Assembly (NCBI GenBank): GCA_965223205.1
Contig: CBDCWB010000009.1
Span: forward strand, 1 to 28,998
Direction: 5' to 3'
Origin: Candidatus Eiseniibacteriota bacterium
GTDB taxonomy: Bacteria; Eisenbacteria; RBG-16-71-46; CAVPCR01; CBDCWB01
DNA length: 28,998 nucleotides
Shown here: piece by piece, positions 1-28,998 of the stretch
How the letters are laid out: every line of letters starts with the position of its first letter
Position numbering within the stretch: the first letter of the stretch is position 1
Program-made: the position numbers and the translations under genes
The notes under the pieces: generated by a model
Seen by the model: the letters and a program-made list of their open reading frames with translations, nothing else
Database searches by the model: none
What the model was told of the DNA's origin: nothing

Positions 1-2658
1 GCACCACCGGATCGGCTTACGACGCCAAGGATTGGCGGGGTGTAGTGCACTCCGGCGGCTATCACCAGCAGGAAGGGTATCTGCTCTACTACGAGGGCGG
101 AGTCAAAAAGGTGCGCGGCGGTGACGGAAACCCTGCGTACCAACTCCAACACTTCCCGCTCGCGTATAACATTTTGCCGGACCACGTTATCGACGCACTG
201 GCAAAGTATTTTGCCGCAACAGGCGCATCCTTCTACGACGCCTGGCGCTACGATGTGCACATGCAGCACCTCGAACGCTGGTTGGCGTTTAAGGAAGACG
301 GCGCTGACCTCATGACAAACGACGATGACTTCAACCTGATAAACAACAACGTGCTTGGCGGCAACTACTCGCACGCCAAGTACGAGCGCGGCGCCGTGTT
401 GTTCTTCCGGCGCATGCTCAAGCACACCGGGCTGGCACTCAACGCGGTGTGGATAAACGGCATGTATAACCTCAAGAGCGGGCTTGAGGAGGGCTGGTTC
501 TACTCGGCGTACGACGCGGCGAACCAATCGATGTACCCGACGGACAACGACGACGTGCGATCGATGTTTGAAAACATCGGCAACCCGGGGCCGGGCGTCG
601 ACAGCGACCTGTTGCTGCTCGAGTACATCAACCGCTGGGGCGCCAACACCGGACACATATTGCACCTTGGCAGTGCGACCAATTGGAGCGTCAACTCACC
701 GGAGACGCAGCAGCAGGGGCTTGAGCGCGCCGTGGGCTTGCGGTTCCGGCGGGACCGCCGGTGGACCGTGGCGCGGCTGGATAGAGTCCGATCAACATGT
801 GCCGTTTTACGACGGGGACGACAATCCAGCGCACCAAATGCGCCGGTTTGCGGACTACGCCAAAGGCCCAAAGGGGCGGCGCACCGAATATCACCTGTAC
901 GCCGACCCCGGCGATGTTACGCCGACGACGCTGCGCTACTCGGGCACTGTCCCGATTTGGCTCCCAACTACAGACCTGGCGCTGGGCACGTGGTCCTATC
1001 AGTGGATTGCGCTTGATCCGGACGACGGCACGAATAACACGATCGCCGCAAAGGCGCTGGTTACCGTCGCCGACCCGGCCGAGCTTCACTATGCGCCCGA
1101 CTTGGTCGACACGCCGACGCCCGCCGAGGGCGCGACAAACCAAAGCGCTTCGGGCGTCAATCTCACGTGGGTAGCCCCCCCAGACGCCGACACGTACGAC
1201 GTGCATCTGAGCACCGATGCTGCGGACGTGGTGTCGCGCACCGCGGGCTCAAAGATCCTTGACAACTCATCTTCAACGTCGGTGAGCACCGGCGCGCTGA
1301 CCCCGGGCGCCACCTACTACTGGTCCGTAGTCGCGCGCAATGCCGGCGGCGACATTGCTAGTGCGGTGTGGATGTTTACGGTCGAGATTGGGCCGTCGGT
1401 GACCCCAGTGATAGCACCCACGATCGCGGTGCGGGCGCCCGTGGCGACGGTGACGGCTGGCGCCGTTGCAACGCAGGTGGCGGCCCCAACGATCGCCGTG
1501 CGCTCGTCACAGGCGACCGTGACGACGGGAGCCGCTCTGACCTCGGTGACCGCCCCGACCATCGCCCTCCGCGCTGGGCTCGCGACCATCGCGGTGGGCC
1601 AGGCCACAACACAGGTTACAGCCCCCACGATCGCCGTGCGGGCTCCCCAGCTGACGGTCAGCACGGGCGCGGTCGCAACTCAGGTAGCGCCCCCGACGAT
1701 CGCCGTGCGTGCTGGGGTTGCATCGGTCGCGGTTGGACAGGTCACAACTCAGGTGGCTGCCCCCACGACCGCCGTGCGCGCGCCCCAAGCCACTGTGAGC
1801 GTTGGGCCTGTGACGACCCAGGTGACGCCCCCAACCATTGCTGTGCGCGCGTCACAGGCGACCGTGACCGCCGGTGAATCTACGACCCAGGTGGTGCCCC
1901 CGACCATCGCCGTCAGAGCTCCTCTTGCCACCGTGGCGGTGGGCCAGGTGGCGACCGCCGTATTGGCCCCAACGATCGCCGTGCGGGCTCCCTCTGCCAC
2001 CGTCTCGGTGGCCGGGCAGGTCTTGACGTCTGTCAACCCACCCGCGTGCGCTGTGCGGGCGCCGGTAGCGACGGTGACCGTCGGGCAGGTGTCGGCTGCT
2101 GTCGCAGCCCCGACCATCGCCGTGCGCGTGCCGCTCCTCACCGTGACCGCCGGCGCCCCGGGCCAGACCACCATCGTCTTGTCCCCAACCATTGCTGTGC
2201 GAGCGGCGGGGGCGACCGTGTCCGTTGGTGGCGCAACGACAACCGTCAGCCCGCCGACGATCGCCGTGCGGGTGCCCCAGATTGGTGTTGCGCGGGAGTC
2301 GACGGGCGGCGGCACCACGCCCCCAGCACCAGCCACCGAGCCCAGGCTGGTGATCGCAGACCCCGGGACGTCAACCGAGCTAACGTTCCGCCAAGACCCC
2401 TCGGCCCACCTGGACTATACGATCGATTGGGTGCGCTGCCTTGAAGGCGGAGATGCAATTGCTAGCTCGACCTGGTCTATCGCCGGCGACGTGCTCGGCG
2501 TCCTGGAGATGGCTAACGACAGCCGCCTCGGCACGCGCACTACCGTCTGGCTCACTGGTGGGCTTGACGGACAGGCCTACAAGCTCGTCAATCACATGCG
2601 CACGAACGACGGGCGCGAGTTCGACCGCACCTTCTTCCTCCGGGTGGAGGAGCGATGA
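1..2658 (+). CDS. Large virion-module protein, 5'-partial (runs off the window start). The N-terminal domain is unassigned and is followed by an Fn3-like domain, an array of 13 degenerate ~23-aa repeats, and a C-terminal domain. The reading frame changes from frame 0 (ORF 45..1016) to the +1 frame (ORF 484..2658) at about nt 735-775, so this is a frameshifted gene, a sequencing indel, or a pseudogene.
   Basis: Frame 0 is protein-like from the window start to about ...ETQQQGLERAVGL and then turns Arg-rich and junk-like. Frame +1 is junk-like before nt 740 and protein-like from ...GWIESDQHVPFYDG onward. The Fn3-like segment is NLTWVAPPDADTYDVHLS...ATYYWSVVARNAGG. The repeats have consensus PTIAVRAPxATVxxGxVxTQVxA. 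The stop at 2656-2658 overlaps the next ATG (ATGA). Confidence 0.6.
1415..2295 (+). repeat. In-frame coding tandem repeat of 13 units of about 69 nt (23 aa), degenerate at both the nucleotide and amino-acid level.
   Basis: The motif ac(g/c)atcgc(c/g)gtgcg(g/c) recurs with a 69-nt period (about 1421, 1490, 1558, 1627 and onward). The peptide units are PTIAVRAPVATVTAGAVATQVAA, PTIAVRSSQATVTTGAALTSVTA, PTIALRAGLATIAVGQATTQVTA and so on, through PTIAVRVPQIGVARE. Confidence 0.85.
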
Positions 2659-3008
2659 TTTTGGGGCGCGTCTGCTGTGGCGTGCGCAGCTTGCTGCGGC
2701 GTTTGTCGGTCGTCCAGGGTCCGACAACACGGCGGCGCCCCTCCACAACAAAGCAGCCAACTACAGTGGACCAAAGAGATCAGGTGGCGATCGAGTTGAC
2801 GCGCCTAGAGGCACAGGCCCAAGCAGTGCTCACTGGTCCGCGAACAAACGATCGGGAAACCGCGGGCTTTCGCCTTGTGCGCCTCGGGGTCTTAGTGCAA
2901 CTTACGTGCCGCTGTGGAGCCAGCGGTCGAGTGATGTTGCCGCCAGCTGGCAGCACACCCTTCACCTGCCGCCGCTGTGCGAGCAATATCGAGGTAACAA
3001 CAGAGTGA
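2655..3008 (+). CDS. Small coiled-coil / zinc-ribbon protein (CxC...CxxC). The real start may be the internal GTG at 2766.
   Basis: The ATG at 2655 overlaps the upstream stop (ATGA). The C-terminal part, VDQRDQVAIELTRLEAQAQAV...LTCRCGASGRVMLPPAGSTPFTCRRCASNIEV, is protein-like with four Cys in a zinc-ribbon arrangement. The first ~35 aa are Arg-rich and may not be translated. Confidence 0.45.
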   Translation: MILGRVCCGVRSLLRRLSVVQGPTTRRRPSTTKQPTTVDQRDQVAIELTRLEAQAQAVLTGPRTNDRETAGFRLVRLGVLVQLTCRCGASGRVMLPPAGSTPFTCRRCASNIEVTTE

Positions 3009-3478
3009 TAGGCCTTTACGATATCCTGGCCCGACATGAGCGCGTTGGTGTCGCCGGATACCCCGACGTGGGCAAGACCACCGTGGCCCAGACGATCGAC
3101 GACCGACCACGCTGGAACACCGGACACCAGGGCACCGGTGGTGACGGCGATACCCCAACTGACATCGGCGTTGGCAACCTCGCCGAGTATTGGGTGGGCC
3201 GGCTGGCGGGCGAACCGCGGTTTGCCCTTGACGGGGTTTTCGTTCCGCGCGTGGCGCGCCGGTCCGTTCGCGACGGGCCGATCGTGCTCGACGCCGTCGT
3301 CTGGGTCGAGCCGCACTCGCGCTGGCACCCTGACGCCCGGCGGCGCGGCTTCCGCCGATCGATTGACACCGTCTGGGACGAGTTTCGTTGGCTCAACCAG
3401 GATCGCGGCGGCCCGATCCAGGTCTACATGGCTGGCTCGGCGGAACTCTTGGGCGGCGAGCTTACGGGGGCGGAGTGA
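3005..3478 (+). CDS. Hypothetical protein with a Walker-A-like motif (AGYPDVGKTT). It uses a GTG start.
   Basis: It is the frame-2 continuation of ORF 2441..3478, which is protein-like only from about 3005 onward. The GTG at 3005 overlaps the upstream TGA (GTGA), and a GAGGT sits 9 nt upstream. The competing frame (3036..3491) is P/S/T/R-rich and junk-like. Confidence 0.45.
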   Translation: MIGLYDILARHERVGVAGYPDVGKTTVAQTIDDRPRWNTGHQGTGGDGDTPTDIGVGNLAEYWVGRLAGEPRFALDGVFVPRVARRSVRDGPIVLDAVVWVEPHSRWHPDARRRGFRRSIDTVWDEFRWLNQDRGGPIQVYMAGSAELLGGELTGAE

Positions 3479-4713
3479 TGTATCTGATTAACGGCAAGCT
3501 GGTCGAAAACGTGCGCCAGGAGACCCTGGACGGGCGCGAGTACGTCGTCGCGCCAGTCGTGCTCCTGACAGAGGGCGTCCATTGCGGCAGTGCGGGCTGT
3601 CTCTACTACCCCGCTGTGGAGCTAGAGCGCTCCGCCGAGCGCTGGAACGGAGTTGAGCTGCCGGTCTATCACCCAGAGGGCGAGACCGCCAGGACCCCAC
3701 AAGTCATTGCACAGCAATCGGTTGGGCGATTGTTTGGCGTCCAGTACCTGGCCTCGCCGACGCCTCGGCTCCGGGGTGAGTTATGGGTTGACAAGGTCAA
3801 GGCAGAGAGAGTACACCCAGGTTTAGTAGATGCGATTGTCCAGCAATCGCATGTTGAGGTGTCAACGGGGTTGGAGGGCGATCCAATTGGTGGCCCCGGC
3901 GCATGGCGGGGTGAGCGGTACATCGCCGCGGTCGGCAACTACCAGCCGGACCACCTGGCCCTCCTGCCTGGGCAGCGGGGGGCTTGCAGTGGAGCCGATG
4001 GATGTGGGGTGTGGATGAACGACGACGGAGCCATTGACAACAAGCTTGGCGGCGCATTGCGCACAATCGCTAACGCTTTTGGGCTACTGCCGAACGGTGG
4101 GGCCGGGCAAGGTGTTGCTCGGGGCGAAGACGAGAAGGAGGACGGGATGGACACAGAACCCGGCAAGGCTGGCGCAGGGTCGGCTGAGAACGAGGAACGT
4201 TGCACCTGTGGTGCGGCGAAAAACCAGGACGACAACGCAGCCGGCCGGGAAGACTCATTGGGAGCCGGCGACGAAGCGCAGAAGGAAGGCGTTGCCGCGA
4301 CCGGGACCAAAGACGTCAGGCCCGAGGGCGACGGCGAGGAACAAAAAGCCCCCGAACAAGACAGCGAGTCGGTAACCACTGAAGATTACGTTGCGCAAGC
4401 GCCGCAGGCGGTGCGCGAGGTGCTTGAGGAAAGCCTGGCCGCGAACGCGGCCGAGAAAGATCGCCTGGTCAGGGCGATTCTCGACAATAAGCGAAACGCA
4501 TTTGCTGAAAACGACCTGCGGGCGATGCCTATTGCTAGCCTGCGAAACATCATGGCGATTAGTGATGGCGGTGTGGATTACTCCGGCGCCGCATCCGCTC
4601 CGGTGACCAGCGCAAACGCCGGCGGCTCGAAACCCGCCAAGGGCATGCCGAACTACCTCAACCAAGAGGCCACCGCGAAGCGCCTCGGGCTAAAGGAAAT
4701 GAGCAATGGGTAG
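3478..4713 (+). CDS. Putative prohead protease/scaffolding-like protein. It has an N-terminal globular domain (DUF2213-like, recalled from memory) and an acidic, low-complexity, coiled-coil-like C-terminal half.
   Basis: The ATG at 3478 overlaps the upstream TGA. The N-terminal segment is MYLINGKLVENVRQETLDGREYVVAPVVLLTEGVHCGS...VYHPEGE. The C-terminal half is rich in E, D, K, A and G (EDEKEDGMDTEPGKAGAGSAENEE...). It sits directly upstream of the decoration-like and capsid genes. Confidence 0.5.
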   Translation: MYLINGKLVENVRQETLDGREYVVAPVVLLTEGVHCGSAGCLYYPAVELERSAERWNGVELPVYHPEGETARTPQVIAQQSVGRLFGVQYLASPTPRLRGELWVDKVKAERVHPGLVDAIVQQSHVEVSTGLEGDPIGGPGAWRGERYIAAVGNYQPDHLALLPGQRGACSGADGCGVWMNDDGAIDNKLGGALRTIANAFGLLPNGGAGQGVARGEDEKEDGMDTEPGKAGAGSAENEERCTCGAAKNQDDNAAGREDSLGAGDEAQKEGVAATGTKDVRPEGDGEEQKAPEQDSESVTTEDYVAQAPQAVREVLEESLAANAAEKDRLVRAILDNKRNAFAENDLRAMPIASLRNIMAISDGGVDYSGAASAPVTSANAGGSKPAKGMPNYLNQEATAKRLGLKEMSNG

Positions 4714-5134
4714 TTTCAAGACCATCCGGATCAAGTGCGACGGGCATTTGTACAAGGAGGCGAAAGCTGGCGCCGTGATCACGCCCGGCACGCTCCTTTC
4801 GCGCGACGCGAATGGAGCGTTTATTCCACACGCAACCGCCGGCGGCGCATTTGTGCCCCTCTTTGCCTTCGAGGGTGAGCTAACGGGGCGCACGATCCAA
4901 GACACCTACGCGTCCGGCGAACAGTGTCACGCGTTGAGCTGCTTTGCTGGGCACGAGGTGCATGCCCTCTTGGTCGCGGGTGGATCGGTGTCCCCTGGCG
5001 ACGCGTTGTCCTCAAATGGTGACGGCACGCTCAAGGCCGCCGGTGCGGGCGACACTGTCGTCGGCTACGCAATGGAATCCCTGGACATCTCGGGTGGTGG
5101 CGATCCCCACATTTGGATCGAGCTTGCAGCCTAG
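4706..5134 (+). CDS. Small virion protein, DUF2190-like (possible head decoration or cement protein).
   Basis: It overlaps the upstream gene by 8 nt, with an AAGGA 8 nt upstream. The Gly/Ala-rich beta-type segment SPGDALSSNGDGTLKAAGAGDTVVGYAMES resembles DUF2190 proteins as I recall them. It lies immediately 5' of the major capsid gene. Confidence 0.5.
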   Translation: MGSFKTIRIKCDGHLYKEAKAGAVITPGTLLSRDANGAFIPHATAGGAFVPLFAFEGELTGRTIQDTYASGEQCHALSCFAGHEVHALLVAGGSVSPGDALSSNGDGTLKAAGAGDTVVGYAMESLDISGGGDPHIWIELAA

Positions 5135-5146
5135 CCGCTGCATTGG

Positions 5147-6160
5147 GTGGAGGTGGATGAGGTGCCTTTGGGACAAGCGGGGCTAGGCCCCGTACAAATG
5201 GACGACTTGCAGGGGGGCGGTAGACTCGCTCGAGCGATCGTTGCAACGAACGGTGACACGTCGCAACTGCGCAATGACACGACGCTGCGAGAGGACGACT
5301 GGGAGCGGATTGACGAGCGCGTGGTCACCGTGGCCACAAAACGCTTGGTTGGCTCGCAAGATCTCATTGCGCGCGGGTTGATTACACCGATCGACGGCAT
5401 GCGATTTACGCACGCCAGATACGAGAGGGTCTCGCGACTCAACGAGGCCGTGATGTCGATGGACGGTCAGGTGCGCTCACCCGCCGACCGACTGGTTTTC
5501 GAGCCGGACGGCACACCGCTGCCTATCACGCACATTGACTACAACATCAACCTGCGGGCACTCGAAGAGTCCCGAAACGGCAACACGCCGCTCGACACTA
5601 CGTCACACGGCATCGCCGCAGATGAGGTTTCTCGCAAGGTCGAGAAAACTCTGTTTAACGGGGCGGGTGGCTACATGTACGGCGGCTACGCCGTGTACGG
5701 CTATACCGACTTCCCGCAGCGCGTCACGATGGGGTTTGGTGTTGGCCCATGGTCCGCGGCAGCTCGCACCGGCGAGGAGATTCTCCTCGACGTGCTCGCC
5801 TTGCTCCAGGGGGCGATCGATTCAAACAAGTTCGGCCCCTATGGGATCTACTACTCGCGAAACGCTTCGACCAAAATGGCAGAGGACTTTAAGGCGAACT
5901 CCGACAAGTCGATCCGCGAGCGCATCATGGAAACGCCGGAGCTCCAGTTTTTCAAGGCTGCGGACTACCTGGCAGACGACAATGTGGTCTTGGTTAATTT
6001 AGACCAAGATACCGTTGAGATGATCGTCGGCTTGCAGGTCACACCGTTTGAGTGGACCGACGGGCCGGGATTCCAGCTTAACTTCAAGCAAGCCGCAATC
6101 TTGGTGCCACGCCTCAAGTCTGACTACCTCGGGCAGAGCGGCGTGGTCCACATGAGCTAG
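5147..6160 (+). CDS. Major capsid protein, HK97-fold, encapsulin/linocin-like family. The start is GTG at 5147 or ATG at 5198.
   Basis: LREDDWERIDERVVTVATKRLVGSQDL...PIDG and INLRALEESRNGNTPLDTTSHGIAADEVSRKVEKTLFNGAGGY align by eye with the encapsulin N-terminal helix and E-loop/P-domain regions (T. maritima encapsulin: LTEKQWQEIDNRAREI..., [39 protein letters not shown]). A GGAGGTGG lies upstream. Confidence 0.75.
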   Translation: MEVDEVPLGQAGLGPVQMDDLQGGGRLARAIVATNGDTSQLRNDTTLREDDWERIDERVVTVATKRLVGSQDLIARGLITPIDGMRFTHARYERVSRLNEAVMSMDGQVRSPADRLVFEPDGTPLPITHIDYNINLRALEESRNGNTPLDTTSHGIAADEVSRKVEKTLFNGAGGYMYGGYAVYGYTDFPQRVTMGFGVGPWSAAARTGEEILLDVLALLQGAIDSNKFGPYGIYYSRNASTKMAEDFKANSDKSIRERIMETPELQFFKAADYLADDNVVLVNLDQDTVEMIVGLQVTPFEWTDGPGFQLNFKQAAILVPRLKSDYLGQSGVVHMS

Positions 6161-6168
6161 GAGCGCAA

Positions 6169-6465
6169 ATGAGCGACAAACAAGCCGACAAGGCGCCGCA
6201 AAAGGAGGGCACCAGCAAGCGCTGGCGCCTTGTGAGCGGTGCACACTATCGCGATGGCAAGCGCCTGGAGGCGGGCGCTGTAGTTGAGTGCCCGGAGGAT
6301 GAGCTCGGCTCGGCCATCGACAAGTTCGTGGACGCGGATTCCCCCGCAGCATCGGGTGGCGGCGGGGTCAGCTCCGACGCCGTCGCCCAGATCGAGGCGC
6401 AGCGAGACGCGGCGCTTGCCCGCGTCGCAGAGCTCGAGGCCGGCGGCAAGGCCAAGAACAAATGA
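6169..6465 (+). CDS. Hypothetical small protein in the head module.
   Basis: An AGGAGC sits 6 nt upstream of the ATG. It is protein-like and coupled to the next gene. Confidence 0.55.
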   Translation: MSDKQADKAPQKEGTSKRWRLVSGAHYRDGKRLEAGAVVECPEDELGSAIDKFVDADSPAASGGGGVSSDAVAQIEAQRDAALARVAELEAGGKAKNK

Positions 6466-6722
6466 CCGACGACAACGGCGCGCAGGCGGTTCCCGCACCA
6501 GACGCCCCGTCTGAGCCCAAGGCGACACCACCTGTCGTGCGCCGGGAGTATCGGTTCACCCGTCAGGTAGGGAGAGTCTACTTACCGCACCCGCACGATG
6601 ACTCGCGACGGGTGCGCTGGTCCTTCGACGAGGGCCACACGCACATGCTCAGCGATGCGGAGGCGACGCGCCTTAACAACCAGGGCGGGGGCCACGTCGT
6701 GGAGTTGGTTGACGAGGAGTAA
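6462..6722 (+). CDS. Hypothetical small protein.
   Basis: ATGA overlap with the upstream gene. Composition is protein-like. Confidence 0.5.
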   Translation: MTDDNGAQAVPAPDAPSEPKATPPVVRREYRFTRQVGRVYLPHPHDDSRRVRWSFDEGHTHMLSDAEATRLNNQGGGHVVELVDEE

Positions 6723-6725
6723 CGT

Positions 6726-7115
6726 GTGGATACGGCACCGCGCGTAACAGAGACCGAGGTCATCGCCATCATGGACACGGCGATGACCCCGGAGGAGGTG
6801 CAGCCACACCTGGAGGCAGCCCACATCGCGGTGGACTACCACCTACTCAACCGCGACGGATACACCCCCTCCGTGCTGGAGCAGGTTGAGAAGTATCTCG
6901 CGGCGCACATAGCGACGGTTACGCGCGACCGGCGCCGCCACGCGTACAAAGAGAAGATCGGCGAGGCAGAAATTCAATACAGTTCTGGCGGAAAGGATGG
7001 TTTCGGGCTTCATCGGTCGTCATACGGCGAGATGGTGAAGCTCTTGGACAAGGACGGGATCCTGGCGGCCCTTGACAAGGCCTCGACCCCGGTCTCGATC
7101 GAGGTGATCGCGTGA
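6726..7115 (+). CDS. Putative head-tail connector/adaptor-region protein.
   Basis: GTG start 6 nt after a GAGGAG. It lies between the capsid and tail genes. Its 129 aa size is typical of HK97 gp6-like connector proteins. The assignment is by position only. Confidence 0.45.
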   Translation: MDTAPRVTETEVIAIMDTAMTPEEVQPHLEAAHIAVDYHLLNRDGYTPSVLEQVEKYLAAHIATVTRDRRRHAYKEKIGEAEIQYSSGGKDGFGLHRSSYGEMVKLLDKDGILAALDKASTPVSIEVIA

Positions 7116-7486
7116 GCGACGTTTTCTTGGAGCACCTATTGACCGAACCTGCGCTCCAGTTTCCAGCGCAAGGGATGACCGACTATGGTCGGCACCTGTT
7201 CGGTGAACCTGCCCAAATAAAGTCGCGGTGGGAAACCATCACACGGGTGCAGCAAGCGGTTGGTGAAGAGGTCGTCGTCGAGGATCGGGTCGAAGAAGCA
7301 AGGGTGTTCGCGAGCGCTGATATGAGCATAGGGGACCTTCTGTGGCGTGGAGATCACGGCGAGCTCGCACCTCGCGATCTAGATGACCCCGCAGCGATCG
7401 ACGGCATCTATCGTGTAGAGAAGTTTGTCAAGACGCCCAGTGTGGACGGCGGGCGGTTCGTTCGAGCAGCAACTGTTCGGCGGTAA
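7112..7486 (+). CDS. Hypothetical head-tail joining-region protein.
   Basis: GTGA overlap with the upstream gene. A GAGGTG sits 5 nt upstream. Confidence 0.5.
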   Translation: MSDVFLEHLLTEPALQFPAQGMTDYGRHLFGEPAQIKSRWETITRVQQAVGEEVVVEDRVEEARVFASADMSIGDLLWRGDHGELAPRDLDDPAAIDGIYRVEKFVKTPSVDGGRFVRAATVRR

Positions 7487-7489
7487 CCC

Positions 7490-8071
7490 GTGCGATTCAG
7501 CCTGACTGTGGACGCAAGCGACCCTCGGAAACGCCTAAATGAAATCAGTGGCAAACTCGATCGTGAGCTCAAAAGCGCAAACCGCTCGAACGAGCGCGCC
7601 GTTCGGGATGCAGTGCGCTCAAGGCTGCGTGGAAACACGGGGAGCGGTTCCCTTTCCAGGCGGTCGGGAAACTACGAGCGCCGAATCCAAACGTCGTCCA
7701 GGGTTAGAGCGCCCGAAGCTCACACGCTTGTGTTCGTGCGGACGCGTGGACCACGAGCGGTACGACAAGCTCGCATTCTCGAACTCGGCGGAACTGTCCG
7801 TGCCAAAGGAGGGCGATATCTCGCAATTCCGCTTGGTGCCGTCGCCAAACAGCGCAACCCGTCTCCGCGAAACCACCCAGATGGATTCTTCTTTCGGTCG
7901 CGGCGCGGCAATCTTCTATACGGCGAGCGCGCCGGAACCGGGCTTGTCCCCCTGTTTGTGCTCAAGCGATCGGTCACCATTCCACCGCGGCCCATCTGGC
8001 GGCTTTCGGCGGAGGAAGCAAGAGCGAAGGTCGTGGACCGCTACTTTGACGCCGTCACGAGATCGGTATGA
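7490..8071 (+). CDS. Hypothetical head-tail joining / tail completion-region protein.
   Basis: GTG start 3 nt after the upstream stop. Assignment is by position. Confidence 0.45.
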   Translation: MRFSLTVDASDPRKRLNEISGKLDRELKSANRSNERAVRDAVRSRLRGNTGSGSLSRRSGNYERRIQTSSRVRAPEAHTLVFVRTRGPRAVRQARILELGGTVRAKGGRYLAIPLGAVAKQRNPSPRNHPDGFFFRSRRGNLLYGERAGTGLVPLFVLKRSVTIPPRPIWRLSAEEARAKVVDRYFDAVTRSV

Positions 8072-8889
8072 GCCAATACACACAACTTGAGGGCAGCCTC
8101 AAGGCCACGCCGAGCGCCGCCGCGTTCTGGCGAGAAGAACATCGGCAGTGGCATTTGAGGCTTGACGACACGGGTGGTCACGTGCGCGGCCGCGTCTATC
8201 GTTTCGAAGCCGACGCGGTCGCGGACACAGGCAACCATCAGGCAGAAGGCGTGGTTTCGTTGGCCGACGGGCAACTTGCCCTTCTGGTTCTGTCGACAAC
8301 TGGCCTCGCCCCAAAGTTTGGCTCATTCGCATCGGTTCTCGTGTCGCTGGAAGAAGCGAGCCCGGGCGCTTCGTGTGTTTGGCGGGTAGATTTGGGTCCA
8401 CAGATGCAGCGCTGCCATTTGCGAATCCTGCGACACGTTCGGGACCTAATGGTACCGGCGAACGGATATGCGTTTATCCCGAGAGTTGTTGAGCTGGGAA
8501 ACGCAACCACATCCGTGCTCAACGTTGCTTCCAACAACGTGCCATACGTTGTCGTGGACCATGGCGCCTACGACCTGGCGTTTGACGAAAAGTCTGGTGG
8601 AGCAATCACGCACACGCTTGATTTTCGTCTTTTGGCTGTCTTGGCAGTCAGCGGTAGGACCGACAACCGCGGTGCGCCCGATGTCAACGCTATGTGGGCG
8701 CTGCACGATCTTCGGCGAGCGCTTGTGGCCGCGCGACGCCAGCCATACCTTGGTGACGGATCGATTATCTCGGCGCTGTCGGTCGTGTACGCAAGGCCCG
8801 ACACGCCAGACCCCGGGGAAAACGTAGTTGTCGCTTGTGACATTGCGGCGCGAATCAACGAAACAAAGGACGGCGTCAACGCCGCGTGA
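8068..8889 (+). CDS. Hypothetical neck / tail terminator-region protein.
   Basis: ATGA overlap with the upstream gene. It immediately precedes the major tail protein gene. Confidence 0.5.
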   Translation: MSQYTQLEGSLKATPSAAAFWREEHRQWHLRLDDTGGHVRGRVYRFEADAVADTGNHQAEGVVSLADGQLALLVLSTTGLAPKFGSFASVLVSLEEASPGASCVWRVDLGPQMQRCHLRILRHVRDLMVPANGYAFIPRVVELGNATTSVLNVASNNVPYVVVDHGAYDLAFDEKSGGAITHTLDFRLLAVLAVSGRTDNRGAPDVNAMWALHDLRRALVAARRQPYLGDGSIISALSVVYARPDTPDPGENVVVACDIAARINETKDGVNAA

Positions 8890-8901
8890 CAGGAGCTACC
8901 G

Positions 8902-10008
8902 ATGTCGGCACCAAGTTCACTAGTATCGAAGCTCGGGTTCAACTTCGAGAGCGTCTACGGCGGGTCAATGACCCCTAGCGATTTCCTGTTGCAGTCACCG
9001 GGAAAGGGGTTTCGCGTCTATCCGACGCAGTATCTGCCGAGGTACCCGCAAACGCCCAACGATCGCCCTGAAGTCCGTGGCGAGGCCGAGGGGATCGACC
9101 ACACGCGAATCACGACGGGAAAAATCACGGTCTCGCACGACCTTAGTTGGGATGTCCACTATTCGGGCATCGATGCGATGCTGATCGGTGCGGCGTTCGG
9201 TAACATCACGACGACAGGGTCGGGGCCTTACGTGCACACCATTAGACCGGGGCCAACTTTGCCGTCATTCGTGGTGGGCTGGATCACGCCATACGAGACG
9301 GAACTCACGTTCGACTCCCACTTTTACAACGGGATAGTCGCAAACACGCTCACGCTTTCGCACAGCGGTGAAAGTCCGCTATCCGGGTCTCTGTCGTGTA
9401 TTGGGCGAGACTGGGCAGAGTTTTTCCCGATCCTCGTACCGACTGACACCGTGACCGAACCAGGTCTATTCCAGCTCGAGGACGTCGTTGAGTGGCACCA
9501 CATCGATCCAGCTGGTTGCATCGCGGTGTCTGCCAACGGTGGCGGCGACGTCGAGGTCACGGCCGAGAGCGTTGAGTTCACCCTCAACAACAACCTCAGC
9601 TCCCGAGCGGTCTTGGCCAAGGGCCGCTACGGAAGCAGGCCCGGGCGTGGCGGGAAGCGCGACTTCATCTTGCGCGTGAAGCTGGACAAGGACAACGCGT
9701 GGAAGACCTTCCACGATGTTTTGGGTAGCAGCTCCTCAGCGACACAGGGGCGTGGTCGCGTGTCGGTGCCCTACGTCGGCCCGGGCAATCAGAAGATGAC
9801 GGTCGTATTGCAAAACTGCCAGGTGTTGGACTTGTCCCCAACGCTAGAAAACGACGAGGAGATGGTGCCCACCGCTGAGGTGCGCGGCCACTACCTAGCT
9901 TCGGAAACAGGCGACGACCAGCTCCCGTGCATCATCACCATTGAAAATGATAGGGAAGGCCCAGGTGGGCATTCCTCGAACCCAGCCACTTTCGGCGATG
10001 CCTTCTAG
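8902..10008 (+). CDS. Major tail (tube) protein.
   Basis: A strong AGGAG RBS is present. The 368-aa protein is beta-rich. It sits immediately 5' of the chaperone and tape-measure genes, which is the canonical siphovirus order. Confidence 0.6.
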   Translation: MSAPSSLVSKLGFNFESVYGGSMTPSDFLLQSPGKGFRVYPTQYLPRYPQTPNDRPEVRGEAEGIDHTRITTGKITVSHDLSWDVHYSGIDAMLIGAAFGNITTTGSGPYVHTIRPGPTLPSFVVGWITPYETELTFDSHFYNGIVANTLTLSHSGESPLSGSLSCIGRDWAEFFPILVPTDTVTEPGLFQLEDVVEWHHIDPAGCIAVSANGGGDVEVTAESVEFTLNNNLSSRAVLAKGRYGSRPGRGGKRDFILRVKLDKDNAWKTFHDVLGSSSSATQGRGRVSVPYVGPGNQKMTVVLQNCQVLDLSPTLENDEEMVPTAEVRGHYLASETGDDQLPCIITIENDREGPGGHSSNPATFGDAF

Positions 10009-10018
10009 GAGATCCCAG

Positions 10019-10564
10019 GTGGAGACGAAACAAGTGTGTCTCGATGGCGGCTTTGAGTTGACCGTCGTTCGGATGCGCCCGGTTGACCAATTCGCGTTCA
10101 ACGCTCACCTCGCCGACTTCGAAAAGCAACGCGAGGACAAGGCAGCCGGGGAGGGCAATGGCGGTGACGGCGAGGGTACTGGTTCGGGGCGGCCAAACTT
10201 TGGCCAATACATCGTAACGACTCCCGAGTGCTACGAGCTGTTTGTGGGGAGGGCACTACCCAGTAGTGTGCTGGAAGTCAAAACTAACGAAAACCAACAG
10301 TACAAGGCGTCGTGGCGACAAGGCGGCGAATTTTCACCGTGTGTTTCTGGCGAGGCTACGCGTGGCGGGACTTTCTATCTCGGCGACCTTGGGTTCACCA
10401 ACCTGGTGAAGCTGTTTGCAGAACTTTATTCATTTTCCCAGGCGGTAGGTGCCACCTTTCGAGTCGATCCGAGCGTTGGATCCGGCGACGAAGAGCCTGA
10501 TTTGGCGTCTAGCCCGGGGCCTAGCAAAAAGTCCGACGGAGTTGCTCCAGAGCACGTCAATTGA
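10019..10564 (+). CDS. Tail assembly chaperone (G-like). A possible +1 frameshift extension (GT-like) into frame 0 runs to 10718.
   Basis: GTG start 7 nt after an AGGAG. The N-terminal VCLDGGFELTVVRMRPVDQFAFNAHLADFE matches the IxLDGxEYxLxF...LxxLE chaperone motif from memory. A protein-like overlapping ORF (10449..10718) lies between this gene and the tape-measure gene. Confidence 0.5.
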   Translation: METKQVCLDGGFELTVVRMRPVDQFAFNAHLADFEKQREDKAAGEGNGGDGEGTGSGRPNFGQYIVTTPECYELFVGRALPSSVLEVKTNENQQYKASWRQGGEFSPCVSGEATRGGTFYLGDLGFTNLVKLFAELYSFSQAVGATFRVDPSVGSGDEEPDLASSPGPSKKSDGVAPEHVN

Positions 10565-10722
10565 GGAGTTGTGCGGAGATTTGCACGTCATGGTCGGCCA
10601 TGAGCAGCACATGGCCGACGAGCGAAAGAAGTTTCGCAAGAAGTACGCGAGGCTGATTGAGGGAGCTTCATGCCCGATGTGGCTCGTGTACGACAGAATA
10701 GCTTTCCCTACGGACTAGGACC

Positions 10723-13339
10723 ATGCCAAGGCGCTCAACTGAGTCCATCATTGGCGTTCGCACCGAGTTTGATGGATCGGAGCTGAGCGCTGGCGCCGCA
10801 CGAATAAGCAAAACGCTGGACGACATCGACCGCGAGGCATCGCGAGCTCTTAGCTCTGCGGGCAACGCAACGCGCGGCGTCGACAAGGCGGTTGGTGCTA
10901 GCGATAGCTCCGCGAAGGGGCTTCTCGGGACGGTGACCTCGCTCCACCCCGCCCTGCTTGCTGTAGCAACTGCGGCCACAGCAGTTGTTAGCGCTTGGGC
11001 TGGTGTGAAGATTGGCAAGGCAGCGTTCAATGACGTGCGCGAGGCAATCGGTGAACTCGACGAGCAAGTAGCCAAGATCCAGAGGACCTCGATTCAGGCG
11101 TCTGTGAGCCCGGAGTTTGTGCAGGTCTACCGCGAGGCGGCGCGATCTGTTGAACGCAACGTGGGCAGGATTGACCGCGCGTTGATCATTCTGTCCCGCC
11201 GACTCGCGTCCGCTCAGTCGGGGGGACACTAAGGCCATTCGTGCGTTTGAAATCGCGGGGATAGAGAATCTCCAGCAGTACGAGAGCCTGGAAAAGCTAC
11301 TTCCCTCCCTTGCTAAGAATATTGCTGGTGTGGAGACTCAACAAGAAAAGGCAGCGGTTGGAGCTGCCCTGTTTGGCCGACGGTACCTCGACCTTTACCG
11401 GGTCCTCGTCCAGGGCGGCGAAGCGATCGAAAGTGCACAGGCGAGGTTTTCAGCCGGGCAGTTCGGGTTCAGCGCCGCCGAGCTAGAGACAATTGCAAGT
11501 GCAGAGACGGCTTTTGCCCGGTTGGATCGGACGGGCGGTCTCTTGGGCGACAAGTTTCGAGTCGGCTTGGCGCCGGCCGCTGCGCTGGTTGCCAACGAGA
11601 TCGATGGTGTTGCAGCTAGCTCAAGGGCTCTTAACGCTGCGTTGGGTGCCGGGCGCGCTATTGGTGACGCCTTTTTGGGCGCTGCTGGGGTCGTGTCCGA
11701 CGCAAGGGGTTCGATCGATGGTATGACGACCGGTTGGCAGAGGTTCTTGCGGACAGCGACTCTAACACCGTTTGCAGGTGTTCTGAAGGACATCCGGCTC
11801 GCCAGGGCGCTTCTCGACAAACTCGCGGGGCGCGGTCGAGCCTTACGTGAAAGTAGCGAGCCCGATACGCCCGGCGGCCCGGGCGCAGAGCCGCAACCAG
11901 ACAACCAAATCGCGGTGGACCAACTGGGGCTTCAGGCTCTAGCGCGGAAAGCGATTGCTGCCCAAGGCAAGGAACAAGAGCAACTACTTCGGCTTCTTCG
12001 ATCTCGAATCCAGTCGGAACGCCAGGTGACGGACCTGGTTCGGTCCCAGACAGAGCTGGTAGAGCGCCAAGCAAGGATCGGTCGCCTTGGGCAAGACTTC
12101 CGGACGCTTGTGGGTCGGGAACTCCAAGGTCTGGAGCGAGATGCGGAGCGCGGCGCTGGCGCCTTTGCGCCCCGGTCTCTGGACACGCAAGCTTTTGCTC
12201 CACCGCGATTCGACCCCACTGTGCCGGCGCGGCCGCGGGAGTTTCAGATTGCGGGGCTGACCGAGGACGACCGCCGACGCTTGCGCCGCGGTCCAGAAAT
12301 CGACACTGACGATACCGAGCGCGCGACGCAGGCCTTGGACGGGTTCAATCGGACGATGGATGCCGCCGGTGACGTTGTGTTTGCGGTGACCGGGAGGGTA
12401 GACACTGCCCTTTCCCGGGTTGTGTCGGGCTTGCGCGGGCTTCTTGGGGTACTTGCGCAGATTCGCCAGGCGGCGGACGCATGGGGTGCGATTCGCGAGG
12501 CGAGTTCGATTGCTTCCGCCGCCCTGGGAAGTGCGCCGGCTGCCAGCGGGCTGGGTGCGCCTGGCGGCTCTAGCGCCGGCGGGGGACTTCTCGATAGAGA
12601 GGGGATCTACTTTGGCAGCGCCGCCAAACCCTCAGCAGCGCTTCCTGTCCGAGTAGTCGGCGCCGTTGGTGCCGACATCGTCGATATTGACAGTCGGGCC
12701 TCCAAGAGCCTCGCGGGTGCGATCGGAACAGCTGCTGGAAGCAAGGAGCCGACGACAGGGGCGCCGTCGGAGCCCGTCGGCGGTCAGCCGGCCGGCGTCT
12801 TTGCAGAGATTCTGTCCGCAGCATCAAGCGCGATCAACGTCGCATCCAAGTTTGTGAGTCGGCCTGGCCCCCTCAGTGCCGGCCCGTCCTTTGAAGTCGC
12901 GACGGCGCTTGGTTTCTCGCCATTTCGCGAAGAACCGCTATTCCAAGGTACGCAACGCTTTGCTGGCGCTGATTTGGTCGACTCGCGCAACGAGGAGGCG
13001 ATCCGGGCCGCGACAAGCGCCAGGTTGCGATCCCAATCGTTTGAGTCTCGATTCGCGGAGCTGTTTCCCGGCGCCGAGTCTTTTCCGGCGCTGCCCGGTG
13101 AGGAGGGACGCTTTCGCATTCCGTTCACCTCGGAAGACGTTGTTCTCCGCCGGGAGGTGCCGCTTTCTGGTATCCCTGGCACGCAGCAGATTGTGCAGCC
13201 GATATCGCCAGGGCAAGCCGACTTTCCAGGGGCAACTCAAAACAACTTCTACATCCAGTCGTTCGATCCCGCTGGCACTCGGGAGATCATCAACTCAAAG
13301 GTGTTTCGCGACGAACTCGAAGAGGTTTCGAGGCGCTAG
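10723..13339 (+). CDS. Tail tape measure protein. It is split by a +1 frame change at a G6 homopolymer (11220-11225). Part 1 is 10723..11232 and part 2 continues in the next frame to 13339.
   Basis: Part 1 ends ...LASAQSGGH*. The next frame reads ...GDTKAIRAFEIAGIENLQQYESLEKLLPSLAKNIAGVETQQEKAAVGAALFGRRY... without a stop from the G-run onward. Removing one G gives ...AQSGDTKAIRAFEIAG... in a single frame. The protein is Ala/Gly-rich, coiled-coil-like and has a hydrophobic segment, all typical of tape-measure proteins. Confidence 0.7.
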
Positions 13340-13343
13340 GATC

Positions 13344-16013
13344 ATGGCGTACCGCGACATCACATGGCTTCCGGCACCGCACGATACCGGCGACAAGATC
13401 CCATTGGAGTGGGTGACAATGGTCAGCTTGCACGTCGCTGGCTGGCCGGCGCCCTACTGGTTCTCCTATAGGGAGGCAAAGCAGGGGCAAGAAGCATCGT
13501 CTCCTACGGAGGCGGCCCTCGAGCGCGTCTCCGACATCACTTATCGTTCACCTCTGCTGGGCCAACAGAAGCCGAGCACGCTCTATTGCTATGTAACTCT
13601 ACGGAATGTTCGCTCAACCTTTGCGAACGCGGGTGGCGGGCGGTTCCCGGCAAAGACACCAGCGCCCAGGATTGGAGATCTCTTTGCTACGTGGACGCCA
13701 AACACGATGGATGTCTACTGCACAATCTCCTACCGAGGGCAGTCGTCTAATGCACTTGCCCACACGGTCTTCTCTGGGCGTGTTTCGAGGGTTGTGGGGA
13801 TTTCTCGGCGATTCGTAACCCTGATGATCACACGAGACAAACGGTGGGAAGATCAGGTACCCCGTCACTTTGTTGCGGATGGATCAACAGGCGCGGTCGG
13901 CTCAACAAGCGGTCTGCCCCTTGGTACACATTGGGGTGTCTGGGGTGGGGCGCTGGACGAAAGCAACGACCCCGGTGGATTCACTCCGTACGGAGACAAT
14001 GACGCTGGCAATTCTATCCCCGAGGTGGCGGCCGACAAGGGCGGGTATTGCTCTCCGGTGCCCCTGGTCGCTCTCGGCGACGTCCAAGTAGCAAGCAATG
14101 TCTCGGGGCGCGACTACCACTTCAACCAAGTGTTTGCCAACAACGAGCACAACGATCCGTTTGATGTCTCCAACGCGCATCGTGTCTACATAGCTCACGG
14201 CGGTGGGCTTTCTTGGGTCTCTTCTCCGGGCGCCCTTCAGAGCGCGCAGGTGTCGTCGATCGGGCCAGCGTGGTCAAAGAAGCTACGTCTGAACAGCAAT
14301 GCCACTGCGCACACTCGGATCTTTCCGGACACGATCAAGGCGACTGATTTCGCGACGACCGACAGCTTTGGCCGGATGGTCGACGGAAAGGCTGAAAGCT
14401 GGGTTGAAGAGGTGATCGGGCCGGACAAGTACGCGGAGTTCTATCTAAACTCTGCTCAGTCGGTCGGAAAGATCATCGAGAACGCAACCGCACTCACCCT
14501 GGTTCTGGAGTATTGGGCTGACTCCAGCCCTACGCTCGGGCAAGCGTTCGACGTGGATGTCACGCTTGAATTGCGGTGGGGGCCAGCAATACCAACGCAC
14601 GTTTCAACCCAGACCGTCTCGATCGACGAGAACACGAACGGAGGACCACAATATCCTCGTTTCAGCAGGATTGAGTACGCCCTCCCCGTTGCCTCGATTG
14701 ACCCGTCGGTCAACAACTTCCTTGACTGGGACTTCACTTACAACTCAGCCGGCCAAAAATACCAAGCCTACATCGCACTACGGCTGGAGCGCCCATCCGG
14801 CGGCGCAAGCGTGTTCGGTATCCGTAACTACTACTTGGTCGTCTCCTATAAGCCTTTTCAGCGATTGATTGACACCGAACTAGTCATTGTGCCAAGGCCT
14901 CAACAGGGAAAAGTCACAGACGAACCAATCGATCACTCCGCCTACTTGGTGCAGCAACGACACTACGTCGAGCCGGTGCGAAACATTCGCAACAACGCGT
15001 TTGCCGACTCGTCTGGCATTCGCGATGTGTCGCTATCGTACGTGGACCCTTTGAAGTCTTCGACGGTTTTCCATAACCCCGCAGCGACAGTGGGCTACAT
15101 GGTCGACAGTTTTGGAGCCGGTCGCGCAGGAATTGGGAAGGCGCCAGTAACCGCTTGGGACGAAGCCGCCTACAGCCATGTCAGCCTGGAGAGAGTGAGA
15201 GACCAGCTCAATGCCATCCATGGAGGGTGGCGGACCCACTGGCTGATCGACGAGGAAACCAACGTAACCACGAGCGCCAGACGTCTCGCGGCTGAGTCCC
15301 TTGTAGTTCTTGAGGAGATCGAGAAGTCGGATGGTACCGACCTATTGGGTGGGTGGTTGCCGAGCGCTGGGGGAATCACACCAGGCATTCAAGCCGAGGA
15401 CTATTGGCGTGGCAATGCACGTCGGCTTGAGATCACTGACCTAGAGGATCCACACGCGTTTCGCCTTATGCAGACGCCCCTTGAGTGGGTTACCAACGCC
15501 CTCCGGGTGGAGTACGCGTTCGACTACGTCAGCGGCCAATACATGCGCCACACTGCCGTGGACCACACGGGGGCTAGCGGTCAGCTACAAGGGGACCCAT
15601 CCGACGGGTACGCGGCAACAGATGCGATCCTGTGCGGCACGAGCTTCGCCAGATACAAGCAGAACTTCGCCAAAACGATACGCCTGAAGTCGATCTATCG
15701 ACCGAAGGAGGCTTTTGCAATTCGGTCCGCTTGGATTCGCCTCTGGTCACTCCAGCACGCCATGATTCAATTTACGGTTCTTGCCCCCGTCGTTGATCTG
15801 GCGATGGCGGGAAAGGTGTTTTCGGTGCATGACGACCTCGGGACGCAATTGGGTATCTCGCGGCCAGACGCAATCAGAGAGACGGTGAACACCGTGCCGC
15901 TGCCCGGTGACAACTGGAACGAATACGGAACCTTGTATTGGCGTGTTATCGGTCACACGATGAGACCAAGGCTCGCCCCGTCGGCTGATATTGTCGCCAT
16001 CGAGGGAATTTGA
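13344..16013 (+). CDS. Large distal tail / tail-tip structural protein (889 aa).
   Basis: ATG 5 nt after the tape-measure stop. The long ORF is protein-like throughout. Function is inferred from its position after the tape-measure gene. The 12876 start given in the ORF track overlaps the tape-measure gene and is rejected. Confidence 0.55.
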   Translation: MAYRDITWLPAPHDTGDKIPLEWVTMVSLHVAGWPAPYWFSYREAKQGQEASSPTEAALERVSDITYRSPLLGQQKPSTLYCYVTLRNVRSTFANAGGGRFPAKTPAPRIGDLFATWTPNTMDVYCTISYRGQSSNALAHTVFSGRVSRVVGISRRFVTLMITRDKRWEDQVPRHFVADGSTGAVGSTSGLPLGTHWGVWGGALDESNDPGGFTPYGDNDAGNSIPEVAADKGGYCSPVPLVALGDVQVASNVSGRDYHFNQVFANNEHNDPFDVSNAHRVYIAHGGGLSWVSSPGALQSAQVSSIGPAWSKKLRLNSNATAHTRIFPDTIKATDFATTDSFGRMVDGKAESWVEEVIGPDKYAEFYLNSAQSVGKIIENATALTLVLEYWADSSPTLGQAFDVDVTLELRWGPAIPTHVSTQTVSIDENTNGGPQYPRFSRIEYALPVASIDPSVNNFLDWDFTYNSAGQKYQAYIALRLERPSGGASVFGIRNYYLVVSYKPFQRLIDTELVIVPRPQQGKVTDEPIDHSAYLVQQRHYVEPVRNIRNNAFADSSGIRDVSLSYVDPLKSSTVFHNPAATVGYMVDSFGAGRAGIGKAPVTAWDEAAYSHVSLERVRDQLNAIHGGWRTHWLIDEETNVTTSARRLAAESLVVLEEIEKSDGTDLLGGWLPSAGGITPGIQAEDYWRGNARRLEITDLEDPHAFRLMQTPLEWVTNALRVEYAFDYVSGQYMRHTAVDHTGASGQLQGDPSDGYAATDAILCGTSFARYKQNFAKTIRLKSIYRPKEAFAIRSAWIRLWSLQHAMIQFTVLAPVVDLAMAGKVFSVHDDLGTQLGISRPDAIRETVNTVPLPGDNWNEYGTLYWRVIGHTMRPRLAPSADIVAIEGI

Positions 16014-16014
16014 G

Positions 16015-16941
16015 ATGGCCCTCTCTCGCGAATCCAAGCAGCTATTCCTCCTTGGCAATTACTTGTTCGAGGATGCGGAGGTCTCCGTCGCGGAGTCGAG
16101 CACTGGTGACTTCTTGTATCCACTTTCGAACGCGCTAGACCCGCGAACGAGCCGGCCGGCGAGGTTTAGCACTTCAGGTTCGTCAAGCAAGGACCTGGTG
16201 TTTCGGTGTGCCTCGGGCCTTGCCGGTGACTTTTCGGCTTTCCACCCCGACTGCATCCTCGTCGCGGGACTTGGCAACCGCACTGACACTTCAAGCAGTT
16301 TTGAGCAAGACGGCCTCGATGTAACGGTCTACACAGCGACATCGGCTACTGGACCATGGACAGCCATTGCCATTCACGTTTGGGACCCAACGAACGGAAA
16401 CGCAATCTTGCTCGACTTCGAGGAGAACGGAGTAAGCACTGCGCTTCGGAAGCGGCAATGGTGGCGGATTCAGTTCGAGAAAATAGGGGCTGGGAACCTT
16501 GCGGCGGTCGATGTTGGAGCGGTGATGCTCGCAAACCGGTACGTGAGCACTCACAACGTGGAGGCGCCATACACGGTTGAGGTCAACAATTTGAACGTTG
16601 TGACTGGGGAGGACACGGCTTCTCTTGCCGTGCATAAGTCCAACGCTCCGGCAATCCGGCACGTCGGACGGTTTTGGATTGAGTCGGACGAAGAGCGGCA
16701 CAAGCTGATCCAAAGGCTCCGCGGGTACGACGGAGTTCTTCAACCCAGCCGATTCAATCACTTCGAGCGGCTTAACTGGCCATGCGCCTTTGTGGATCCC
16801 TTTAGCTGGGTCTCGGGATCCGGCCTTGCTGTTGGCGTCCCCACCCTGGGCTATCTTGTTCGGTCGCGGGTGACGACTGAGAACACGTTCGATCACGTTT
16901 GCGATTTCGTATTCGACGAGATTGCAGGTTCACTGAGTTAG
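16015..16941 (+). CDS. Putative tail/baseplate component (308 aa).
   Basis: ATG 2 nt after the upstream stop. Assignment is by position. Confidence 0.5.
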   Translation: MALSRESKQLFLLGNYLFEDAEVSVAESSTGDFLYPLSNALDPRTSRPARFSTSGSSSKDLVFRCASGLAGDFSAFHPDCILVAGLGNRTDTSSSFEQDGLDVTVYTATSATGPWTAIAIHVWDPTNGNAILLDFEENGVSTALRKRQWWRIQFEKIGAGNLAAVDVGAVMLANRYVSTHNVEAPYTVEVNNLNVVTGEDTASLAVHKSNAPAIRHVGRFWIESDEERHKLIQRLRGYDGVLQPSRFNHFERLNWPCAFVDPFSWVSGSGLAVGVPTLGYLVRSRVTTENTFDHVCDFVFDEIAGSLS

Positions 16942-17004
16942 AGATGTGCAACGCCGCCTAGGTTTGCCTGGCGCCCAAAGAGAATAAACGATACATTCGA
17001 GCTA

Positions 17005-17442
17005 ATGCATACCGTCACGCTGACAAGATGGGGCTCGACCCCGATGGGGACCTTCGGCGAGCTGCGCGCTCCGGAGTTTCGGTGCTACACCGTCGAGCCG
17101 CCGTGGAGAGGCAACGCGCGATACCTCTCGTGCATCCCGCCAGGGGTCTATCGGTTGGAGTTGGGTTCGTACCATGTCGGTGGGTACCCGGCCTATGAGC
17201 TGGTAGGTGTGCCCGGTCGAGATCTCATCAAGATTCACGCGGCAAACCGGGCACGCGAGTTGCTCGGCTGCATCGCCGTTGGAAACGACTTAGCTTGCAT
17301 CAACGGCGAGTGGGCTGTGCTCAATAGTCGCCGGACGCTAAAGCGTTTGCACGCCGTGCTCGCGCGAATGGAGAGCAAGGGCTTGGCGCCGGCGATTAGG
17401 ATCGACTGGCGGGTGATCTCAGAGCGCCTGGAGTACGCGTGA
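17005..17442 (+). CDS. YkuD-like (L,D-transpeptidase catalytic fold) protein, a candidate peptidoglycan peptidase or endolysin.
   Basis: The motif IKIHAANRARELLGCIAVGN resembles the H...(S/T/G)xGC(I/V) catalytic His/Cys signature of LD-transpeptidase domains. It sits after the tail genes, where lysis cassettes usually lie, and follows a 63-nt lower-GC intergenic spacer. Confidence 0.4.
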   Translation: MHTVTLTRWGSTPMGTFGELRAPEFRCYTVEPPWRGNARYLSCIPPGVYRLELGSYHVGGYPAYELVGVPGRDLIKIHAANRARELLGCIAVGNDLACINGEWAVLNSRRTLKRLHAVLARMESKGLAPAIRIDWRVISERLEYA

Positions 17443-17756
17443 TGGCTGACAATGGGTCCTCAAAAACCAACGGAAGGTCGGTGGTGCTCAACAACTACAT
17501 CAAGGTTGTTTGGGGGTCCGTTACAGCGTTTGTGTTGTTCTTCTTTGCGGCCGACCGGTACACAGAACACAAGATAGTGACGCTTGCGCCTTACGCGCAG
17601 GAAAAACGATTGGTTGACCAGCGTTTCTCCGACATCGACCGGCGCGTTTCGGCGGTGGAGTCCAGCGCCGCTGGGATCCACTCGCAAATTGCTCTTGTTA
17701 ACCAGTCGCTGGGAGAGATAAAGGGGAAGCTCGATGTTTTCATGGATCAGAAATAG
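17442..17756 (+). CDS. Single-TM membrane protein with a C-terminal coiled coil (holin- or i-spanin-like).
   Basis: One hydrophobic helix (VVWGSVTAFVLFFFAADRY). It is followed by a heptad-like segment (LVDQRFSDIDRRVSAVESSAAGIHSQIALVNQSLGEIKGKLD). Start is coupled to 17005..17442. Confidence 0.4.
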   Translation: MADNGSSKTNGRSVVLNNYIKVVWGSVTAFVLFFFAADRYTEHKIVTLAPYAQEKRLVDQRFSDIDRRVSAVESSAAGIHSQIALVNQSLGEIKGKLDVFMDQK

Positions 17757-19527
17757 AGAGCGCTTGGTGTGTGTGTTGGTGCTGTTGTTCGTGGTGCTGC
17801 TTTGCGCGTATGGCGTCGCAACAGCAAGCCCGTCGCGCACCGAGGCCTTGCGCGCGGCCGAAACGATCCTTGAGTATTTGAGTGCGCCGGCGGACACGAC
17901 TGGCGGTGGCGGACCCGGTGGTGCCGGCGGAGGCGGTGAGCCCGACGTGCCGCGTGGGTGGCAGGCGGGGAGTACGGTGCTCTCAGCCGGAAGGGATGGT
18001 GATAGTGATGCGCGGTTGTCGGGCGCCGTCTCCCCGGTGGCGCTGGTCCAGCACCGGGCCGAGTGGCTTCTCTACTACGTCGGGTCCGAGGGCGATCGTC
18101 AGGACGACGGTGGCCCGCGGCGCCGGCGCCTCATAATCGCCACTTCGCCCGACCTAGAGAGGTGGACTAAGCGTGGCGTGGCGTTTGAGTGGCTACCCAA
18201 CGCCGCCGAGGAGGAAGCGGTCTACTCCGCTGCCATCCTCGCCGAGGGTGACGAGGTGCGGGCGTGGGTGACCGCGTGCACCCAGACGCGTGAGCCGCGG
18301 CCGGGCAGGCCGGGAGCGGTCTCCTGTGACGTGCGCTACCTCACGTCACAGGACGGCCGCCGTTTCCGCGACCGGGGCGAGGTCCTGAGTCACCGGGACC
18401 CAGGCGTCTGGGGCCACGGTGACGAGCTGTTCACCGTGGCCGCTCGCCGGCGCCCGGGCGGCGGGTTGCAGCTCTGGTACCTGGCGCGCTCTGGCACCGC
18501 CGCGCGCGAGCTGGGAGTTGCGGAGATCGACGCCGGCGGCCGGGTTGTTAGGACCGGCCCAGCGCTACCGGGCGTCGAATGGGTCGACAACGTCGAGGTC
18601 ATTGGCAACCTGGCGACAGTTGACGACAAGAGGTCAACGCGTACCACGGTCTACCGGGTGCGCCCCAACGGGCGCCTCGGCGAGCGTGTCGGCGAGTGGC
18701 GCGACCTGGGCGCGGGAGACTCGCCAAATTACTGCCTCTGGTACGACTCCGCCGGGTGGCGGATGGTGTACCGAGACGGCGAGCGGCTAAGGTGGGCCAA
18801 CGCCACTGGCACGTCAGCCAGCCAGGGCGGTGGCAGCGGGGGCGGTGGGTCCGGTGGCGGATCGTCGGGGGGCGATCCTGCCGGGCTCCGTCCCTGTGAC
18901 TGGCCGGTTGTCGGGGATGGATATTGCGTAGAGCGCGGCGGACGTCAGTGGGCAGTGCGCAAACCGGACAAGGTCCGGGACCTCGGCGACGGCGTCGTCT
19001 GGTTTGGCACTCGCAACGCCTCGTCCACCCTCGTGTGGGATCCGCCGGCGCGCTCTGGTTGGTGGGAGTGGCAAGCGTGGTACGAGCCCGGGTGCTTCCC
19101 TGCTGCGCGCGGGCGGGGCAAGCACTATCACTCGATGTTCCAGCACCGCCTTGATCTGGGCGGCCGGTACCGAGACGAACTGGACGAAATGACAGTGCTT
19201 AGGTTCGAGATCGCGGACCTGGGGACGCGCCCGCGCGGCATCGTCTGGCTATACGATGACGACTTTGCCGGGCGCGCCGAGCTGGTCATGCCCTGCGGCC
19301 AACCACCCGAGCATGGCCGCTGGTACGACTGGCGCTTTGAGTGGGCGATCGACGCTCGTGACGAACTCGTCATCCGCGTAACGCGCGACGGTGAGGAGCT
19401 TTGCGCGGGGGAGGTCGCGGTGCCCGGCGCCCAGGGCTTTGGGCAGCTCATGCCCTGGGGCCACGTCGAAGGCGTGATTGACGAGGATGCTGGGGTCCGC
19501 ATCCGCAACATGAGGTGGGGTAGATGA
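17734..19527 (+). CDS. Secreted multi-domain protein. It has a signal peptide or TM segment, a beta-propeller glycoside-hydrolase-like domain (GH43/GH32-like), a Gly/Ser linker, and a Trp-rich C-terminal beta domain.
   Basis: N-terminal MFSWIRNRERLVCVLVLLFVVLLCAYGVATASP. The motifs WLLYYVGSEGD and LIIATSPDLERWTKRGVAFEW resemble the blade motifs of 5-bladed beta-propeller glycosidases. The linker is SQGGGSGGGGSGGGSSGG. The C-terminal domain has WYDWRFEW. Confidence 0.45.
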   Translation: MFSWIRNRERLVCVLVLLFVVLLCAYGVATASPSRTEALRAAETILEYLSAPADTTGGGGPGGAGGGGEPDVPRGWQAGSTVLSAGRDGDSDARLSGAVSPVALVQHRAEWLLYYVGSEGDRQDDGGPRRRRLIIATSPDLERWTKRGVAFEWLPNAAEEEAVYSAAILAEGDEVRAWVTACTQTREPRPGRPGAVSCDVRYLTSQDGRRFRDRGEVLSHRDPGVWGHGDELFTVAARRRPGGGLQLWYLARSGTAARELGVAEIDAGGRVVRTGPALPGVEWVDNVEVIGNLATVDDKRSTRTTVYRVRPNGRLGERVGEWRDLGAGDSPNYCLWYDSAGWRMVYRDGERLRWANATGTSASQGGGSGGGGSGGGSSGGDPAGLRPCDWPVVGDGYCVERGGRQWAVRKPDKVRDLGDGVVWFGTRNASSTLVWDPPARSGWWEWQAWYEPGCFPAARGRGKHYHSMFQHRLDLGGRYRDELDEMTVLRFEIADLGTRPRGIVWLYDDDFAGRAELVMPCGQPPEHGRWYDWRFEWAIDARDELVIRVTRDGEELCAGEVAVPGAQGFGQLMPWGHVEGVIDEDAGVRIRNMRWGR

Positions 19528-19787
19528 GCGCGGTCGATATCGTGAGTGAAGCGATCCTTGTCAAGTCTCCAAGGTACGAGCCAGCGTCGGGCGAGTACGT
19601 CGTTTGGGATGGAGACGTAGTGTTCGGCTGTCCAAAGTGTGGCGGCCTCACCAGGCTCACCGACAATCATCGCGTGGGCCGCGATGGGTTGGTGCGACCC
19701 TCCGTCGTGCACACTCCGTGCGGGTGGCACGTCTGGTTGCGCTTGCGCGGTTGGACCCACCATGAGGACGCCGGGATTAGGAGATGA
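19524..19787 (+). CDS. Small Cys-containing (CPKCGG ... TPCGWH) hypothetical protein.
   Basis: ATGA coupling to the upstream gene. A GAGGTGGGG RBS is present. The Cys spacing suggests a zinc-ribbon-like fold. Confidence 0.5.
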   Translation: MSAVDIVSEAILVKSPRYEPASGEYVVWDGDVVFGCPKCGGLTRLTDNHRVGRDGLVRPSVVHTPCGWHVWLRLRGWTHHEDAGIRR

Positions 19788-20170
19788 ATTGGATGACATG
19801 GTCACCCGGCCACACCGACGCGCTTCTGATCGCCAACGCGATCGTCGCCGTGATCCTCGAGTGGCGCACGTTGGCCAACGCCGTGCCCGGTGACCACATC
19901 ACGCCGCGCCTCCGCCGGTTGCTGAGGCAGAGCTGGGCGTGGCCGTACTTCCTCGGCGGGCTGTTTGCCCACTTCGCGCTCTACGCGCTGTTCGAAGCGG
20001 TGCGACCACCGTGGCCGTACGTCGTGGCGCTCGCCGCCTGGTTCTTTTCTGTCTGGGTTGTGTTTGTTTTTGGCGCCGGGTTCCGGCGCTCCGGTGGCTA
20101 CACGTCGCCGGCGATCGTTGGGGTGCTGTCGCTCGCCGGGATGGTGTGCGGCGGCTTTCTGTGGGGGTGA
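19784..20170 (+). CDS. Integral membrane protein (3-4 predicted TM helices), holin-like or exclusion-like.
   Basis: ATGA coupling with an AGGAG RBS. Hydrophobic helices include ALLIANAIVAVILEW, WPYFLGGLFAHFALYALF, YVVALAAWFFSVWVVFVFGAGF and IVGVLSLAGMVCGGFLW. Confidence 0.55.
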   Translation: MNWMTWSPGHTDALLIANAIVAVILEWRTLANAVPGDHITPRLRRLLRQSWAWPYFLGGLFAHFALYALFEAVRPPWPYVVALAAWFFSVWVVFVFGAGFRRSGGYTSPAIVGVLSLAGMVCGGFLWG

Positions 20171-20173
20171 GAG

Positions 20174-20446
20174 ATGGTGGCGAAGATTTTGGCGCTGAAA
20201 ACACCAAGCGACACCGTGCGGACCGTGGTTGGCTGGCGCACGATCCTTGGGATCGTCATGCTGGCCGTGCTAGATGGATTCCGCGAGGTCGGAATCGAGT
20301 TGGGCGCAGTGGCCGGCGTTGTGCGCGCCGTGGCCGACGTGCTACTCGGCGGCGGCCTGATTTTCAAGGCGGCGAAGATCACCGACTTGCTGCGCAACGG
20401 CAAAAAGCCAGCGCACATCGAATCAATCCGGGTGCAAAACACATGA
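20174..20446 (+). CDS. Small membrane-associated protein (about 1 TM).
   Basis: A GGGGGTGAGAG RBS is present. Hydrophobic segment WRTILGIVMLAVLDGF. The stop overlaps the next start (ATGA). Confidence 0.5.
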   Translation: MVAKILALKTPSDTVRTVVGWRTILGIVMLAVLDGFREVGIELGAVAGVVRAVADVLLGGGLIFKAAKITDLLRNGKKPAHIESIRVQNT

Positions 20447-20757
20447 GGGCGCTACTCTGGGTGTTGCTCTGCCTCGCCCTTTGCCCCCAAGCCGAAGCGC
20501 ACCAACCGCCTAGTTGGGTACCCGTGGCCTATGGCAAGCTGTCGGCGACGCTCCCCATCATCCGCCTAGACGACAAGGATCGGATGCCCGGCGCACGCGC
20601 AACCTTCGGTCTCGAGTGGACCAAGCTCGGCAGCCGCTATTTCGTGACCGCCGAGTATCACCGCAACTTCGAGCAACTCAGTGGCGGGCGTGTGTGGCCG
20701 TGGCTAGACGCGGTTGAGGTGGGAGTGGGGTGGTACTTCTTGGATCCGGAAAGCTAA
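20443..20757 (+). CDS. Small secreted protein with an N-terminal signal peptide.
   Basis: The sequence begins MRALLWVLLCLALCPQAEA followed by a mature part. The ORF-track start at 19939 is rejected because 19939..20442 is Arg-rich overlap junk. Confidence 0.55.
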   Translation: MRALLWVLLCLALCPQAEAHQPPSWVPVAYGKLSATLPIIRLDDKDRMPGARATFGLEWTKLGSRYFVTAEYHRNFEQLSGGRVWPWLDAVEVGVGWYFLDPES

Positions 20758-21035
20758 AAACGAACGCCATATATCTGTGTTATGAATATTGTCCTCTCGT
20801 CTTCGCCGAATTTGTAAGAACACCCCCAGAAGCACCTCGCCCCGTTCGCGTCGATCTCGAATCGGAAGTCGGGCCGGCCCAGGTGTGTCGTTCCGCGCCT
20901 CGGACTTGATGCCAGCCGATGCAATGCAGACTCGACGCCGTCTAGCGCGGCGTCTTGGCACTCGTCGGGCAGGTTGTTCACCAGTTCGCGAAGCCCATTC
21001 TTGGCTGTATCAGTGATTCTGAGCTCGTAGCTCAT
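20754..21035 (-). CDS. RelE/ParE-superfamily-like toxin (93 aa).
   Basis: By-eye alignment to E. coli RelE: ...LASSPRRGTTHLGRPDFRFEID... against ...LESPRIEANKLRGMPDCYKIKL..., and ...ARCFWGCSYKFGEDERTIFITQIYG against ...YRLVYQVIDEKVVVFVISVG. It overlaps the upstream Panacea-like gene by 26 nt. The locus is lower-GC. Confidence 0.55.
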   Translation of the reverse strand: MSYELRITDTAKNGLRELVNNLPDECQDAALDGVESALHRLASSPRRGTTHLGRPDFRFEIDANGARCFWGCSYKFGEDERTIFITQIYGVRF

Positions 21036-21588
21036 TCATCACATCTGCGAGAGGCTGGCTCCTGCCCGCCTCTACGTCCGCTTCCCCAGCGAGCATGCTT
21101 GACAGACTGAAGCCCGAGTGCTTGCGAGCCGCGTTGTCAACGATGTGCATCGGCACATTCTCCTTTGGGCTCGCCTGGAGCATTGGCTCTGTCTTGTAGA
21201 CGACTTCTTCGCAGACGTACCTCGCGGACATGTTGAGATACGTTTCGCCAACGTAGCTCAAGACCTCTTGTTCTTCCACCGTGAAGTCGTCGTACGTCGA
21301 CTTCAGTGGTCGCAGGTCGTGCGCAGCGTATTGGCCGCATGAGACTTGGTTGTCCGCAACAAAGCCTTTGTTAGTTAGCTCTGAGAGCGCCTTATAGAAC
21401 CGCCTCGAATCAAACGGACCAAAGTCATCGTAAATGTACGTGAAAGACGATATGGGCACACCGCGATAACGGCGGGACTCCAGGTCGGCTAGGTAGACGA
21501 ACTTCGCCAACAGCGTGTGTCCGATTCCTGGGGCAATCTGCAGAAGATACAATAGTACCCGCGCATCGCGGCTGAGTTCATCAGGCAT
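21010..21588 (-). CDS. Panacea-domain (DUF4065)-like protein, the putative antitoxin partner (PanA-like). The start is the ATG at 21588, downstream of the ORF-track start.
   Basis: LLAKFVYLADLESRRYRGVPISSFTYIYDDFGPFDSRRFYKAL resembles the DUF4065 core (KLQKLLYxAQ...G.PLF...F.AW.YGPV....Y). An AAGGGGAAG RBS lies 5' of the ATG at 21588. Its 3' end overlaps the small toxin-like ORF. Confidence 0.5.
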   Translation of the reverse strand: MPDELSRDARVLLYLLQIAPGIGHTLLAKFVYLADLESRRYRGVPISSFTYIYDDFGPFDSRRFYKALSELTNKGFVADNQVSCGQYAAHDLRPLKSTYDDFTVEEQEVLSYVGETYLNMSARYVCEEVVYKTEPMLQASPKENVPMHIVDNAARKHSGFSLSSMLAGEADVEAGRSQPLADVMNELRAQNH

Positions 21589-21843
21589 CTTCTTCCCCTT
21601 CCGTTCCCAAGGCAAGTGTTCCAGTTCAGGTAACGGCGACCGCAACCACCAGCTTAACATGCAGACTACACAAAAGATGCGGTCTTGGTTTCACATTGTA
21701 AGGAGAAAACCGACCAGCTCCGGAGTCTGGTGGCTGCAACCAGCACTCCCCGGCCGGTTATCCAGCCTATCCATAGTAGCATCCCCCCTGCACTACACTC
21801 CGCCACCAGCAAAGGACGTACTCCTCAACCGTCGGACCCCACA
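21589..21843. promoter_or_regulatory. Divergent promoter/operator region between the Panacea-like operon (-) and the XRE regulator (+).
   Basis: A 255-nt non-coding gap between divergently oriented starts. It is lower in GC than the flanking genes. No motif was assigned with confidence. Confidence 0.4.
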
Positions 21844-22143
21844 ATGCCCGCTCGACAGATGCGCAGGAGGCGCGGCGACGCCAATCGTCGGCGCCAGTTT
21901 GGCGTTTGGCTCCGGGAGTGCCGGATCCAGGCCGGCTTGACCCAGGGCGAAGCCGCCGAAGCGATTGGGGGGACGTGCACCCGGTCGACTGTGTACCGCT
22001 GGGAGACGGGACGCCACGCTCCGCCGATCAACGTCATGGTGGCGCTCAAGCGGCTGTACGGGTTCGAGTGGAGCGAGGTCGAGGAGATGGCGCAGTTTCT
22101 CCCGATGCGAGACGACGCCGGGAAGAAGCGGGGCAGCGCCTAG
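21844..22143 (+). CDS. XRE-family HTH transcriptional regulator (99 aa).
   Basis: FGVWLRECRIQAGLTQGEAAEAIGGTCTRSTVYRWETGRHAPPINVMVALKRLYG is a classic Cro/C1-type HTH. No clear SD is present. It is convergent with the HEPN-like gene and overlaps it by 4 nt. Confidence 0.65.
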   Translation: MPARQMRRRRGDANRRRQFGVWLRECRIQAGLTQGEAAEAIGGTCTRSTVYRWETGRHAPPINVMVALKRLYGFEWSEVEEMAQFLPMRDDAGKKRGSA

Positions 22144-22604
22144 CTCTTTCCTTTGGCGGCTTTCTCGGGATCCATGGGCTCGTTTGGTATTAGCGCGAGC
22201 GAAACTTCGTCGATCGTCTTGTCGCAGATCTCGTCGAGCGTGGCTCTCAGGTCCTTGATCGCTTGCTTCATGAGAGCCAGGTTGTCCATTTTCCTGTCGC
22301 AATAGTCCTTCTGAGCGCCCTCAGTGATGTACAGGTTTGAGTGCACCACCTCGTTGCGCCGCTTCGCCATATCCTCGGCGCCTGGGATCGGGAGACACCT
22401 TTCCACGTCGCCGAGCGTTTTCTTGACGATGTCCTTGTCGGTCAGGCCCCTGGTGTCTTTGCGCATCATTAGATGCAATTTCATCGCTCGCTCAACAGCG
22501 ACGTACGCCAGCAGCGCTGCGGCGTATGGATACTTGCAGCGTAGCTCGCCGATGGCCTCAATTGTCTTTCTTTCAGCTTCTTGCATTCGTGTCCTTCGTT
22601 CCAT
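22140..22604 (-). CDS. HEPN-like protein (putative RNase fold) carrying an Rx4-6H motif.
   Basis: The motif AKRRNEVVHSNLY reads R-N-x3-H. The rest is an all-alpha composition. The start at 22604 has a GAGGA 5 nt upstream. It overlaps the 3' end of the GxxExxY gene by 32 nt. Confidence 0.45.
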   Translation of the reverse strand: MERRTRMQEAERKTIEAIGELRCKYPYAAALLAYVAVERAMKLHLMMRKDTRGLTDKDIVKKTLGDVERCLPIPGAEDMAKRRNEVVHSNLYITEGAQKDYCDRKMDNLALMKQAIKDLRATLDEICDKTIDEVSLALIPNEPMDPEKAAKGKS

Positions 22605-22983
22605 TTGTATCCTCGCTAGGGCGGTCAACGCCCTGGAAATCCGGTGCATCCTTGTCCGGATACGGAAAGTTCACCAGCACGCCCGAGGGGATCCCGATCG
22701 TTTTGAGGTAGGAGCGTAGCTGTGCGACGTGCGACTTACTAAGGCTGGCGGCAGCCTTCAGCTCGACCACGACTTTCCCATCGACGACGAAGTCGAGTTT
22801 GTGGATGCCCACCTTGCGGTTCTTGTAGAACACTTCGGTGGTTCTCTCGATCTCGTAGTTGATCCCGCGCAGCCCGAACTCCACGGCCATCGCCTCTTCA
22901 TAGACGACCTCGGCGTAGCCACCGCGCAACTCAGAGTAGACTTCGCAGGCGCAATCCTTGATTGTTTCTTGCAAGGTGCTCAT
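22573..22983 (-). CDS. GxxExxY family protein (PD-(D/E)xK nuclease-like fold).
   Basis: LRGGYAEVVYEEAMAVEFGLRGINYEIE...VGIHKLDFVVDGKVVVELKAAASLSKSHVAQLRSYLKTIGIPSGVLVNF matches the family signature (G.GF.E.VYE.AL..EL...G.......YK...VG.YR.D.LVE..IVELKA.....H.AQL.NYLK..G...GLLINF). Confidence 0.75.
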   Translation of the reverse strand: MSTLQETIKDCACEVYSELRGGYAEVVYEEAMAVEFGLRGINYEIERTTEVFYKNRKVGIHKLDFVVDGKVVVELKAAASLSKSHVAQLRSYLKTIGIPSGVLVNFPYPDKDAPDFQGVDRPSEDTNGTKDTNARS

Positions 22984-23009
22984 GGCAGTTCTTCTTTCCT
23001 GGGACACCG

Positions 23010-23606
23010 CTACATCAACTGATAGCTGCAACTTGTGCATGAAAATTCATGTGCAGAGTTCGTGGCGGCGCACTTTGGGCACGTCCATGGCTGGGCATCG
23101 CCCGAAGCGATCCATGGTTTGGCTGACGAAGCCGAAATCGCCTGATCCTTGTATGCGCCTACACCATACTGCACAGCAGCAATCAGCACGCACACCACGA
23201 GAAAGCGCCACAACCACGCGGTCCACTGTTCTGGCTTCCTTGTTGTTGGCTTCGTTGGTACCCCAATCGATCGAACGTGTTCAACACTAACCCAGACCAG
23301 TTTTCCCGCGTGTTTGCCCTCTAGTACGCGTACCTCACGTGACCACCACCCGTCACGACTTATCGGATTGCATGGCGTGCCGCTCGGAACACGAAAAACA
23401 ACGCCGCTGCTTAGTAGCTGTTTAACCCCAAGGTCATCGTCAGCCGCCAGAAACTGCCCGAGGCGATCGAGAGCGGCCTTAGAAGTTGCTGCAAACACGA
23501 GCTCTGAGTTCGCTCTTAGGCAATACTCTGCCCCCGCAGTTCCCTCTTGCTGGCCGGCAACTCCCATGAGAAACACCGTGGCTATCAGGCGGTTTGTTGT
23601 GCGCAT
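23010..23606 (-). CDS. Membrane protein. It has an N-terminal hydrophobic/signal segment, a soluble middle domain, an internal TM helix, and a C-terminal zinc ribbon (zf-ribbon_3-like).
   Basis: N-terminal MRTTNRLIATVFLMGVAG. Internal TM helix WTAWLWRFLVVCVLIAAVQYGVGAY. C-terminal WTCPKCAATNSAHEFSCTSCSYQL. An AGGGG RBS sits 5 nt before the ATG at 23606. It starts 8 nt after the TPR gene stop and ends 27 nt before the GxxExxY start. Confidence 0.55.
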   Translation of the reverse strand: MRTTNRLIATVFLMGVAGQQEGTAGAEYCLRANSELVFAATSKAALDRLGQFLAADDDLGVKQLLSSGVVFRVPSGTPCNPISRDGWWSREVRVLEGKHAGKLVWVSVEHVRSIGVPTKPTTRKPEQWTAWLWRFLVVCVLIAAVQYGVGAYKDQAISASSAKPWIASGDAQPWTCPKCAATNSAHEFSCTSCSYQLM

Positions 23607-23614
23607 TACGGCCC

Positions 23615-24844
23615 CTATCTCACTTGACGTTGAGTCTCTTCCACCTCCCAAACATCCCCGACCTCCCGAAATCCAGAAAGCGCTGCTTCAAAGTGTTGCT
23701 TCGCATCGTCGGCGCCGCCCAACGCCTGGAGCGCCACCGCGATGGCGCGGTGCGCGGCGGCGACCTCGAGCGGATCCTCGAGCATCTCGGCCCGGTCGCG
23801 GGCCGCTCGAGCCATGTGTAGCGCGCGGCGGTGGTCGCCCATTGCATTGTAGCAGTCGGCTTGGAGCCGTGTGCACTCCGGCCAGGTGTCACTGCGCGGT
23901 GATGGGTCCAGCTCGATGGCTCGGAGGAAGAGCCGGATGGCGACTTTGGGGCGCCCCTGGTCAGCGATGATGCGGCCCAGGTAGGCGATGCAGATGGAGT
24001 GCTGGCGCGGCCGGCCGTGCTTGATCGCTACACGAGCGCCGTCAATGGCTAGCTGCCTTGCGGCGCAAAGCGCGCCGGTCCTGCGCAGCGCTTCTGCACA
24101 GACAGCCTTTGTGCTTGCTGTTAGTGCGGCGAAACCTCGCGCTTTTGCCGACTGCTCTGCCGACTTGGCCACCTCAATGGCGTCCTCATGTCTGCCGAGG
24201 TGCATGCAACACACTGCGTGGTTGACCGCGGCGGCGATGTCGCTTTGCGGTGCGGTTGCGGCGGTCTGTGAGGCGGCGGCCGCGAGAATCTCCAAACCAC
24301 GCTCGAACCTTCGCATTCGAATTGCGATGCGTGCCCGTGCCCTGGCGGCGCCGACAGACTCCGTGTGCTGTTCGAGGTTGGCGTAGAGAGCACTCGCCGC
24401 CTCGAGCGCAGAGTCAGCTGCGGTTAGATCGCGATTGACGGATGCGAGCTTTGCCTTTGCCAGGAGCAGCTCGGCGGTCGCAACCATCGCGCTCGCCGCA
24501 TTTGCTACCGCGATCGCGTTCGCAAGATGCTCTTCAGCGTCTTCGATGGCCCCTGCTTCGCAGGCCACGCGCGACGACAGTGCGTGCGCTCGCGCAATCT
24601 CAGACGCGTCGACGCCGGCGAACAAGGAGCACAGCTCGGCCGCGGCGTCGCGTGCCTCATGGATCTGTCCAAATTGGAGAAGTGAGTGAACAAGCTGTAG
24701 GAGGCAGAAGTGGCGCGACGAGATGCCGAGGCTATTGTCCCTCAGTTGGTACTTGTAGCGCAGAACGGCTGCTCTGGGGTCTTCGGAGGGCGTGGCCACG
24801 GTGAGGTCGTCGACAATGGGATCGCAACCGCCCACCGTGGCCAT
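23615..24844 (-). CDS. TPR-repeat (all-alpha) protein of 409 aa with no recognisable HTH.
   Basis: Many Ala-rich helical hairpin repeats (...AIEVAKSAEQSAKARGFAA...AIRLFLRAIELDP...). A GGGAGG RBS is present. Start is 12 nt downstream of the small peptide gene. Confidence 0.6.
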   Translation of the reverse strand: MATVGGCDPIVDDLTVATPSEDPRAAVLRYKYQLRDNSLGISSRHFCLLQLVHSLLQFGQIHEARDAAAELCSLFAGVDASEIARAHALSSRVACEAGAIEDAEEHLANAIAVANAASAMVATAELLLAKAKLASVNRDLTAADSALEAASALYANLEQHTESVGAARARARIAIRMRRFERGLEILAAAASQTAATAPQSDIAAAVNHAVCCMHLGRHEDAIEVAKSAEQSAKARGFAALTASTKAVCAEALRRTGALCAARQLAIDGARVAIKHGRPRQHSICIAYLGRIIADQGRPKVAIRLFLRAIELDPSPRSDTWPECTRLQADCYNAMGDHRRALHMARAARDRAEMLEDPLEVAAAHRAIAVALQALGGADDAKQHFEAALSGFREVGDVWEVEETQRQVR

Positions 24845-24856
24845 GTGTCGACCTCC

Positions 24857-25063
24857 CTAGAGCAACAGCAGCAAGGTTGTGCCTAGGACCCGAAAAACGA
24901 CAAAACCCGAACCGGCTGCGCGCCCGCCGGTCTCATCGTCCTCGTCCGGCACTCCAGCCTCCTCACACCCACACTCCCCATCATCATCGCACGCCGTCGT
25001 TGGCAGCGGCGCTGCCAGAAACGCTAGAATCAGGCAAACGCTCAAAAGGCTGCGAACTCGCAT
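24857..25063 (-). CDS. Small secreted or membrane-anchored Cys-rich acidic peptide (68 aa from the ATG at 25063).
   Basis: Sequence MRVRSLLSVCLILAFLAAPLPTTA | CDDDGECGCEEAGVPDEDDETGG...GFVVFRVLGTTLLLLL. It has a signal-peptide-like N-terminus, a GCGC acidic core, and a hydrophobic C-terminus. A GGGAG lies 6 nt upstream. Confidence 0.45.
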   Translation of the reverse strand: MRVRSLLSVCLILAFLAAPLPTTACDDDGECGCEEAGVPDEDDETGGRAAGSGFVVFRVLGTTLLLLL

Positions 25064-25219
25064 TTTCAACTCCCAGGAACTTGGGGCACTCTGGCGCCCG
25101 GGCCGTCTTGGCTTGGCCCTTCCTTGGGTGCGATTCGCGTTGTACGGCGCAGATCCAAGCTAGCAAGTTTCTAGCGGGCAGGCAATAGGTTGTGCCGAAA
25201 GCCGTTCCCCGGAGGCTCG
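25064..25219. promoter_or_regulatory. Divergent lysogeny-control intergenic region. It contains the inverted repeat GCTAG-N7-CTAGC (25159-25175), a candidate operator.
   Basis: 156-nt gap between the peptide/TPR operon (-) and the tandem-HTH regulator (+). The repeat is gctagcaagtttctagc. Confidence 0.35.
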
Positions 25220-25753
25220 ATGCGCGACAGGGTGTCGCTACTACACGCACAGGGAGTGCGAAAAACCGTCGGCGAGTGGCTTAAGTGGCTCCGGTTGAAT
25301 AGCGGCCTCCGGTTGCCACGCCAGGCACAGCAGCTTGGAATCGAGGAGTCCGTGTTGCGGGATCTCGAAGAGGATCGGGCCGAGCCGAGCGCGAGCATTG
25401 CGCTGCGGCTTGCTGACTTCTACCGGCTCTCGGAGCGAGAGCTTAGGATCGTGTTCGGCGTGCCGCGCGGCATCGACGTCGATCCTCCTCTACTGCATAC
25501 ACGCACAGAAACCGCTACAATCGAGTCCATGGACCAAGTGGACCACATAGGAACTGCGATCAGGGAGGGGCGTGATCGTGCCGGCCTTACTCAGCAGCAA
25601 GTTGCCGAGATGATCGGAGCCTACAGACCCGACCTCTCCGACTGGGAGCGAGGCGAGCGCACTCCCAGTGCCGTTACCCTCCTGCGACTCGCCCGAGCGT
25701 TACGACTCGACCTCAATCGCCTCGCCCGAAGATTCTCGCTTGACAAAACGTAG
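25220..25753 (+). CDS. Tandem-HTH (2x XRE-type) transcriptional regulator, candidate prophage repressor.
   Basis: A GGAGG sits 4 nt upstream of the ATG. HTH 1 is LKWLRLNSGLRLPRQAQQLGIEESVLRDLEED. HTH 2 is IREGRDRAGLTQQQVAEMIGAYRPDLSDWERGERTPS. It is divergent from the peptide/TPR operon and lies 5' of xis-int. Confidence 0.65.
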   Translation: MRDRVSLLHAQGVRKTVGEWLKWLRLNSGLRLPRQAQQLGIEESVLRDLEEDRAEPSASIALRLADFYRLSERELRIVFGVPRGIDVDPPLLHTRTETATIESMDQVDHIGTAIREGRDRAGLTQQQVAEMIGAYRPDLSDWERGERTPSAVTLLRLARALRLDLNRLARRFSLDKT

Positions 25754-25775
25754 AGATTAGTATACCTTAGTAAAC

Positions 25776-25796
25776 GTCGACCGGGGGTCGGTCGAC
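25776..25796 (+). terminator. Perfect hairpin GTCGACCG-ggggt-CGGTCGAC located 23 nt after the regulator stop (no U-tract).
   Basis: 8-bp perfect inverted repeat with a 5-nt loop, seen directly in the sequence. The terminator/operator role is inferred. Confidence 0.35.
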
Positions 25797-25884
25797 ACTC
25801 CCAGGGGGAGGCGGGTAGGTGGTCTTGGCATTGTCGCCGCCCGCCTCCTGGGGCAAATCACCCAACTCTACCACGATTGCCAAA

Positions 25885-26079
25885 ATGGCAAAGCGGAGAG
25901 ACCTCGACATCCTGCTGACTGCGGGAGAGGTGGCCCAGCTGCTCCGGACGACACGGAGAGCGGTCTACTCCCGGGTACAGCGGGGCGAGATTCCCGGGGT
26001 GGTCAGGGTGGGGCGGTCGCTCCGGTTCCAGCGGGCGGCGGTGCTACAGTGGCTCCGGGCGTGTGGCCCTCTAGAATAG
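25885..26079 (+). CDS. xis: Excisionase / AlpA-like HTH DNA-binding protein.
   Basis: MAKRRDLDILLTAGEVAQLLRTTRRAVYSRVQRGEIPGVVRVGRSLRFQRAAVLQWL is typical of the excisionase-family HTH. It lies immediately 5' of the integrase. Confidence 0.7.
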   Translation: MAKRRDLDILLTAGEVAQLLRTTRRAVYSRVQRGEIPGVVRVGRSLRFQRAAVLQWLRACGPLE

Positions 26080-26089
26080 GAGGGCTCAA

Positions 26090-27190
26090 ATGACCGTGAA
26101 GGTCCGGCCGTACCGTCGGGGTGGTTGGGAGGTGGATCTCAGGGTAGTGCTGCCAGACGGCAGCGAGTTTCGTGAGCGTCGCAAATCACCGCTAACGTCG
26201 CGAGAGGGATCGCGGCGGTGGGGTGAGGCTCGCGAGCGAGAGTTGGTTCGTCGGGGCTTTCGGCCCCGGCGCAACGTCAAGACGCTTGGGGGGTTCGCGG
26301 AGATGTATCTCGAGTACATGGCGAGCAATCGTTGCAAGCCTAGCTACATCGACGCGCACCGCAAGTTGATCGCGGCTCACCTTAGCCCGCTGCTCGGGCA
26401 GGTCAGGCTCGATGCCATCGACCAGCCGGCAGTGGAGCGGCTCAAGGCACGACTTTCGGGTCGGGCGGCGAGTACGACCAACAACGCGCTGATCTGCCTG
26501 AGTGCAGTGCTGCGCGCTGCTGTGGCGCTTGGTGAGTTGGGTGAGGCTCCCTGCGTCATTAAGCACGTGCGGTCGGTCGAGGCGGATGAAGTGGCGTTCT
26601 ACGACGTCGCAGACTACGCCCGACTAGTGTCGGCAGCGCGGGAGCAGGATCCGCGCACCCATCTCGTGGTGTTGCTGGGTGGGCGTGCGGGGCTCAGGTC
26701 CGGGGAGATGATCGCTCTCCGCTGGGACCGCGTTGACTTCCGTCGCCGGCAGATCGCGGTGACGAGCTCGTCATGGAGGGGTGTGGAGACGGCGGCCAAG
26801 AGTCGCCGGAAGCGCATCATCCCGCTGGCACAGTCGCTGTTGGATGCGTTGCGTGCTCATCAGCACCTGCGCAGTCGCTACGTCCTTTGTAGTGAGGACG
26901 GGGCGCCGATAGGCTACTACAAGATGCGAGGGTTGATCCGTCGCGCTTGCAAGCTTGCCGGTGTCGAGTTTCGTGGGGTGCACGTGCTGCGCCACACGTG
27001 TTGTTCGCACCTCGCCATGGCGGGGGTGCCTGTGCGTGTGATCCAGGAGATTGCCGGCCATCGGCAGCTGGCGACCACGCAGAGGTACATGCACTTGTCT
27101 CCTTCGCGCGTCGACGACGGCATCCGAGTGATGGATGCTCTTGGAGACGCTTGGGAGACGCAATCTACGGAGAGCTGCAAGTCGTGTTAG
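26090..27190 (+). CDS. int: Tyrosine recombinase / phage integrase.
   Basis: An AGGAGGG RBS is present. The C-terminal catalytic signature ...LRHTCCSHLAMAGVPVRVIQEIAGHRQLATTQRYMHL shows the H-x-x-R ... Y pattern. The N-terminal region is a core-binding domain. Confidence 0.85.
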   Translation: MTVKVRPYRRGGWEVDLRVVLPDGSEFRERRKSPLTSREGSRRWGEARERELVRRGFRPRRNVKTLGGFAEMYLEYMASNRCKPSYIDAHRKLIAAHLSPLLGQVRLDAIDQPAVERLKARLSGRAASTTNNALICLSAVLRAAVALGELGEAPCVIKHVRSVEADEVAFYDVADYARLVSAAREQDPRTHLVVLLGGRAGLRSGEMIALRWDRVDFRRRQIAVTSSSWRGVETAAKSRRKRIIPLAQSLLDALRAHQHLRSRYVLCSEDGAPIGYYKMRGLIRRACKLAGVEFRGVHVLRHTCCSHLAMAGVPVRVIQEIAGHRQLATTQRYMHLSPSRVDDGIRVMDALGDAWETQSTESCKSC

Positions 27191-27214
27191 GGAGTCACTT
27201 GCGGGTTGAGATCA

Positions 27215-27264
27215 GCGGTTTCCTAAACCGCGTGTCGGGTGTTCGAGTCGCCCCGGGGGCGCCA
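27215..27264 (+). other. 3' portion of tRNA-Arg(CCU): anticodon arm, variable loop, T-arm, acceptor 3' strand and CCA. It has no matching 5' half, so it is read as the prophage attachment-site core (attR-type orphan copy).
   Basis: Anticodon stem gcggt/accgc with loop ttCCTaa (U33, A37). Variable loop is gtgtc. T-arm is gggtg-TTCGAGT-cgccc. Acceptor 3' strand is cgggggc, discriminator g, then CCA ending at 27264. The required 5' strand gcccccg is absent upstream, where the integrase lies. Confidence 0.6.
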
Positions 27265-27307
27265 ACCGGCTCGTGGTGTCTCGGTGCTCAGCGCCGCGCG
27301 GCCGGAC

Positions 27308-27943
27308 CTAACGTGAAGCGTGGACGTAGTGCGCCTTGACGCGCCCCCAGCTTGCAGCCGCCACCGGCACCGCGCCAGGCGAGCAAGCGTTGTGACCGCC
27401 AGCCCCGACGCACACCCGGCCGCGATTCTCCGGGGGGATGACGGTTGAGACTCCAGATGGGGTCTTGACGTGGGTACCACCTGGCACGCTCGAATCGACC
27501 ATTTCGAAGCAGCCTGAACCGGCGCTCGAGAAGTGATGGCGACCGATCGGAGCGATGCTGCCGCCGGTGATCGCATCGAAGCTCAACCATAAAGTGGCGC
27601 CTTCACCAGTTCCCCACCGCGGGCTGGCGCCGTGGTAGTGGGAGATGTTCGATTGACAATCCCAGAGTCCGAATTGCCAATTCCAGCTCGGGTCGATCTG
27701 AAAGGCGACTTGGAGGAACGACACCGAGTCGTGGTGGCGAAGTGCAACCGCCACCGCCGGCGTCGTCATGCCGGCGACGTCAAGCGTGGGTTGGGTTGAA
27801 ACACAGTCGTAAGCCGCAGACTGGGCGCACGAGCCGAAAGCGCCGTCGAACGCGTGCGCGATGATTGTCGTGTTCTCATTGATTGCAAGCGCCGGTAGAG
27901 ACAGGCAAATGCTCAGGATAAAAGTGCAGATAAGACGAGCCAT
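27308..27943 (-). CDS. Secreted hypothetical protein (signal peptide MARLICTFILSICLSLPALA). It lies outside the prophage and is probably a host gene.
   Basis: Cys/Trp/His-containing mature part. It is convergent with the tRNA fragment. Confidence 0.5.
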   Translation of the reverse strand: MARLICTFILSICLSLPALAINENTTIIAHAFDGAFGSCAQSAAYDCVSTQPTLDVAGMTTPAVAVALRHHDSVSFLQVAFQIDPSWNWQFGLWDCQSNISHYHGASPRWGTGEGATLWLSFDAITGGSIAPIGRHHFSSAGSGCFEMVDSSVPGGTHVKTPSGVSTVIPPENRGRVCVGAGGHNACSPGAVPVAAASWGRVKAHYVHASR

Positions 27944-28279
27944 GCGAACCTCCCGTCGTCTTCCGGAGACGAGACTCTTCCACTAGAAGCCTGCCGGATT
28001 CTCTGGTTTCCGGCAACTACGTCTCCTGGTTTCTGGCGACTTCGGACCTCCAACCTCGGTCTGGCCCGATGAGCGCAGGGGGTTGGGCCGGTCAGGGTGC
28101 TGCGAAACCGAACGCTTTTGACGCAAACCACGGCCGAGCCTGTTTGCTCCACGGCTCTGCTGGCAGTTGTTGTCGAATTTGTTGCCACAGTCGCGGGGCC
28201 GGCGTTACCATGAGTCTGTAGGTGGACCGTAGCCTGTGGGCCGGCTACGCCGATCAATCGCTGGGAAGGAGGTCGCCTG

Positions 28280-28998
28280 ATGGGACGCCCAGTCCGAACT
28301 GCCTTGGCCGCAGGTGCTCTATGGCTCGCTGCGCTGCCAACCGCTCGGGCTGAGTGGTCGGCTGATCCCGCCCTTAACTTGCCCATCGCTACGCAGCCAG
28401 CCGCTGACATCTTGCCGAAAGTCGCTGTCCTTGGGCCCGGTACCTTTGTTGGTTGGTTCACGGCCGCGGGCGGTGCCTTTGAGCTGCGCCTCCAGTACCT
28501 GGATGCGCGGGGCGTCCCACAATTTCCAGCCGGCGGGCTTTTAGTTTCTGACCATCCGCAGGCCTCATTCTTGGTCGATTGGGATTTGTTGGCCATCGAC
28601 AATGCCGCGGTCTTGGTGTTTGCAGACACTCGACACGGGCCCGACTTTGACGTCCATGCCTATCGCATCGACACCACCGGCAACTTCCTGTGGGGGGATG
28701 ACGGGGTCACCTTGTCAGCCAACGACGACCTGGATGCGGCGCCGCGCGTCGCCGTCAAGGGTGGAGGTTTTGCGGTAGTTTGGTCACGCCATCCAGATCA
28801 GGGCGATGGCGCGTTGATGATGCAATACCTCGACATGGATGGAGCGTCCCAACTGGAGCCGGGCGGTCGCCAGGTGGCTGGGTCGCCGGGCGAGTCCCCC
28901 GGGTTCGCATCGATTTCGACCTTTGCGCATGTTCCTGATCCAGCGCGCGGCGGCGCCGCCATTCCCTCCGTTTTTGCTTCCTGGGTGCGCGACGTTTC
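28280..28998 (+). CDS. Secreted hypothetical protein, 3'-partial (runs off the window end).
   Basis: A strong GGAAGGAGG RBS 7 nt upstream of the ATG. Signal peptide MGRPVRTALAAGALWLAALPTARA. The frame is open to the window end (translated by hand, no stop). Confidence 0.6.
   Translation, partial: MGRPVRTALAAGALWLAALPTARAEWSADPALNLPIATQPAADILPKVAVLGPGTFVGWFTAAGGAFELRLQYLDARGVPQFPAGGLLVSDHPQASFLVDWDLLAIDNAAVLVFADTRHGPDFDVHAYRIDTTGNFLWGDDGVTLSANDDLDAAPRVAVKGGGFAVVWSRHPDQGDGALMMQYLDMDGASQLEPGGRQVAGSPGESPGFASISTFAHVPDPARGGAAIPSVFASWVRDV

Follow-up and report, generated by a model that had tools for sequence, protein, structure and literature searches.

A frame-broken prophage gene of a Candidatus Eiseniibacteriota bacterium that combines a 23-residue repeat array with a C-terminal Gp77-type domain

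Organization and reading frames of the gene

The window analyzed here, a stretch of 28,998 nt from a Candidatus Eiseniibacteriota bacterium, opens with a large, frame-broken gene on the forward strand (gene X, nt 1-2658) whose start is missing beyond the contig edge. The stretch constitutes the entire contig, so the 5' part of the gene is lost, along with any view of the region upstream. When both frames are joined it encodes a protein of more than 880 amino acids overall, in which the following features can be recognized:

3-780 (+), N-terminal orphan domain in frame 3, cut by the contig end; open from nt 3, with a GC3 of 0.87-0.90
720-808 (+), switch of the coding frame from frame 3 to frame 1, placed by the GC3 switch and codon-model likelihood
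742-1110 (+), orphan segment that follows the frame break and precedes the Fn3 module, starting with the Gly-rich stretch GSGGTAGGP; AF2 pLDDT below 35
799-2658 (+), frame-1 ORF of 619 amino acids (P0001) with a GTG start, as called in public databases
1132-1353 (+), fibronectin type III (Fn3)-like module; PF00041, E 5e-6
1414-2319 (+), 13 tandem 23-aa repeats, a predicted beta-solenoid stalk, three-stranded, in which every turn bears an invariant Arg
2320-2385 (+), Pro/Thr-rich linker, PPAPATEPRLVIADPGTSTELT; AF2 pLDDT below 50
2386-2658 (+), domain of the Gp77 'fiber-tail adaptor' type (coordinates with stop codon); PF23148, E 5.8e-22

The prophage to which the gene belongs is a tailed one, encoding a tail tube protein, a tape measure protein and an integrase. 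Directly downstream of gene X come the genes for the scaffold, the decoration protein and the major capsid protein, such that the neighbors of gene X are head rather than tail genes. The closest phages are Brevundimonas MaInes and StAshley, with an MCP that is 36% identical; their gene order is large terminase, an unnamed 500-aa ORF, an endonuclease VII insert and the scaffold gene, and the gap between the 500-aa ORF and the scaffold gene may, on this one comparison, be an insertion spot. The 500-aa ORF that follows the large terminase in MaInes is a portal by position only; given that gene X matches it with an E-value of just 0.24 (BLASTP) and matches no portal family, we rejected a portal fusion. 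The gene was also rejected as a target of a diversity-generating retroelement: the window lacks paired template and variable repeats, and none of the ORFs scanned encodes a reverse transcriptase.

Starting at the contig edge (nt 3), frame 3 meets its first stop codon at 1014-1016; its GC3 stays at 0.87-0.90 up to nt ~760-790 and then drops to 0.4-0.5. Frame 1, which is open over 484-2658, carries the coding signal from ~790 onward, and a codon-model likelihood places the optimum of the switch at 781, being flat over 739-808. Both measures confirm the frame change noticed in an earlier sequence-only reading, whose range of 735-775 falls inside the zone mapped here; its remark that no homopolymer accompanies the change also stands, as the G/C runs in this zone are at most 4 nt long, and no stop codon is present at the switch. 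Relative to an intact ORF the switch amounts to one extra base or two missing bases, and the most likely explanation is a single-base insertion or a 2-nt deletion within one originally continuous gene, the lesion having arisen either in assembly or as a genuine mutation of the resident prophage. As written, the sequence would separate the N-terminal domain from the stalk and the anchor. A generally error-ridden contig was rejected, since neither the tape-measure region nor 17.4-21 kb, the two other regions looked at, has a frame break, and an apparent overlap of ORFs at 11330/12876 proved to be merely an upstream ORF extension.

One gene is favored over two because frame 3 remains free of stop codons for ~230 nt past the switch while its GC3 collapses, and because the GTG at 799 lacks the upstream Shine-Dalgarno motif seen at most other genes in the window. 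The converse reading, which we consider unlikely, dispenses with a lesion altogether: an upstream orphan helical gene would run to the stop at 1016, and a fibre gene would start from GTG 799 or TTG 721, with the two genes overlapping by 200-300 nt. Such an arrangement would agree with the public annotation of a 619-aa protein from GTG 799 and with the likelihood optimum for the switch (739-808), which covers nt 799, and it would require no error in the given sequence. However, gene overlaps of more than 200 nt are unusual, the ~75-aa tail that frame 3 would encode after its GC3 drops at ~790 is Arg-rich and unlike a real protein, and neither 799 nor 721 is preceded by a properly spaced Shine-Dalgarno motif.

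We regard as highly improbable a programmed +1 ribosomal frameshift, by which mostly a short N-terminal product and a fraction of the full fibre would be made in a ratio set by the shift. Programmed shifts are known from structural genes of tailed phages, the direction here is +1, and a rare AGA codon in frame 3 (783-785) sits at the likelihood optimum. Yet this rare AGA is all that 720-808 offers: known +1 slippery motifs are missing from it, neither of the P-site codons (GAT and GTC) could re-pair after a +1 shift, the site lacks an in-frame stop and the zero-frame product would bear a non-coding-like tail of ~75 aa.

Orphan regions, the Fn3 module and the repeat array

In the ~15 billion public proteins covered by our searches, the N-terminal 246 amino acids, the segment preceding the Fn3 module and the repeats have no detectable relative. 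The N-terminal domain has no match in Pfam, PHROGs, NCBIfam or the PDB sequences; a 367-aa query containing it found no homologue in 5.8e9 proteins by a word-index search, and an exhaustive phmmer search of 1.84e9 representatives with the fused residues 1-367 recovered no homologue but itself. The orphan segment (742-1110) similarly recovered its self match alone in the exhaustive search and no Pfam match at E<=1; its initial GSGGTAGGP stretch may be a linker. Word-index protein searches with the fused protein, and with the repeats plus the C-terminus, returned self and Fn3-only matches and nothing else, and the 619-aa ORF is known in public databases from its self match (100% identity), as a single-member cluster from one contig. 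Related loci, sought by MCP and by the N-terminal domain, were absent from IMG/VR, GTDB genomes and JGI metagenomes. A DNA pattern of two adjacent PTIAVR motifs, which does match the window itself, was found neither in IMG/VR nor in metagenomes; the repeats and the N-terminus have no tblastn match in 50,697 phage records, and nt 1-8000 have no megablast match.

The single-sequence AF2 model of the N-terminal domain has a pLDDT of 33.7, unusable for a fold search, and its secondary structure is mostly helical. A polysaccharide-lyase-like layout, i.e. a helical followed by a beta domain, was set aside as nothing supports it, and a glycan-binding or glycan-cutting role for this domain would be only a guess.

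The Fn3 module is the only part of the protein with non-self homologues in 5.8 billion proteins. Its PF00041 match passes the curated threshold marginally (27.0 bits against a cut-off of 25) and AF2 confidence over the region is 38-54; the matched proteins (P0002-P0006) contain tandem copies of the same 'SYDVYFGT...YYWxVxAxN' module, which supports the Fn3 call. An Fn3 domain ahead of the repeats, as had been proposed from the letters, is thus recovered at nt ~1132-1353.

The array itself comprises 13 tandem 23-aa units, the number counted previously, with the consensus [AP]PTIAVRAPxATVxVGxVTTQVx. The units start at nt 1414, 1483, 1552, 1621, 1690, 1759, 1828, 1897, 1966, 2038, 2107, 2182 and 2251, with lengths of 69 nt in 11 cases, 72 nt in one and 75 nt in one, and the last, degenerate unit ends at ~2319. 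In the array Tandem Repeats Finder detects 69-nt and 138-nt periods, a separate repeat search of it gives 12 in-register copies, and the degenerate pattern PTIAVR-N51-PTIAVR has five matches in the window as against none in 100 shuffles. In the 11 gapless units P2, A5 and R7 are invariant. On average, units share 57% of their amino acids and 58% of their nucleotides; by codon position, identity is 69% at positions 1+2 and 38% at position 3, and 59% of the same-residue codon pairs between units use different codons. Given an amino acid identity of 57% against a third-position identity of 38%, the array is conserved as a peptide and diverged as DNA, in keeping with the earlier view that it is under selection at the peptide level.

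Structure prediction of the repeats gives a beta-solenoid (AF2, from one sequence), in agreement with the beta-solenoid-like element that had been suggested for them; if monomeric, the stalk would be ~60 Å long. At E<=1 no Pfam family matches nt 1396-2319, and the repeats do not belong to the Beta_helix, PbH1, pectate-lyase or curlin repeat families. As solenoid comparators we considered the beta-helices of tailspikes and depolymerases (HK620, 9NA, LKA1 gp49, Pam1), the Marinomonas antifreeze protein (3P4G) and the Pontibacter curlin (8C50). The repeats of gene X are far more regular than those of enzymatic tailspikes and, in their predicted fold, show no obvious catalytic groove; unlike the tailspike helices and the other beta-solenoids listed, they carry an invariant Arg ladder.

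A doubtful alternative, if one to be taken seriously, is that the repeats would not fold as a monomeric beta-solenoid but as an intertwined trimeric beta-structure, reaching up to ~190 Å, or as a flexible, partly disordered spacer. Intertwined trimeric beta-structures are known from phage needles and fibre shafts, and triple-stranded beta-helices have a periodicity of ~8 residues, which is near the length of the sub-motifs discernible here: each 23-aa unit can be divided into three alike sub-motifs of 7-8 aa (TIAVRAP / ATVxVGx / VTTQVxP). Phage fibres are also usually trimers. Moreover, AF2 is prone to confident yet unrealistic solenoids on repeat sequences (PMC11795689), a bias that bears directly on the solenoid model of the stalk.

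The Gp77-type domain and the probable place of the protein in the virion

The one informative domain of gene X, which the sequence-only reading overlooked, is formed by its last ~90 aa. These match PF23148 over the whole model (positions 1-84 of 84), scoring 78.5 bits where the cut-off is 27, and match a solved chain of the Ralstonia podophage GP4 structure (8jou_D) with E 4.8e-5 in a phmmer search of the PDB. The top match in Foldseek is 8jou_B, with 33% identity over 81 columns, at a weak E-value of 0.026 and with a model pLDDT of 36-67 there. A further Foldseek match is UniProt A0A6J5Q5Q3, a 668-aa protein from uncultured Caudovirales, at E 1.5e-3 over 491 columns. The domain aligns end to end with seven standalone phage proteins at 31-44% identity, with coinciding ends, and gene X shares with GP4 gp77 (PDB 8JOU) the motifs LDY..D, GD, VWL.GG..G..Y and RV.ER. 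GP4 gp77 reportedly assembles, as 15 copies, into a ring that encircles the head-to-tail adaptor and anchors the fibres.

In sequenced phages the Gp77 domain is a separate ~90-aa gene in all 74-76 records matched at the BLAST level, with no fusion to a large protein among them; GP4 gp77 and its more than 70 relatives at this level are accordingly free-standing, whereas that of gene X lies at the C-terminal end of a protein longer than 880 aa. A 349-position profile, phrog_4137, has this domain at its end, which suggests that there are other fused Gp77 forms. GP4 has a podovirus tail, whereas the phage of gene X is long-tailed, as are the actinophages whose Gp77-like 'minor tail proteins' (Mycobacterium cluster L gp22, Gordonia GodonK gp94 and Rhodococcus Jflix2 gp2) are 38-42% identical over the whole domain. 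In those actinophages the genes are small, separate and within or beside minor-tail genes, in contrast to the fused domain of gene X, and no protein resembling the rest of gene X adjoins them.

Small Gp77-like genes often adjoin large genes of no assigned function; for instance, in Microcystis phage Mwe-JY26 and phage DSL-LC06 the Gp77-like gene comes directly after a large hypothetical gene. A kinship of the body of gene X with the large genes preceding standalone Gp77-like genes elsewhere was rejected, as no similarity was found.

The surroundings of gene X raise the question of whether its product is a head fibre or a head decoration protein, with the Fn3 module and the stalk projecting from the capsomers or the portal vertex. 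The gene's position immediately before the scaffold, decoration and major capsid genes would fit such a protein, as would the prevalence of Ig/Fn3-like modules on phage heads, the occurrence of two standalone Gp77-like genes between capsid and tail genes (in Bradyrhizobium and Microcystis phages) and the position said to be taken by the GP4 ring. Against this, searches of Pfam, PHROG and NCBIfam with gene X returned no portal, Mu-F-like minor head, head-decoration or head-fibre family, and the prophage already has a decoration protein of its own, from the ORF at 4706-5134 (phrog_766, E 7e-20). Furthermore, most Gp77 relatives lie in tail-fibre or minor-tail clusters: the gp77 gene of GP4 adjoins two tail-fibre genes, and those of the Mycobacterium cluster L, Gordonia and Rhodococcus phages are found among minor tail genes. 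We therefore deem a head location quite unlikely, and the head-fibre, decoration-fibre or fused-portal protein envisaged in the sequence-only reading gives way to one with a 'fiber-tail adaptor' domain at its C-terminus.

A candidate self-anchored side fibre

The product of gene X is most likely a tail- or neck-anchored side fibre, as opposed to a head fibre or a portal fusion. With moderate confidence we propose that it is a side fibre with an anchor of its own, a long and modular appendage on the virion of a siphovirus-like prophage. Its free end would be made up of the orphan, mostly helical N-terminal domain, followed by the orphan segment and the Fn3-like spacer. The stalk would be built by stacking 13 turns of 23 aa into a three-sided solenoid, small hydrophobic residues facing inward (the buried positions would be I4, V6, A11, V13, V15, V18, T20 and V22) and the invariant arginine of each turn, R7, facing outward in a ladder of 13. 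The Pro/Thr-rich hinge would join the stalk to the C-terminal Gp77-type domain, which, by analogy with the ring of the GP4 homologue, would dock the protein to the neck or tail. The domain matches, the repeat statistics and the frame break in the sequence are observations, and the virion location, fibre polarity, solenoid fold and oligomeric state are what we infer. The location and polarity have points against them: fibres usually have the opposite polarity to that implied by a C-terminal anchor, and the 74-76 phage records, with their free-standing Gp77, hold no precedent for such an anchor. Also to be counted against the fibre are the head-gene neighborhood, the marginal Fn3 score and the derivation of the solenoid from a single-sequence AF2 model. 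Our searches turned up no relative of the whole protein with which the fusion, or an unbroken reading through the frame switch, could be compared.

A conceptual parallel is offered by the Anabaena myophage A-1(L), in which a pentadecameric ring of gp5 bears neck fibres of gp82/81/80 (PMC10966104). Common to it and our model is the concept of fibres on a ring at the head-tail junction; the likeness goes no further, for in A-1(L) the fibre is attached by its N-terminal domain to a separate, helical ring protein, whereas gene X would have a C-terminal anchor.

A bolder elaboration, which we offer as a distinctly improbable one, is that a captured Gp77 ring adaptor became the C-terminal foot of the very fibre it once held. 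In this case 15 (or 5x3) Arg-ladder stalks would radiate from the siphovirus neck or tail and grip polyanionic surface polymers, and the break at nt ~780 would act as a genuine site of recoding or regulation, determining how much free N-terminal domain is made relative to full fibre.

Whatever its exact placement, gene X combines ordinary phage parts in an unusual way and is not a new kind of system. The practical value of the find is modest for now, because it concerns one truncated, frame-broken gene on a single short contig and because modular phage fibres with orphan parts are common. The Arg-ladder repeat and the N-terminal domain are candidates for new receptor-binding or enzymatic modules, because they have no detectable relatives. 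If the proposed side fibre is correct, the Gp77 adaptor, a family defined only recently, would exist as a fused fibre foot as well as a separate ring protein, and this would aid the annotation of the many small Gp77-like genes labeled 'hypothetical' or 'minor tail' in actinophages, cyanophages and proteobacterial phages.

A C-terminal Gp77-type domain

Gene X, the frame-broken and 5'-truncated first gene of the window, ends in a complete copy of the family PF23148, "Podophage GP4 fiber-tail adaptor protein gp77", which occupies its final ~90 aa (E 5.8e-22, 78.5 bits vs a cut-off of 27, model positions 1-84/84). The domain also matches the solved chain 8jou_D of the Ralstonia podophage GP4 at the sequence level (E 4.8e-5), and a Foldseek search with the predicted model recovered 8jou_B, "Fiber I and fiber-tail-adaptor of phage GP4", as the top match (33% identity). 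The sequence-only reading, which proposed a head fibre, a decoration fibre or a fused portal-region protein, had not noticed this domain.

A tblastn search found the domain in 76 phage records, including phages of Mycobacterium, Gordonia, Rhodococcus, Microcystis, Sphingobium, Bradyrhizobium and Roseobacter, and in all 76 it is a free-standing gene of ~90 aa. An alignment of seven of these proteins (31-44% identity) showed that their ends coincide with the domain boundaries in gene X. The 349-position profile PHROG 4137, which carries the Gp77 domain at its end, matches gene X past the domain; hence, judging from this profile, fused forms probably exist elsewhere.

The repeat array and the segments preceding it

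Upstream of the Gp77 domain lies an array of 13 units with starts at 1414, 1483 and onward to 2251, eleven of 69 nt and one each of 72 and 75 nt. Tandem Repeats Finder gives two periods, 69 and 138 nt, a repeat search of the window recovers 12 array copies in register, and a degenerate two-motif DNA pattern has five matches in the window vs none in shuffles; the array is therefore real and far above chance expectation. The consensus is [AP]PTIAVRAPxATVxVGxVTTQVx, with P2, A5 and R7 invariant across the 11 gapless units. Mean identity between units is 57% for amino acids and 69% for codon positions 1+2, both exceeding the 38% at position 3, and different codons are used in 59% of the codon pairs encoding an identical residue, indicating that the array is old and has been maintained at the peptide level. 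The repeats are accordingly conserved as peptide and diverged as nucleotide, just as the sequence-only reading had it. They match no Pfam repeat family, and searches of IMG/VR and the JGI metagenomes did not recover the motif.

In the absence of homologues the AF2 model of P0001, the database-called 619-aa frame-1 protein of gene X, was built from the single sequence without an alignment. Over roughly ten or eleven units its pLDDT is 75-94, a range to be read knowing that AF2 can yield confident yet unrealistic solenoids on repeat sequences (PMC11795689). Each 23-aa unit is predicted to form three short strands (e.g. TTAVR / QATVSV / VTTQ in unit 6), with turns at the conserved Pro, Gly and Pro-Pro between them. 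The pattern of residues would agree with a solenoid independently of this model: the small hydrophobics I4, V6, A11, V13, V15, V18, T20 and V22 alternate and would pack into a narrow core, with R7 facing outward; the 13 arginines would then form a ladder along a segment that has just two acidic residues. Since the model covers only a monomer, the array may instead adopt an intertwined trimeric β-structure. Among viral proteins, the closest structural match of the P0001 model is BFVD A0A6J5Q5Q3, a 668-aa protein of an uncultured Caudovirales phage (20% identity, 491 columns, Foldseek probability 1.00, E 1.5e-3), which may have a stalk-plus-anchor layout in common with it.

The Fn3-like domain proposed ahead of the repeats holds up marginally by score (27 bits vs a cut-off of 25), and the search with the whole protein recovered, besides itself, only proteins bearing tandem copies of this module. 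An exhaustive HMMER search of 1.84 billion representatives gave no homologue at E<=0.001 for either the ~120 aa preceding Fn3 or the frame-3 N-terminal 246 aa; nor do these segments match family libraries or PDB sequences, and AF2 yielded no usable model of the N-terminus (pLDDT 33.7).

The frame break

The frame change seen in the sequence-only reading is borne out by GC3 and codon-usage likelihood. Starting at the contig edge, frame 3 meets no stop until 1014-1016, and its GC3 is 0.87-0.90 up to about 760-790 and 0.4-0.5 beyond; frame 1, open from position 484, bears the coding signal past the switch. By codon-usage likelihood the switch falls at 781, the optimum being essentially flat over 739-808, a zone with no G/C run longer than 4 nt. 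Our preferred reading is a single gene that has gained one base or lost two, whether by assembly error or by genuine mutation: no frame-3 stop occurs close to the switch, the continuation of frame 3 has a non-coding-like composition, and the GTG at 799, where the database starts the protein, lacks the Shine-Dalgarno motif that is obvious in most genes of the window. Moreover, the frame-1 stretch GSGGTAGGP just ahead of the downstream part would make a plausible inter-domain linker. Two overlapping genes are possible, because the switch optimum takes in nt 799. A programmed +1 shift could draw on the rare AGA codon at 783, but is unlikely given that both a slippery motif and an in-frame stop are absent. 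The break may also reflect decay of a defective prophage, although the tape-measure region and 17.4-21 kb showed no further broken gene.

Prophage setting and a probable side fibre

The window is a complete public contig of 28,998 nt whose left edge falls within gene X, and it represents the right-hand portion of an integrated long-tailed prophage.

Gene order in the window (nt; strand)
1-2658, +: gene X, first in the order
2655-3008, +: Cys-rich 117-aa ORF, zinc-ribbon-like C-terminus (Cys-x-Cys...Cys-x-x-Cys)
3005-3478, +: 157-aa P-loop ORF, Walker-A-like motif GYPDVGKTT
3475-4713: scaffold/protease-like gene, phrog_760
4706-5134: head decoration gene, phrog_766
5147-6160, +: major capsid protein, DUF6260, encapsulin-like
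8902-10008: tail tube gene, Phage_tube_2
~11201-13339: tape measure
Between tape measure and integrase: more large tail genes, lysis/accessory region, HTH regulator
17005-17442: DUF5675 ORF
17734-19527, +: 597-aa protein, N-terminal hydrophobic segment, two long Gly-rich linkers
19784-20170: multi-pass membrane, holin-like ORF
21010-24844, -: accessory block between lysis region and integrase
21010-21660, -: SocA/Panacea-domain antitoxin-like protein
22573-23040, -: PD-(D/E)XK_3 nuclease
23615-24844, -: 408-aa TPR protein
26090-27190: tyrosine integrase
27308-27943: secreted-looking ORF in the 27.3-29 kb stretch beyond the integrase, the putative location of the attachment site and host flank

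An ARAGORN scan of the whole window detected no tRNA gene. The 597-aa protein, which has no match in Pfam or NCBIfam and sits between the DUF5675 and holin-like ORFs, might represent a new lysis or cell-wall enzyme, and the minus-strand block may form a defence or toxin-antitoxin island carried by the prophage. Gene X is separated from the scaffold gene by the Cys-rich ORF, which lacks a family match, and the P-loop ORF, with faint AAA_18/nSTAND3 matches (E 0.12-0.38). A P-loop protein is unusual within a head module.

Among sequenced phages, MaInes and StAshley, both of Brevundimonas, come closest (36% identity in the capsid protein, scaffold E 1e-24). The next match of the major capsid protein is the archaeal Halorubrum virus Hardycor1 (29.6% full-length, E 6e-22), a capsid likeness spanning domains of life. 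In MaInes the large terminase is followed immediately by an unnamed 500-aa ORF, then by an inserted endonuclease VII gene and the scaffold gene; that ORF is a candidate portal by its usual portal position, and the N-terminus of gene X shows no similarity to it.

Standalone Gp77 genes usually have fibre-like or minor-tail genes as neighbours. The GP4 copy has the gene for a 568-aa protein on one side and two genes annotated as tail fibres on the other. The copies of cluster L mycobacteriophages and Gordonia phage GodonK sit within the minor-tail cluster, that of Rhodococcus phage Jflix2 adjoins minor-tail genes close to the genome end, and that of a Bradyrhizobium phage falls between capsid and tail genes. 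The small Gp77 gene directly follows an 834-aa hypothetical gene in Microcystis phage Mwe-JY26 (L004 4459-7255), a 448-aa hypothetical gene in phage DSL-LC06 (L006 5610-7288) and the 568-aa uncharacterised gene in GP4 (L008 3180-5167), which suggests a conserved "large protein + adaptor" gene pair in three unrelated phages. The fusion in gene X could be a joined version of this pair, with no sequence similarity between gene X and the three large proteins.

Hence, the most likely product of gene X is a side fibre of the virion with its own Gp77-type foot, a reading that rests on Gp77 homology, the neighbourhood patterns of its relatives and the predicted fold; we infer its virion location, oligomeric state and distal-domain function. 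A head fibre is a weaker reading, favoured by the adjoining head genes and by the Gp77 ring of GP4, which in the structure paper reportedly encircles the head-to-tail adaptor. A comparable design principle, involving unrelated proteins, is seen in Anabaena phage A-1(L), where a 15-fold neck ring carries five fibres (PMC10966104). As a side fibre, gene X would place its orphan N-terminal domain at the distal end, followed by a spacer and Fn3 module, the solenoid stalk and a hinge, with the C-terminal Gp77-type domain as anchor on the tail or neck.

Gene X is represented by one truncated copy with a broken frame, on a single contig, and phages commonly have modular fibres of orphan sequence; among its recognisable parts, the Fn3 module, the solenoid stalk and the Gp77 adaptor all belong to known kinds. 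Its unusual features are an adaptor fused to a large protein and an anchor placed at the C-terminus, along with three segments that appear, by sequence searches, to be orphans across billions of proteins.

Follow-up and report, generated by a model that had tools for sequence, protein, structure and literature searches.

Does the short gene that overlaps the 3′ end of a Panacea (DUF4065) gene in this DNA encode a toxin, of which kind would that toxin be, and which part of its Panacea partner would hold it in check? The pair lies in a stretch of 28,998 nt that was analysed as a whole and is called the window here. The features on which the argument rests are as follows.

20754..21035, minus strand: panT, candidate toxin gene (93 aa, ParE/RelE superfamily, BECR fold), divergent within its own family
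21010..21035, minus strand: overlap of the panA 3′ end with the panT 5′ end, 26 nt, read from the sequence
21010..21588, minus strand: panA, 192-aa antitoxin with a Panacea (DUF4065) core and a C-terminal tail
21013..21138, minus strand: PanA C-terminal tail, residues 151-192, two predicted helices, proposed toxin-neutralising element
21139..21579, minus strand: PanA Panacea core, residues about 3-150, winged-helix-like globular domain
21589..21843, no strand: intergenic region, 255 nt, presumed panAT promoter region
21844..22143, plus strand: XRE-family HTH gene, divergent from panAT, probably outside the module
26090-27190: tyrosine integrase, a phage-type gene elsewhere in the window

The locus and its phage setting

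A sequence-only reading had placed three ORFs in this region and quoted the PanA motifs KFVYLADLE, YIYDDFGPF, and FYKAL. All of these ORFs and motifs are present, and the 26-nt gene overlap and the 255-nt intergenic region both follow from the coordinates. The gene caller took an alternative panA start, giving a longer ORF of 216 aa that reaches to 21660; we favour the 192-aa start because the homologue lengths agree with it and because the purine-rich GGAAGGGGAAGAAG lies immediately upstream of its ATG. The overlap implies that panA and panT are translationally coupled, and an identical 26-nt overlap is found in the loci L001/L002, L003, and L026-L028.

The proposed prophage setting is supported by an HK97-like capsid protein, a tail tube protein, and the tyrosine integrase. 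The panAT pair is accessory cargo within a temperate-phage or prophage genome and in other respects ordinary prophage cargo. The earlier description of the locus as lower in GC than its surroundings was right for part of it: against a window mean of 61.7%, the toxin gene (56.0%), panA (54.9%, in the lowest 1.2% of equal-size stretches), and the intergenic region (56.1%) are indeed low, but the XRE gene (68.3%) is about 13 points away from panAT, and the span 20754-22143 as a whole falls only at the 21st percentile.

The Panacea core of PanA

Residues 27-125 of PanA match the Pfam family PF13274 (SocA_Panacea) with 35.5 bits, which is above the gathering score required (25.7) and in agreement with the DUF4065 assignment first made by eye. 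About 20 homologues share 47-56% identity with the window protein, most of them also 192 aa long, and the AlphaFold2 (AF2) model has a pLDDT of 84 with a winged-helix-like core. The Panacea signature GPV, reported as critical for neutralisation (PMC8832971), appears here as GPF, and the residues G57-P58-F59-D60 are invariant among 20 members of the PanA clade.

A candidate toxin of the ParE/RelE superfamily

The 93-aa product of panT has about 54 homologues and a confidently predicted fold, and the small ORF is therefore a real gene and not a chance ORF. These homologues were reached via the neighbour genes of PanA homologues; a word-index search with the window toxin as a single query returned only the toxin itself. 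Searches of PHROGs, PADLOC, and NCBIfam gave no match for either PanA or the toxin.

Assignment to the ParE/RelE superfamily by profile depends on the level at which it is attempted. The window toxin alone reaches 14.6 bits against PF05016 (ParE_toxin), below the cut-off of 23 (E = 0.049, N-terminal half only), whereas at the family level 38 of 51 members match at E ≤ 0.1 (best 6.7e-5), and 28 of the 80 members of the wider toxin clade do so at E ≤ 0.01 (best 7.5e-10). Comparison of the toxin-family profile with PDB sequences yielded no significant ParE or RelE match, chains of the two kinds being tied below the threshold at E of about 0.2, and hhalign returned uninformative probabilities of 1.3% for E. 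coli RelE and 1.5% for Caulobacter ParE1, both of them validated toxins. In the predicted structure, the toxin has a beta-alpha-alpha-beta-beta-beta fold and can be superposed on ParE/RelE toxins of known structure. Its helices at residues 9-20 and 24-43 form a long helical hairpin, and its last strand (82-90) is followed by three residues, with family members ending 3-6 residues past this strand.

Two groups of profile matches were set aside. The top PDB matches of the toxin family are spurious helical proteins, and long proteins that match the toxin profile in several stretches look spurious as well, the one inspected (P0119) being a repetitive Ig-like sequence.

ParE-like or RelE-like

The toxin had originally been called RelE-like. 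Its place in the ParE/RelE superfamily stands by fold, but geometry, residues, and pI favour ParE, although Foldseek E-values favour RelE/YoeB. Longer N-terminal helices and the absence of a C-terminal helix have been published as structural discriminators of ParE from RelE (Girardin & Loris 2025, bioRxiv 10.1101/2025.07.24.666505), and both come out as ParE for the window toxin. When E. coli RelE is aligned to the toxin, albeit with low confidence, RelE needs an 8-residue gap within the hairpin. The catalytic basic residues of E. coli RelE are K52, K54, and R61, and its C-terminal helix with R81 and Y87 is essential for activity. The toxin model has no counterpart of this helix, and a search for lysines of the K52/K54 type found no conserved K/R pair, as the exposed beta2 positions 58, 60, and 62 (placed by strand register, without superposition) vary in the family. 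The strongly basic, ribosomal A-site-binding profile of RelE-type interferases is likewise not found in the acidic window toxin (pI 5.61, charge -2.3; family median pI 5.73), compared with a pI of 9.67 and a charge of +6.5 for E. coli RelE. Thus, while the toxin shares the BECR-fold superfamily with RelBE, YefM-YoeB, and DinJ-YafQ, it differs from them in its longer hairpin, its lack of a C-terminal helix and of RelE-type catalytic lysines, and its acidic pI, and the modelled architecture favours a ParE-like toxin.

The alternative, in line with the earlier reading, is that panT encodes an mRNA endonuclease of the RelE type that depends on the ribosome, in an otherwise unchanged module. PF05016 does include an mRNA-cleaving cluster (PMC11980606). 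By Foldseek E-value, Rv2866 RelE2, YoeB, and E. coli RelE come first, ahead of ParE, and the tied, sub-threshold profile matches point neither way. Moreover, the toxin family conserves His and Arg on its beta-sheet (R54, H69, H87, R/K90, and often H51); R54, H69, H87, and R/K90 could form an RNase site, and we take the conserved sheet residues to resemble the His/Arg sites of YoeB and YafQ. Set beside the ParE-like geometry, the varying beta2 positions, and the acidic pI, this makes an RNase a rather unlikely reading, and we retain a ParE-like toxin as the favoured one. The clade would also contribute toxins for which the sequence does not tell gyrase from mRNA as the target, which is useful for mapping the functional boundary between ParE and RelE.

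Conservation of the pair and the divergent XRE gene

Co-occurrence across homologous loci was found, as the earlier reading had required, with the toxin family encoded directly 3′ of PanA in most of them. Its gene comes next after PanA in the window and in L001, L003, L007, L016, L026, L029, and L030, and it also follows distant PanA proteins of Brocadia, Scalindua, and other Planctomycetota (L009, L010, L012, L015, L017, and L018). The pairing thus spans phyla and most loci, while the genes flanking panAT are unrelated from locus to locus. Together, the domain match, the predicted fold, and the conserved co-occurrence uphold the view of this locus as a PanA-PanT type II candidate with the antitoxin first and the toxin second.

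The combination is not of a new kind: Kurata et al. 2022 already name ParE as one of the toxin domains that accompany PanA, and several clusters in their Dataset S1, e.g. T14, T28, and T60, pair PanA with ParE/RelE/HigB-fold proteins and are marked 'notest' (PMC8832971). The window module resembles the PanA-PanT systems described there in having a Panacea antitoxin gene first and a small overlapping gene for a ParE/RelE-fold toxin downstream, in its prophage or mobile context, and in the GP(V/F) signature. It differs from them in the source of its clade, whose members derive from uncultured environmental bacteria of high GC and from a phage contig. Annotated phage and plasmid collections held no relatives of this clade, a scan of viral contigs gave no panAT match, and a metagenome scan added two further loci only.

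The XRE gene upstream of panA encodes a protein with clear Pfam matches (HTH_31, 55.3 bits; HTH_3, 44.2 bits) and had been put forward as a possible panAT regulator. This would make a three-component system comparable to paaR-paaA-parE, for which PMC8832971 cites Hallez et al. 2010; regulators do occur in known three-gene toxin-antitoxin systems (PMC8832971). Such a role would suit a gene that is adjacent to panAT and divergent from it across 255 nt, the more so as a Pfam search found no separate recognised DNA-binding domain in the window's PanA clade; a winged-helix-like Panacea core, however, could itself autoregulate, as judged from the model. In about 15 other distinct loci, PanA has neither an XRE homologue nor any other HTH gene beside it, and the base composition of the XRE gene is far from the 55-56% GC of panAT and the intergenic region. 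The latter region (21589-21843) contains no match to a sigma-70 consensus and only weak repeats of 8-12 nt, none of them convincingly operator-like. While both arrangements place an HTH regulator gene close to a ParE-fold toxin gene, the window XRE gene thus departs from paaR-paaA-parE, as presented in that citing paper, in being divergent and not co-transcribed, absent from homologous loci, and of different base composition. We therefore consider a dedicated XRE regulator very unlikely: absence from the other loci and the GC mismatch indicate that the gene is not a conserved part of the module, and judging by these comparisons it is probably a context gene.

The C-terminal tail and the proposed mechanism

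Beyond the Panacea core, PanA homologues share a strongly conserved tail with the consensus F.LERMLAGEAS..AGR.RP...VM.ELR. In the AF2 model, the tail has low pLDDT (54-68) and forms helices at 162-173 and 180-190. The same tail is found on a 109-aa protein without a Panacea core, encoded upstream of the toxin-family gene P0072 (E 1e-11), and this tail-only partner adjoins the same toxin family in L022-L025. It stems from one sequence lineage that recurs across many samples, and it could be what a deletion left behind. The tail accompanies the toxin family independently of the Panacea core, and because of this, it seems to be the tail, not the Panacea domain, that recognises and neutralises the toxin. 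The tail was undetected in L021, where PanA is paired with an unrelated 136-aa protein, and in L014, L019, and L020, loci where the toxin-family search also gave no match.

No Pfam family matched the tail. Its by-eye likeness to the C-terminal segment of ParD did not hold up: a PDB search returned no ParD match, hhalign gave a probability of 0.3% for ParD3, and the HMM score against ParD (-2.3) was equalled or beaten by 101 of 200 shuffled sequences. The toxin thus has a Panacea protein in place of a ParD- or PaaA2-type partner, and the module differs from ParD-ParE and PaaA2-ParE2 (e.g. 6xrw, 5czf, 3kxe, and 5ceg) in that PanA lacks an RHH domain, its tail has no detectable ParD similarity, and the toxins of the family are acidic and stop directly past the last strand.

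A parallel is the C. doosanense PanA, in which a two-helix C-terminal Phd-C element on a Panacea core suffices to neutralise Doc (Ernits et al. 2023, PMC10440598). Both proteins combine a Panacea core with two toxin-specific C-terminal helices, and as that neutraliser works without Panacea, the tail-only 109-aa partner would be its natural counterpart. The window tail differs in its sequence, which has no Pfam or PDB match, in its presumed binding to the toxin, and in facing a ParE-like toxin instead of a Fic/Doc protein. The papers on Panacea have asked whether this domain itself neutralises or is a sensor joined to an exchangeable neutralising peptide. The present clade bears on that choice through a natural comparison between PanA with core and tail, the tail by itself, and orphan PanA whose toxin gene has decayed.

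On the observed domains, fold, overlap, and co-occurrence, and on the tail's occurrence with the toxin independently of the core, we consider it probable, though with appreciable doubt, that panA and panT together form a type II toxin-antitoxin module of two genes in which a ParE-like toxin is blocked by the PanA tail, with gyrase as its most likely target; physical binding of the tail, toxicity, and the cellular target are what we infer. In this mechanism, panT would encode a small ParE/RelE-superfamily toxin of ParE-like architecture, and the upstream, translationally coupled panA would encode a modular antitoxin made of the globular Panacea core and the two-helix tail of ~40 residues. The free tail would be disordered and would fold onto the toxin, blocking it by the 'linear neutralisation' demonstrated for Panacea+Phd-C antitoxins, while the core would have an accessory, sensing, or stabilising role. 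Loss or triggering of PanA would free the toxin and stop growth, most likely through ParE-like poisoning of DNA gyrase and less likely through mRNA cleavage.

Neutralisation could in principle work differently. SocA of the type VI system has the same Panacea domain (PMC8832971), and PanA might act like it as a proteolytic adaptor that hands the toxin to ClpXP instead of sequestering it. PanA antitoxins that have been tested, however, form complexes with their toxins and neutralise them without ClpXP or Lon (PMC8832971). In addition, a tail-only protein with no Panacea domain accompanies the same toxin family, and the toxin has the ParE/RelE fold and does not match SocB. SocB is a toxin of a different kind and is not known to have this fold. 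This sets the locus apart from SocAB, and an adaptor function appears highly improbable, leaving direct blocking by the tail as the preferred reading.

A bolder version of tail-mediated neutralisation, which we put forward as tentative and on balance unlikely, is that the tail is an undescribed portable neutraliser of ParE-fold toxins, fused to Panacea or carried on a minimal protein, and that the fused core senses a trigger. The module might then act as an abortive-infection or superinfection-defence switch and not as a plain addiction module.

The window toxin within its family

The toxin of the window is an outlier, as it keeps 20 of the 32 family-conserved positions (62%), the lowest value of all members (mean of the others 96%, minimum 77%). 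It carries the substitutions R27Q, H69F, and H87Q, as well as a glycine at position 90, which is mostly R or K. With these conserved polar positions lost, the window toxin may, judging by its residues, be weakened and possibly non-toxic.

The module might accordingly be decaying or domesticated, its toxin inactive and the pair either a neutral remnant or a source of anti-addiction antitoxin, and decay of this kind is seen at other loci, where orphan PanA genes stand beside degraded toxin genes (L005/L006 and L011). Against this, the toxin ORF of the window is intact, its product retains the hydrophobic core and every invariant residue and is modelled with confidence, and both the gene overlap and the PanA tail are still present. 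We regard decay or domestication as unlikely and keep to a functional two-gene module. The window PanA is divergent too, keeping 81% of its conserved positions, and the pair may simply represent a deep branch.

Gene layout and antitoxin core

The candidate module, panAT, comprises a Panacea (DUF4065) antitoxin gene, panA, overlapped by a small toxin gene, on a contig that is phage-like and also carries long tail genes.

Features of the phage-like contig and the panAT locus
5147-6160: HK97-type capsid protein
8902-10008: tail tube protein
20754-21035, minus strand: toxin ORF, 93 aa, 5' end sharing 26 nt with the 3' end of panA
21010-21588, minus strand: PanA ORF, 192 aa, read from the sequence
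21844-22143, plus strand: XRE-family gene, divergent from panA, 255 nt between
26090-27190, plus strand: tyrosine integrase

Given this placement of the phage genes, panAT lies within an accessory block with tail genes on one side and lysogeny genes on the other; no tRNA gene was found in the contig. The final large gene ahead of this low-GC block is a 597-aa ORF (17734-19527, plus strand, 67-72% GC) with Gly-rich linkers and without a Pfam match.

The gene caller chose a longer PanA ORF of 216 aa, but the 192-aa start is correct, because most homologues have this length and start at the same place in the alignment, and because a purine-rich GGAAGGGGAAGAAG lies immediately 5' of its ATG. The Panacea core (residues about 3-150) proposed from the sequence alone was confirmed by a Pfam SocA_Panacea match of 35.5 bits (gathering score 25.7) and by the motif G57-P58-F59-D60, which is invariant across 20 clade members in the PanA alignment and matches the published 'GPV' signature, a Panacea hallmark critical for neutralisation according to Kurata et al. 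(PMC8832971).

A small toxin family linked to PanA

Taken alone, the 93-aa window toxin gave a sub-threshold ParE_toxin match in its N-terminal half (14.6 bits vs 23), and a word search reached no relatives. Its relatives are the genes downstream of PanA homologues: a profile built from four of these retrieved about 54 proteins, several of them labelled ParE by JGI. PF05016 was matched at E<=0.1 by 38 of 51 close members and, among 80 members of the wider set, by 28 at E<=0.01 (best E-value 7.5e-10). The toxin clade is small: searching exhaustively with the profile yielded no more than 99 representative clusters. Very long proteins with 4-14 toxin-profile stretches each were also matched (P0106, P0112, P0119, P0124, P0161, and P0167); P0119, the sole one inspected, consists of Ig-like tandem repeats, so these matches look spurious and not like toxin domains.

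The window and 30 retrieved loci were scanned with HMMs for the core, the C-terminal tail (residues 151-192), and the toxin. The core-tail-toxin order occurs in the window, L001/L002, L003/L004/L008, L007, L016, L026-L028, L029, and L030, with the same 26-nt overlap in the gene calls of L001/L002, L003, and L026-L028. A diverged toxin-family member lies directly downstream of PanA in L009, L010, L012, L015, L017, and L018, loci from Brocadia, Scalindua, and other Planctomycetota whose PanAs are ~30% identical. The flanks are wholly different at each locus (DarT/Macro, ATP synthase/NUDIX/YajQ, HNH, amino-acid kinase, PhoU, POR, RTC, IS1595 transposase), as is typical of two genes that move together as a module. 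This conserved co-occurrence supports the toxin-antitoxin pairing first read from the sequence, and we regard a module as described here as fairly probable.

PanA is intact beside a degraded toxin gene in L005/L006 and L011, where the antitoxin outlives the toxin. In L005/L006 (downstream of 4627 and 902, respectively), the toxin gene next to the orphan PanA is frameshifted or truncated, the L005 remnant opening with MSFDLVVSDEAA before the frame is lost; in L011, the remnant encodes 52 aa (3560-3718). L013 has a partly masked toxin-family gene (3570-3988, minus strand) and L019 a divergent 90-aa ParE/RelE-looking ORF (3621-3893, minus strand), both convergent to PanA, an unusual arrangement for a type II pair. 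The L014 partner, also of 90 aa, resembles that of L019 in the usual orientation, and the partner in L021 is an unrelated 136-aa protein.

A tail probably matched to the toxin

Toxin-family member P0072 is encoded on 24 contigs or more, drawn from many samples. Upstream of its gene, and overlapping it by 29 nt, lies the gene of a 109-aa protein lacking the Panacea core. This protein has the PanA C-terminal tail, matching PanA profile positions 151-191 (E 1e-11) and sharing 48% identity over 33 residues with the window PanA; thus, the tail is retained with the toxin even without the core. In the distant clade, tail and toxin diverge together. The tail HMM gave no detection in L021, with its different partner toxin, or in L014, L019, and L020, loci without a toxin-family match. 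Comparison across loci suggests that the part matched to the toxin is a short, exchangeable tail and not the Panacea domain.

The tail is strongly conserved and modelled with low pLDDT and two predicted helices, as would be expected of a peptide that neutralises one specific toxin and folds upon its putative binding to it. The same two-helix logic is known from a Panacea antitoxin with a Phd-C tail, for which 'linear neutralisation' of Doc was shown experimentally and the tail on SUMO suffices (PMC10440598). No match to the tail was found among Pfam families or PDB sequences, and a ParD likeness seen by eye failed testing.

In L022-L025 (about 200-4120, locus coordinates), the tail-only antitoxin and P0072 share an island, present in many samples, with HipA_2, DUF3037, an AbiJ_NTD4 protein, an integrase, and a 271-aa weakly proteasome-like protein. 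It looks like a defence or toxin-antitoxin island.

The pairing of Panacea antitoxins with toxins of dozens of folds is well documented, prophages included, and ParE is named among the partner domains (PMC8832971). Dataset S1 of that study lists several PanA-first overlapping pairs whose toxins have HHpred matches to HigB, YoeB, ParE, and RelE, all marked untested. In light of these listings, the window panAT is not a new system. It makes two modest additions, namely a clade confined to uncultured bacteria and unmatched in annotated phage and plasmid records, and comparative evidence for the tail. Of the sequence-only reading, the pair itself stands, whereas the XRE gene drops out as a component and activity of the RelE type has become doubtful.

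ParE-like or RelE-like activity

As PF05016 spans both activities (PMC11980606), a Pfam match cannot separate ParE from RelE. ParE has longer N-terminal helices and lacks the C-terminal helix required for RelE catalysis (bioRxiv 10.1101/2025.07.24.666505). In the structure model of the window toxin, helices span residues 9-20 and 24-43, and three residues follow the last strand vs 16 in E. coli RelE; modelled helix length and the missing C-terminal helix both point to ParE. Further features also favour ParE: family members vary at the exposed beta2-strand positions that hold K52 and K54 in RelE; the window toxin is acidic, with a pI of 5.6 (family median 5.7), compared to 9.7 in RelE and 8.9 in Caulobacter ParE1 (reference sequences confirmed against PDB); and ParE chains give the best TM-scores (0.64-0.70), followed by RelE (0.62) and YoeB (0.48-0.50).

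Three findings speak against a clean ParE call: Foldseek E-values are better for RelE2 (Rv2866), YoeB, and RelE than for ParE; profile matches to PDB chains are level between ParE and RelE and not significant; and conserved sheet residues (R54 in 51/51, H69 in 47/51, H87 in 48/51, R/K90 in 47/51) could form an RNase site. The family also conserves S21-L22-P23 and R27 at the hairpin tip, where VcParE2 touches gyrase (bioRxiv 10.1101/2025.07.24.666505). We slightly prefer ParE-like poisoning, with gyrase as the predicted target, over mRNA cleavage.

The window toxin is an outlier, averaging 41% identity to the other members, compared to 59% between those members. Of the 32 positions that are >=90% conserved in the others, it retains 20 (62%, the lowest of 51); the others retain 96% on average (minimum 77%). 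It carries R27Q, H69F, and H87Q, and G at position 90, elsewhere mostly R/K. Divergence of the window PanA is milder (81% of conserved positions kept), and the toxin ORF, its fold, and the gene overlap are intact. The toxin may represent a deep, still-functional branch or an attenuated toxin.

XRE gene and neighbouring block

The divergent XRE gene, earlier proposed as a possible panAT regulator, encodes a protein with a solid HTH_31/HTH_3 match in Pfam. It is probably not a panAT component, given the lack of an XRE homologue or other HTH gene adjoining PanA in the other loci and its GC content of 68.3% vs 55-56% for panAT and the intergenic region. No sigma-70 match was found in that region, and repeats there are weak and short. 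We treat the gene as context; a local role in regulation is conceivable but speculative. Just upstream of the tyrosine integrase, another XRE gene (25190-25753, plus strand) encodes a protein with a pair of HTH domains, which is the likelier phage lysogeny regulator.

A 169-aa ORF (22140-22649, minus strand) is convergent to the first XRE gene, the two stop codons overlapping. It contains RNEVVH, a HEPN-type Rx4H motif, and has a faint match to Pfam HEPN_Cthe2314 (E 0.077), and may be a further toxin or defence gene of the same low-GC block. Its 5' end is overlapped by a gene (22573-23040, minus strand) for a GxxExxY/PDDEXK_3 nuclease-fold protein (E 1e-30), and a 213-aa ORF with a C-terminal CxxC...CxxC lies at 23010-23651. 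These last two genes form a block of 55-56% GC, with which the panAT island reaches about 23.65 kb.

Follow-up and report, generated by a model that had tools for sequence, protein, structure and literature searches.

The stretch between 20.75 and 23.65 kb of contig CBDCWB010000009.1 probably carries the ordinary cargo (accessory) genes of a temperate phage or prophage fragment, with a GC dip due mainly to the composition of its proteins, and is not a recently acquired cassette. The window analysed was the whole contig, 28,998 bp, from Candidatus Eiseniibacteriota bacterium (assembly GCA_965223205.1). The contig is a temperate phage or prophage fragment. Its major capsid protein has 36% identity to Brevundimonas phage capsids, the best match in INPHARED, and the other phage markers on the contig are an HK97-like capsid family, DUF5675, HTH_17 and an integrase. 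The cargo region would lie between forward-strand virion, lysis and membrane genes and the repressor-excisionase-integrase module, and would have two parts. One is a Panacea antitoxin-like gene, overlapped at its downstream end by a 93-aa ORF and divergent from an XRE-family HTH regulator. The other consists of the three distal genes of a five-gene leftward string, encoding a membrane Zn-ribbon protein, a GxxExxY nuclease-like protein and a HEPN-like putative RNase. These island genes have probably either been resident for a long time or equilibrated in composition, rather than arriving recently as a foreign cassette; the exception would be the Zn-ribbon gene, in which a low GC3 is compatible with a more recent replacement of that single gene.

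From hand counts of 60-nt samples, the initial annotation had described a lower-GC island at 20760-23610 in a prophage of roughly 70% GC. The hand counts were accurate: the computed GC contents are 55.0% for 22141-22200 and 73.3% for 1441-1500, and the segments given as examples of AT richness have 42.5% (20758-20830) and 53.9% (22140-22330). The 70% backbone did not hold up, as the contig-wide mean is 61.7%, 70% GC is confined to patches at 1411-2370 and 17881-19500, and the 1441-1500 sample was drawn from one of these local patches. A dip is found at about the coordinates proposed. The 20760-23610 segment has 57.2% GC vs 62.2% in the remainder of the contig, and optimal-partition segmentation sets 20731-23700 apart as its own segment of 57.0% GC, bordered by segments of 67.2% (17791-20730) and 63.5% (23701-28998). 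The dip is, however, neither unique nor uniform. The tail-gene segment at 13231-17790 is as low (57.4%), the lowest-GC window of island size begins at 14161 (56.9%), and the HTH gene at 21844-22143 (68-69% GC, GC3 0.86) breaks up the low-GC stretch. Under a stricter segmentation penalty the low segment is lost, and only the high-GC block at 17881-19500 (70.0%) is split off. The dip at 20.75-23.65 kb is real but small, 57% vs a contig mean of 62%. Gene by gene, the island falls below the backbone in total GC (Mann-Whitney p = 0.017) but not in GC3 (Mann-Whitney p = 0.70).

The dip was then split into its amino-acid and synonymous parts. Backbone codon usage was taken from the phage genes themselves, the contig having only about 1.7 kb of possible host flank, and was applied to the amino-acid sequences of the island proteins to give their expected GC; the backbone genes are heterogeneous, with per-gene GC3 z values of -3.5 to +4.2. 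Per-gene GC3 is 0.66-0.86 in the island, with the Zn-ribbon gene at 0.553, against a backbone mean of 0.718 (sd 0.064). Pooled over the 93-aa ORF and the Panacea, HEPN-like and GxxExxY genes, GC3 is 0.701 vs 0.711 for the backbone, and amino-acid composition accounts for 85% of the dip in these four genes. The amino-acid share is 74% over all six island genes and only 19% in the Zn-ribbon gene. Island proteins have more Lys (+3.5 points) and Glu (+1.7) and less Gly (-3.0) and Ala (-2.3). The small proteins make heavy use of Lys, Glu, Tyr and Cys and little use of Gly, Ala and Arg, which lowers GC at codon positions 1 and 2. The dinucleotide delta* of the island is 46.3 vs a window mean of 57, 55% of equal-size windows being at least as deviant, and its tetranucleotide correlation, at the 5.7th percentile, is on the low side, though the tail genes are more extreme. 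The lower GC of the island is thus mainly a matter of protein composition, and the match of GC3 and dinucleotide signature to the rest of the contig suggests that the island genes are long resident or compositionally equilibrated. Composition alone cannot tell native from anciently acquired genes; an old acquisition from a lower-GC lineage would, after amelioration, likewise show low GC1 and GC2 with an equilibrated GC3.

The edges of the region are tight. On the left, the stop codons of two convergent genes overlap at 20754-20757, where the stop (20755-20757) of a forward-strand gene at 20446-20757 meets that of the reverse-strand 93-aa ORF. A second convergent overlap of stops, between the HTH and HEPN-like genes, is found at 22140-22143. 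The right edge (23610) is the 8-nt gap between the Zn-ribbon and TPR genes, within a same-strand string. Overlapping stops on the left and an 8-nt same-strand junction on the right leave no room for insertion scars. Direct repeats flanking the island were only short and at chance level, and neither a tRNA nor a mobility gene (recombinase or transposase) was found at its edges. There was no Rfam hit to other ncRNA in the window and no tRNA or ncRNA at the integrase end; searches of the contig for circularity and for att repeats found neither. A promoter scan, with a consensus that may not be of the organism's type, gave a single promoter-like site, at 23875-23846 within the TPR gene; the terminator-like sites number four, and both counts are at or below shuffle expectation.

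The left part of the region centers on a reverse-strand gene at 21010..21660 (P0003, 216 aa) for a Panacea-domain (SocA/PanA-type) antitoxin-like protein, in which residues 51-149 match SocA_Panacea (PF13274; E=2.7e-8, 35.2 bits vs a cut-off of 25.7). Its GC is 55% and its GC3 0.67, and a better purine-rich ribosome-binding site precedes an alternative start codon at 21588. The 93-aa ORF (P0002, 20754..21035, reverse strand) overlaps the antitoxin gene by 26 nt and is its putative toxin partner. The "RelE-like" label that this ORF had been given is unproven: no homologues and no confident fold were found for it. PanAT pairs were defined by a partner within 100 nt in a two- or three-gene architecture, with the antitoxin commonly first, and occur in prophages (PMC8832971). 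The pair described here resembles the PanAT systems of Kurata et al. 2022 (PMC8832971) in that the Panacea domain scores above the Pfam gathering threshold, the partner ORF lies directly downstream of, and overlaps, the antitoxin gene in the common PanAT order, and the setting is a temperate phage, like that of the validated Burkholderia prophage pair (PMC8832971). It differs in that the partner is without detectable homologues or a confident fold, and in that the PanA protein lacks an N-terminal HTH, a separate divergent XRE gene being present instead. The Panacea domain and the gene layout suggest a type II TA pair, with the divergent HTH gene as a possible third component. That gene (21844..22143, forward strand) encodes a 99-aa XRE-family regulator with matches to HTH_31 (E=2.6e-14) and HTH_3 (E=5.4e-11). 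Between it and the PanA-like gene lies a non-coding spacer, 21661..21843, in which GC by codon phase is flat. The spacer presumably holds divergent promoters and operators; no sigma-70 match was found in it, with a consensus that may not be the organism's promoter type.

The right part belongs to a leftward string of five reverse-strand genes, in the order peptide, TPR, Zn-ribbon, GxxExxY and HEPN, which begins beside the repressor gene. Gaps from the peptide gene to the HEPN-like gene are 12, 8, 26 and -14 nt, a spacing that suggests an operon. The first gene (24857..25069) encodes a 68-70-aa pre-peptide; its translation opens with a signal-peptide-like stretch, has a core rich in Cys, Asp and Glu and closes with a hydrophobic segment, and its only NCBIfam match is a weak one to a MYXO-CTERM protein (E=0.0098). 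A GGGAG motif precedes an ATG at 25063, and the gene ends 12 nt before the TPR start. The TPR gene (P0006, 23615..24844, 409 aa) matches TPR_12 (E=3.1e-10) and other Pfam TPR families, and with 64.6% GC and a GC3 of 0.71 is at the "backbone" level. The Zn-ribbon gene (P0005, 23010..23606, 198 aa) encodes a protein whose translation begins with a hydrophobic segment, has a single internal TM helix and ends in a CxxC...CxxC zinc ribbon; it had no family hits, and no relatives in a metagenome scan.

The Zn-ribbon gene is the only island gene with deviant synonymous sites. Its amino acids predict a GC3 of 0.716, but the observed value is 0.553 (z=-5.2), and no backbone gene goes under 0.61. Synonymous sites account for 81% of its GC deficit, and over 23160-23580 its GC3 is lower than its GC1. 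A mis-called frame was considered as the source of the low GC3 and was rejected, the phase plot showing no alternative ORF with a better third-position signal. These values, together with a GC3 of 0.71-0.75 in the genes on either side, would fit a comparatively recent foreign replacement of this one gene (23010-23606) in an otherwise equilibrated leftward string. We regard that as possible but doubtful, because backbone GC3 also scatters and one outlier in 37 genes is not decisive, no homologue pointing to a donor was found, the flanking gaps of 8 and 26 nt carry no junction remnants, and weak expression or other mRNA constraints could also give a low GC3.

The GxxExxY and HEPN identities proposed by the initial annotation were both borne out. 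The GxxExxY protein (P0004, 22573..22983, reverse strand, 136 aa), of the PD-(D/E)XK nuclease superfamily, is a clear full-length match to its known family, with E=1.2e-30 and 106.8 bits for PDDEXK_3 (PF13366; cut-off 22) and E=1.3e-30 and 106.2 bits for NCBIfam TIGR04256 (cut-off 35). Its gene has a GC3 of 0.75 and overlaps the HEPN-like gene by 14 nt, a pairing that is not conserved elsewhere. The last gene of the string (P0007, 22140..22586, reverse strand) encodes a 148-aa protein with the helical HEPN fold and the motif RNEVVH, which conforms to HEPN R-x4-6-H; the extended motif is R-N-x3-H-S-N. In 36 family members R77 and H82 never vary and N78 is kept in at least 90%, and nearly all of the other aligned members have an insert of about 30 residues that is absent here. 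The protein is a putative RNase. The family is small (63 clusters), uncharacterised, and without a Pfam or PADLOC model. It differs from the HEPN RNase toxins and effectors (MNT-HEPN, Csm6/Csx1, AbiV) in this lack of a model, in having no conserved neighbour and, in the present case, in having no MNT/nucleotidyltransferase partner. In the PADLOC defence-system models the only matches were weak Cas4-like ones to the GxxExxY protein (E>=1e-4) and weak HTH matches.

The HEPN-like gene is the only island gene whose homologues could be traced. GC2 is low in the homologues everywhere (0.29-0.47), and the gene has a lower GC than its surroundings at 16 of 19 other loci (difference of -4.5 points on average, Wilcoxon p=0.004). 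Some homologues have a clearly foreign GC3 (L008, L019), which with the below-local GC shows that the family does move horizontally. At 0.73, the GC3 of the copy described here is the highest of those compared, which is what adaptation to this replicon would produce. Homologues turn up in unrelated settings that often belong to mobile elements; among the neighbours are an integrase fragment (L001), a Terminase_4 gene, and VapBC and FRG genes in Nitrospira. Other, unrelated neighbours are an SDR, a membrane protein and an FRG protein. Across 20 loci there was no conserved neighbour and none related to any island gene of the window. A conserved two-gene module of HEPN and PD-(D/E)XK proteins was considered, since a VRR_NUC gene precedes one homologue (L003/L004), but was rejected, as 0 of the 20 loci have a relative of an island gene.

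Relatives of the phage itself, sought in order to define an empty site, were not found in IMG/VR, GTDB representative genomes, a 5.8-billion-protein set or INPHARED. The TPR protein, the GxxExxY protein and a 597-aa protein encoded in the 17.8-20.7 kb block had no match in IMG/VR, the last also none in GTDB representative genomes. The PanA-like protein had no match in phages, a tail protein matched only itself in the 5.8-billion-protein set, and six window proteins that were clustered, island proteins included, were all singletons.

Two other accounts of the dip were weighed against the ordinary cargo region. The initial annotation took the whole stretch from the RelE-like to the Zn-ribbon gene to be one or more lower-GC cassettes that had recently entered a prophage of about 70% GC between its membrane cassette and its lysogeny module. 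The segment of 57.0% between flanks of 67.2% and 63.5%, the per-gene total GC under that of the backbone and the scatter of HEPN-like homologues over unrelated mobile contexts all agree with such an origin, and a reduced GC counts among the classical marks of phage morons (PMC2920897). We nevertheless consider it improbable, given a backbone of 61.7% GC with tail genes equally low, a GC3 like that of the backbone, a four-gene dip that is mostly amino-acid composition, a typical dinucleotide signature, a gene of 69% GC in the middle of the stretch, and edges without repeats, tRNA, mobility genes or space for scars. The region shares with recent genomic islands a contiguous lower-GC segment with accessory genes; it shows none of their marks in GC3, dinucleotide signature, flanking repeats, tRNA or mobility genes at the boundaries. 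With morons in the sense of Hendrix et al. (PMC2920897) it shares non-essential genes, including a TA-like pair, placed between conserved modules near the integration end, on the strand opposite to the virion genes and with total GC below that of neighbouring genes. It differs from them in that the scan detected no promoter/terminator bracket of its own, the distal genes of a longer string shared with genes of "backbone" GC make up half of it, and the GC difference is largely non-synonymous. What survives of the cassette claim is that accessory genes occupy a usual cargo site, and the contexts of the HEPN-like homologues fit their gene-by-gene mosaic exchange over evolutionary time; a discrete recent low-GC insertion is not supported by GC3, signature or edges.

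The dip might instead be an effect of contrast, the true anomaly being the adjacent high-GC block at 17.8-20.7 kb and the island merely the low end of the normal range. The 597-aa gene of that block in particular has 69-70% GC and a GC3 of 0.785 (z=+3.7), its protein is without relatives in IMG/VR or GTDB representative genomes, the strictest penalty splits off only 17881-19500, and the GC of the island equals that of the tail genes. This account seems to us rather unlikely, if less so than a recent cassette, since moderate penalties still part the 57% segment from its 63.5% right flank, island per-gene total GC is significantly under that of the whole backbone, and amino-acid composition explains the low segment without any contrast.

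For the ordinary cargo region that we favor, the most plausible role in a lysogen would be maintenance of the element, exclusion of other phages, or both, with the TA pair serving in addiction or abortive infection and the HEPN RNase and PD-(D/E)XK nuclease acting as effectors. It is unlikely, though conceivable, that the five-gene string and the adjacent orphan-toxin PanA pair form an undescribed prophage anti-phage or superinfection-exclusion locus, for which PADLOC has no model and in which a TPR/membrane sensor would control two nuclease effectors. As to method, a handful of 60-nt samples can give a misleading picture of a GC dip, the "70% backbone" having been a local high-GC patch, and splitting GC into amino-acid and synonymous parts showed most of this dip to be uninformative on horizontal transfer. 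As to biology, the region supplies established classes with further sequence-orphan examples, namely a Panacea antitoxin paired with an untraceable partner and a HEPN-like family that has no model and is often linked to mobile elements; were the leftward string to prove a defence system, the catalogue of prophage-encoded defences would grow modestly.

The hand counts behind the initial annotation were accurate (55.0% GC at 22141–22200, 73.3% at 1441–1500), as were its AT-richer samples (42.5% at 20758–20830, 53.9% at 22140–22330). The roughly 70% GC prophage in which it had placed a low-GC cargo island was not borne out: the contig mean is 61.7%, and 70% GC is confined to two short patches, 1411–2370 and 17881–19500, from one of which the figure had been drawn. 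The proposed island, 20760–23610, is indeed lower in GC than the rest of the window (57.2% vs. 62.2%), but it is neither unique nor uniform. Optimal-partition segmentation delimited a segment, 20731–23700, of 57.0% GC, with a left flank (17791–20730) of 67.2% and a right flank (23701 to the end) of 63.5%. Under a stricter penalty the sole distinct block was 17881–19500, at 70% GC. The tail-gene segment, 13231–17790, is equally low (57.4%), and the lowest-GC window of island size starts at 14161 (56.9%). Tail genes there, including those for the 889-aa and 316-aa proteins, have third-position GC (GC3) of 0.65–0.66 (z = −3.5 and −2.3); the 889-aa protein had no homologue at E ≤ 1e-10 among 5.8 billion proteins. 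The island itself is split by an XRE-family HTH gene (21844–22143, + strand; family match) of 68–69% GC and GC3 0.86.

In composition, the gene that departs most from the rest of the contig is the one for a 597-aa protein (17734–19527; 69–70% GC, GC3 0.785, z = +3.7). The protein has a hydrophobic N-terminal segment and Gly-rich linkers; its sole family match is weak (GH32-N-like, E = 0.025), and no relatives were found in IMG/VR or the GTDB representative genomes. If anything in the window is a compositionally foreign block, it is more likely this gene block than the low-GC stretch. The second high-GC patch coincides with the gene at 1012–2658 (68.5% GC), which lies in an unusual position upstream of the head genes; its 548-aa product combines an fn3 domain with a podophage Gp77 fiber-tail adaptor domain at the C-terminus (E = 4.6e-22).

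To find the source of the dip, GC was split by codon position over the 37 genes called, and the amino-acid share was computed from each island protein sequence under the synonymous-codon frequencies of the backbone. Pooled GC at positions 1, 2 and 3 was 0.655, 0.504 and 0.711 for the backbone vs. 0.585, 0.426 and 0.664 for the five low-GC island genes, whose dip of 6.5 points below backbone was 68% explained by amino acids. For the four soluble genes (the 93-aa ORF, the Panacea-domain antitoxin-like (PanA-like) gene, the HEPN-like gene and the GxxExxY gene) the dip was also 6.5 points, 85% of it was explained and GC3 was 0.701. The island proteins are richer in Lys (+3.5 points), Glu, Tyr and Cys, and poorer in Gly (−3.0), Ala and Arg. 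Gene by gene, island and backbone differ in total GC (Mann-Whitney p = 0.017) but not in GC3 (p = 0.70), and the island's dinucleotide signature distance, 46, is below the 57 averaged by equal-sized windows. In the amelioration model of Lawrence and Ochman, recent transfers reportedly stand out most at third codon positions, which are also the first to ameliorate; by that reasoning, a backbone-like GC3 together with a typical dinucleotide signature does not look like a recent import of low-GC DNA. We consider it highly unlikely that the stretch was inserted as one or more foreign cassettes in the way first proposed from its lower GC.

One gene, of 0.6 kb, is a possible exception. The Zn-ribbon membrane gene (23010–23606) has the same 6.5-point dip, but amino acids explain just 19% of it; its GC3 of 0.553 (z = −5.2 from expectation) falls under that of the lowest backbone gene (0.61). 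A frame error was ruled out by a phase plot. Recent replacement of this gene alone is a tentative possibility. Compatible with it, though rather doubtful, is the idea that much of the visual contrast comes from the neighbouring 67–70% GC block; that block is the sharper outlier, and total GC of the island genes still differs from backbone. We favor, with reasonable confidence, the reading that the low-GC stretch belongs to the ordinary, mosaic accessory gene content of a temperate phage, with a modest GC deficit that is mostly protein composition.

The gene layout does not mark out an inserted block. At the left edge, the TAA of a + strand gene (20755–20757) shares bases with the TAG (20756–20754) of the − strand 93-aa ORF (20754–21035), and the HTH and HEPN-like genes likewise share stop-codon bases at 22140–22143; both convergent pairs end on overlapping stops, CTAA and CTAG, which leaves no intergenic room for terminators. 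From the right, a leftward string begins with a pre-peptide gene (25063/25069 to 24857), followed after 12 nt by the TPR gene (24844 to 23615), whose stop codon lies 8 nt before the start of the Zn-ribbon gene (23606 to 23010); after 26 nt comes the GxxExxY gene (22983 to 22573), which overlaps the HEPN-like gene (22586 to 22140), last of the string, by 14 nt. This spacing implies that the five genes form one putative operon, and because the TPR and Zn-ribbon genes are 8 nt apart on the same strand, the right boundary first drawn for the island cuts through it. Scans of the island flanks for direct or inverted repeats gave nothing beyond chance-level 12–24-mers, and promoter-like and terminator-like matches were at or below shuffle expectation. 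The sole sigma-70-like match in 19.5–27.4 kb (23875–23846, − strand; TGCACA, 18 nt, TACAAT, TG extension), itself a chance-level count, falls within the TPR gene, 240 nt upstream of the Zn-ribbon gene, from where it might drive the three distal genes as an internal promoter.

Family searches matched the PanA-like protein (21010–21660, − strand) to Panacea/SocA above the Pfam threshold and the GxxExxY protein (− strand) clearly to GxxExxY/PDDEXK_3; for the Zn-ribbon, TPR and peptide genes they were uninformative apart from the TPR repeats. PADLOC recognised no defence system in the region. The pre-peptide (68–70 aa), directly upstream of the 409-aa TPR protein (the pair spanning 23615–25069, − strand), carries a Cys/acidic core between a signal-like N-terminus and a hydrophobic C-terminus, and weakly matches a MYXO-CTERM protein (E = 0.0098). 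The two genes run divergently from a double-HTH repressor-like gene (25190–25753). Their peptide-plus-TPR arrangement beside the lysogeny module bears a loose likeness to RRNPP/arbitrium-type signalling; unlike in those systems, no HTH could be detected in the TPR protein, and the two genes stand in the opposite order.

The HEPN-like protein belongs to a small family (63 clusters at 50% identity among 1.84 billion representatives), with members of ~165 aa, an N-terminal YPYAAxLLxYxxIER motif, an invariant RNxxxHSN, and no model in Pfam, PADLOC or NCBIfam. At 20 loci, no gene next to it was related to the rest of the island; the gene therefore travels alone, often on mobile elements, and does not belong to a conserved cassette. 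Its neighbours at these loci include an integrase fragment, a Terminase_4 gene and a VRR_NUC protein, and HEPN-like genes often adjoin mobile-element or defence-type genes; in a Gemmatimonadota MAG the gene stands alone. In a MAG of Nitrospira sp. RSF12 (SWDI01000001.1, 4120–8082) the homologue is flanked by an EEP-family nuclease and an FRG-domain protein, near a VapBC-like pair (PIN (VapC)-like plus a small antitoxin-like ORF, judged from ORF translations), and the surroundings resemble a defence or TA island. Across 19 loci, with just one of two duplicate contigs counted, the gene was under local GC in 16 (mean −4.5 points, Wilcoxon p = 0.004), and second-position GC was always 0.29–0.47; the family's low GC is thus partly intrinsic. 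Foreign-looking copies (e.g., loci L008 and L019) have low GC3 too, unlike the window copy, whose GC3 of 0.73 is the highest of all loci and matches its own replicon.

The window encodes an HK97-type major capsid protein (36% identity to Brevundimonas phage capsids; matches to DUF6260/Linocin_M18), minor-tail-like, DUF5675 and HTH_17 excisionase-like proteins, the double-HTH repressor-like protein and a tyrosine integrase, which marks it as a temperate phage or prophage fragment. Neither a terminase nor replication genes are present, and tRNA, Rfam RNA, terminal overlap and att repeats are likewise absent, so the element is incomplete at the left end. Downstream of the integrase, in what may be host flank (27191–28998), where tRNA, Rfam RNA and att-like repeats are all absent, lies a gene for a 211-aa signal-peptide protein of unknown family (27308–27943, − strand). 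The window is an entire NCBI/ENA contig: the proteins looked up are all singleton clusters recorded on a single contig of exactly 28,998 bp. Searches of IMG/VR, GTDB representative genomes, the 5.8-billion-protein set and INPHARED gave no relatives of the phage backbone.

Lower-GC prophage cargo, Panacea antitoxins, HEPN proteins and GxxExxY proteins are already known kinds; the specific sequences here are orphans or near-orphans. A reading of the peptide-TPR-membrane-nuclease-HEPN string as a prophage defence locus not described before seems very unlikely. In the favored reading, the accessory region comprises a PanA-type TA-like pair, the 93-aa ORF being the putative toxin partner, with a divergent XRE regulator, and the distal genes of the leftward string, encoding predicted HEPN and PD-(D/E)XK effectors. 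Judging from domain families, their roles may be addiction or abortive infection and superinfection exclusion.

Follow-up and report, generated by a model that had tools for sequence, protein, structure and literature searches.

Does a tight run of minus-strand genes beside a phage integrase encode one cooperating defense system, or genes that merely travel together? The question is raised by the window analyzed here, a stretch of DNA of 28,998 nucleotides in which three adjacent genes had been read, in a preliminary description, as a single candidate module, undescribed so far, for defense or abortive infection.

Gene Cluster and Phage Surroundings

The three co-directional minus-strand genes of that description were all recovered by ORF calls on the sequence at 22140-23606, where they encode a membrane/zinc-ribbon protein, a GxxExxY protein, and a HEPN-like protein. 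A TPR gene directly upstream, at 23615-24844, had been overlooked. The features used below are as follows.

23615..24844, minus strand: TPR gene, 409-aa TPR-repeat protein with Pfam matches
23010..23606, minus strand: membrane/zinc-ribbon ORF, 198 aa, ATG at 23606
23148..23228, minus strand: predicted TM helix of the orphan membrane protein, residues 127-153, QWTAWLWRFLVVCVLIAAVQYGVGAYK, from Kyte-Doolittle hydropathy
23028..23081, minus strand: C-terminal zinc-ribbon pattern, W-x-C-x2-C-x3-N-x6-C-x2-C, C176...C193, read from the sequence
22573..22983, minus strand: GxxExxY / PDDEXK_3 ORF, 136 aa, PD-(D/E)xK nuclease fold
22140..22604, minus strand: HEPN-like ORF, 154 aa, single domain
22341..22358, minus strand: codons of the predicted Rx4H catalytic motif, R83-N-E-V-V-H88, read from the sequence

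The TPR protein matches TPR_12 (E=3e-10), TPR_14 (E=1e-7), and TPR_MalT (E=4e-6) in Pfam; it has no tblastn match among INPHARED phages and none in PADLOC-DB v2. Because 8 nt separate the stop of its gene from the start codon of the membrane protein, and a GGGAGG Shine-Dalgarno sequence lies 7 nt upstream of its own ATG, the cluster more likely comprises four genes, with the TPR gene probably the first of the co-directional operon; the TPR, membrane, and GxxExxY genes are probably cotranscribed with the HEPN gene. From the stop of the membrane-protein gene to the ATG of the GxxExxY gene (at 22983, preceded by AGGAAAGAAG) the gap measures 26 nt rather than the 27 nt first given. The 32-nt overlap reported between the GxxExxY and HEPN-like genes was reproduced exactly, and it shrinks to 14 nt if the alternative HEPN-like ATG at 22586 is used, which yields 148 aa and corresponds to the deposited start. 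With a codon log-odds model trained on structural genes of the same contig, the annotated frame outscores the other five in each of the three ORFs and in the TPR gene; the score of the membrane ORF, whose GC3 is low (0.56), is the weakest at 0.069, against 0.32-0.37 in the GxxExxY and HEPN-like ORFs. Promoter and terminator scans of the region gave signals at or below chance level.

Phage head and tail genes were confirmed on the contig, as was an integrase at 26090-27190. The block had been placed between lysis genes and this integrase; the integrase side of that placement stands, and on the other side no lysis gene could be confirmed. The lower-GC island attributed to the block is real, with GC of 0.55-0.59 at 21001-23500 and 0.60-0.72 around it. 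This patch by the integrase also holds XRE regulators and a Panacea-domain gene that is paired with a ParE-like partner. An XRE-HTH (HTH_31) gene at 21685-22143 is convergent with the cluster, its stop overlapping the HEPN-like stop, and a double-HTH gene at 25190-25753 is divergent from the TPR gene. Phage and plasmid records gave no match to the region or to any of its proteins, and in IMG/VR no relative of the integrase or of a 597-aa protein was found. A type III arrangement with an RNA antitoxin was considered and is unlikely because positions 20000-26200 contain no tandem repeats, Rfam RNAs, or meaningful repeats.

A Small HEPN Family with an Invariant Motif

The HEPN assignment was originally drawn from the RNxxxH motif alone, which reads KRRNEVVH in the sequence. 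A first, word-indexed homologue search returned one relative and was superseded by an exhaustive search, from which we aligned 39 relatives at 24-38% identity, with a mean column identity of about 24%. R83 and H88 are the sole invariant columns of this alignment, and N84 and E38 are each conserved in at least 90% of the relatives. An AF2 model built from a two-sequence alignment was unusable (pLDDT 44) and was replaced by a model built on the 39-sequence alignment, which is confident and depicts a four-helix fold of two alpha-hairpins, with the Rx4H motif at the end of helix 79-87 and E38 within helix 26-47. For the HEPN superfamily, the published description puts the motif where helix 3 ends or the loop toward helix 4 begins, with an acidic residue in helix 2 and an indel-rich insert between helices 2 and 3 (PMC3710099); the window copy is ∼26 residues shorter in this insert than its relatives. 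The invariant R/H, the nearly invariant N, the confident model, and the fit of motif and insert to the published description together indicate, from sequence and model, that the protein is a genuine member of a small, uncatalogued HEPN family. The family comprises about 60 clusters at 50% identity, from loci of 30-64% GC.

The original call is thus upheld by family-wide R/H invariance and fold, though curated HMMs remain below threshold. The nearest curated HEPN model, HEPN_Cthe2314, gives E=0.065-0.077 and 13 bits against a cutoff of 27; no curated HEPN HMM scores above threshold, and weak matches appear in 3 of the 39 relatives (best E=0.003). NCBIfam and PADLOC return no HEPN match for the window protein, and the 39 relatives give no consistent PADLOC match. 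Foldseek of the model against PDB and BFVD found nothing significant, profile searches matched the HEPN-like protein to no PDB chain, and a scan of viral contigs with a 10-sequence HEPN-like alignment found none. Of the kinds of profile named in the preliminary description, GxxExxY scored far above its cutoff, and the HEPN clan and zinc-ribbon profiles stayed sub-threshold. Invariant R/H and a helix-2 acidic residue in a family of ∼24% identity argue for catalysis, and we predict the HEPN-like protein to be a metal-independent RNase.

The GxxExxY Protein and the Membrane Orphan

The GxxExxY assignment is secure: Pfam PDDEXK_3 (PF13366) matches at E=1.2e-30 (106.8 bits, cutoff 22) and TIGR04256 at E=1.3e-30 (106.2 bits, cutoff 35). 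In an alignment of the window protein with 30 relatives (n=31), its GYAEVVY, LDF, and VELK segments fall on columns that at least 85% of the sequences conserve, and the protein keeps G, E, Y, D, E-x-K, and the other columns at that level, so its signature and catalytic residues are intact. Its C-terminal tail of ∼28 aa is not conserved, as the alignments of relatives end at about residue 105-127. This tail creates the 32-nt overlap with the HEPN-like gene, and the overlap is therefore no evidence for co-evolved coupling. PADLOC-DB v2 returns only weak Cas4-like PD-(D/E)xK matches (E of at least 1e-4). None of 30 GxxExxY loci holds a HEPN-like gene, the surrounding genes being housekeeping genes, and tblastn found no GxxExxY relative in 50,697 deposited phage genomes. 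R-x4-H ORFs beside GxxExxY genes (L013, L023, and others) were rejected as Arg-rich spurious frames, not HEPN. The GxxExxY gene is an intact representative of a PD-(D/E)xK family that is widespread and normally solitary.

The proposed membrane protein with a C-terminal Cys ribbon contains both a predicted TM segment and the C4 pattern. An N-terminal hydrophobic, signal-like segment (residues 6-18) and a globular region of ∼100 aa precede a single TM helix, for which the 19-residue Kyte-Doolittle window means are 1.7-1.8, and a C4 pattern, CPKC...CTSC, lies C-terminal of the hydrophobic span. The spacing matches the RanBP2-type pattern exactly, and all zinc-ribbon Pfam scores are sub-threshold: Zn_ribbon_RanBP E=0.006 (16 bits, cutoff 27), RUBY_RBDX E=0.002, and DZR_2 E=0.02. 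Among 5.8 billion proteins the orphan matches only itself, and Pfam, PADLOC, NCBIfam, and PHROG offer no family for it.

An orphan with a weak codon signal invites the reading that the locus has no defense or toxin role, in which the HEPN-like protein would bind RNA or nucleotides without catalysis or serve a function internal to the phage, the GxxExxY gene would be carried along as a selfish passenger, and the membrane ORF might be no real gene. Some HEPN domains are indeed non-catalytic (PMC3710099), the function of GxxExxY proteins is unknown (PMC3424549), and some members of the HEPN-like family occupy ordinary chromosomal contexts. Set against this are the strict invariance of the putative catalytic R/H and the helix-2 acidic residue in so divergent a family, the complete retention of GxxExxY catalytic residues, and the membrane ORF itself, which fills a tight gap between real genes in the best of its six frames. 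We consider this reading very unlikely.

Neighborhoods of HEPN-like Genes

We compared 15 independent HEPN-like contexts, 14 of them with DNA, on contigs mostly of 1-8 kb, where partners beyond a gene or two would escape, and found no neighbor common to them. The 14 loci with DNA contain no homologue of the GxxExxY, TPR, or membrane zinc-ribbon protein, and the 30 GxxExxY loci mirror this result from the other side. The homologous trio recurs in no other sequence examined. The single-module proposal fails because the genes are not syntenic elsewhere, the very observation named at the outset as refuting it; across these loci, the combination of GxxExxY, HEPN, and membrane proteins is not a conserved system. 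PADLOC likewise lends the proposal nothing, since the HEPN-like, membrane, and TPR proteins go unmatched and the GxxExxY protein is only weakly Cas4-like.

The nearest parallel to the trio, analogous but non-homologous, is found at L047. There and at L048, a multi-TM protein, a VRR-NUC PD-(D/E)xK nuclease (E=5.6e-6, above cutoff), and a HEPN-like protein 36% identical to that of the window follow one another on one strand. Looser resemblances occur at L045 (an HNH fragment on the upstream side of the HEPN-like gene and a TM protein on its downstream side), L044 (an upstream TM protein with H-x3-C-x2-C), and L033 (an upstream 312-aa protein with CPSC...CGKC). Adjacency to a membrane protein was discarded as evidence of a system and carries no weight, since chance alone is expected to place a TM protein within two genes.

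These arrangements count in favor of an extension of the original proposal, a multi-component abortive-infection system in which a membrane or TPR sensor would control DNase-fold and RNase effectors and the TPR, membrane zinc-ribbon, GxxExxY nuclease, and HEPN RNase components could be replaced by non-orthologous equivalents. The close packing of co-directional genes with Shine-Dalgarno sequences is compatible with it, and HEPN fusions or operons with REase, TPR/Sel1, and TM plus Zn-ribbon (Plim_2023) are on record (PMC3710099). Such a system is nevertheless unlikely: a homologous partner recurs in 0 of the 15 contexts, the membrane protein is an orphan and GxxExxY relatives are solitary, the gene overlap stems from a non-conserved tail, a nearby membrane protein is the chance expectation, and PADLOC is silent. 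Family members also stand alone among housekeeping genes, as between msrA and a LysR gene at L053 and likewise at L039 and L052. A related idea, to which we also give a low probability, is that the window and L047 are two instances of a modular abortive-infection architecture, or that GxxExxY serves as partner of a HEPN RNase. In the modular version, the HEPN family may act together with a membrane protein and with a DNase-fold protein encoded upstream, be it GxxExxY, VRR-NUC, or HNH, and partners swapped by non-orthologous displacement would cause homology-based synteny tests to miss the system.

A type II toxin-antitoxin pair would make the HEPN-like protein the toxin and either the GxxExxY product or the convergent XRE-HTH protein (21685-22143) the antitoxin. 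Pairs of a HEPN toxin and its antitoxin are well known, as in HepT/MntA (PMC4621449), and an overlapping upstream gene is typical of antitoxin-toxin order. In related loci, the HEPN-like gene is preceded at a distance of 31 nt by a same-strand XRE HTH gene (L050/L051) and at 37 nt by a 66-aa ORF (L032); in the window, the HTH_31 stop overlaps the HEPN-like stop. The window XRE gene is convergent, however, and hence not cotranscribed with the HEPN-like gene, and its product shows no similarity to the upstream proteins of L050 or L044; the XRE proteins beside HEPN-like genes in separate loci show no mutual similarity either. GxxExxY is not among known antitoxins and is alone in 30 loci, many HEPN-like family members have no small upstream gene, and no NTase domain, including an MNT nucleotidyltransferase, was found in any ORF at 20754-25753 or among the checked neighbors in related loci. 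A toxin-antitoxin pair is thus improbable.

A Proposed Stand-Alone HEPN RNase as Phage Cargo

The sharing of no neighbor among 15 contexts, several of them mobile- or phage-linked, suggests solo behavior. Tyrosine recombinases lie near HEPN-like genes at L001, L033, and L050, the L033 locus also has a transposase, PIN, and ParD, and Terminase_4 adjoins P0010. The explanation that we favor, and hold to be somewhat more probable than all others taken together, is that a temperate phage carries the block as accessory cargo around a stand-alone HEPN RNase, the neighboring genes having been acquired independently. The TPR, membrane, and GxxExxY genes are probably not obligate partners of the HEPN gene.

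In this scheme, the cargo would occupy a slot between the structural genes and the integrase of a temperate phage, with the TPR gene heading the transcription unit and the GxxExxY gene upstream of the HEPN gene. By analogy with other HEPN proteins, the product would form a dimer or higher oligomer in which two R83-x4-H88 motifs and the helix-2 E38 could build a composite metal-independent RNase site. The protein would be kept inactive in the lysogen and, upon a trigger, cut RNA (tRNA, rRNA, or mRNA), either aborting the infection of a superinfecting phage or producing toxin-like growth arrest. By likeness to HepS, it is a candidate abortive-infection effector. Counting against the stand-alone explanation are the sub-threshold curated HEPN HMMs, the lack of a significant Foldseek match, the short comparison contigs on which more distant partners would be missed, and the tight packing (8 nt, 26 nt, and an overlap) which, with the L047 trio, leaves room for functional coupling.

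What is new here is a small HEPN family outside Pfam, NCBIfam, and PADLOC coverage, in which the catalytic signature is clean and the model confident. Its genes are mostly solitary and in several cases neighbor integrases, transposases, or phage genes, in keeping with a view now taking shape, in which one solo HEPN protein, such as HepS, does both the sensing and the killing. The gene is a compact candidate for testing, and the non-conserved trio spares effort on the GxxExxY, HEPN, and membrane hypothesis. If GxxExxY did partner a HEPN RNase, this would be the first functional context for a very widespread family of unknown function.

Comparison with Known Systems

The middle gene truly belongs to the GxxExxY family (TIGR04256 / PF13366), from which it differs in its extra tail, in its phage location, where relatives are absent from deposited phage genomes, and in being the sole case adjoining a HEPN gene in the loci examined. 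With the HEPN superfamily (PMC3710099; nearest PF18730, Cthe_2314-like, and PF18739, Apea-like) the window protein shares the predicted all-helical two-hairpin fold, the Rx4H motif (RNEVVH) at the helix-3 end, and a variable helix2-helix3 insert, shortened in this copy, with E38 as the candidate for the conserved helix-2 acidic residue; like other members, it is a small stand-alone protein on a mobile element, and it differs in lying below curated HMM thresholds and having no PDB sequence match. Unlike HepT/MntA (e.g., SO_3166/SO_3165, PMC4621449), the window has no adjacent MNT nucleotidyltransferase, none was found among the neighbors in the related loci, and its HEPN sequence is unrelated to DUF86. 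Plim_2023-type HEPN-TM-TM-Zn-ribbon fusions (PMC3710099) have a parts list like that of the putative transcription unit in the window, namely HEPN, TM, and a C-terminal zinc ribbon, present in the window as the C4 pattern; there the TM/Zn-ribbon protein is a separate orphan encoded two genes upstream.

The closest parallels are HepS of prophage Gifsy-1, a lone HEPN protein that lacks a conserved partner and combines the sensing of infection with the execution of abortive infection (PMC13043305), and Butters gp57r, a solo prophage HEPN defense gene (bioRxiv 10.1101/2023.01.03.522681). Both share with the window protein a prophage accessory region, a single HEPN domain, a canonical Rx4-6H motif, and the absence of a conserved partner, a likeness of gene features; the window gene differs in sharing a tightly packed operon with three further genes.

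Organization of the gene block

The window is the entire contig (28,998 bp), and phage hallmarks on it include head, tail, and integrase genes. The features discussed here are as follows.

Features of the contig (coordinates, strand where assigned, description)
5147-6160, major-head-like protein
8902-10008, minor-tail-like protein
17005-17442, plus, DUF5675/phrog_1501 protein directly after the tail genes (E = 2e-25)
20754-21035, minus, 93-aa ORF downstream of the Panacea gene, weak ParE-toxin match (E = 0.049)
21010-21660, minus, 216-aa Panacea/SocA-like antitoxin-domain protein (Pfam, E = 2.7e-8)
21685-22143, plus, XRE-family HTH_31 protein (E = 2.6e-14)
22140-22604, minus, 154-aa HEPN-like ORF, GAGGA preceding the start
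22573-22983, minus, 136-aa GxxExxY ORF, AGGAAAGAAG preceding the ATG
23010-23606, minus, 198-aa membrane/zinc-ribbon ORF
23615-24844, minus, 409-aa TPR protein (TPR_12, E = 3e-10)
25190-25753, plus, double-HTH XRE protein beside the integrase
26090-27190, tyrosine integrase

The three minus-strand ORFs between 22140 and 23606 are present as first described. The first gap is 26 nt rather than the 27 nt originally given, and the 32-nt overlap at the GxxExxY/HEPN-like junction stands (14 nt with the alternative start at 22586, the ATG of the deposited 148-aa annotation). The lower-GC patch is likewise real (0.55-0.59, below both flanks); the block had been placed between lysis genes and integrase, of which the integrase is in position and no lysis gene was confirmed upstream. 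With a codon model trained on the structural genes of the contig, the annotated frame beats the other five in every ORF. The membrane ORF, which has the weakest score and a GC3 of 0.56 versus 0.72-0.74 in its neighbors, is probably a real gene. Because only 8 nt lie between the end of the upstream TPR gene and the membrane-protein ATG, the transcription unit probably comprises four genes, the TPR gene included. This TPR-only gene is divergent from the double-HTH gene adjoining the integrase, and the pair is located about where a lysogeny switch is expected; the TPR protein, for which no homologues were found in deposited phages, might be a regulator or sensor and not cargo.

Convergent with the HEPN-like gene, the HTH_31 gene shares 4 nt with it (22140-22143, counting the stop codons of both ORFs); antisense or transcriptional interference may occur. 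The same cargo region contains what looks like a toxin-antitoxin pair of PanA type, namely the Panacea gene and the ORF downstream of it, which overlap by 26 nt. Neither a tRNA gene nor an att site was identified on the contig (1-28998), blastn of 20000-26000 against 50,697 deposited phages gave no match, and IMG/VR held no relatives of the integrase or of a 597-aa protein; the phage appears to be new.

Protein assignments

The middle gene is, as proposed, a textbook GxxExxY/PDDEXK_3 member (Pfam, E = 1.2e-30; TIGR04256, E = 1.3e-30), of a family to which no function is assigned (PMC3424549). Compared with 30 relatives from GTDB species representatives of many phyla (32-54% identity), it keeps every strongly conserved column, including the G, E, and Y of the name motif and the D...E-x-K catalytic core. 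The alignment with the relatives reaches only to about residue 105-127, so the final ∼28 residues are taken as a non-conserved tail; it is this tail that overlaps the HEPN-like gene. The first gene product has a hydrophobic N-terminal segment, a region of ∼100 aa with only a chance-level KOW match, and one clear TM helix (residues 127-153). Its C-terminal W-x-C-x2-C-x3-N-x6-C-x2-C pattern matches the spacing of RanBP2-type zinc ribbons, but the profile score stays under the threshold (E = 0.006). Among 5.8 billion proteins, the search returned only the protein itself.

For the third gene product, the best Pfam match, HEPN_Cthe2314, falls well short of the cutoff (E = 0.07). NCBIfam, PADLOC, and PDB sequence searches gave no match, Foldseek nothing significant, and PHROGs a single chance-level match (E = 0.06). 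With a profile built from this protein and one word-index relative, exhaustive HMMER searching of 1.84 billion representatives recovered 62 proteins at E ≤ 1e-3 (42 at E ≤ 1e-10), mostly about 165 aa long. In an alignment of 39 relatives (24-38% identical to the window protein), only R83 and H88 of RNEVVH are invariant, while N84 and, in the PYAAxLLxYxxIER helix, E38, R39, and K42 are each at least 90% conserved. The figures listed for the protein are 8.7 for ST0689, 8.5 for AF0298, 8.3 for a HEPN toxin and for Csm6, 8.2 for HI0074, 7.6 for HepT SO_3166, 7.5 for the AbiA HEPN domain, and 6.9 for AbiV. RNEVVH is placed where helix 79-87 ends, the second helix contains the conserved Glu, and indels are abundant between helices 2 and 3; on all three counts the protein agrees with what is described for the HEPN superfamily (PMC3710099). 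We conclude that the third gene encodes a HEPN domain of a family absent so far from Pfam, NCBIfam, and PADLOC; the original call holds on R/H invariance, fold, and motif position, with the curated profile below its cutoff. The window protein is among the shortest full-length aligned members and lacks ∼26 residues of a helix 2-helix 3 insert (residues ∼48-60) present in most of them.

Gene neighborhoods

The preliminary description presented the trio as a candidate defense module and named synteny among the grounds on which this could fail. Applied to the trio, tblastn and HMM searches of 30 GxxExxY loci found no HEPN-like, membrane/zinc-ribbon, or TPR homologues; the genuine neighbors there belong to the housekeeping set (B12-binding domain protein, sigma factor, flavodoxin-like protein, RadC). 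Nearby R-x4-H ORFs, considered as HEPN candidates, were rejected as Arg-rich spurious frames. For the HEPN-like family, 15 independent contexts were compiled, 14 with DNA (loci L001, L032, L033, L036, L039, L040, L043, L044, L045, L047, L049, L050, L052, and L053 and the P0010 contig). Neither the GxxExxY HMM nor the remaining window proteins matched any of these loci, and all-against-all BLAST of neighbors (L001, L032-L046) linked only duplicate contigs. Settings range from mobile or phage (a tyrosine recombinase in L001; transposase, integrase, PIN, and ParD in L033; integrase and primase in L050; an adjoining Terminase_4 gene in P0010) to plain chromosomal (msrA and a LysR gene as flanks in L053). 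The behavior of the family is thus that of a solitary gene with horizontal mobility. The domains had been called correctly and the system is not supported, its homologous partners being absent from both sets of loci; the earlier interpretation is thus partly supported. A type II toxin-antitoxin pair, with the GxxExxY or XRE protein as antitoxin, we consider improbable; the window HTH_31 protein has no similarity to the XRE proteins upstream of the HEPN-like genes in L050 and L044.

Several arrangements keep a multi-component reading alive, yet post hoc. L047 (also L048) has three genes on one strand (73-2065), for a multi-TM protein (174 aa), a VRR-NUC PD-(D/E)xK nuclease (229 aa; E = 5.6e-6, above the cutoff; PDLF...VEVK), and a HEPN-like protein that shares 36% identity with ours; the gene order resembles that of the window, but the parts are non-homologous and the nuclease belongs to a different PD-(D/E)xK family. 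In L045 the HEPN-like gene is preceded by an HNH fragment and followed by a TM protein; in L044 a TM protein with H-x3-C-x2-C precedes it. In L033, 43 nt separate the HEPN-like gene from an upstream gene (5020-5958) for a 312-aa protein that belongs to no Pfam family and has a CPSC...CGKC zinc-ribbon pattern at its C terminus; four overlapping contigs of different sample origin, three of them with DNA, show the same pair, in mobile surroundings (transposase, integrase, PIN, ParD, HNH). Also on record are fusions or operons that join HEPN to REase domains, to TPR/Sel1 repeats, and to TM plus Zn-ribbon modules (PMC3710099). However, chance alone would supply membrane neighbors, and mobile contexts are rich in nucleases in any case; an integrated three- to four-gene system seems to us rather unlikely.

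DUF5677 is the sole Pfam family seen twice among the neighbors of HEPN-like genes, in two independent loci (L036, 2949-3677; L050, 5597-6394, E = 1e-23). Directly downstream of the HEPN-like gene lie a 203-aa protein with LRNGIAH in L040 (3693-4301) and a 259-aa protein with RNLNSWAH and a weak DUF4145 match in L036 (814-1593); with their own R-x4-6-H motifs, these may be tandem HEPN genes.

Proposed role and precedents

We lean modestly toward the HEPN-like protein acting alone, as a triggered metal-independent RNase for abortive infection or toxin-like arrest; that the block has no role in conflict is a poor prospect. The protein has the HEPN fold and motif and lacks partners; its RNase activity, trigger, and role we infer. 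It would be silent in the lysogen and would oligomerize, so that paired Rx4H motifs form the active site of a metal-independent RNase, and a trigger would then lead to RNA cleavage and so to abortive infection or arrest. To the known HEPN superfamily it adds a new member at the level of a family, in a cargo slot of the kind usual for prophages. In function, HepS of prophage Gifsy-1 is the nearest precedent, a constitutively expressed solo HEPN protein with no conserved partners, and Butters gp57r, a solo prophage HEPN defense gene, provides a second.

What the first reader, a model, noticed from the sequence alone, without database searches (positions are those of the whole stretch)
23615..25753. 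Small secreted Cys-rich acidic peptide gene coupled to a TPR-only protein, divergent from the CI-like tandem-HTH repressor. Possible peptide-based signalling or lysogeny-control pair.
A 68-aa ORF with a signal-peptide-like N-terminus, an acidic CDDDGECGCEE core and a hydrophobic tail ends 12 nt upstream of a 409-aa all-TPR protein, with the TPR gene's GGGAGG RBS overlapping the peptide gene stop. The pair lies at the heart of the lysogeny module, divergent from the tandem-HTH repressor and just 5' of xis-int. Both genes have backbone-like high GC, so they appear native to the phage. A TPR receptor-like protein paired with a short secreted peptide is the architecture of RRNPP/arbitrium-type communication systems, which are described mainly in Firmicutes phages. 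Finding an analogous arrangement in a high-GC prophage would be notable. Alternatively the peptide may be a membrane-anchored or MYXO-CTERM-like sorting-signal peptide, or a TPR-regulated anti-sigma-like pair. All of this is hypothesis.
Basis: inference. Interest (0 to 1): 0.6.

Follow-up and report, generated by a model that had tools for sequence, protein, structure and literature searches.

The report
Phage small exported protein plus TPR sensor
A prophage carries a small exported acidic protein gene coupled to an all-TPR protein that is a stand-alone copy of the sensor domain of bacterial sigma-54 activators, which usually have a similar small gene just upstream, so the pair looks like a conserved but undescribed signalling module.

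Summary
A 68-aa ORF (24857-25063, minus strand) has a signal peptide, an acidic Cys-rich core and a hydrophobic tail. It ends 12 nt before a 409-aa all-TPR gene (23615-24844), and the GGGAGG overlaps its stop codon. Both proteins are singletons among 5.8 billion clusters, and no related phage was found.

An exhaustive HMMER search showed that the TPR protein's nearest relatives (27-34% identity, colinear) are the N-terminal sensor domains of sigma-54-dependent activators (TPR + AAA+ + HTH_8). In 8 of 9 such lineages I could inspect, a 95-130-aa gene sits directly upstream. Each of the seven I could read encodes a signal peptide, an acidic stretch (often G[DE]PxD) and a hydrophobic patch. The ninth lineage has a leader-type Cys-rich peptide gene beside it instead.

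So the pairing is conserved, and the phage holds an output-less version. The model's best structural matches are MalT domain III and a phage Rap bound to its peptide, then AimR and NprR.

The pair meets the five-point computational RRNPP signature. It is not a demonstrable RRNPP member, and the window peptide shows no significant sequence similarity to the bacterial small proteins. Nothing ties the pair to the lysis-lysogeny decision.

Most likely it is a Rap-Phr-like ligand-gated TPR adaptor of unknown target.

The parts
24857..25063 (-). Small ORF of 68 aa. Signal peptide (residues 1-24), acidic Cys-rich core (CDDDGECGCEE...VPDEDDE), Gly-rich linker, hydrophobic C-terminal 16 residues. Stop TAG at 24859-24857.
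   Evidence: Called as a gene in the public record. No Pfam, PHROG, NCBIfam or PADLOC family.
25070..25074 (-). Shine-Dalgarno GGGAG of the small ORF, 6 nt before its ATG.
   Evidence: Read directly from the sequence.
24852..24857 (-). Shine-Dalgarno GGGAGG of the TPR gene. It overlaps the last base of the small ORF's TAG stop and lies 7 nt before ATG 24844.
   Evidence: Read directly from the sequence.
23615..24844 (-). 409-aa cytoplasmic all-TPR protein of about 9-10 repeats, with no signal peptide, HTH or AAA+ domain. It is a homologue of the N-terminal sensor domain of TPR-sigma-54 activators.
23010..23606 (-). 198-aa membrane protein: N-terminal signal or anchor, internal transmembrane helix, C-terminal CPKC...CTSC zinc ribbon. 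It starts 8 nt after the TPR stop and may be a third gene of the same transcript. It is not part of the conserved pair.
   Evidence: No family hit. GC3 is 0.55, lower than the pair.
25064..25219 (.). 156-nt divergent intergenic region between the small ORF and the tandem-HTH gene. This is the presumed shared control region.
   Evidence: No sigma-70 or sigma-54 consensus promoter was found in it.
25220..25753 (+). Tandem XRE-type HTH regulator with two HTH_3 domains and no peptidase domain, divergent from the pair. The mechanical ORF starts at TTG 25190.
25819..26079 (+). HTH_17 (excisionase/AlpA-type) gene.
26090..27190 (+). Tyrosine integrase.

Best explanation
The two genes are a co-inherited functional pair: a small exported acidic protein and a cytoplasmic TPR sensor.

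They are a phage-borne, output-less version of a bacterial module. In that module the same kind of small signal-peptide gene sits immediately upstream of a sigma-54-dependent activator whose N-terminal sensor is this TPR domain.

Proposed mechanism:
1. The small protein is exported by Sec and its signal peptide is removed.
2. The small protein, or a fragment of it, is the ligand or partner that the TPR superhelix binds in its concave groove. The family-conserved polar residues N208, R280, R326, E360 and R366 all lie on A helices there.
3. In bacteria, this binding gates the attached AAA+/HTH output.
4. The phage protein has no output domain, so it must act through protein-protein contacts, as Rap proteins of Bacillus phages and ICEBs1 do. 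The most likely target is the host's cognate TPR-activator circuit, by competing for the ligand or by pairing with the host sensor. A less likely target is the adjacent phage HTH regulator.

Shown: gene structure, translational coupling, TPR homology to the activator sensor domains, recurrence of the gene pairing, and fold similarity to peptide- or ligand-binding TPR sensors.

Inferred: export and processing, any physical contact between the two products, the target, and the biological outcome.
For: 1. Both genes look real and coupled: each has a Shine-Dalgarno sequence, the gap is 12 nt, the codon-position GC pattern is shared, and the small ORF is called in the public record.
2. The best relatives of the TPR protein in an exhaustive HMMER search are TPR + Sigma54_activat + HTH_8 proteins. 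They align colinearly over residues about 45-404, with E from 2e-24 to 1e-12. At least 22 of the 149 listed hits carry the GAFTGA or Walker A motifs.
3. Eight of nine such lineages that could be inspected have a called gene of 95-130 aa directly upstream on the same strand: P0007, P0004, P0014, P0025, P0097, P0006, P0020 and P0147. Gaps run from an 11-nt overlap to 76 nt. P0007 has the same 12-nt gap as the window. No Pfam family is on record for any of them.
4. All of these small proteins that could be read have a signal-peptide-like N-terminus with small residues at -3/-1, a mostly acidic mature part and a hydrophobic or aromatic patch, near the C-terminus in most.
5. Six of the nine bacterial small proteins share the motif G[DE]P.?D, against a background of 0.0085 per 100 aa.
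6. The ninth lineage (P0053) instead has an adjacent Cys-rich peptide gene with a lanthipeptide-type leader. A sigma-54-like element lies upstream of it.
8. There is no AAA+ or HTH remnant anywhere in the window, so the TPR gene is a clean stand-alone gene.
Against: - The window peptide shows no significant sequence similarity to the bacterial small proteins. Smith-Waterman against shuffles gives p = 0.027 for L002 and p > 0.08 for the rest. An HMM built from eight bacterial peptides ranks the peptide ORF only third of 477 window ORFs, at E = 0.48. The G[DE]P.?D motif is absent. The link therefore rests on position, layout and TPR homology.
- The sample is nine lineages chosen from a hit list, not a systematic survey, and no control set of other activators was examined.
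- An exported protein and a cytoplasmic TPR are in different compartments. No importer or processing protease is encoded nearby.
- Both window proteins are singletons, so conservation and co-variation cannot be tested.
- Structural similarity to RRNPP receptors is not specific. LGN/Pins, OGT and APC subunits score similarly.
- Co-folding the pair was not possible.
Confidence: 0.45

Rival explanations
1. This is a true arbitrium- or RRNPP-type phage communication system that sets lysis versus lysogeny. The peptide is secreted, trimmed and re-imported. It then binds the TPR receptor, which controls the tandem-HTH regulator or xis-int.
For: - The pair meets all five computational RRNPP criteria: small adjacent gene, Sec-type signal peptide, receptor of 250-500 aa, TPRs, and intergenic distance within -60 to 400 bp.
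- It lies divergent from an HTH regulator next to xis-int.
- Phage Rap, AimR and NprR are among the top structural neighbours.
Against: - There is no HTH domain, so there is no AimR-like DNA binding.
- The sequence relatives are sigma-54 activator sensors, not RRNPP receptors.
- The peptide gene is upstream of the receptor and ends in a transmembrane-grade hydrophobic tail rather than a short hydrophilic C-terminal pheromone.
- RRNPPA systems are reported only from Firmicutes and their mobile elements (PMC9765709). The relatives found here are in Krumholzibacteriia and similar MAGs.
- The pair sits at the end of a minus-strand block of accessory genes: a Panacea-domain protein, a PD-(D/E)XK protein and a HEPN-like protein.
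- The HTH gene's role as repressor is unproven.
- No related prophage was available for comparison.
Confidence: 0.15
2. There is no signalling. The small product is an envelope protein made by the lysogen, for example a membrane-anchored or lipid-anchored exclusion or conversion factor. The TPR protein is its cytoplasmic escort or chaperone, or a secretion-coupled regulator, as TPR class II chaperones are for hydrophobic type III secretion translocators.
For: - The small protein has a signal peptide plus a C-terminal segment hydrophobic enough to span a membrane (Kyte-Doolittle 2.31). Cys is the first mature residue after TTA.
- The next gene encodes another membrane protein.
- The pair lies in a block of accessory genes.
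- TPR chaperones that bind hydrophobic secreted partners are well known (established knowledge).
Against: - In bacteria the same TPR domain is fused to a transcriptional activator, which points to sensing rather than chaperoning.
- The bacterial small proteins mostly have only moderately hydrophobic tails, at 0.9-1.8.
- The lipobox is non-canonical, with T at -3 and P at -4.
- There is no hit to any exclusion, spanin or defence family.
Confidence: 0.2
3. The adjacency is incidental. The small ORF is either not expressed or functionally unrelated, and the TPR protein is a general scaffold.
For: - High-GC DNA yields long spurious ORFs.
- The peptide is a singleton with no detectable homologue.
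- Its similarity to the bacterial small proteins is not significant.
Against: - It has its own GGGAG Shine-Dalgarno sequence at the optimal distance.
- Its codon-position GC pattern matches that of the neighbouring genes.
- The TPR Shine-Dalgarno sequence overlaps its stop codon.
- Signal-peptide features are present.
- The same arrangement recurs in 8 of 9 homologous lineages.
Confidence: 0.1

Closest known systems
Rap-Phr systems of Bacillus phages and mobile elements (phi3T, Phi105, ICEBs1 RapI-PhrI, pLS20 Rap)
   Same: - A cytoplasmic TPR-only receptor of about 350-400 aa with no DNA-binding domain is encoded next to a small gene for a Sec-exported propeptide, on a temperate phage or mobile element.
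- It acts by protein-protein contact on host or element regulators (PMC8027211, PMC9765709).
   Different: - There is no detectable sequence relationship to Rap.
- The peptide gene is upstream of the receptor, not downstream or overlapping it.
- The peptide tail is strongly hydrophobic.
- The host is not a Firmicute as far as can be told: about 61% GC, with relatives in Krumholzibacteriia-type MAGs.
- The target is unknown.
Arbitrium (AimR-AimP-AimX)
   Different: - AimR has an N-terminal HTH and binds DNA. The window protein has none.
- aimP follows aimR and yields a 6-aa hydrophilic peptide.
- No aimX-like target was identified.
Uncharacterised TPR-sigma-54 enhancer-binding proteins with an upstream small signal-peptide gene (for example P0003, P0007, P0014, P0025, P0097; Krumholzibacteriia and other MAGs)
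   Same: - These are the nearest sequence relatives of the window TPR protein: 27-34% identity, colinear, sharing conserved residues N208, R280, R326, E360 and R366.
- They have the same gene order and tight spacing with a small exported acidic protein.
   Different: - They carry AAA+ (GAFTGA) and HTH_8 output domains that the phage protein lacks.
- Their small proteins are longer, at 95-130 aa, and often have G[DE]PxD.
- They are chromosomal, not phage-borne.
- I found no paper describing this association in the held library.
MalT domain III and MalT-like TPR sensor domains of STAND regulators
   Different: MalT senses a sugar, not a peptide. Its sensor lies C-terminal to a STAND NTPase. No partner small gene is known.

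Membership tests
RRNPP(A) peptide quorum-sensing systems | Small propeptide gene (10-100 aa) directly adjacent to the receptor gene, with intergenic distance -60 to 400 bp (PMC10075063) | tested here: met
   68 aa with a 12-nt gap.
RRNPP(A) peptide quorum-sensing systems | Propeptide carries a Sec/SPI signal sequence (or is an SHP exported by PptAB) | tested here: met
   Basic n-region MRVR, h-region with Kyte-Doolittle 15-residue score 2.65, and T-x-A before Cys25. This was a manual analysis. SignalP was not available.
RRNPP(A) peptide quorum-sensing systems | Cytoplasmic receptor of 250-500 aa built of TPRs | tested here: met
   409 aa with TPR_12, TPR_14 and TPR_MalT, and no signal peptide.
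RRNPP(A) peptide quorum-sensing systems | [quoted passage not shown] | tested here: inconclusive
   - Sequence: the nearest relatives are sigma-54 activator sensors. In a PDB profile search NprR appears only at E = 4.5e-11, far below LGN, KLC and consensus TPRs.
RRNPP(A) peptide quorum-sensing systems | Output through an N-terminal HTH, or a Rap-type N-terminal helical bundle acting on a partner protein | tested here: inconclusive
   No HTH by Pfam. Helices 23-73 precede the repeats in the model, but a Rap-like bundle could not be verified without coordinates.
RRNPP(A) peptide quorum-sensing systems | Mature short peptide released outside the cell, re-imported (Opp) and bound by the receptor | not testable with these tools
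   This needs peptidomics and binding assays. No opp or protease gene lies in the window.
RRNPP(A) peptide quorum-sensing systems | Occurrence in Firmicutes and their mobile elements (PMC9765709) | tested here: inconclusive
   The host is unknown. The contig has about 61% GC, and the TPR relatives are in Krumholzibacteriia, Fibrobacteraceae-labelled and unclassified MAGs.
Arbitrium (AimR-AimP) | Receptor with N-terminal HTH DNA-binding domain | tested here: not met
   Pfam finds only TPR families in the 409-aa protein.
Arbitrium (AimR-AimP) | aimP downstream of aimR, with a hexapeptide at the propeptide C-terminus | tested here: not met
   The small gene is upstream, and its C-terminus is a 16-residue hydrophobic stretch.
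Sigma-54-dependent enhancer-binding proteins with TPR sensor | N-terminal TPR sensor domain of this family | tested here: met
   E = 2e-24 to 1e-12 against P0003, P0004, P0006 and P0007, aligned colinearly.
Sigma-54-dependent enhancer-binding proteins with TPR sensor | AAA+ sigma-54 interaction domain (GAFTGA) and C-terminal HTH_8 | tested here: not met
   Both are absent from the protein. tblastn with P0003, P0007 and P0014 finds no such segment anywhere in the window. The phage protein is a relative of the sensor domain only.
Small exported proteins upstream of TPR-sigma-54 activators (undescribed group seen here) | Position directly upstream on the same strand, plus a signal peptide, an acidic mature part and a C-terminal hydrophobic patch | tested here: met
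Small exported proteins upstream of TPR-sigma-54 activators (undescribed group seen here) | Detectable sequence similarity or the G[DE]P.?D motif | tested here: not met
   Best pairwise p = 0.027 (L002). HMM E = 0.48. The motif is absent.
MYXO-CTERM / PEP-CTERM type sorting signals | C-terminal signature motif, a transmembrane helix, then a cluster of basic residues, with a match to the sorting-signal models | tested here: not met
   The protein ends ...GTTLLLLL with no basic cluster. The only NCBIfam hit is a weak match of the N-terminal region to MtsC, at 14.9 bits against a cut-off of 350.
Bacterial lipoprotein | Lipobox [LVI][ASTVI][GAS]C at the end of the signal peptide | tested here: inconclusive
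   The sequence is P-T-T-A-C. Positions -1 and -2 fit and -3 does not (the rule is from established knowledge). No predictor was available.

The most novel reading that the evidence does not exclude
The pair represents a peptide-signal and cytoplasmic-TPR-receptor communication system outside Firmicutes. A widespread but undescribed bacterial class would use a small exported protein sensed by the TPR domain of a sigma-54 activator. This prophage would carry a receptor-only derivative with its own signal gene, letting it listen to or jam the host circuit, or measure phage density. That would be functionally analogous to phage Rap-Phr and arbitrium but of independent origin.
Probability: 0.2. 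Interest if true: 0.85.

Novelty: new variant of a known kind. Interest (0 to 1): 0.62.

Why it matters
Peptide-plus-TPR-receptor communication, including phage arbitrium and phage Rap-Phr, is so far known only from Firmicutes.

Here a phage from a high-GC, apparently non-Firmicute background carries the same two-gene logic. Its receptor belongs to a family of sigma-54 activator sensors that is itself regularly paired with small exported proteins in uncultured lineages.

If the small proteins are the ligands of these sensors, two things follow:
- It would define a new class of peptide- or protein-responsive sigma-54 regulators.
- It would give the first example of a phage capturing the sensor half of such a circuit.

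Several concrete pairs are now available (the window, L002, L004, L008/L010, L011, L016-L019), so the idea can be tested directly by co-folding, binding assays and reporter fusions.

Tried and rejected
Searches for close relatives and related phages:
- Word-indexed searches returned only the query itself for both the TPR protein and the peptide.
- An exact look-up of the window TPR protein found nothing.
- tblastn against 50,697 phage genomes gave no match.
- IMG/VR scans with the TPR protein, the HTH regulator and three alignments found no relative.
- The major capsid protein has only distant relatives, at 36% identity or less.

Profile and locus searches:
- A profile search through the word index returned generic TPR proteins. 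Its top hit, P0152, is not a specific relative of the window protein (BLASTP E = 0.016).
- The first genome scan, with window + P0003 patterns, found nothing.
- The metagenome scan added only copies of L002.
- P0003, the closest relative, lies on a 4.58-Mb contig, but its locus could not be retrieved.

Sigma-54 promoters: none were found upstream of the pair or of the bacterial small genes. The one exception is a suggestive element in L006 (chance about 0.05).

Other negative results:
- Sigma-70 promoter and terminator scans were uninformative.
- PADLOC, PHROGs and NCBIfam gave nothing for either protein.
- The afdb50 library was unavailable.
- BFVD gave only generic giant-virus TPR proteins.

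Readings rejected:
- The u-spanin reading, because the mature protein is too short and the gene is not in a lysis cassette.
- The PEP-CTERM/PrsT reading, because PrsT is a separate lipoprotein and PrsR has a receiver domain rather than a TPR sensor.
Full report
**Context**

The window is a whole 28,998-bp public contig. Positions 1-20.7 kb carry plus-strand phage structural genes:
- a major head protein (phrog_771/264);
- a minor tail protein;
- a Gp77 fibre-tail adaptor domain.

A minus-strand block of accessory genes follows:
- a 93-aa ORF overlapping a SocA/Panacea-domain gene;
- a HEPN-like ORF;
- a PD-(D/E)XK protein;
- a 198-aa membrane protein with a zinc ribbon.

Then come the finding itself, a divergent tandem-HTH gene, an HTH_17 xis-like gene and a tyrosine integrase. 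Two ORFs with signal peptides lie to the right of int and look like host flank. There is no tRNA and no terminal repeat. The capsid has only distant relatives, at 36% identity or less. This is therefore a prophage, or a prophage end, of an uncultured organism with about 61% GC.

**Checking the observation**

It holds in every detail.
- The small ORF (ATG 25063 to TAG 24859-24857, minus strand) encodes MRVRSLLSVCLILAFLAAPLPTTA|CDDDGECGCEEAGVPDEDDETGGRAAGSGFVVFRVLGTTLLLLL.
- It has a GGGAG Shine-Dalgarno sequence 6 nt before its ATG.
- The TPR gene's ATG is at 24844, 12 nt after the stop. GGGAGG overlaps the stop codon.
- Codon-position GC of the small ORF (0.70/0.49/0.64) follows the pattern of the neighbouring genes.
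- The 68-aa product is a called gene in the public record.
- Hydropathy gives a signal-peptide-grade N-terminus, a mature part of 44 residues with net charge -9, and a transmembrane-grade last 15 residues.
- The 409-aa protein matches only TPR families in Pfam. Its AlphaFold model is an all-helical superhelix with pLDDT 89.8 and pTM 0.84. Only residues 1-20 are disordered.

Two corrections are needed. First, the HTH gene probably starts at ATG 25220, which gives a 156-nt divergent region. Second, its role as the prophage repressor is not established: it has no peptidase domain, it is co-directional with xis-int, and a second XRE-type HTH gene lies at 21685-22143.

**What the TPR protein is**

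Both proteins are singletons among 5.8 billion protein clusters. They have no relatives in cultured phages or IMG/VR.

An exhaustive phmmer search of 1.8 billion representatives gave 173 hits. The best single-stretch, colinear hits are P0003 (E = 2e-24), P0004, P0006 and P0007. All of them are proteins with this TPR region at the N-terminus, followed by a Sigma54_activat AAA+ domain and HTH_8. At least 22 of the 149 listed hits carry GAFTGA or Walker A motifs (more architectures).

BLASTP against P0003 gives 33% identity over 323 residues, ending exactly where the phage protein ends. tblastn finds no AAA+ or HTH_8 remnant elsewhere in the window.

The phage protein is therefore a clean, stand-alone homologue of the sensor domain of a family of sigma-54 enhancer-binding proteins. 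In the alignment of eleven members, the conserved polar residues N208, R280, R326, E360 and R366 all lie on A helices, which line the concave face in TPR proteins (the last step is general TPR knowledge).

**The pairing is conserved**

I looked at the genomic neighbourhood of every such relative I could retrieve.

| Relative | Locus | Upstream small gene | Spacing |
|---|---|---|---|
| P0007 | L002/L003/L015 | 100 aa | 12-nt gap, as in the window |
| P0004 | no DNA held | 102 aa | 11-nt gap |
| P0014 | L004 | 97 aa | 14-nt gap |
| P0025 (and a 69%-identical Krumholzibacteriia homologue) | L008/L010 | 130 aa | overlaps the activator start |
| P0097 family | L011/L012 | 122 aa | abuts the activator start |
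| P0006 | L016 | 116 aa | 27-nt gap |
| P0020 | L017 | 105 aa | 76-nt gap |
| P0122 | L018 | 122 aa | 61-nt gap |
| P0147 | L019 | 95 aa | 76-nt gap |

The P0007 small protein reads MRIRRIRFTLLLLALGFSLLTSAPAWS|MNPIVEEQIVPDFDDGDAVATGG...FWAVRYL...

None of these small genes has a Pfam hit on record. Features of the ones that could be read:
- every one has a basic-then-hydrophobic N-terminus, and all but one have small residues at both -3 and -1;
- the mature part is mostly acidic;
- there is a hydrophobic or aromatic patch, at relative position 0.82 or later in six of the eight non-redundant sequences scored.

Six of the nine share G[DE]P.?D, against a background of 0.0085 per 100 residues in six-frame ORFs of the same loci. 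In the orthologous pair L008/L010, the first 17 mature residues (DMQVATEGDPGDGNLSP) are identical while the rest has diverged.

The single exception is P0053 (L005-L007), which has no upstream small gene. It does have a Cys-rich peptide gene with a lanthipeptide-type leader just downstream. A sigma-54-like CGGCAT-N5-TTGCA element lies 132 nt before that gene's ATG (chance about 0.05, so only suggestive).

Among the other called genes of these loci I noticed no comparable neighbour, although not every small gene was read. One similar small protein lies 1.7 kb from the TPR-only protein P0152.

**Limits of that evidence**

- The window peptide itself shows no significant similarity to the bacterial small proteins. 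The best case is L002 (EEagVPDeDD against EEqiVPDfDD, shuffle p = 0.027). The others give p > 0.08.
- An HMM of eight bacterial peptides ranks the peptide ORF third of 477 window ORFs, at E = 0.48. That model mostly detects signal peptides.
- The G[DE]P.?D motif is absent from the window peptide.
- The peptide's tail is more hydrophobic than those of the bacterial proteins.
- Its assignment to the same functional class therefore rests on position, spacing, layout and the homology of the partner.
- The survey covers nine lineages without a control set of other activators.

**Fold comparison**

- Foldseek against the PDB gives generic TPR proteins: LGN, OGT and APC subunits. The best TM-scores are for APPBP2 and apo RapI.
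- LGN/Pins and TONSOKU follow, then AimR (22.9 and 22.7), NprR-NprX (22.7), pLS20 Rap (22.4), RapH (21.6), RapI (20.7) and PlcR (18.8).
- The shape is thus that of ligand- or peptide-sensing TPR superhelices. This is compatible with the proposed role but does not prove it.
- BFVD added nothing.

**How it most likely works**

In the bacterial relatives the TPR domain is the regulatory module of an activator. The invariable companion gene is therefore best read as the source of the signal, or as the partner that the TPR domain senses.

The phage has both halves of the sensing unit but no output domain. It must therefore act by protein-protein contact, as Rap proteins of Bacillus phages and ICEBs1 do (PMC8027211, PMC9765709).

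I consider the host's cognate TPR-activator circuit the most likely target, either through ligand competition or through sensor pairing. The adjacent HTH regulator is a less likely target.

Not shown: export and processing of the peptide, any contact between the two products, and the target. The compartment problem (an exported protein and a cytoplasmic sensor) is unsolved. No importer or protease is encoded nearby.

No sigma-54 promoter precedes the pair or the bacterial small genes. No defence-system or phage family matches either protein.

**Comparison with known systems**

- The pair satisfies the five computational criteria used by RRNPP_detector (PMC10075063).
- Homology to an RRNPP subfamily is not demonstrable.
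- The arbitrium-defining HTH is absent.
- RRNPPA systems are reported only from Firmicutes.
- The protein is not a sigma-54 activator either, since the AAA+ and HTH_8 domains are absent.
- The MYXO-CTERM/PEP-CTERM reading fails: there is no basic tail and no model hit.
- The lipoprotein reading is undecided.
- I found no paper in the held library describing TPR-sensor sigma-54 activators paired with small exported proteins.

**Verdict**

The link to lysis-lysogeny control and membership of RRNPP or arbitrium are not supported.

I rate it a new variant of a known kind of system (peptide plus cytoplasmic TPR sensor). Interest is moderate to high because it gives a concrete, testable set of pairs outside Firmicutes.

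Noticed in passing
L006 6704-6719 and 6852-7079 (same in L005, L007): P0053 is the one TPR-sigma-54 activator lineage without an upstream small gene. It has a downstream Cys-rich peptide gene with a lanthipeptide-type leader (...VVAGG|TGQNCAQITGDCQ...CSC...). A sigma-54-like CGGCATTCCGCTTGCA element lies 132 nt before its ATG. Chance is about 0.05, so this is only suggestive of activator-controlled peptide expression.
   Followed up: partly
L001 5987-6301: A 104-aa protein with the same layout: signal peptide, acidic DDSSG...SDD region, Gly-rich stretch and hydrophobic tail. It lies beside an ECF-sigma-like gene and 1.7 kb from the TPR-only protein P0152, in a locus with response regulators and histidine kinases.
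   Followed up: partly
L004, L008, L010, L011, L018, L019 small ORFs: The motif G[DE]P.?D occurs in 6 of 9 bacterial small proteins, against 0.0085 per 100 aa in background ORFs. In L008 and L010 the first 17 mature residues are identical while the rest diverged. The conserved element therefore lies at the mature N-terminus.
   Followed up: partly
L002 3205-7789: Downstream of the P0007 activator lie a GGDEF protein and the polysaccharide export genes Wza, Wzz and a tyrosine-kinase-like ATPase. This hints that this activator controls exopolysaccharide or biofilm genes.
   Followed up: no
window 23010-23606 (-): A 198-aa membrane protein with a signal or anchor sequence, one internal transmembrane helix and a C-terminal CPKC...CTSC zinc ribbon. 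It starts 8 nt after the TPR stop. GC3 is lower, at 0.55. It matches no family and may be co-transcribed with the pair.
   Followed up: partly
window 20754-21660 (-): A SocA/Panacea antitoxin-domain protein (216 aa) whose gene overlaps a 93-aa ORF by 26 nt. This is a possible toxin-antitoxin pair among the accessory genes.
   Followed up: no
window 21685-22143 (+): A second XRE-type HTH gene (152 aa, best PHROG 'transcriptional repressor') is embedded among minus-strand accessory genes. It is an alternative candidate for the prophage repressor.
   Followed up: no
window 22140-23040 (-): A PD-(D/E)XK (PDDEXK_3, weak Cas4-like) protein and a 169-aa ORF with weak HEPN similarity, with overlapping gene ends. 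These may be defence or accessory genes.
   Followed up: no
window 484-2658 (+): A 724-aa protein with about 17 tandem copies of an APTIAVRAPxATVTxG-type unit, an fn3 domain and a C-terminal Gp77 fibre-tail adaptor domain.
   Followed up: no
window 27308-27943 (-) and about 28290-28998 (+): Two ORFs with Sec-type signal peptides lie to the right of the integrase and are probably host flank. No tRNA and no att repeat were identified, so the prophage boundary is undefined.
   Followed up: partly
L019 2501-5559: The P0147 activator is split into three consecutive ORFs (TPR 625 aa, AAA+ 323 aa, HTH_8 80 aa) on a contig labelled 2x coverage. This is either frameshift errors or a naturally split activator with a separate TPR sensor protein.
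   Followed up: no
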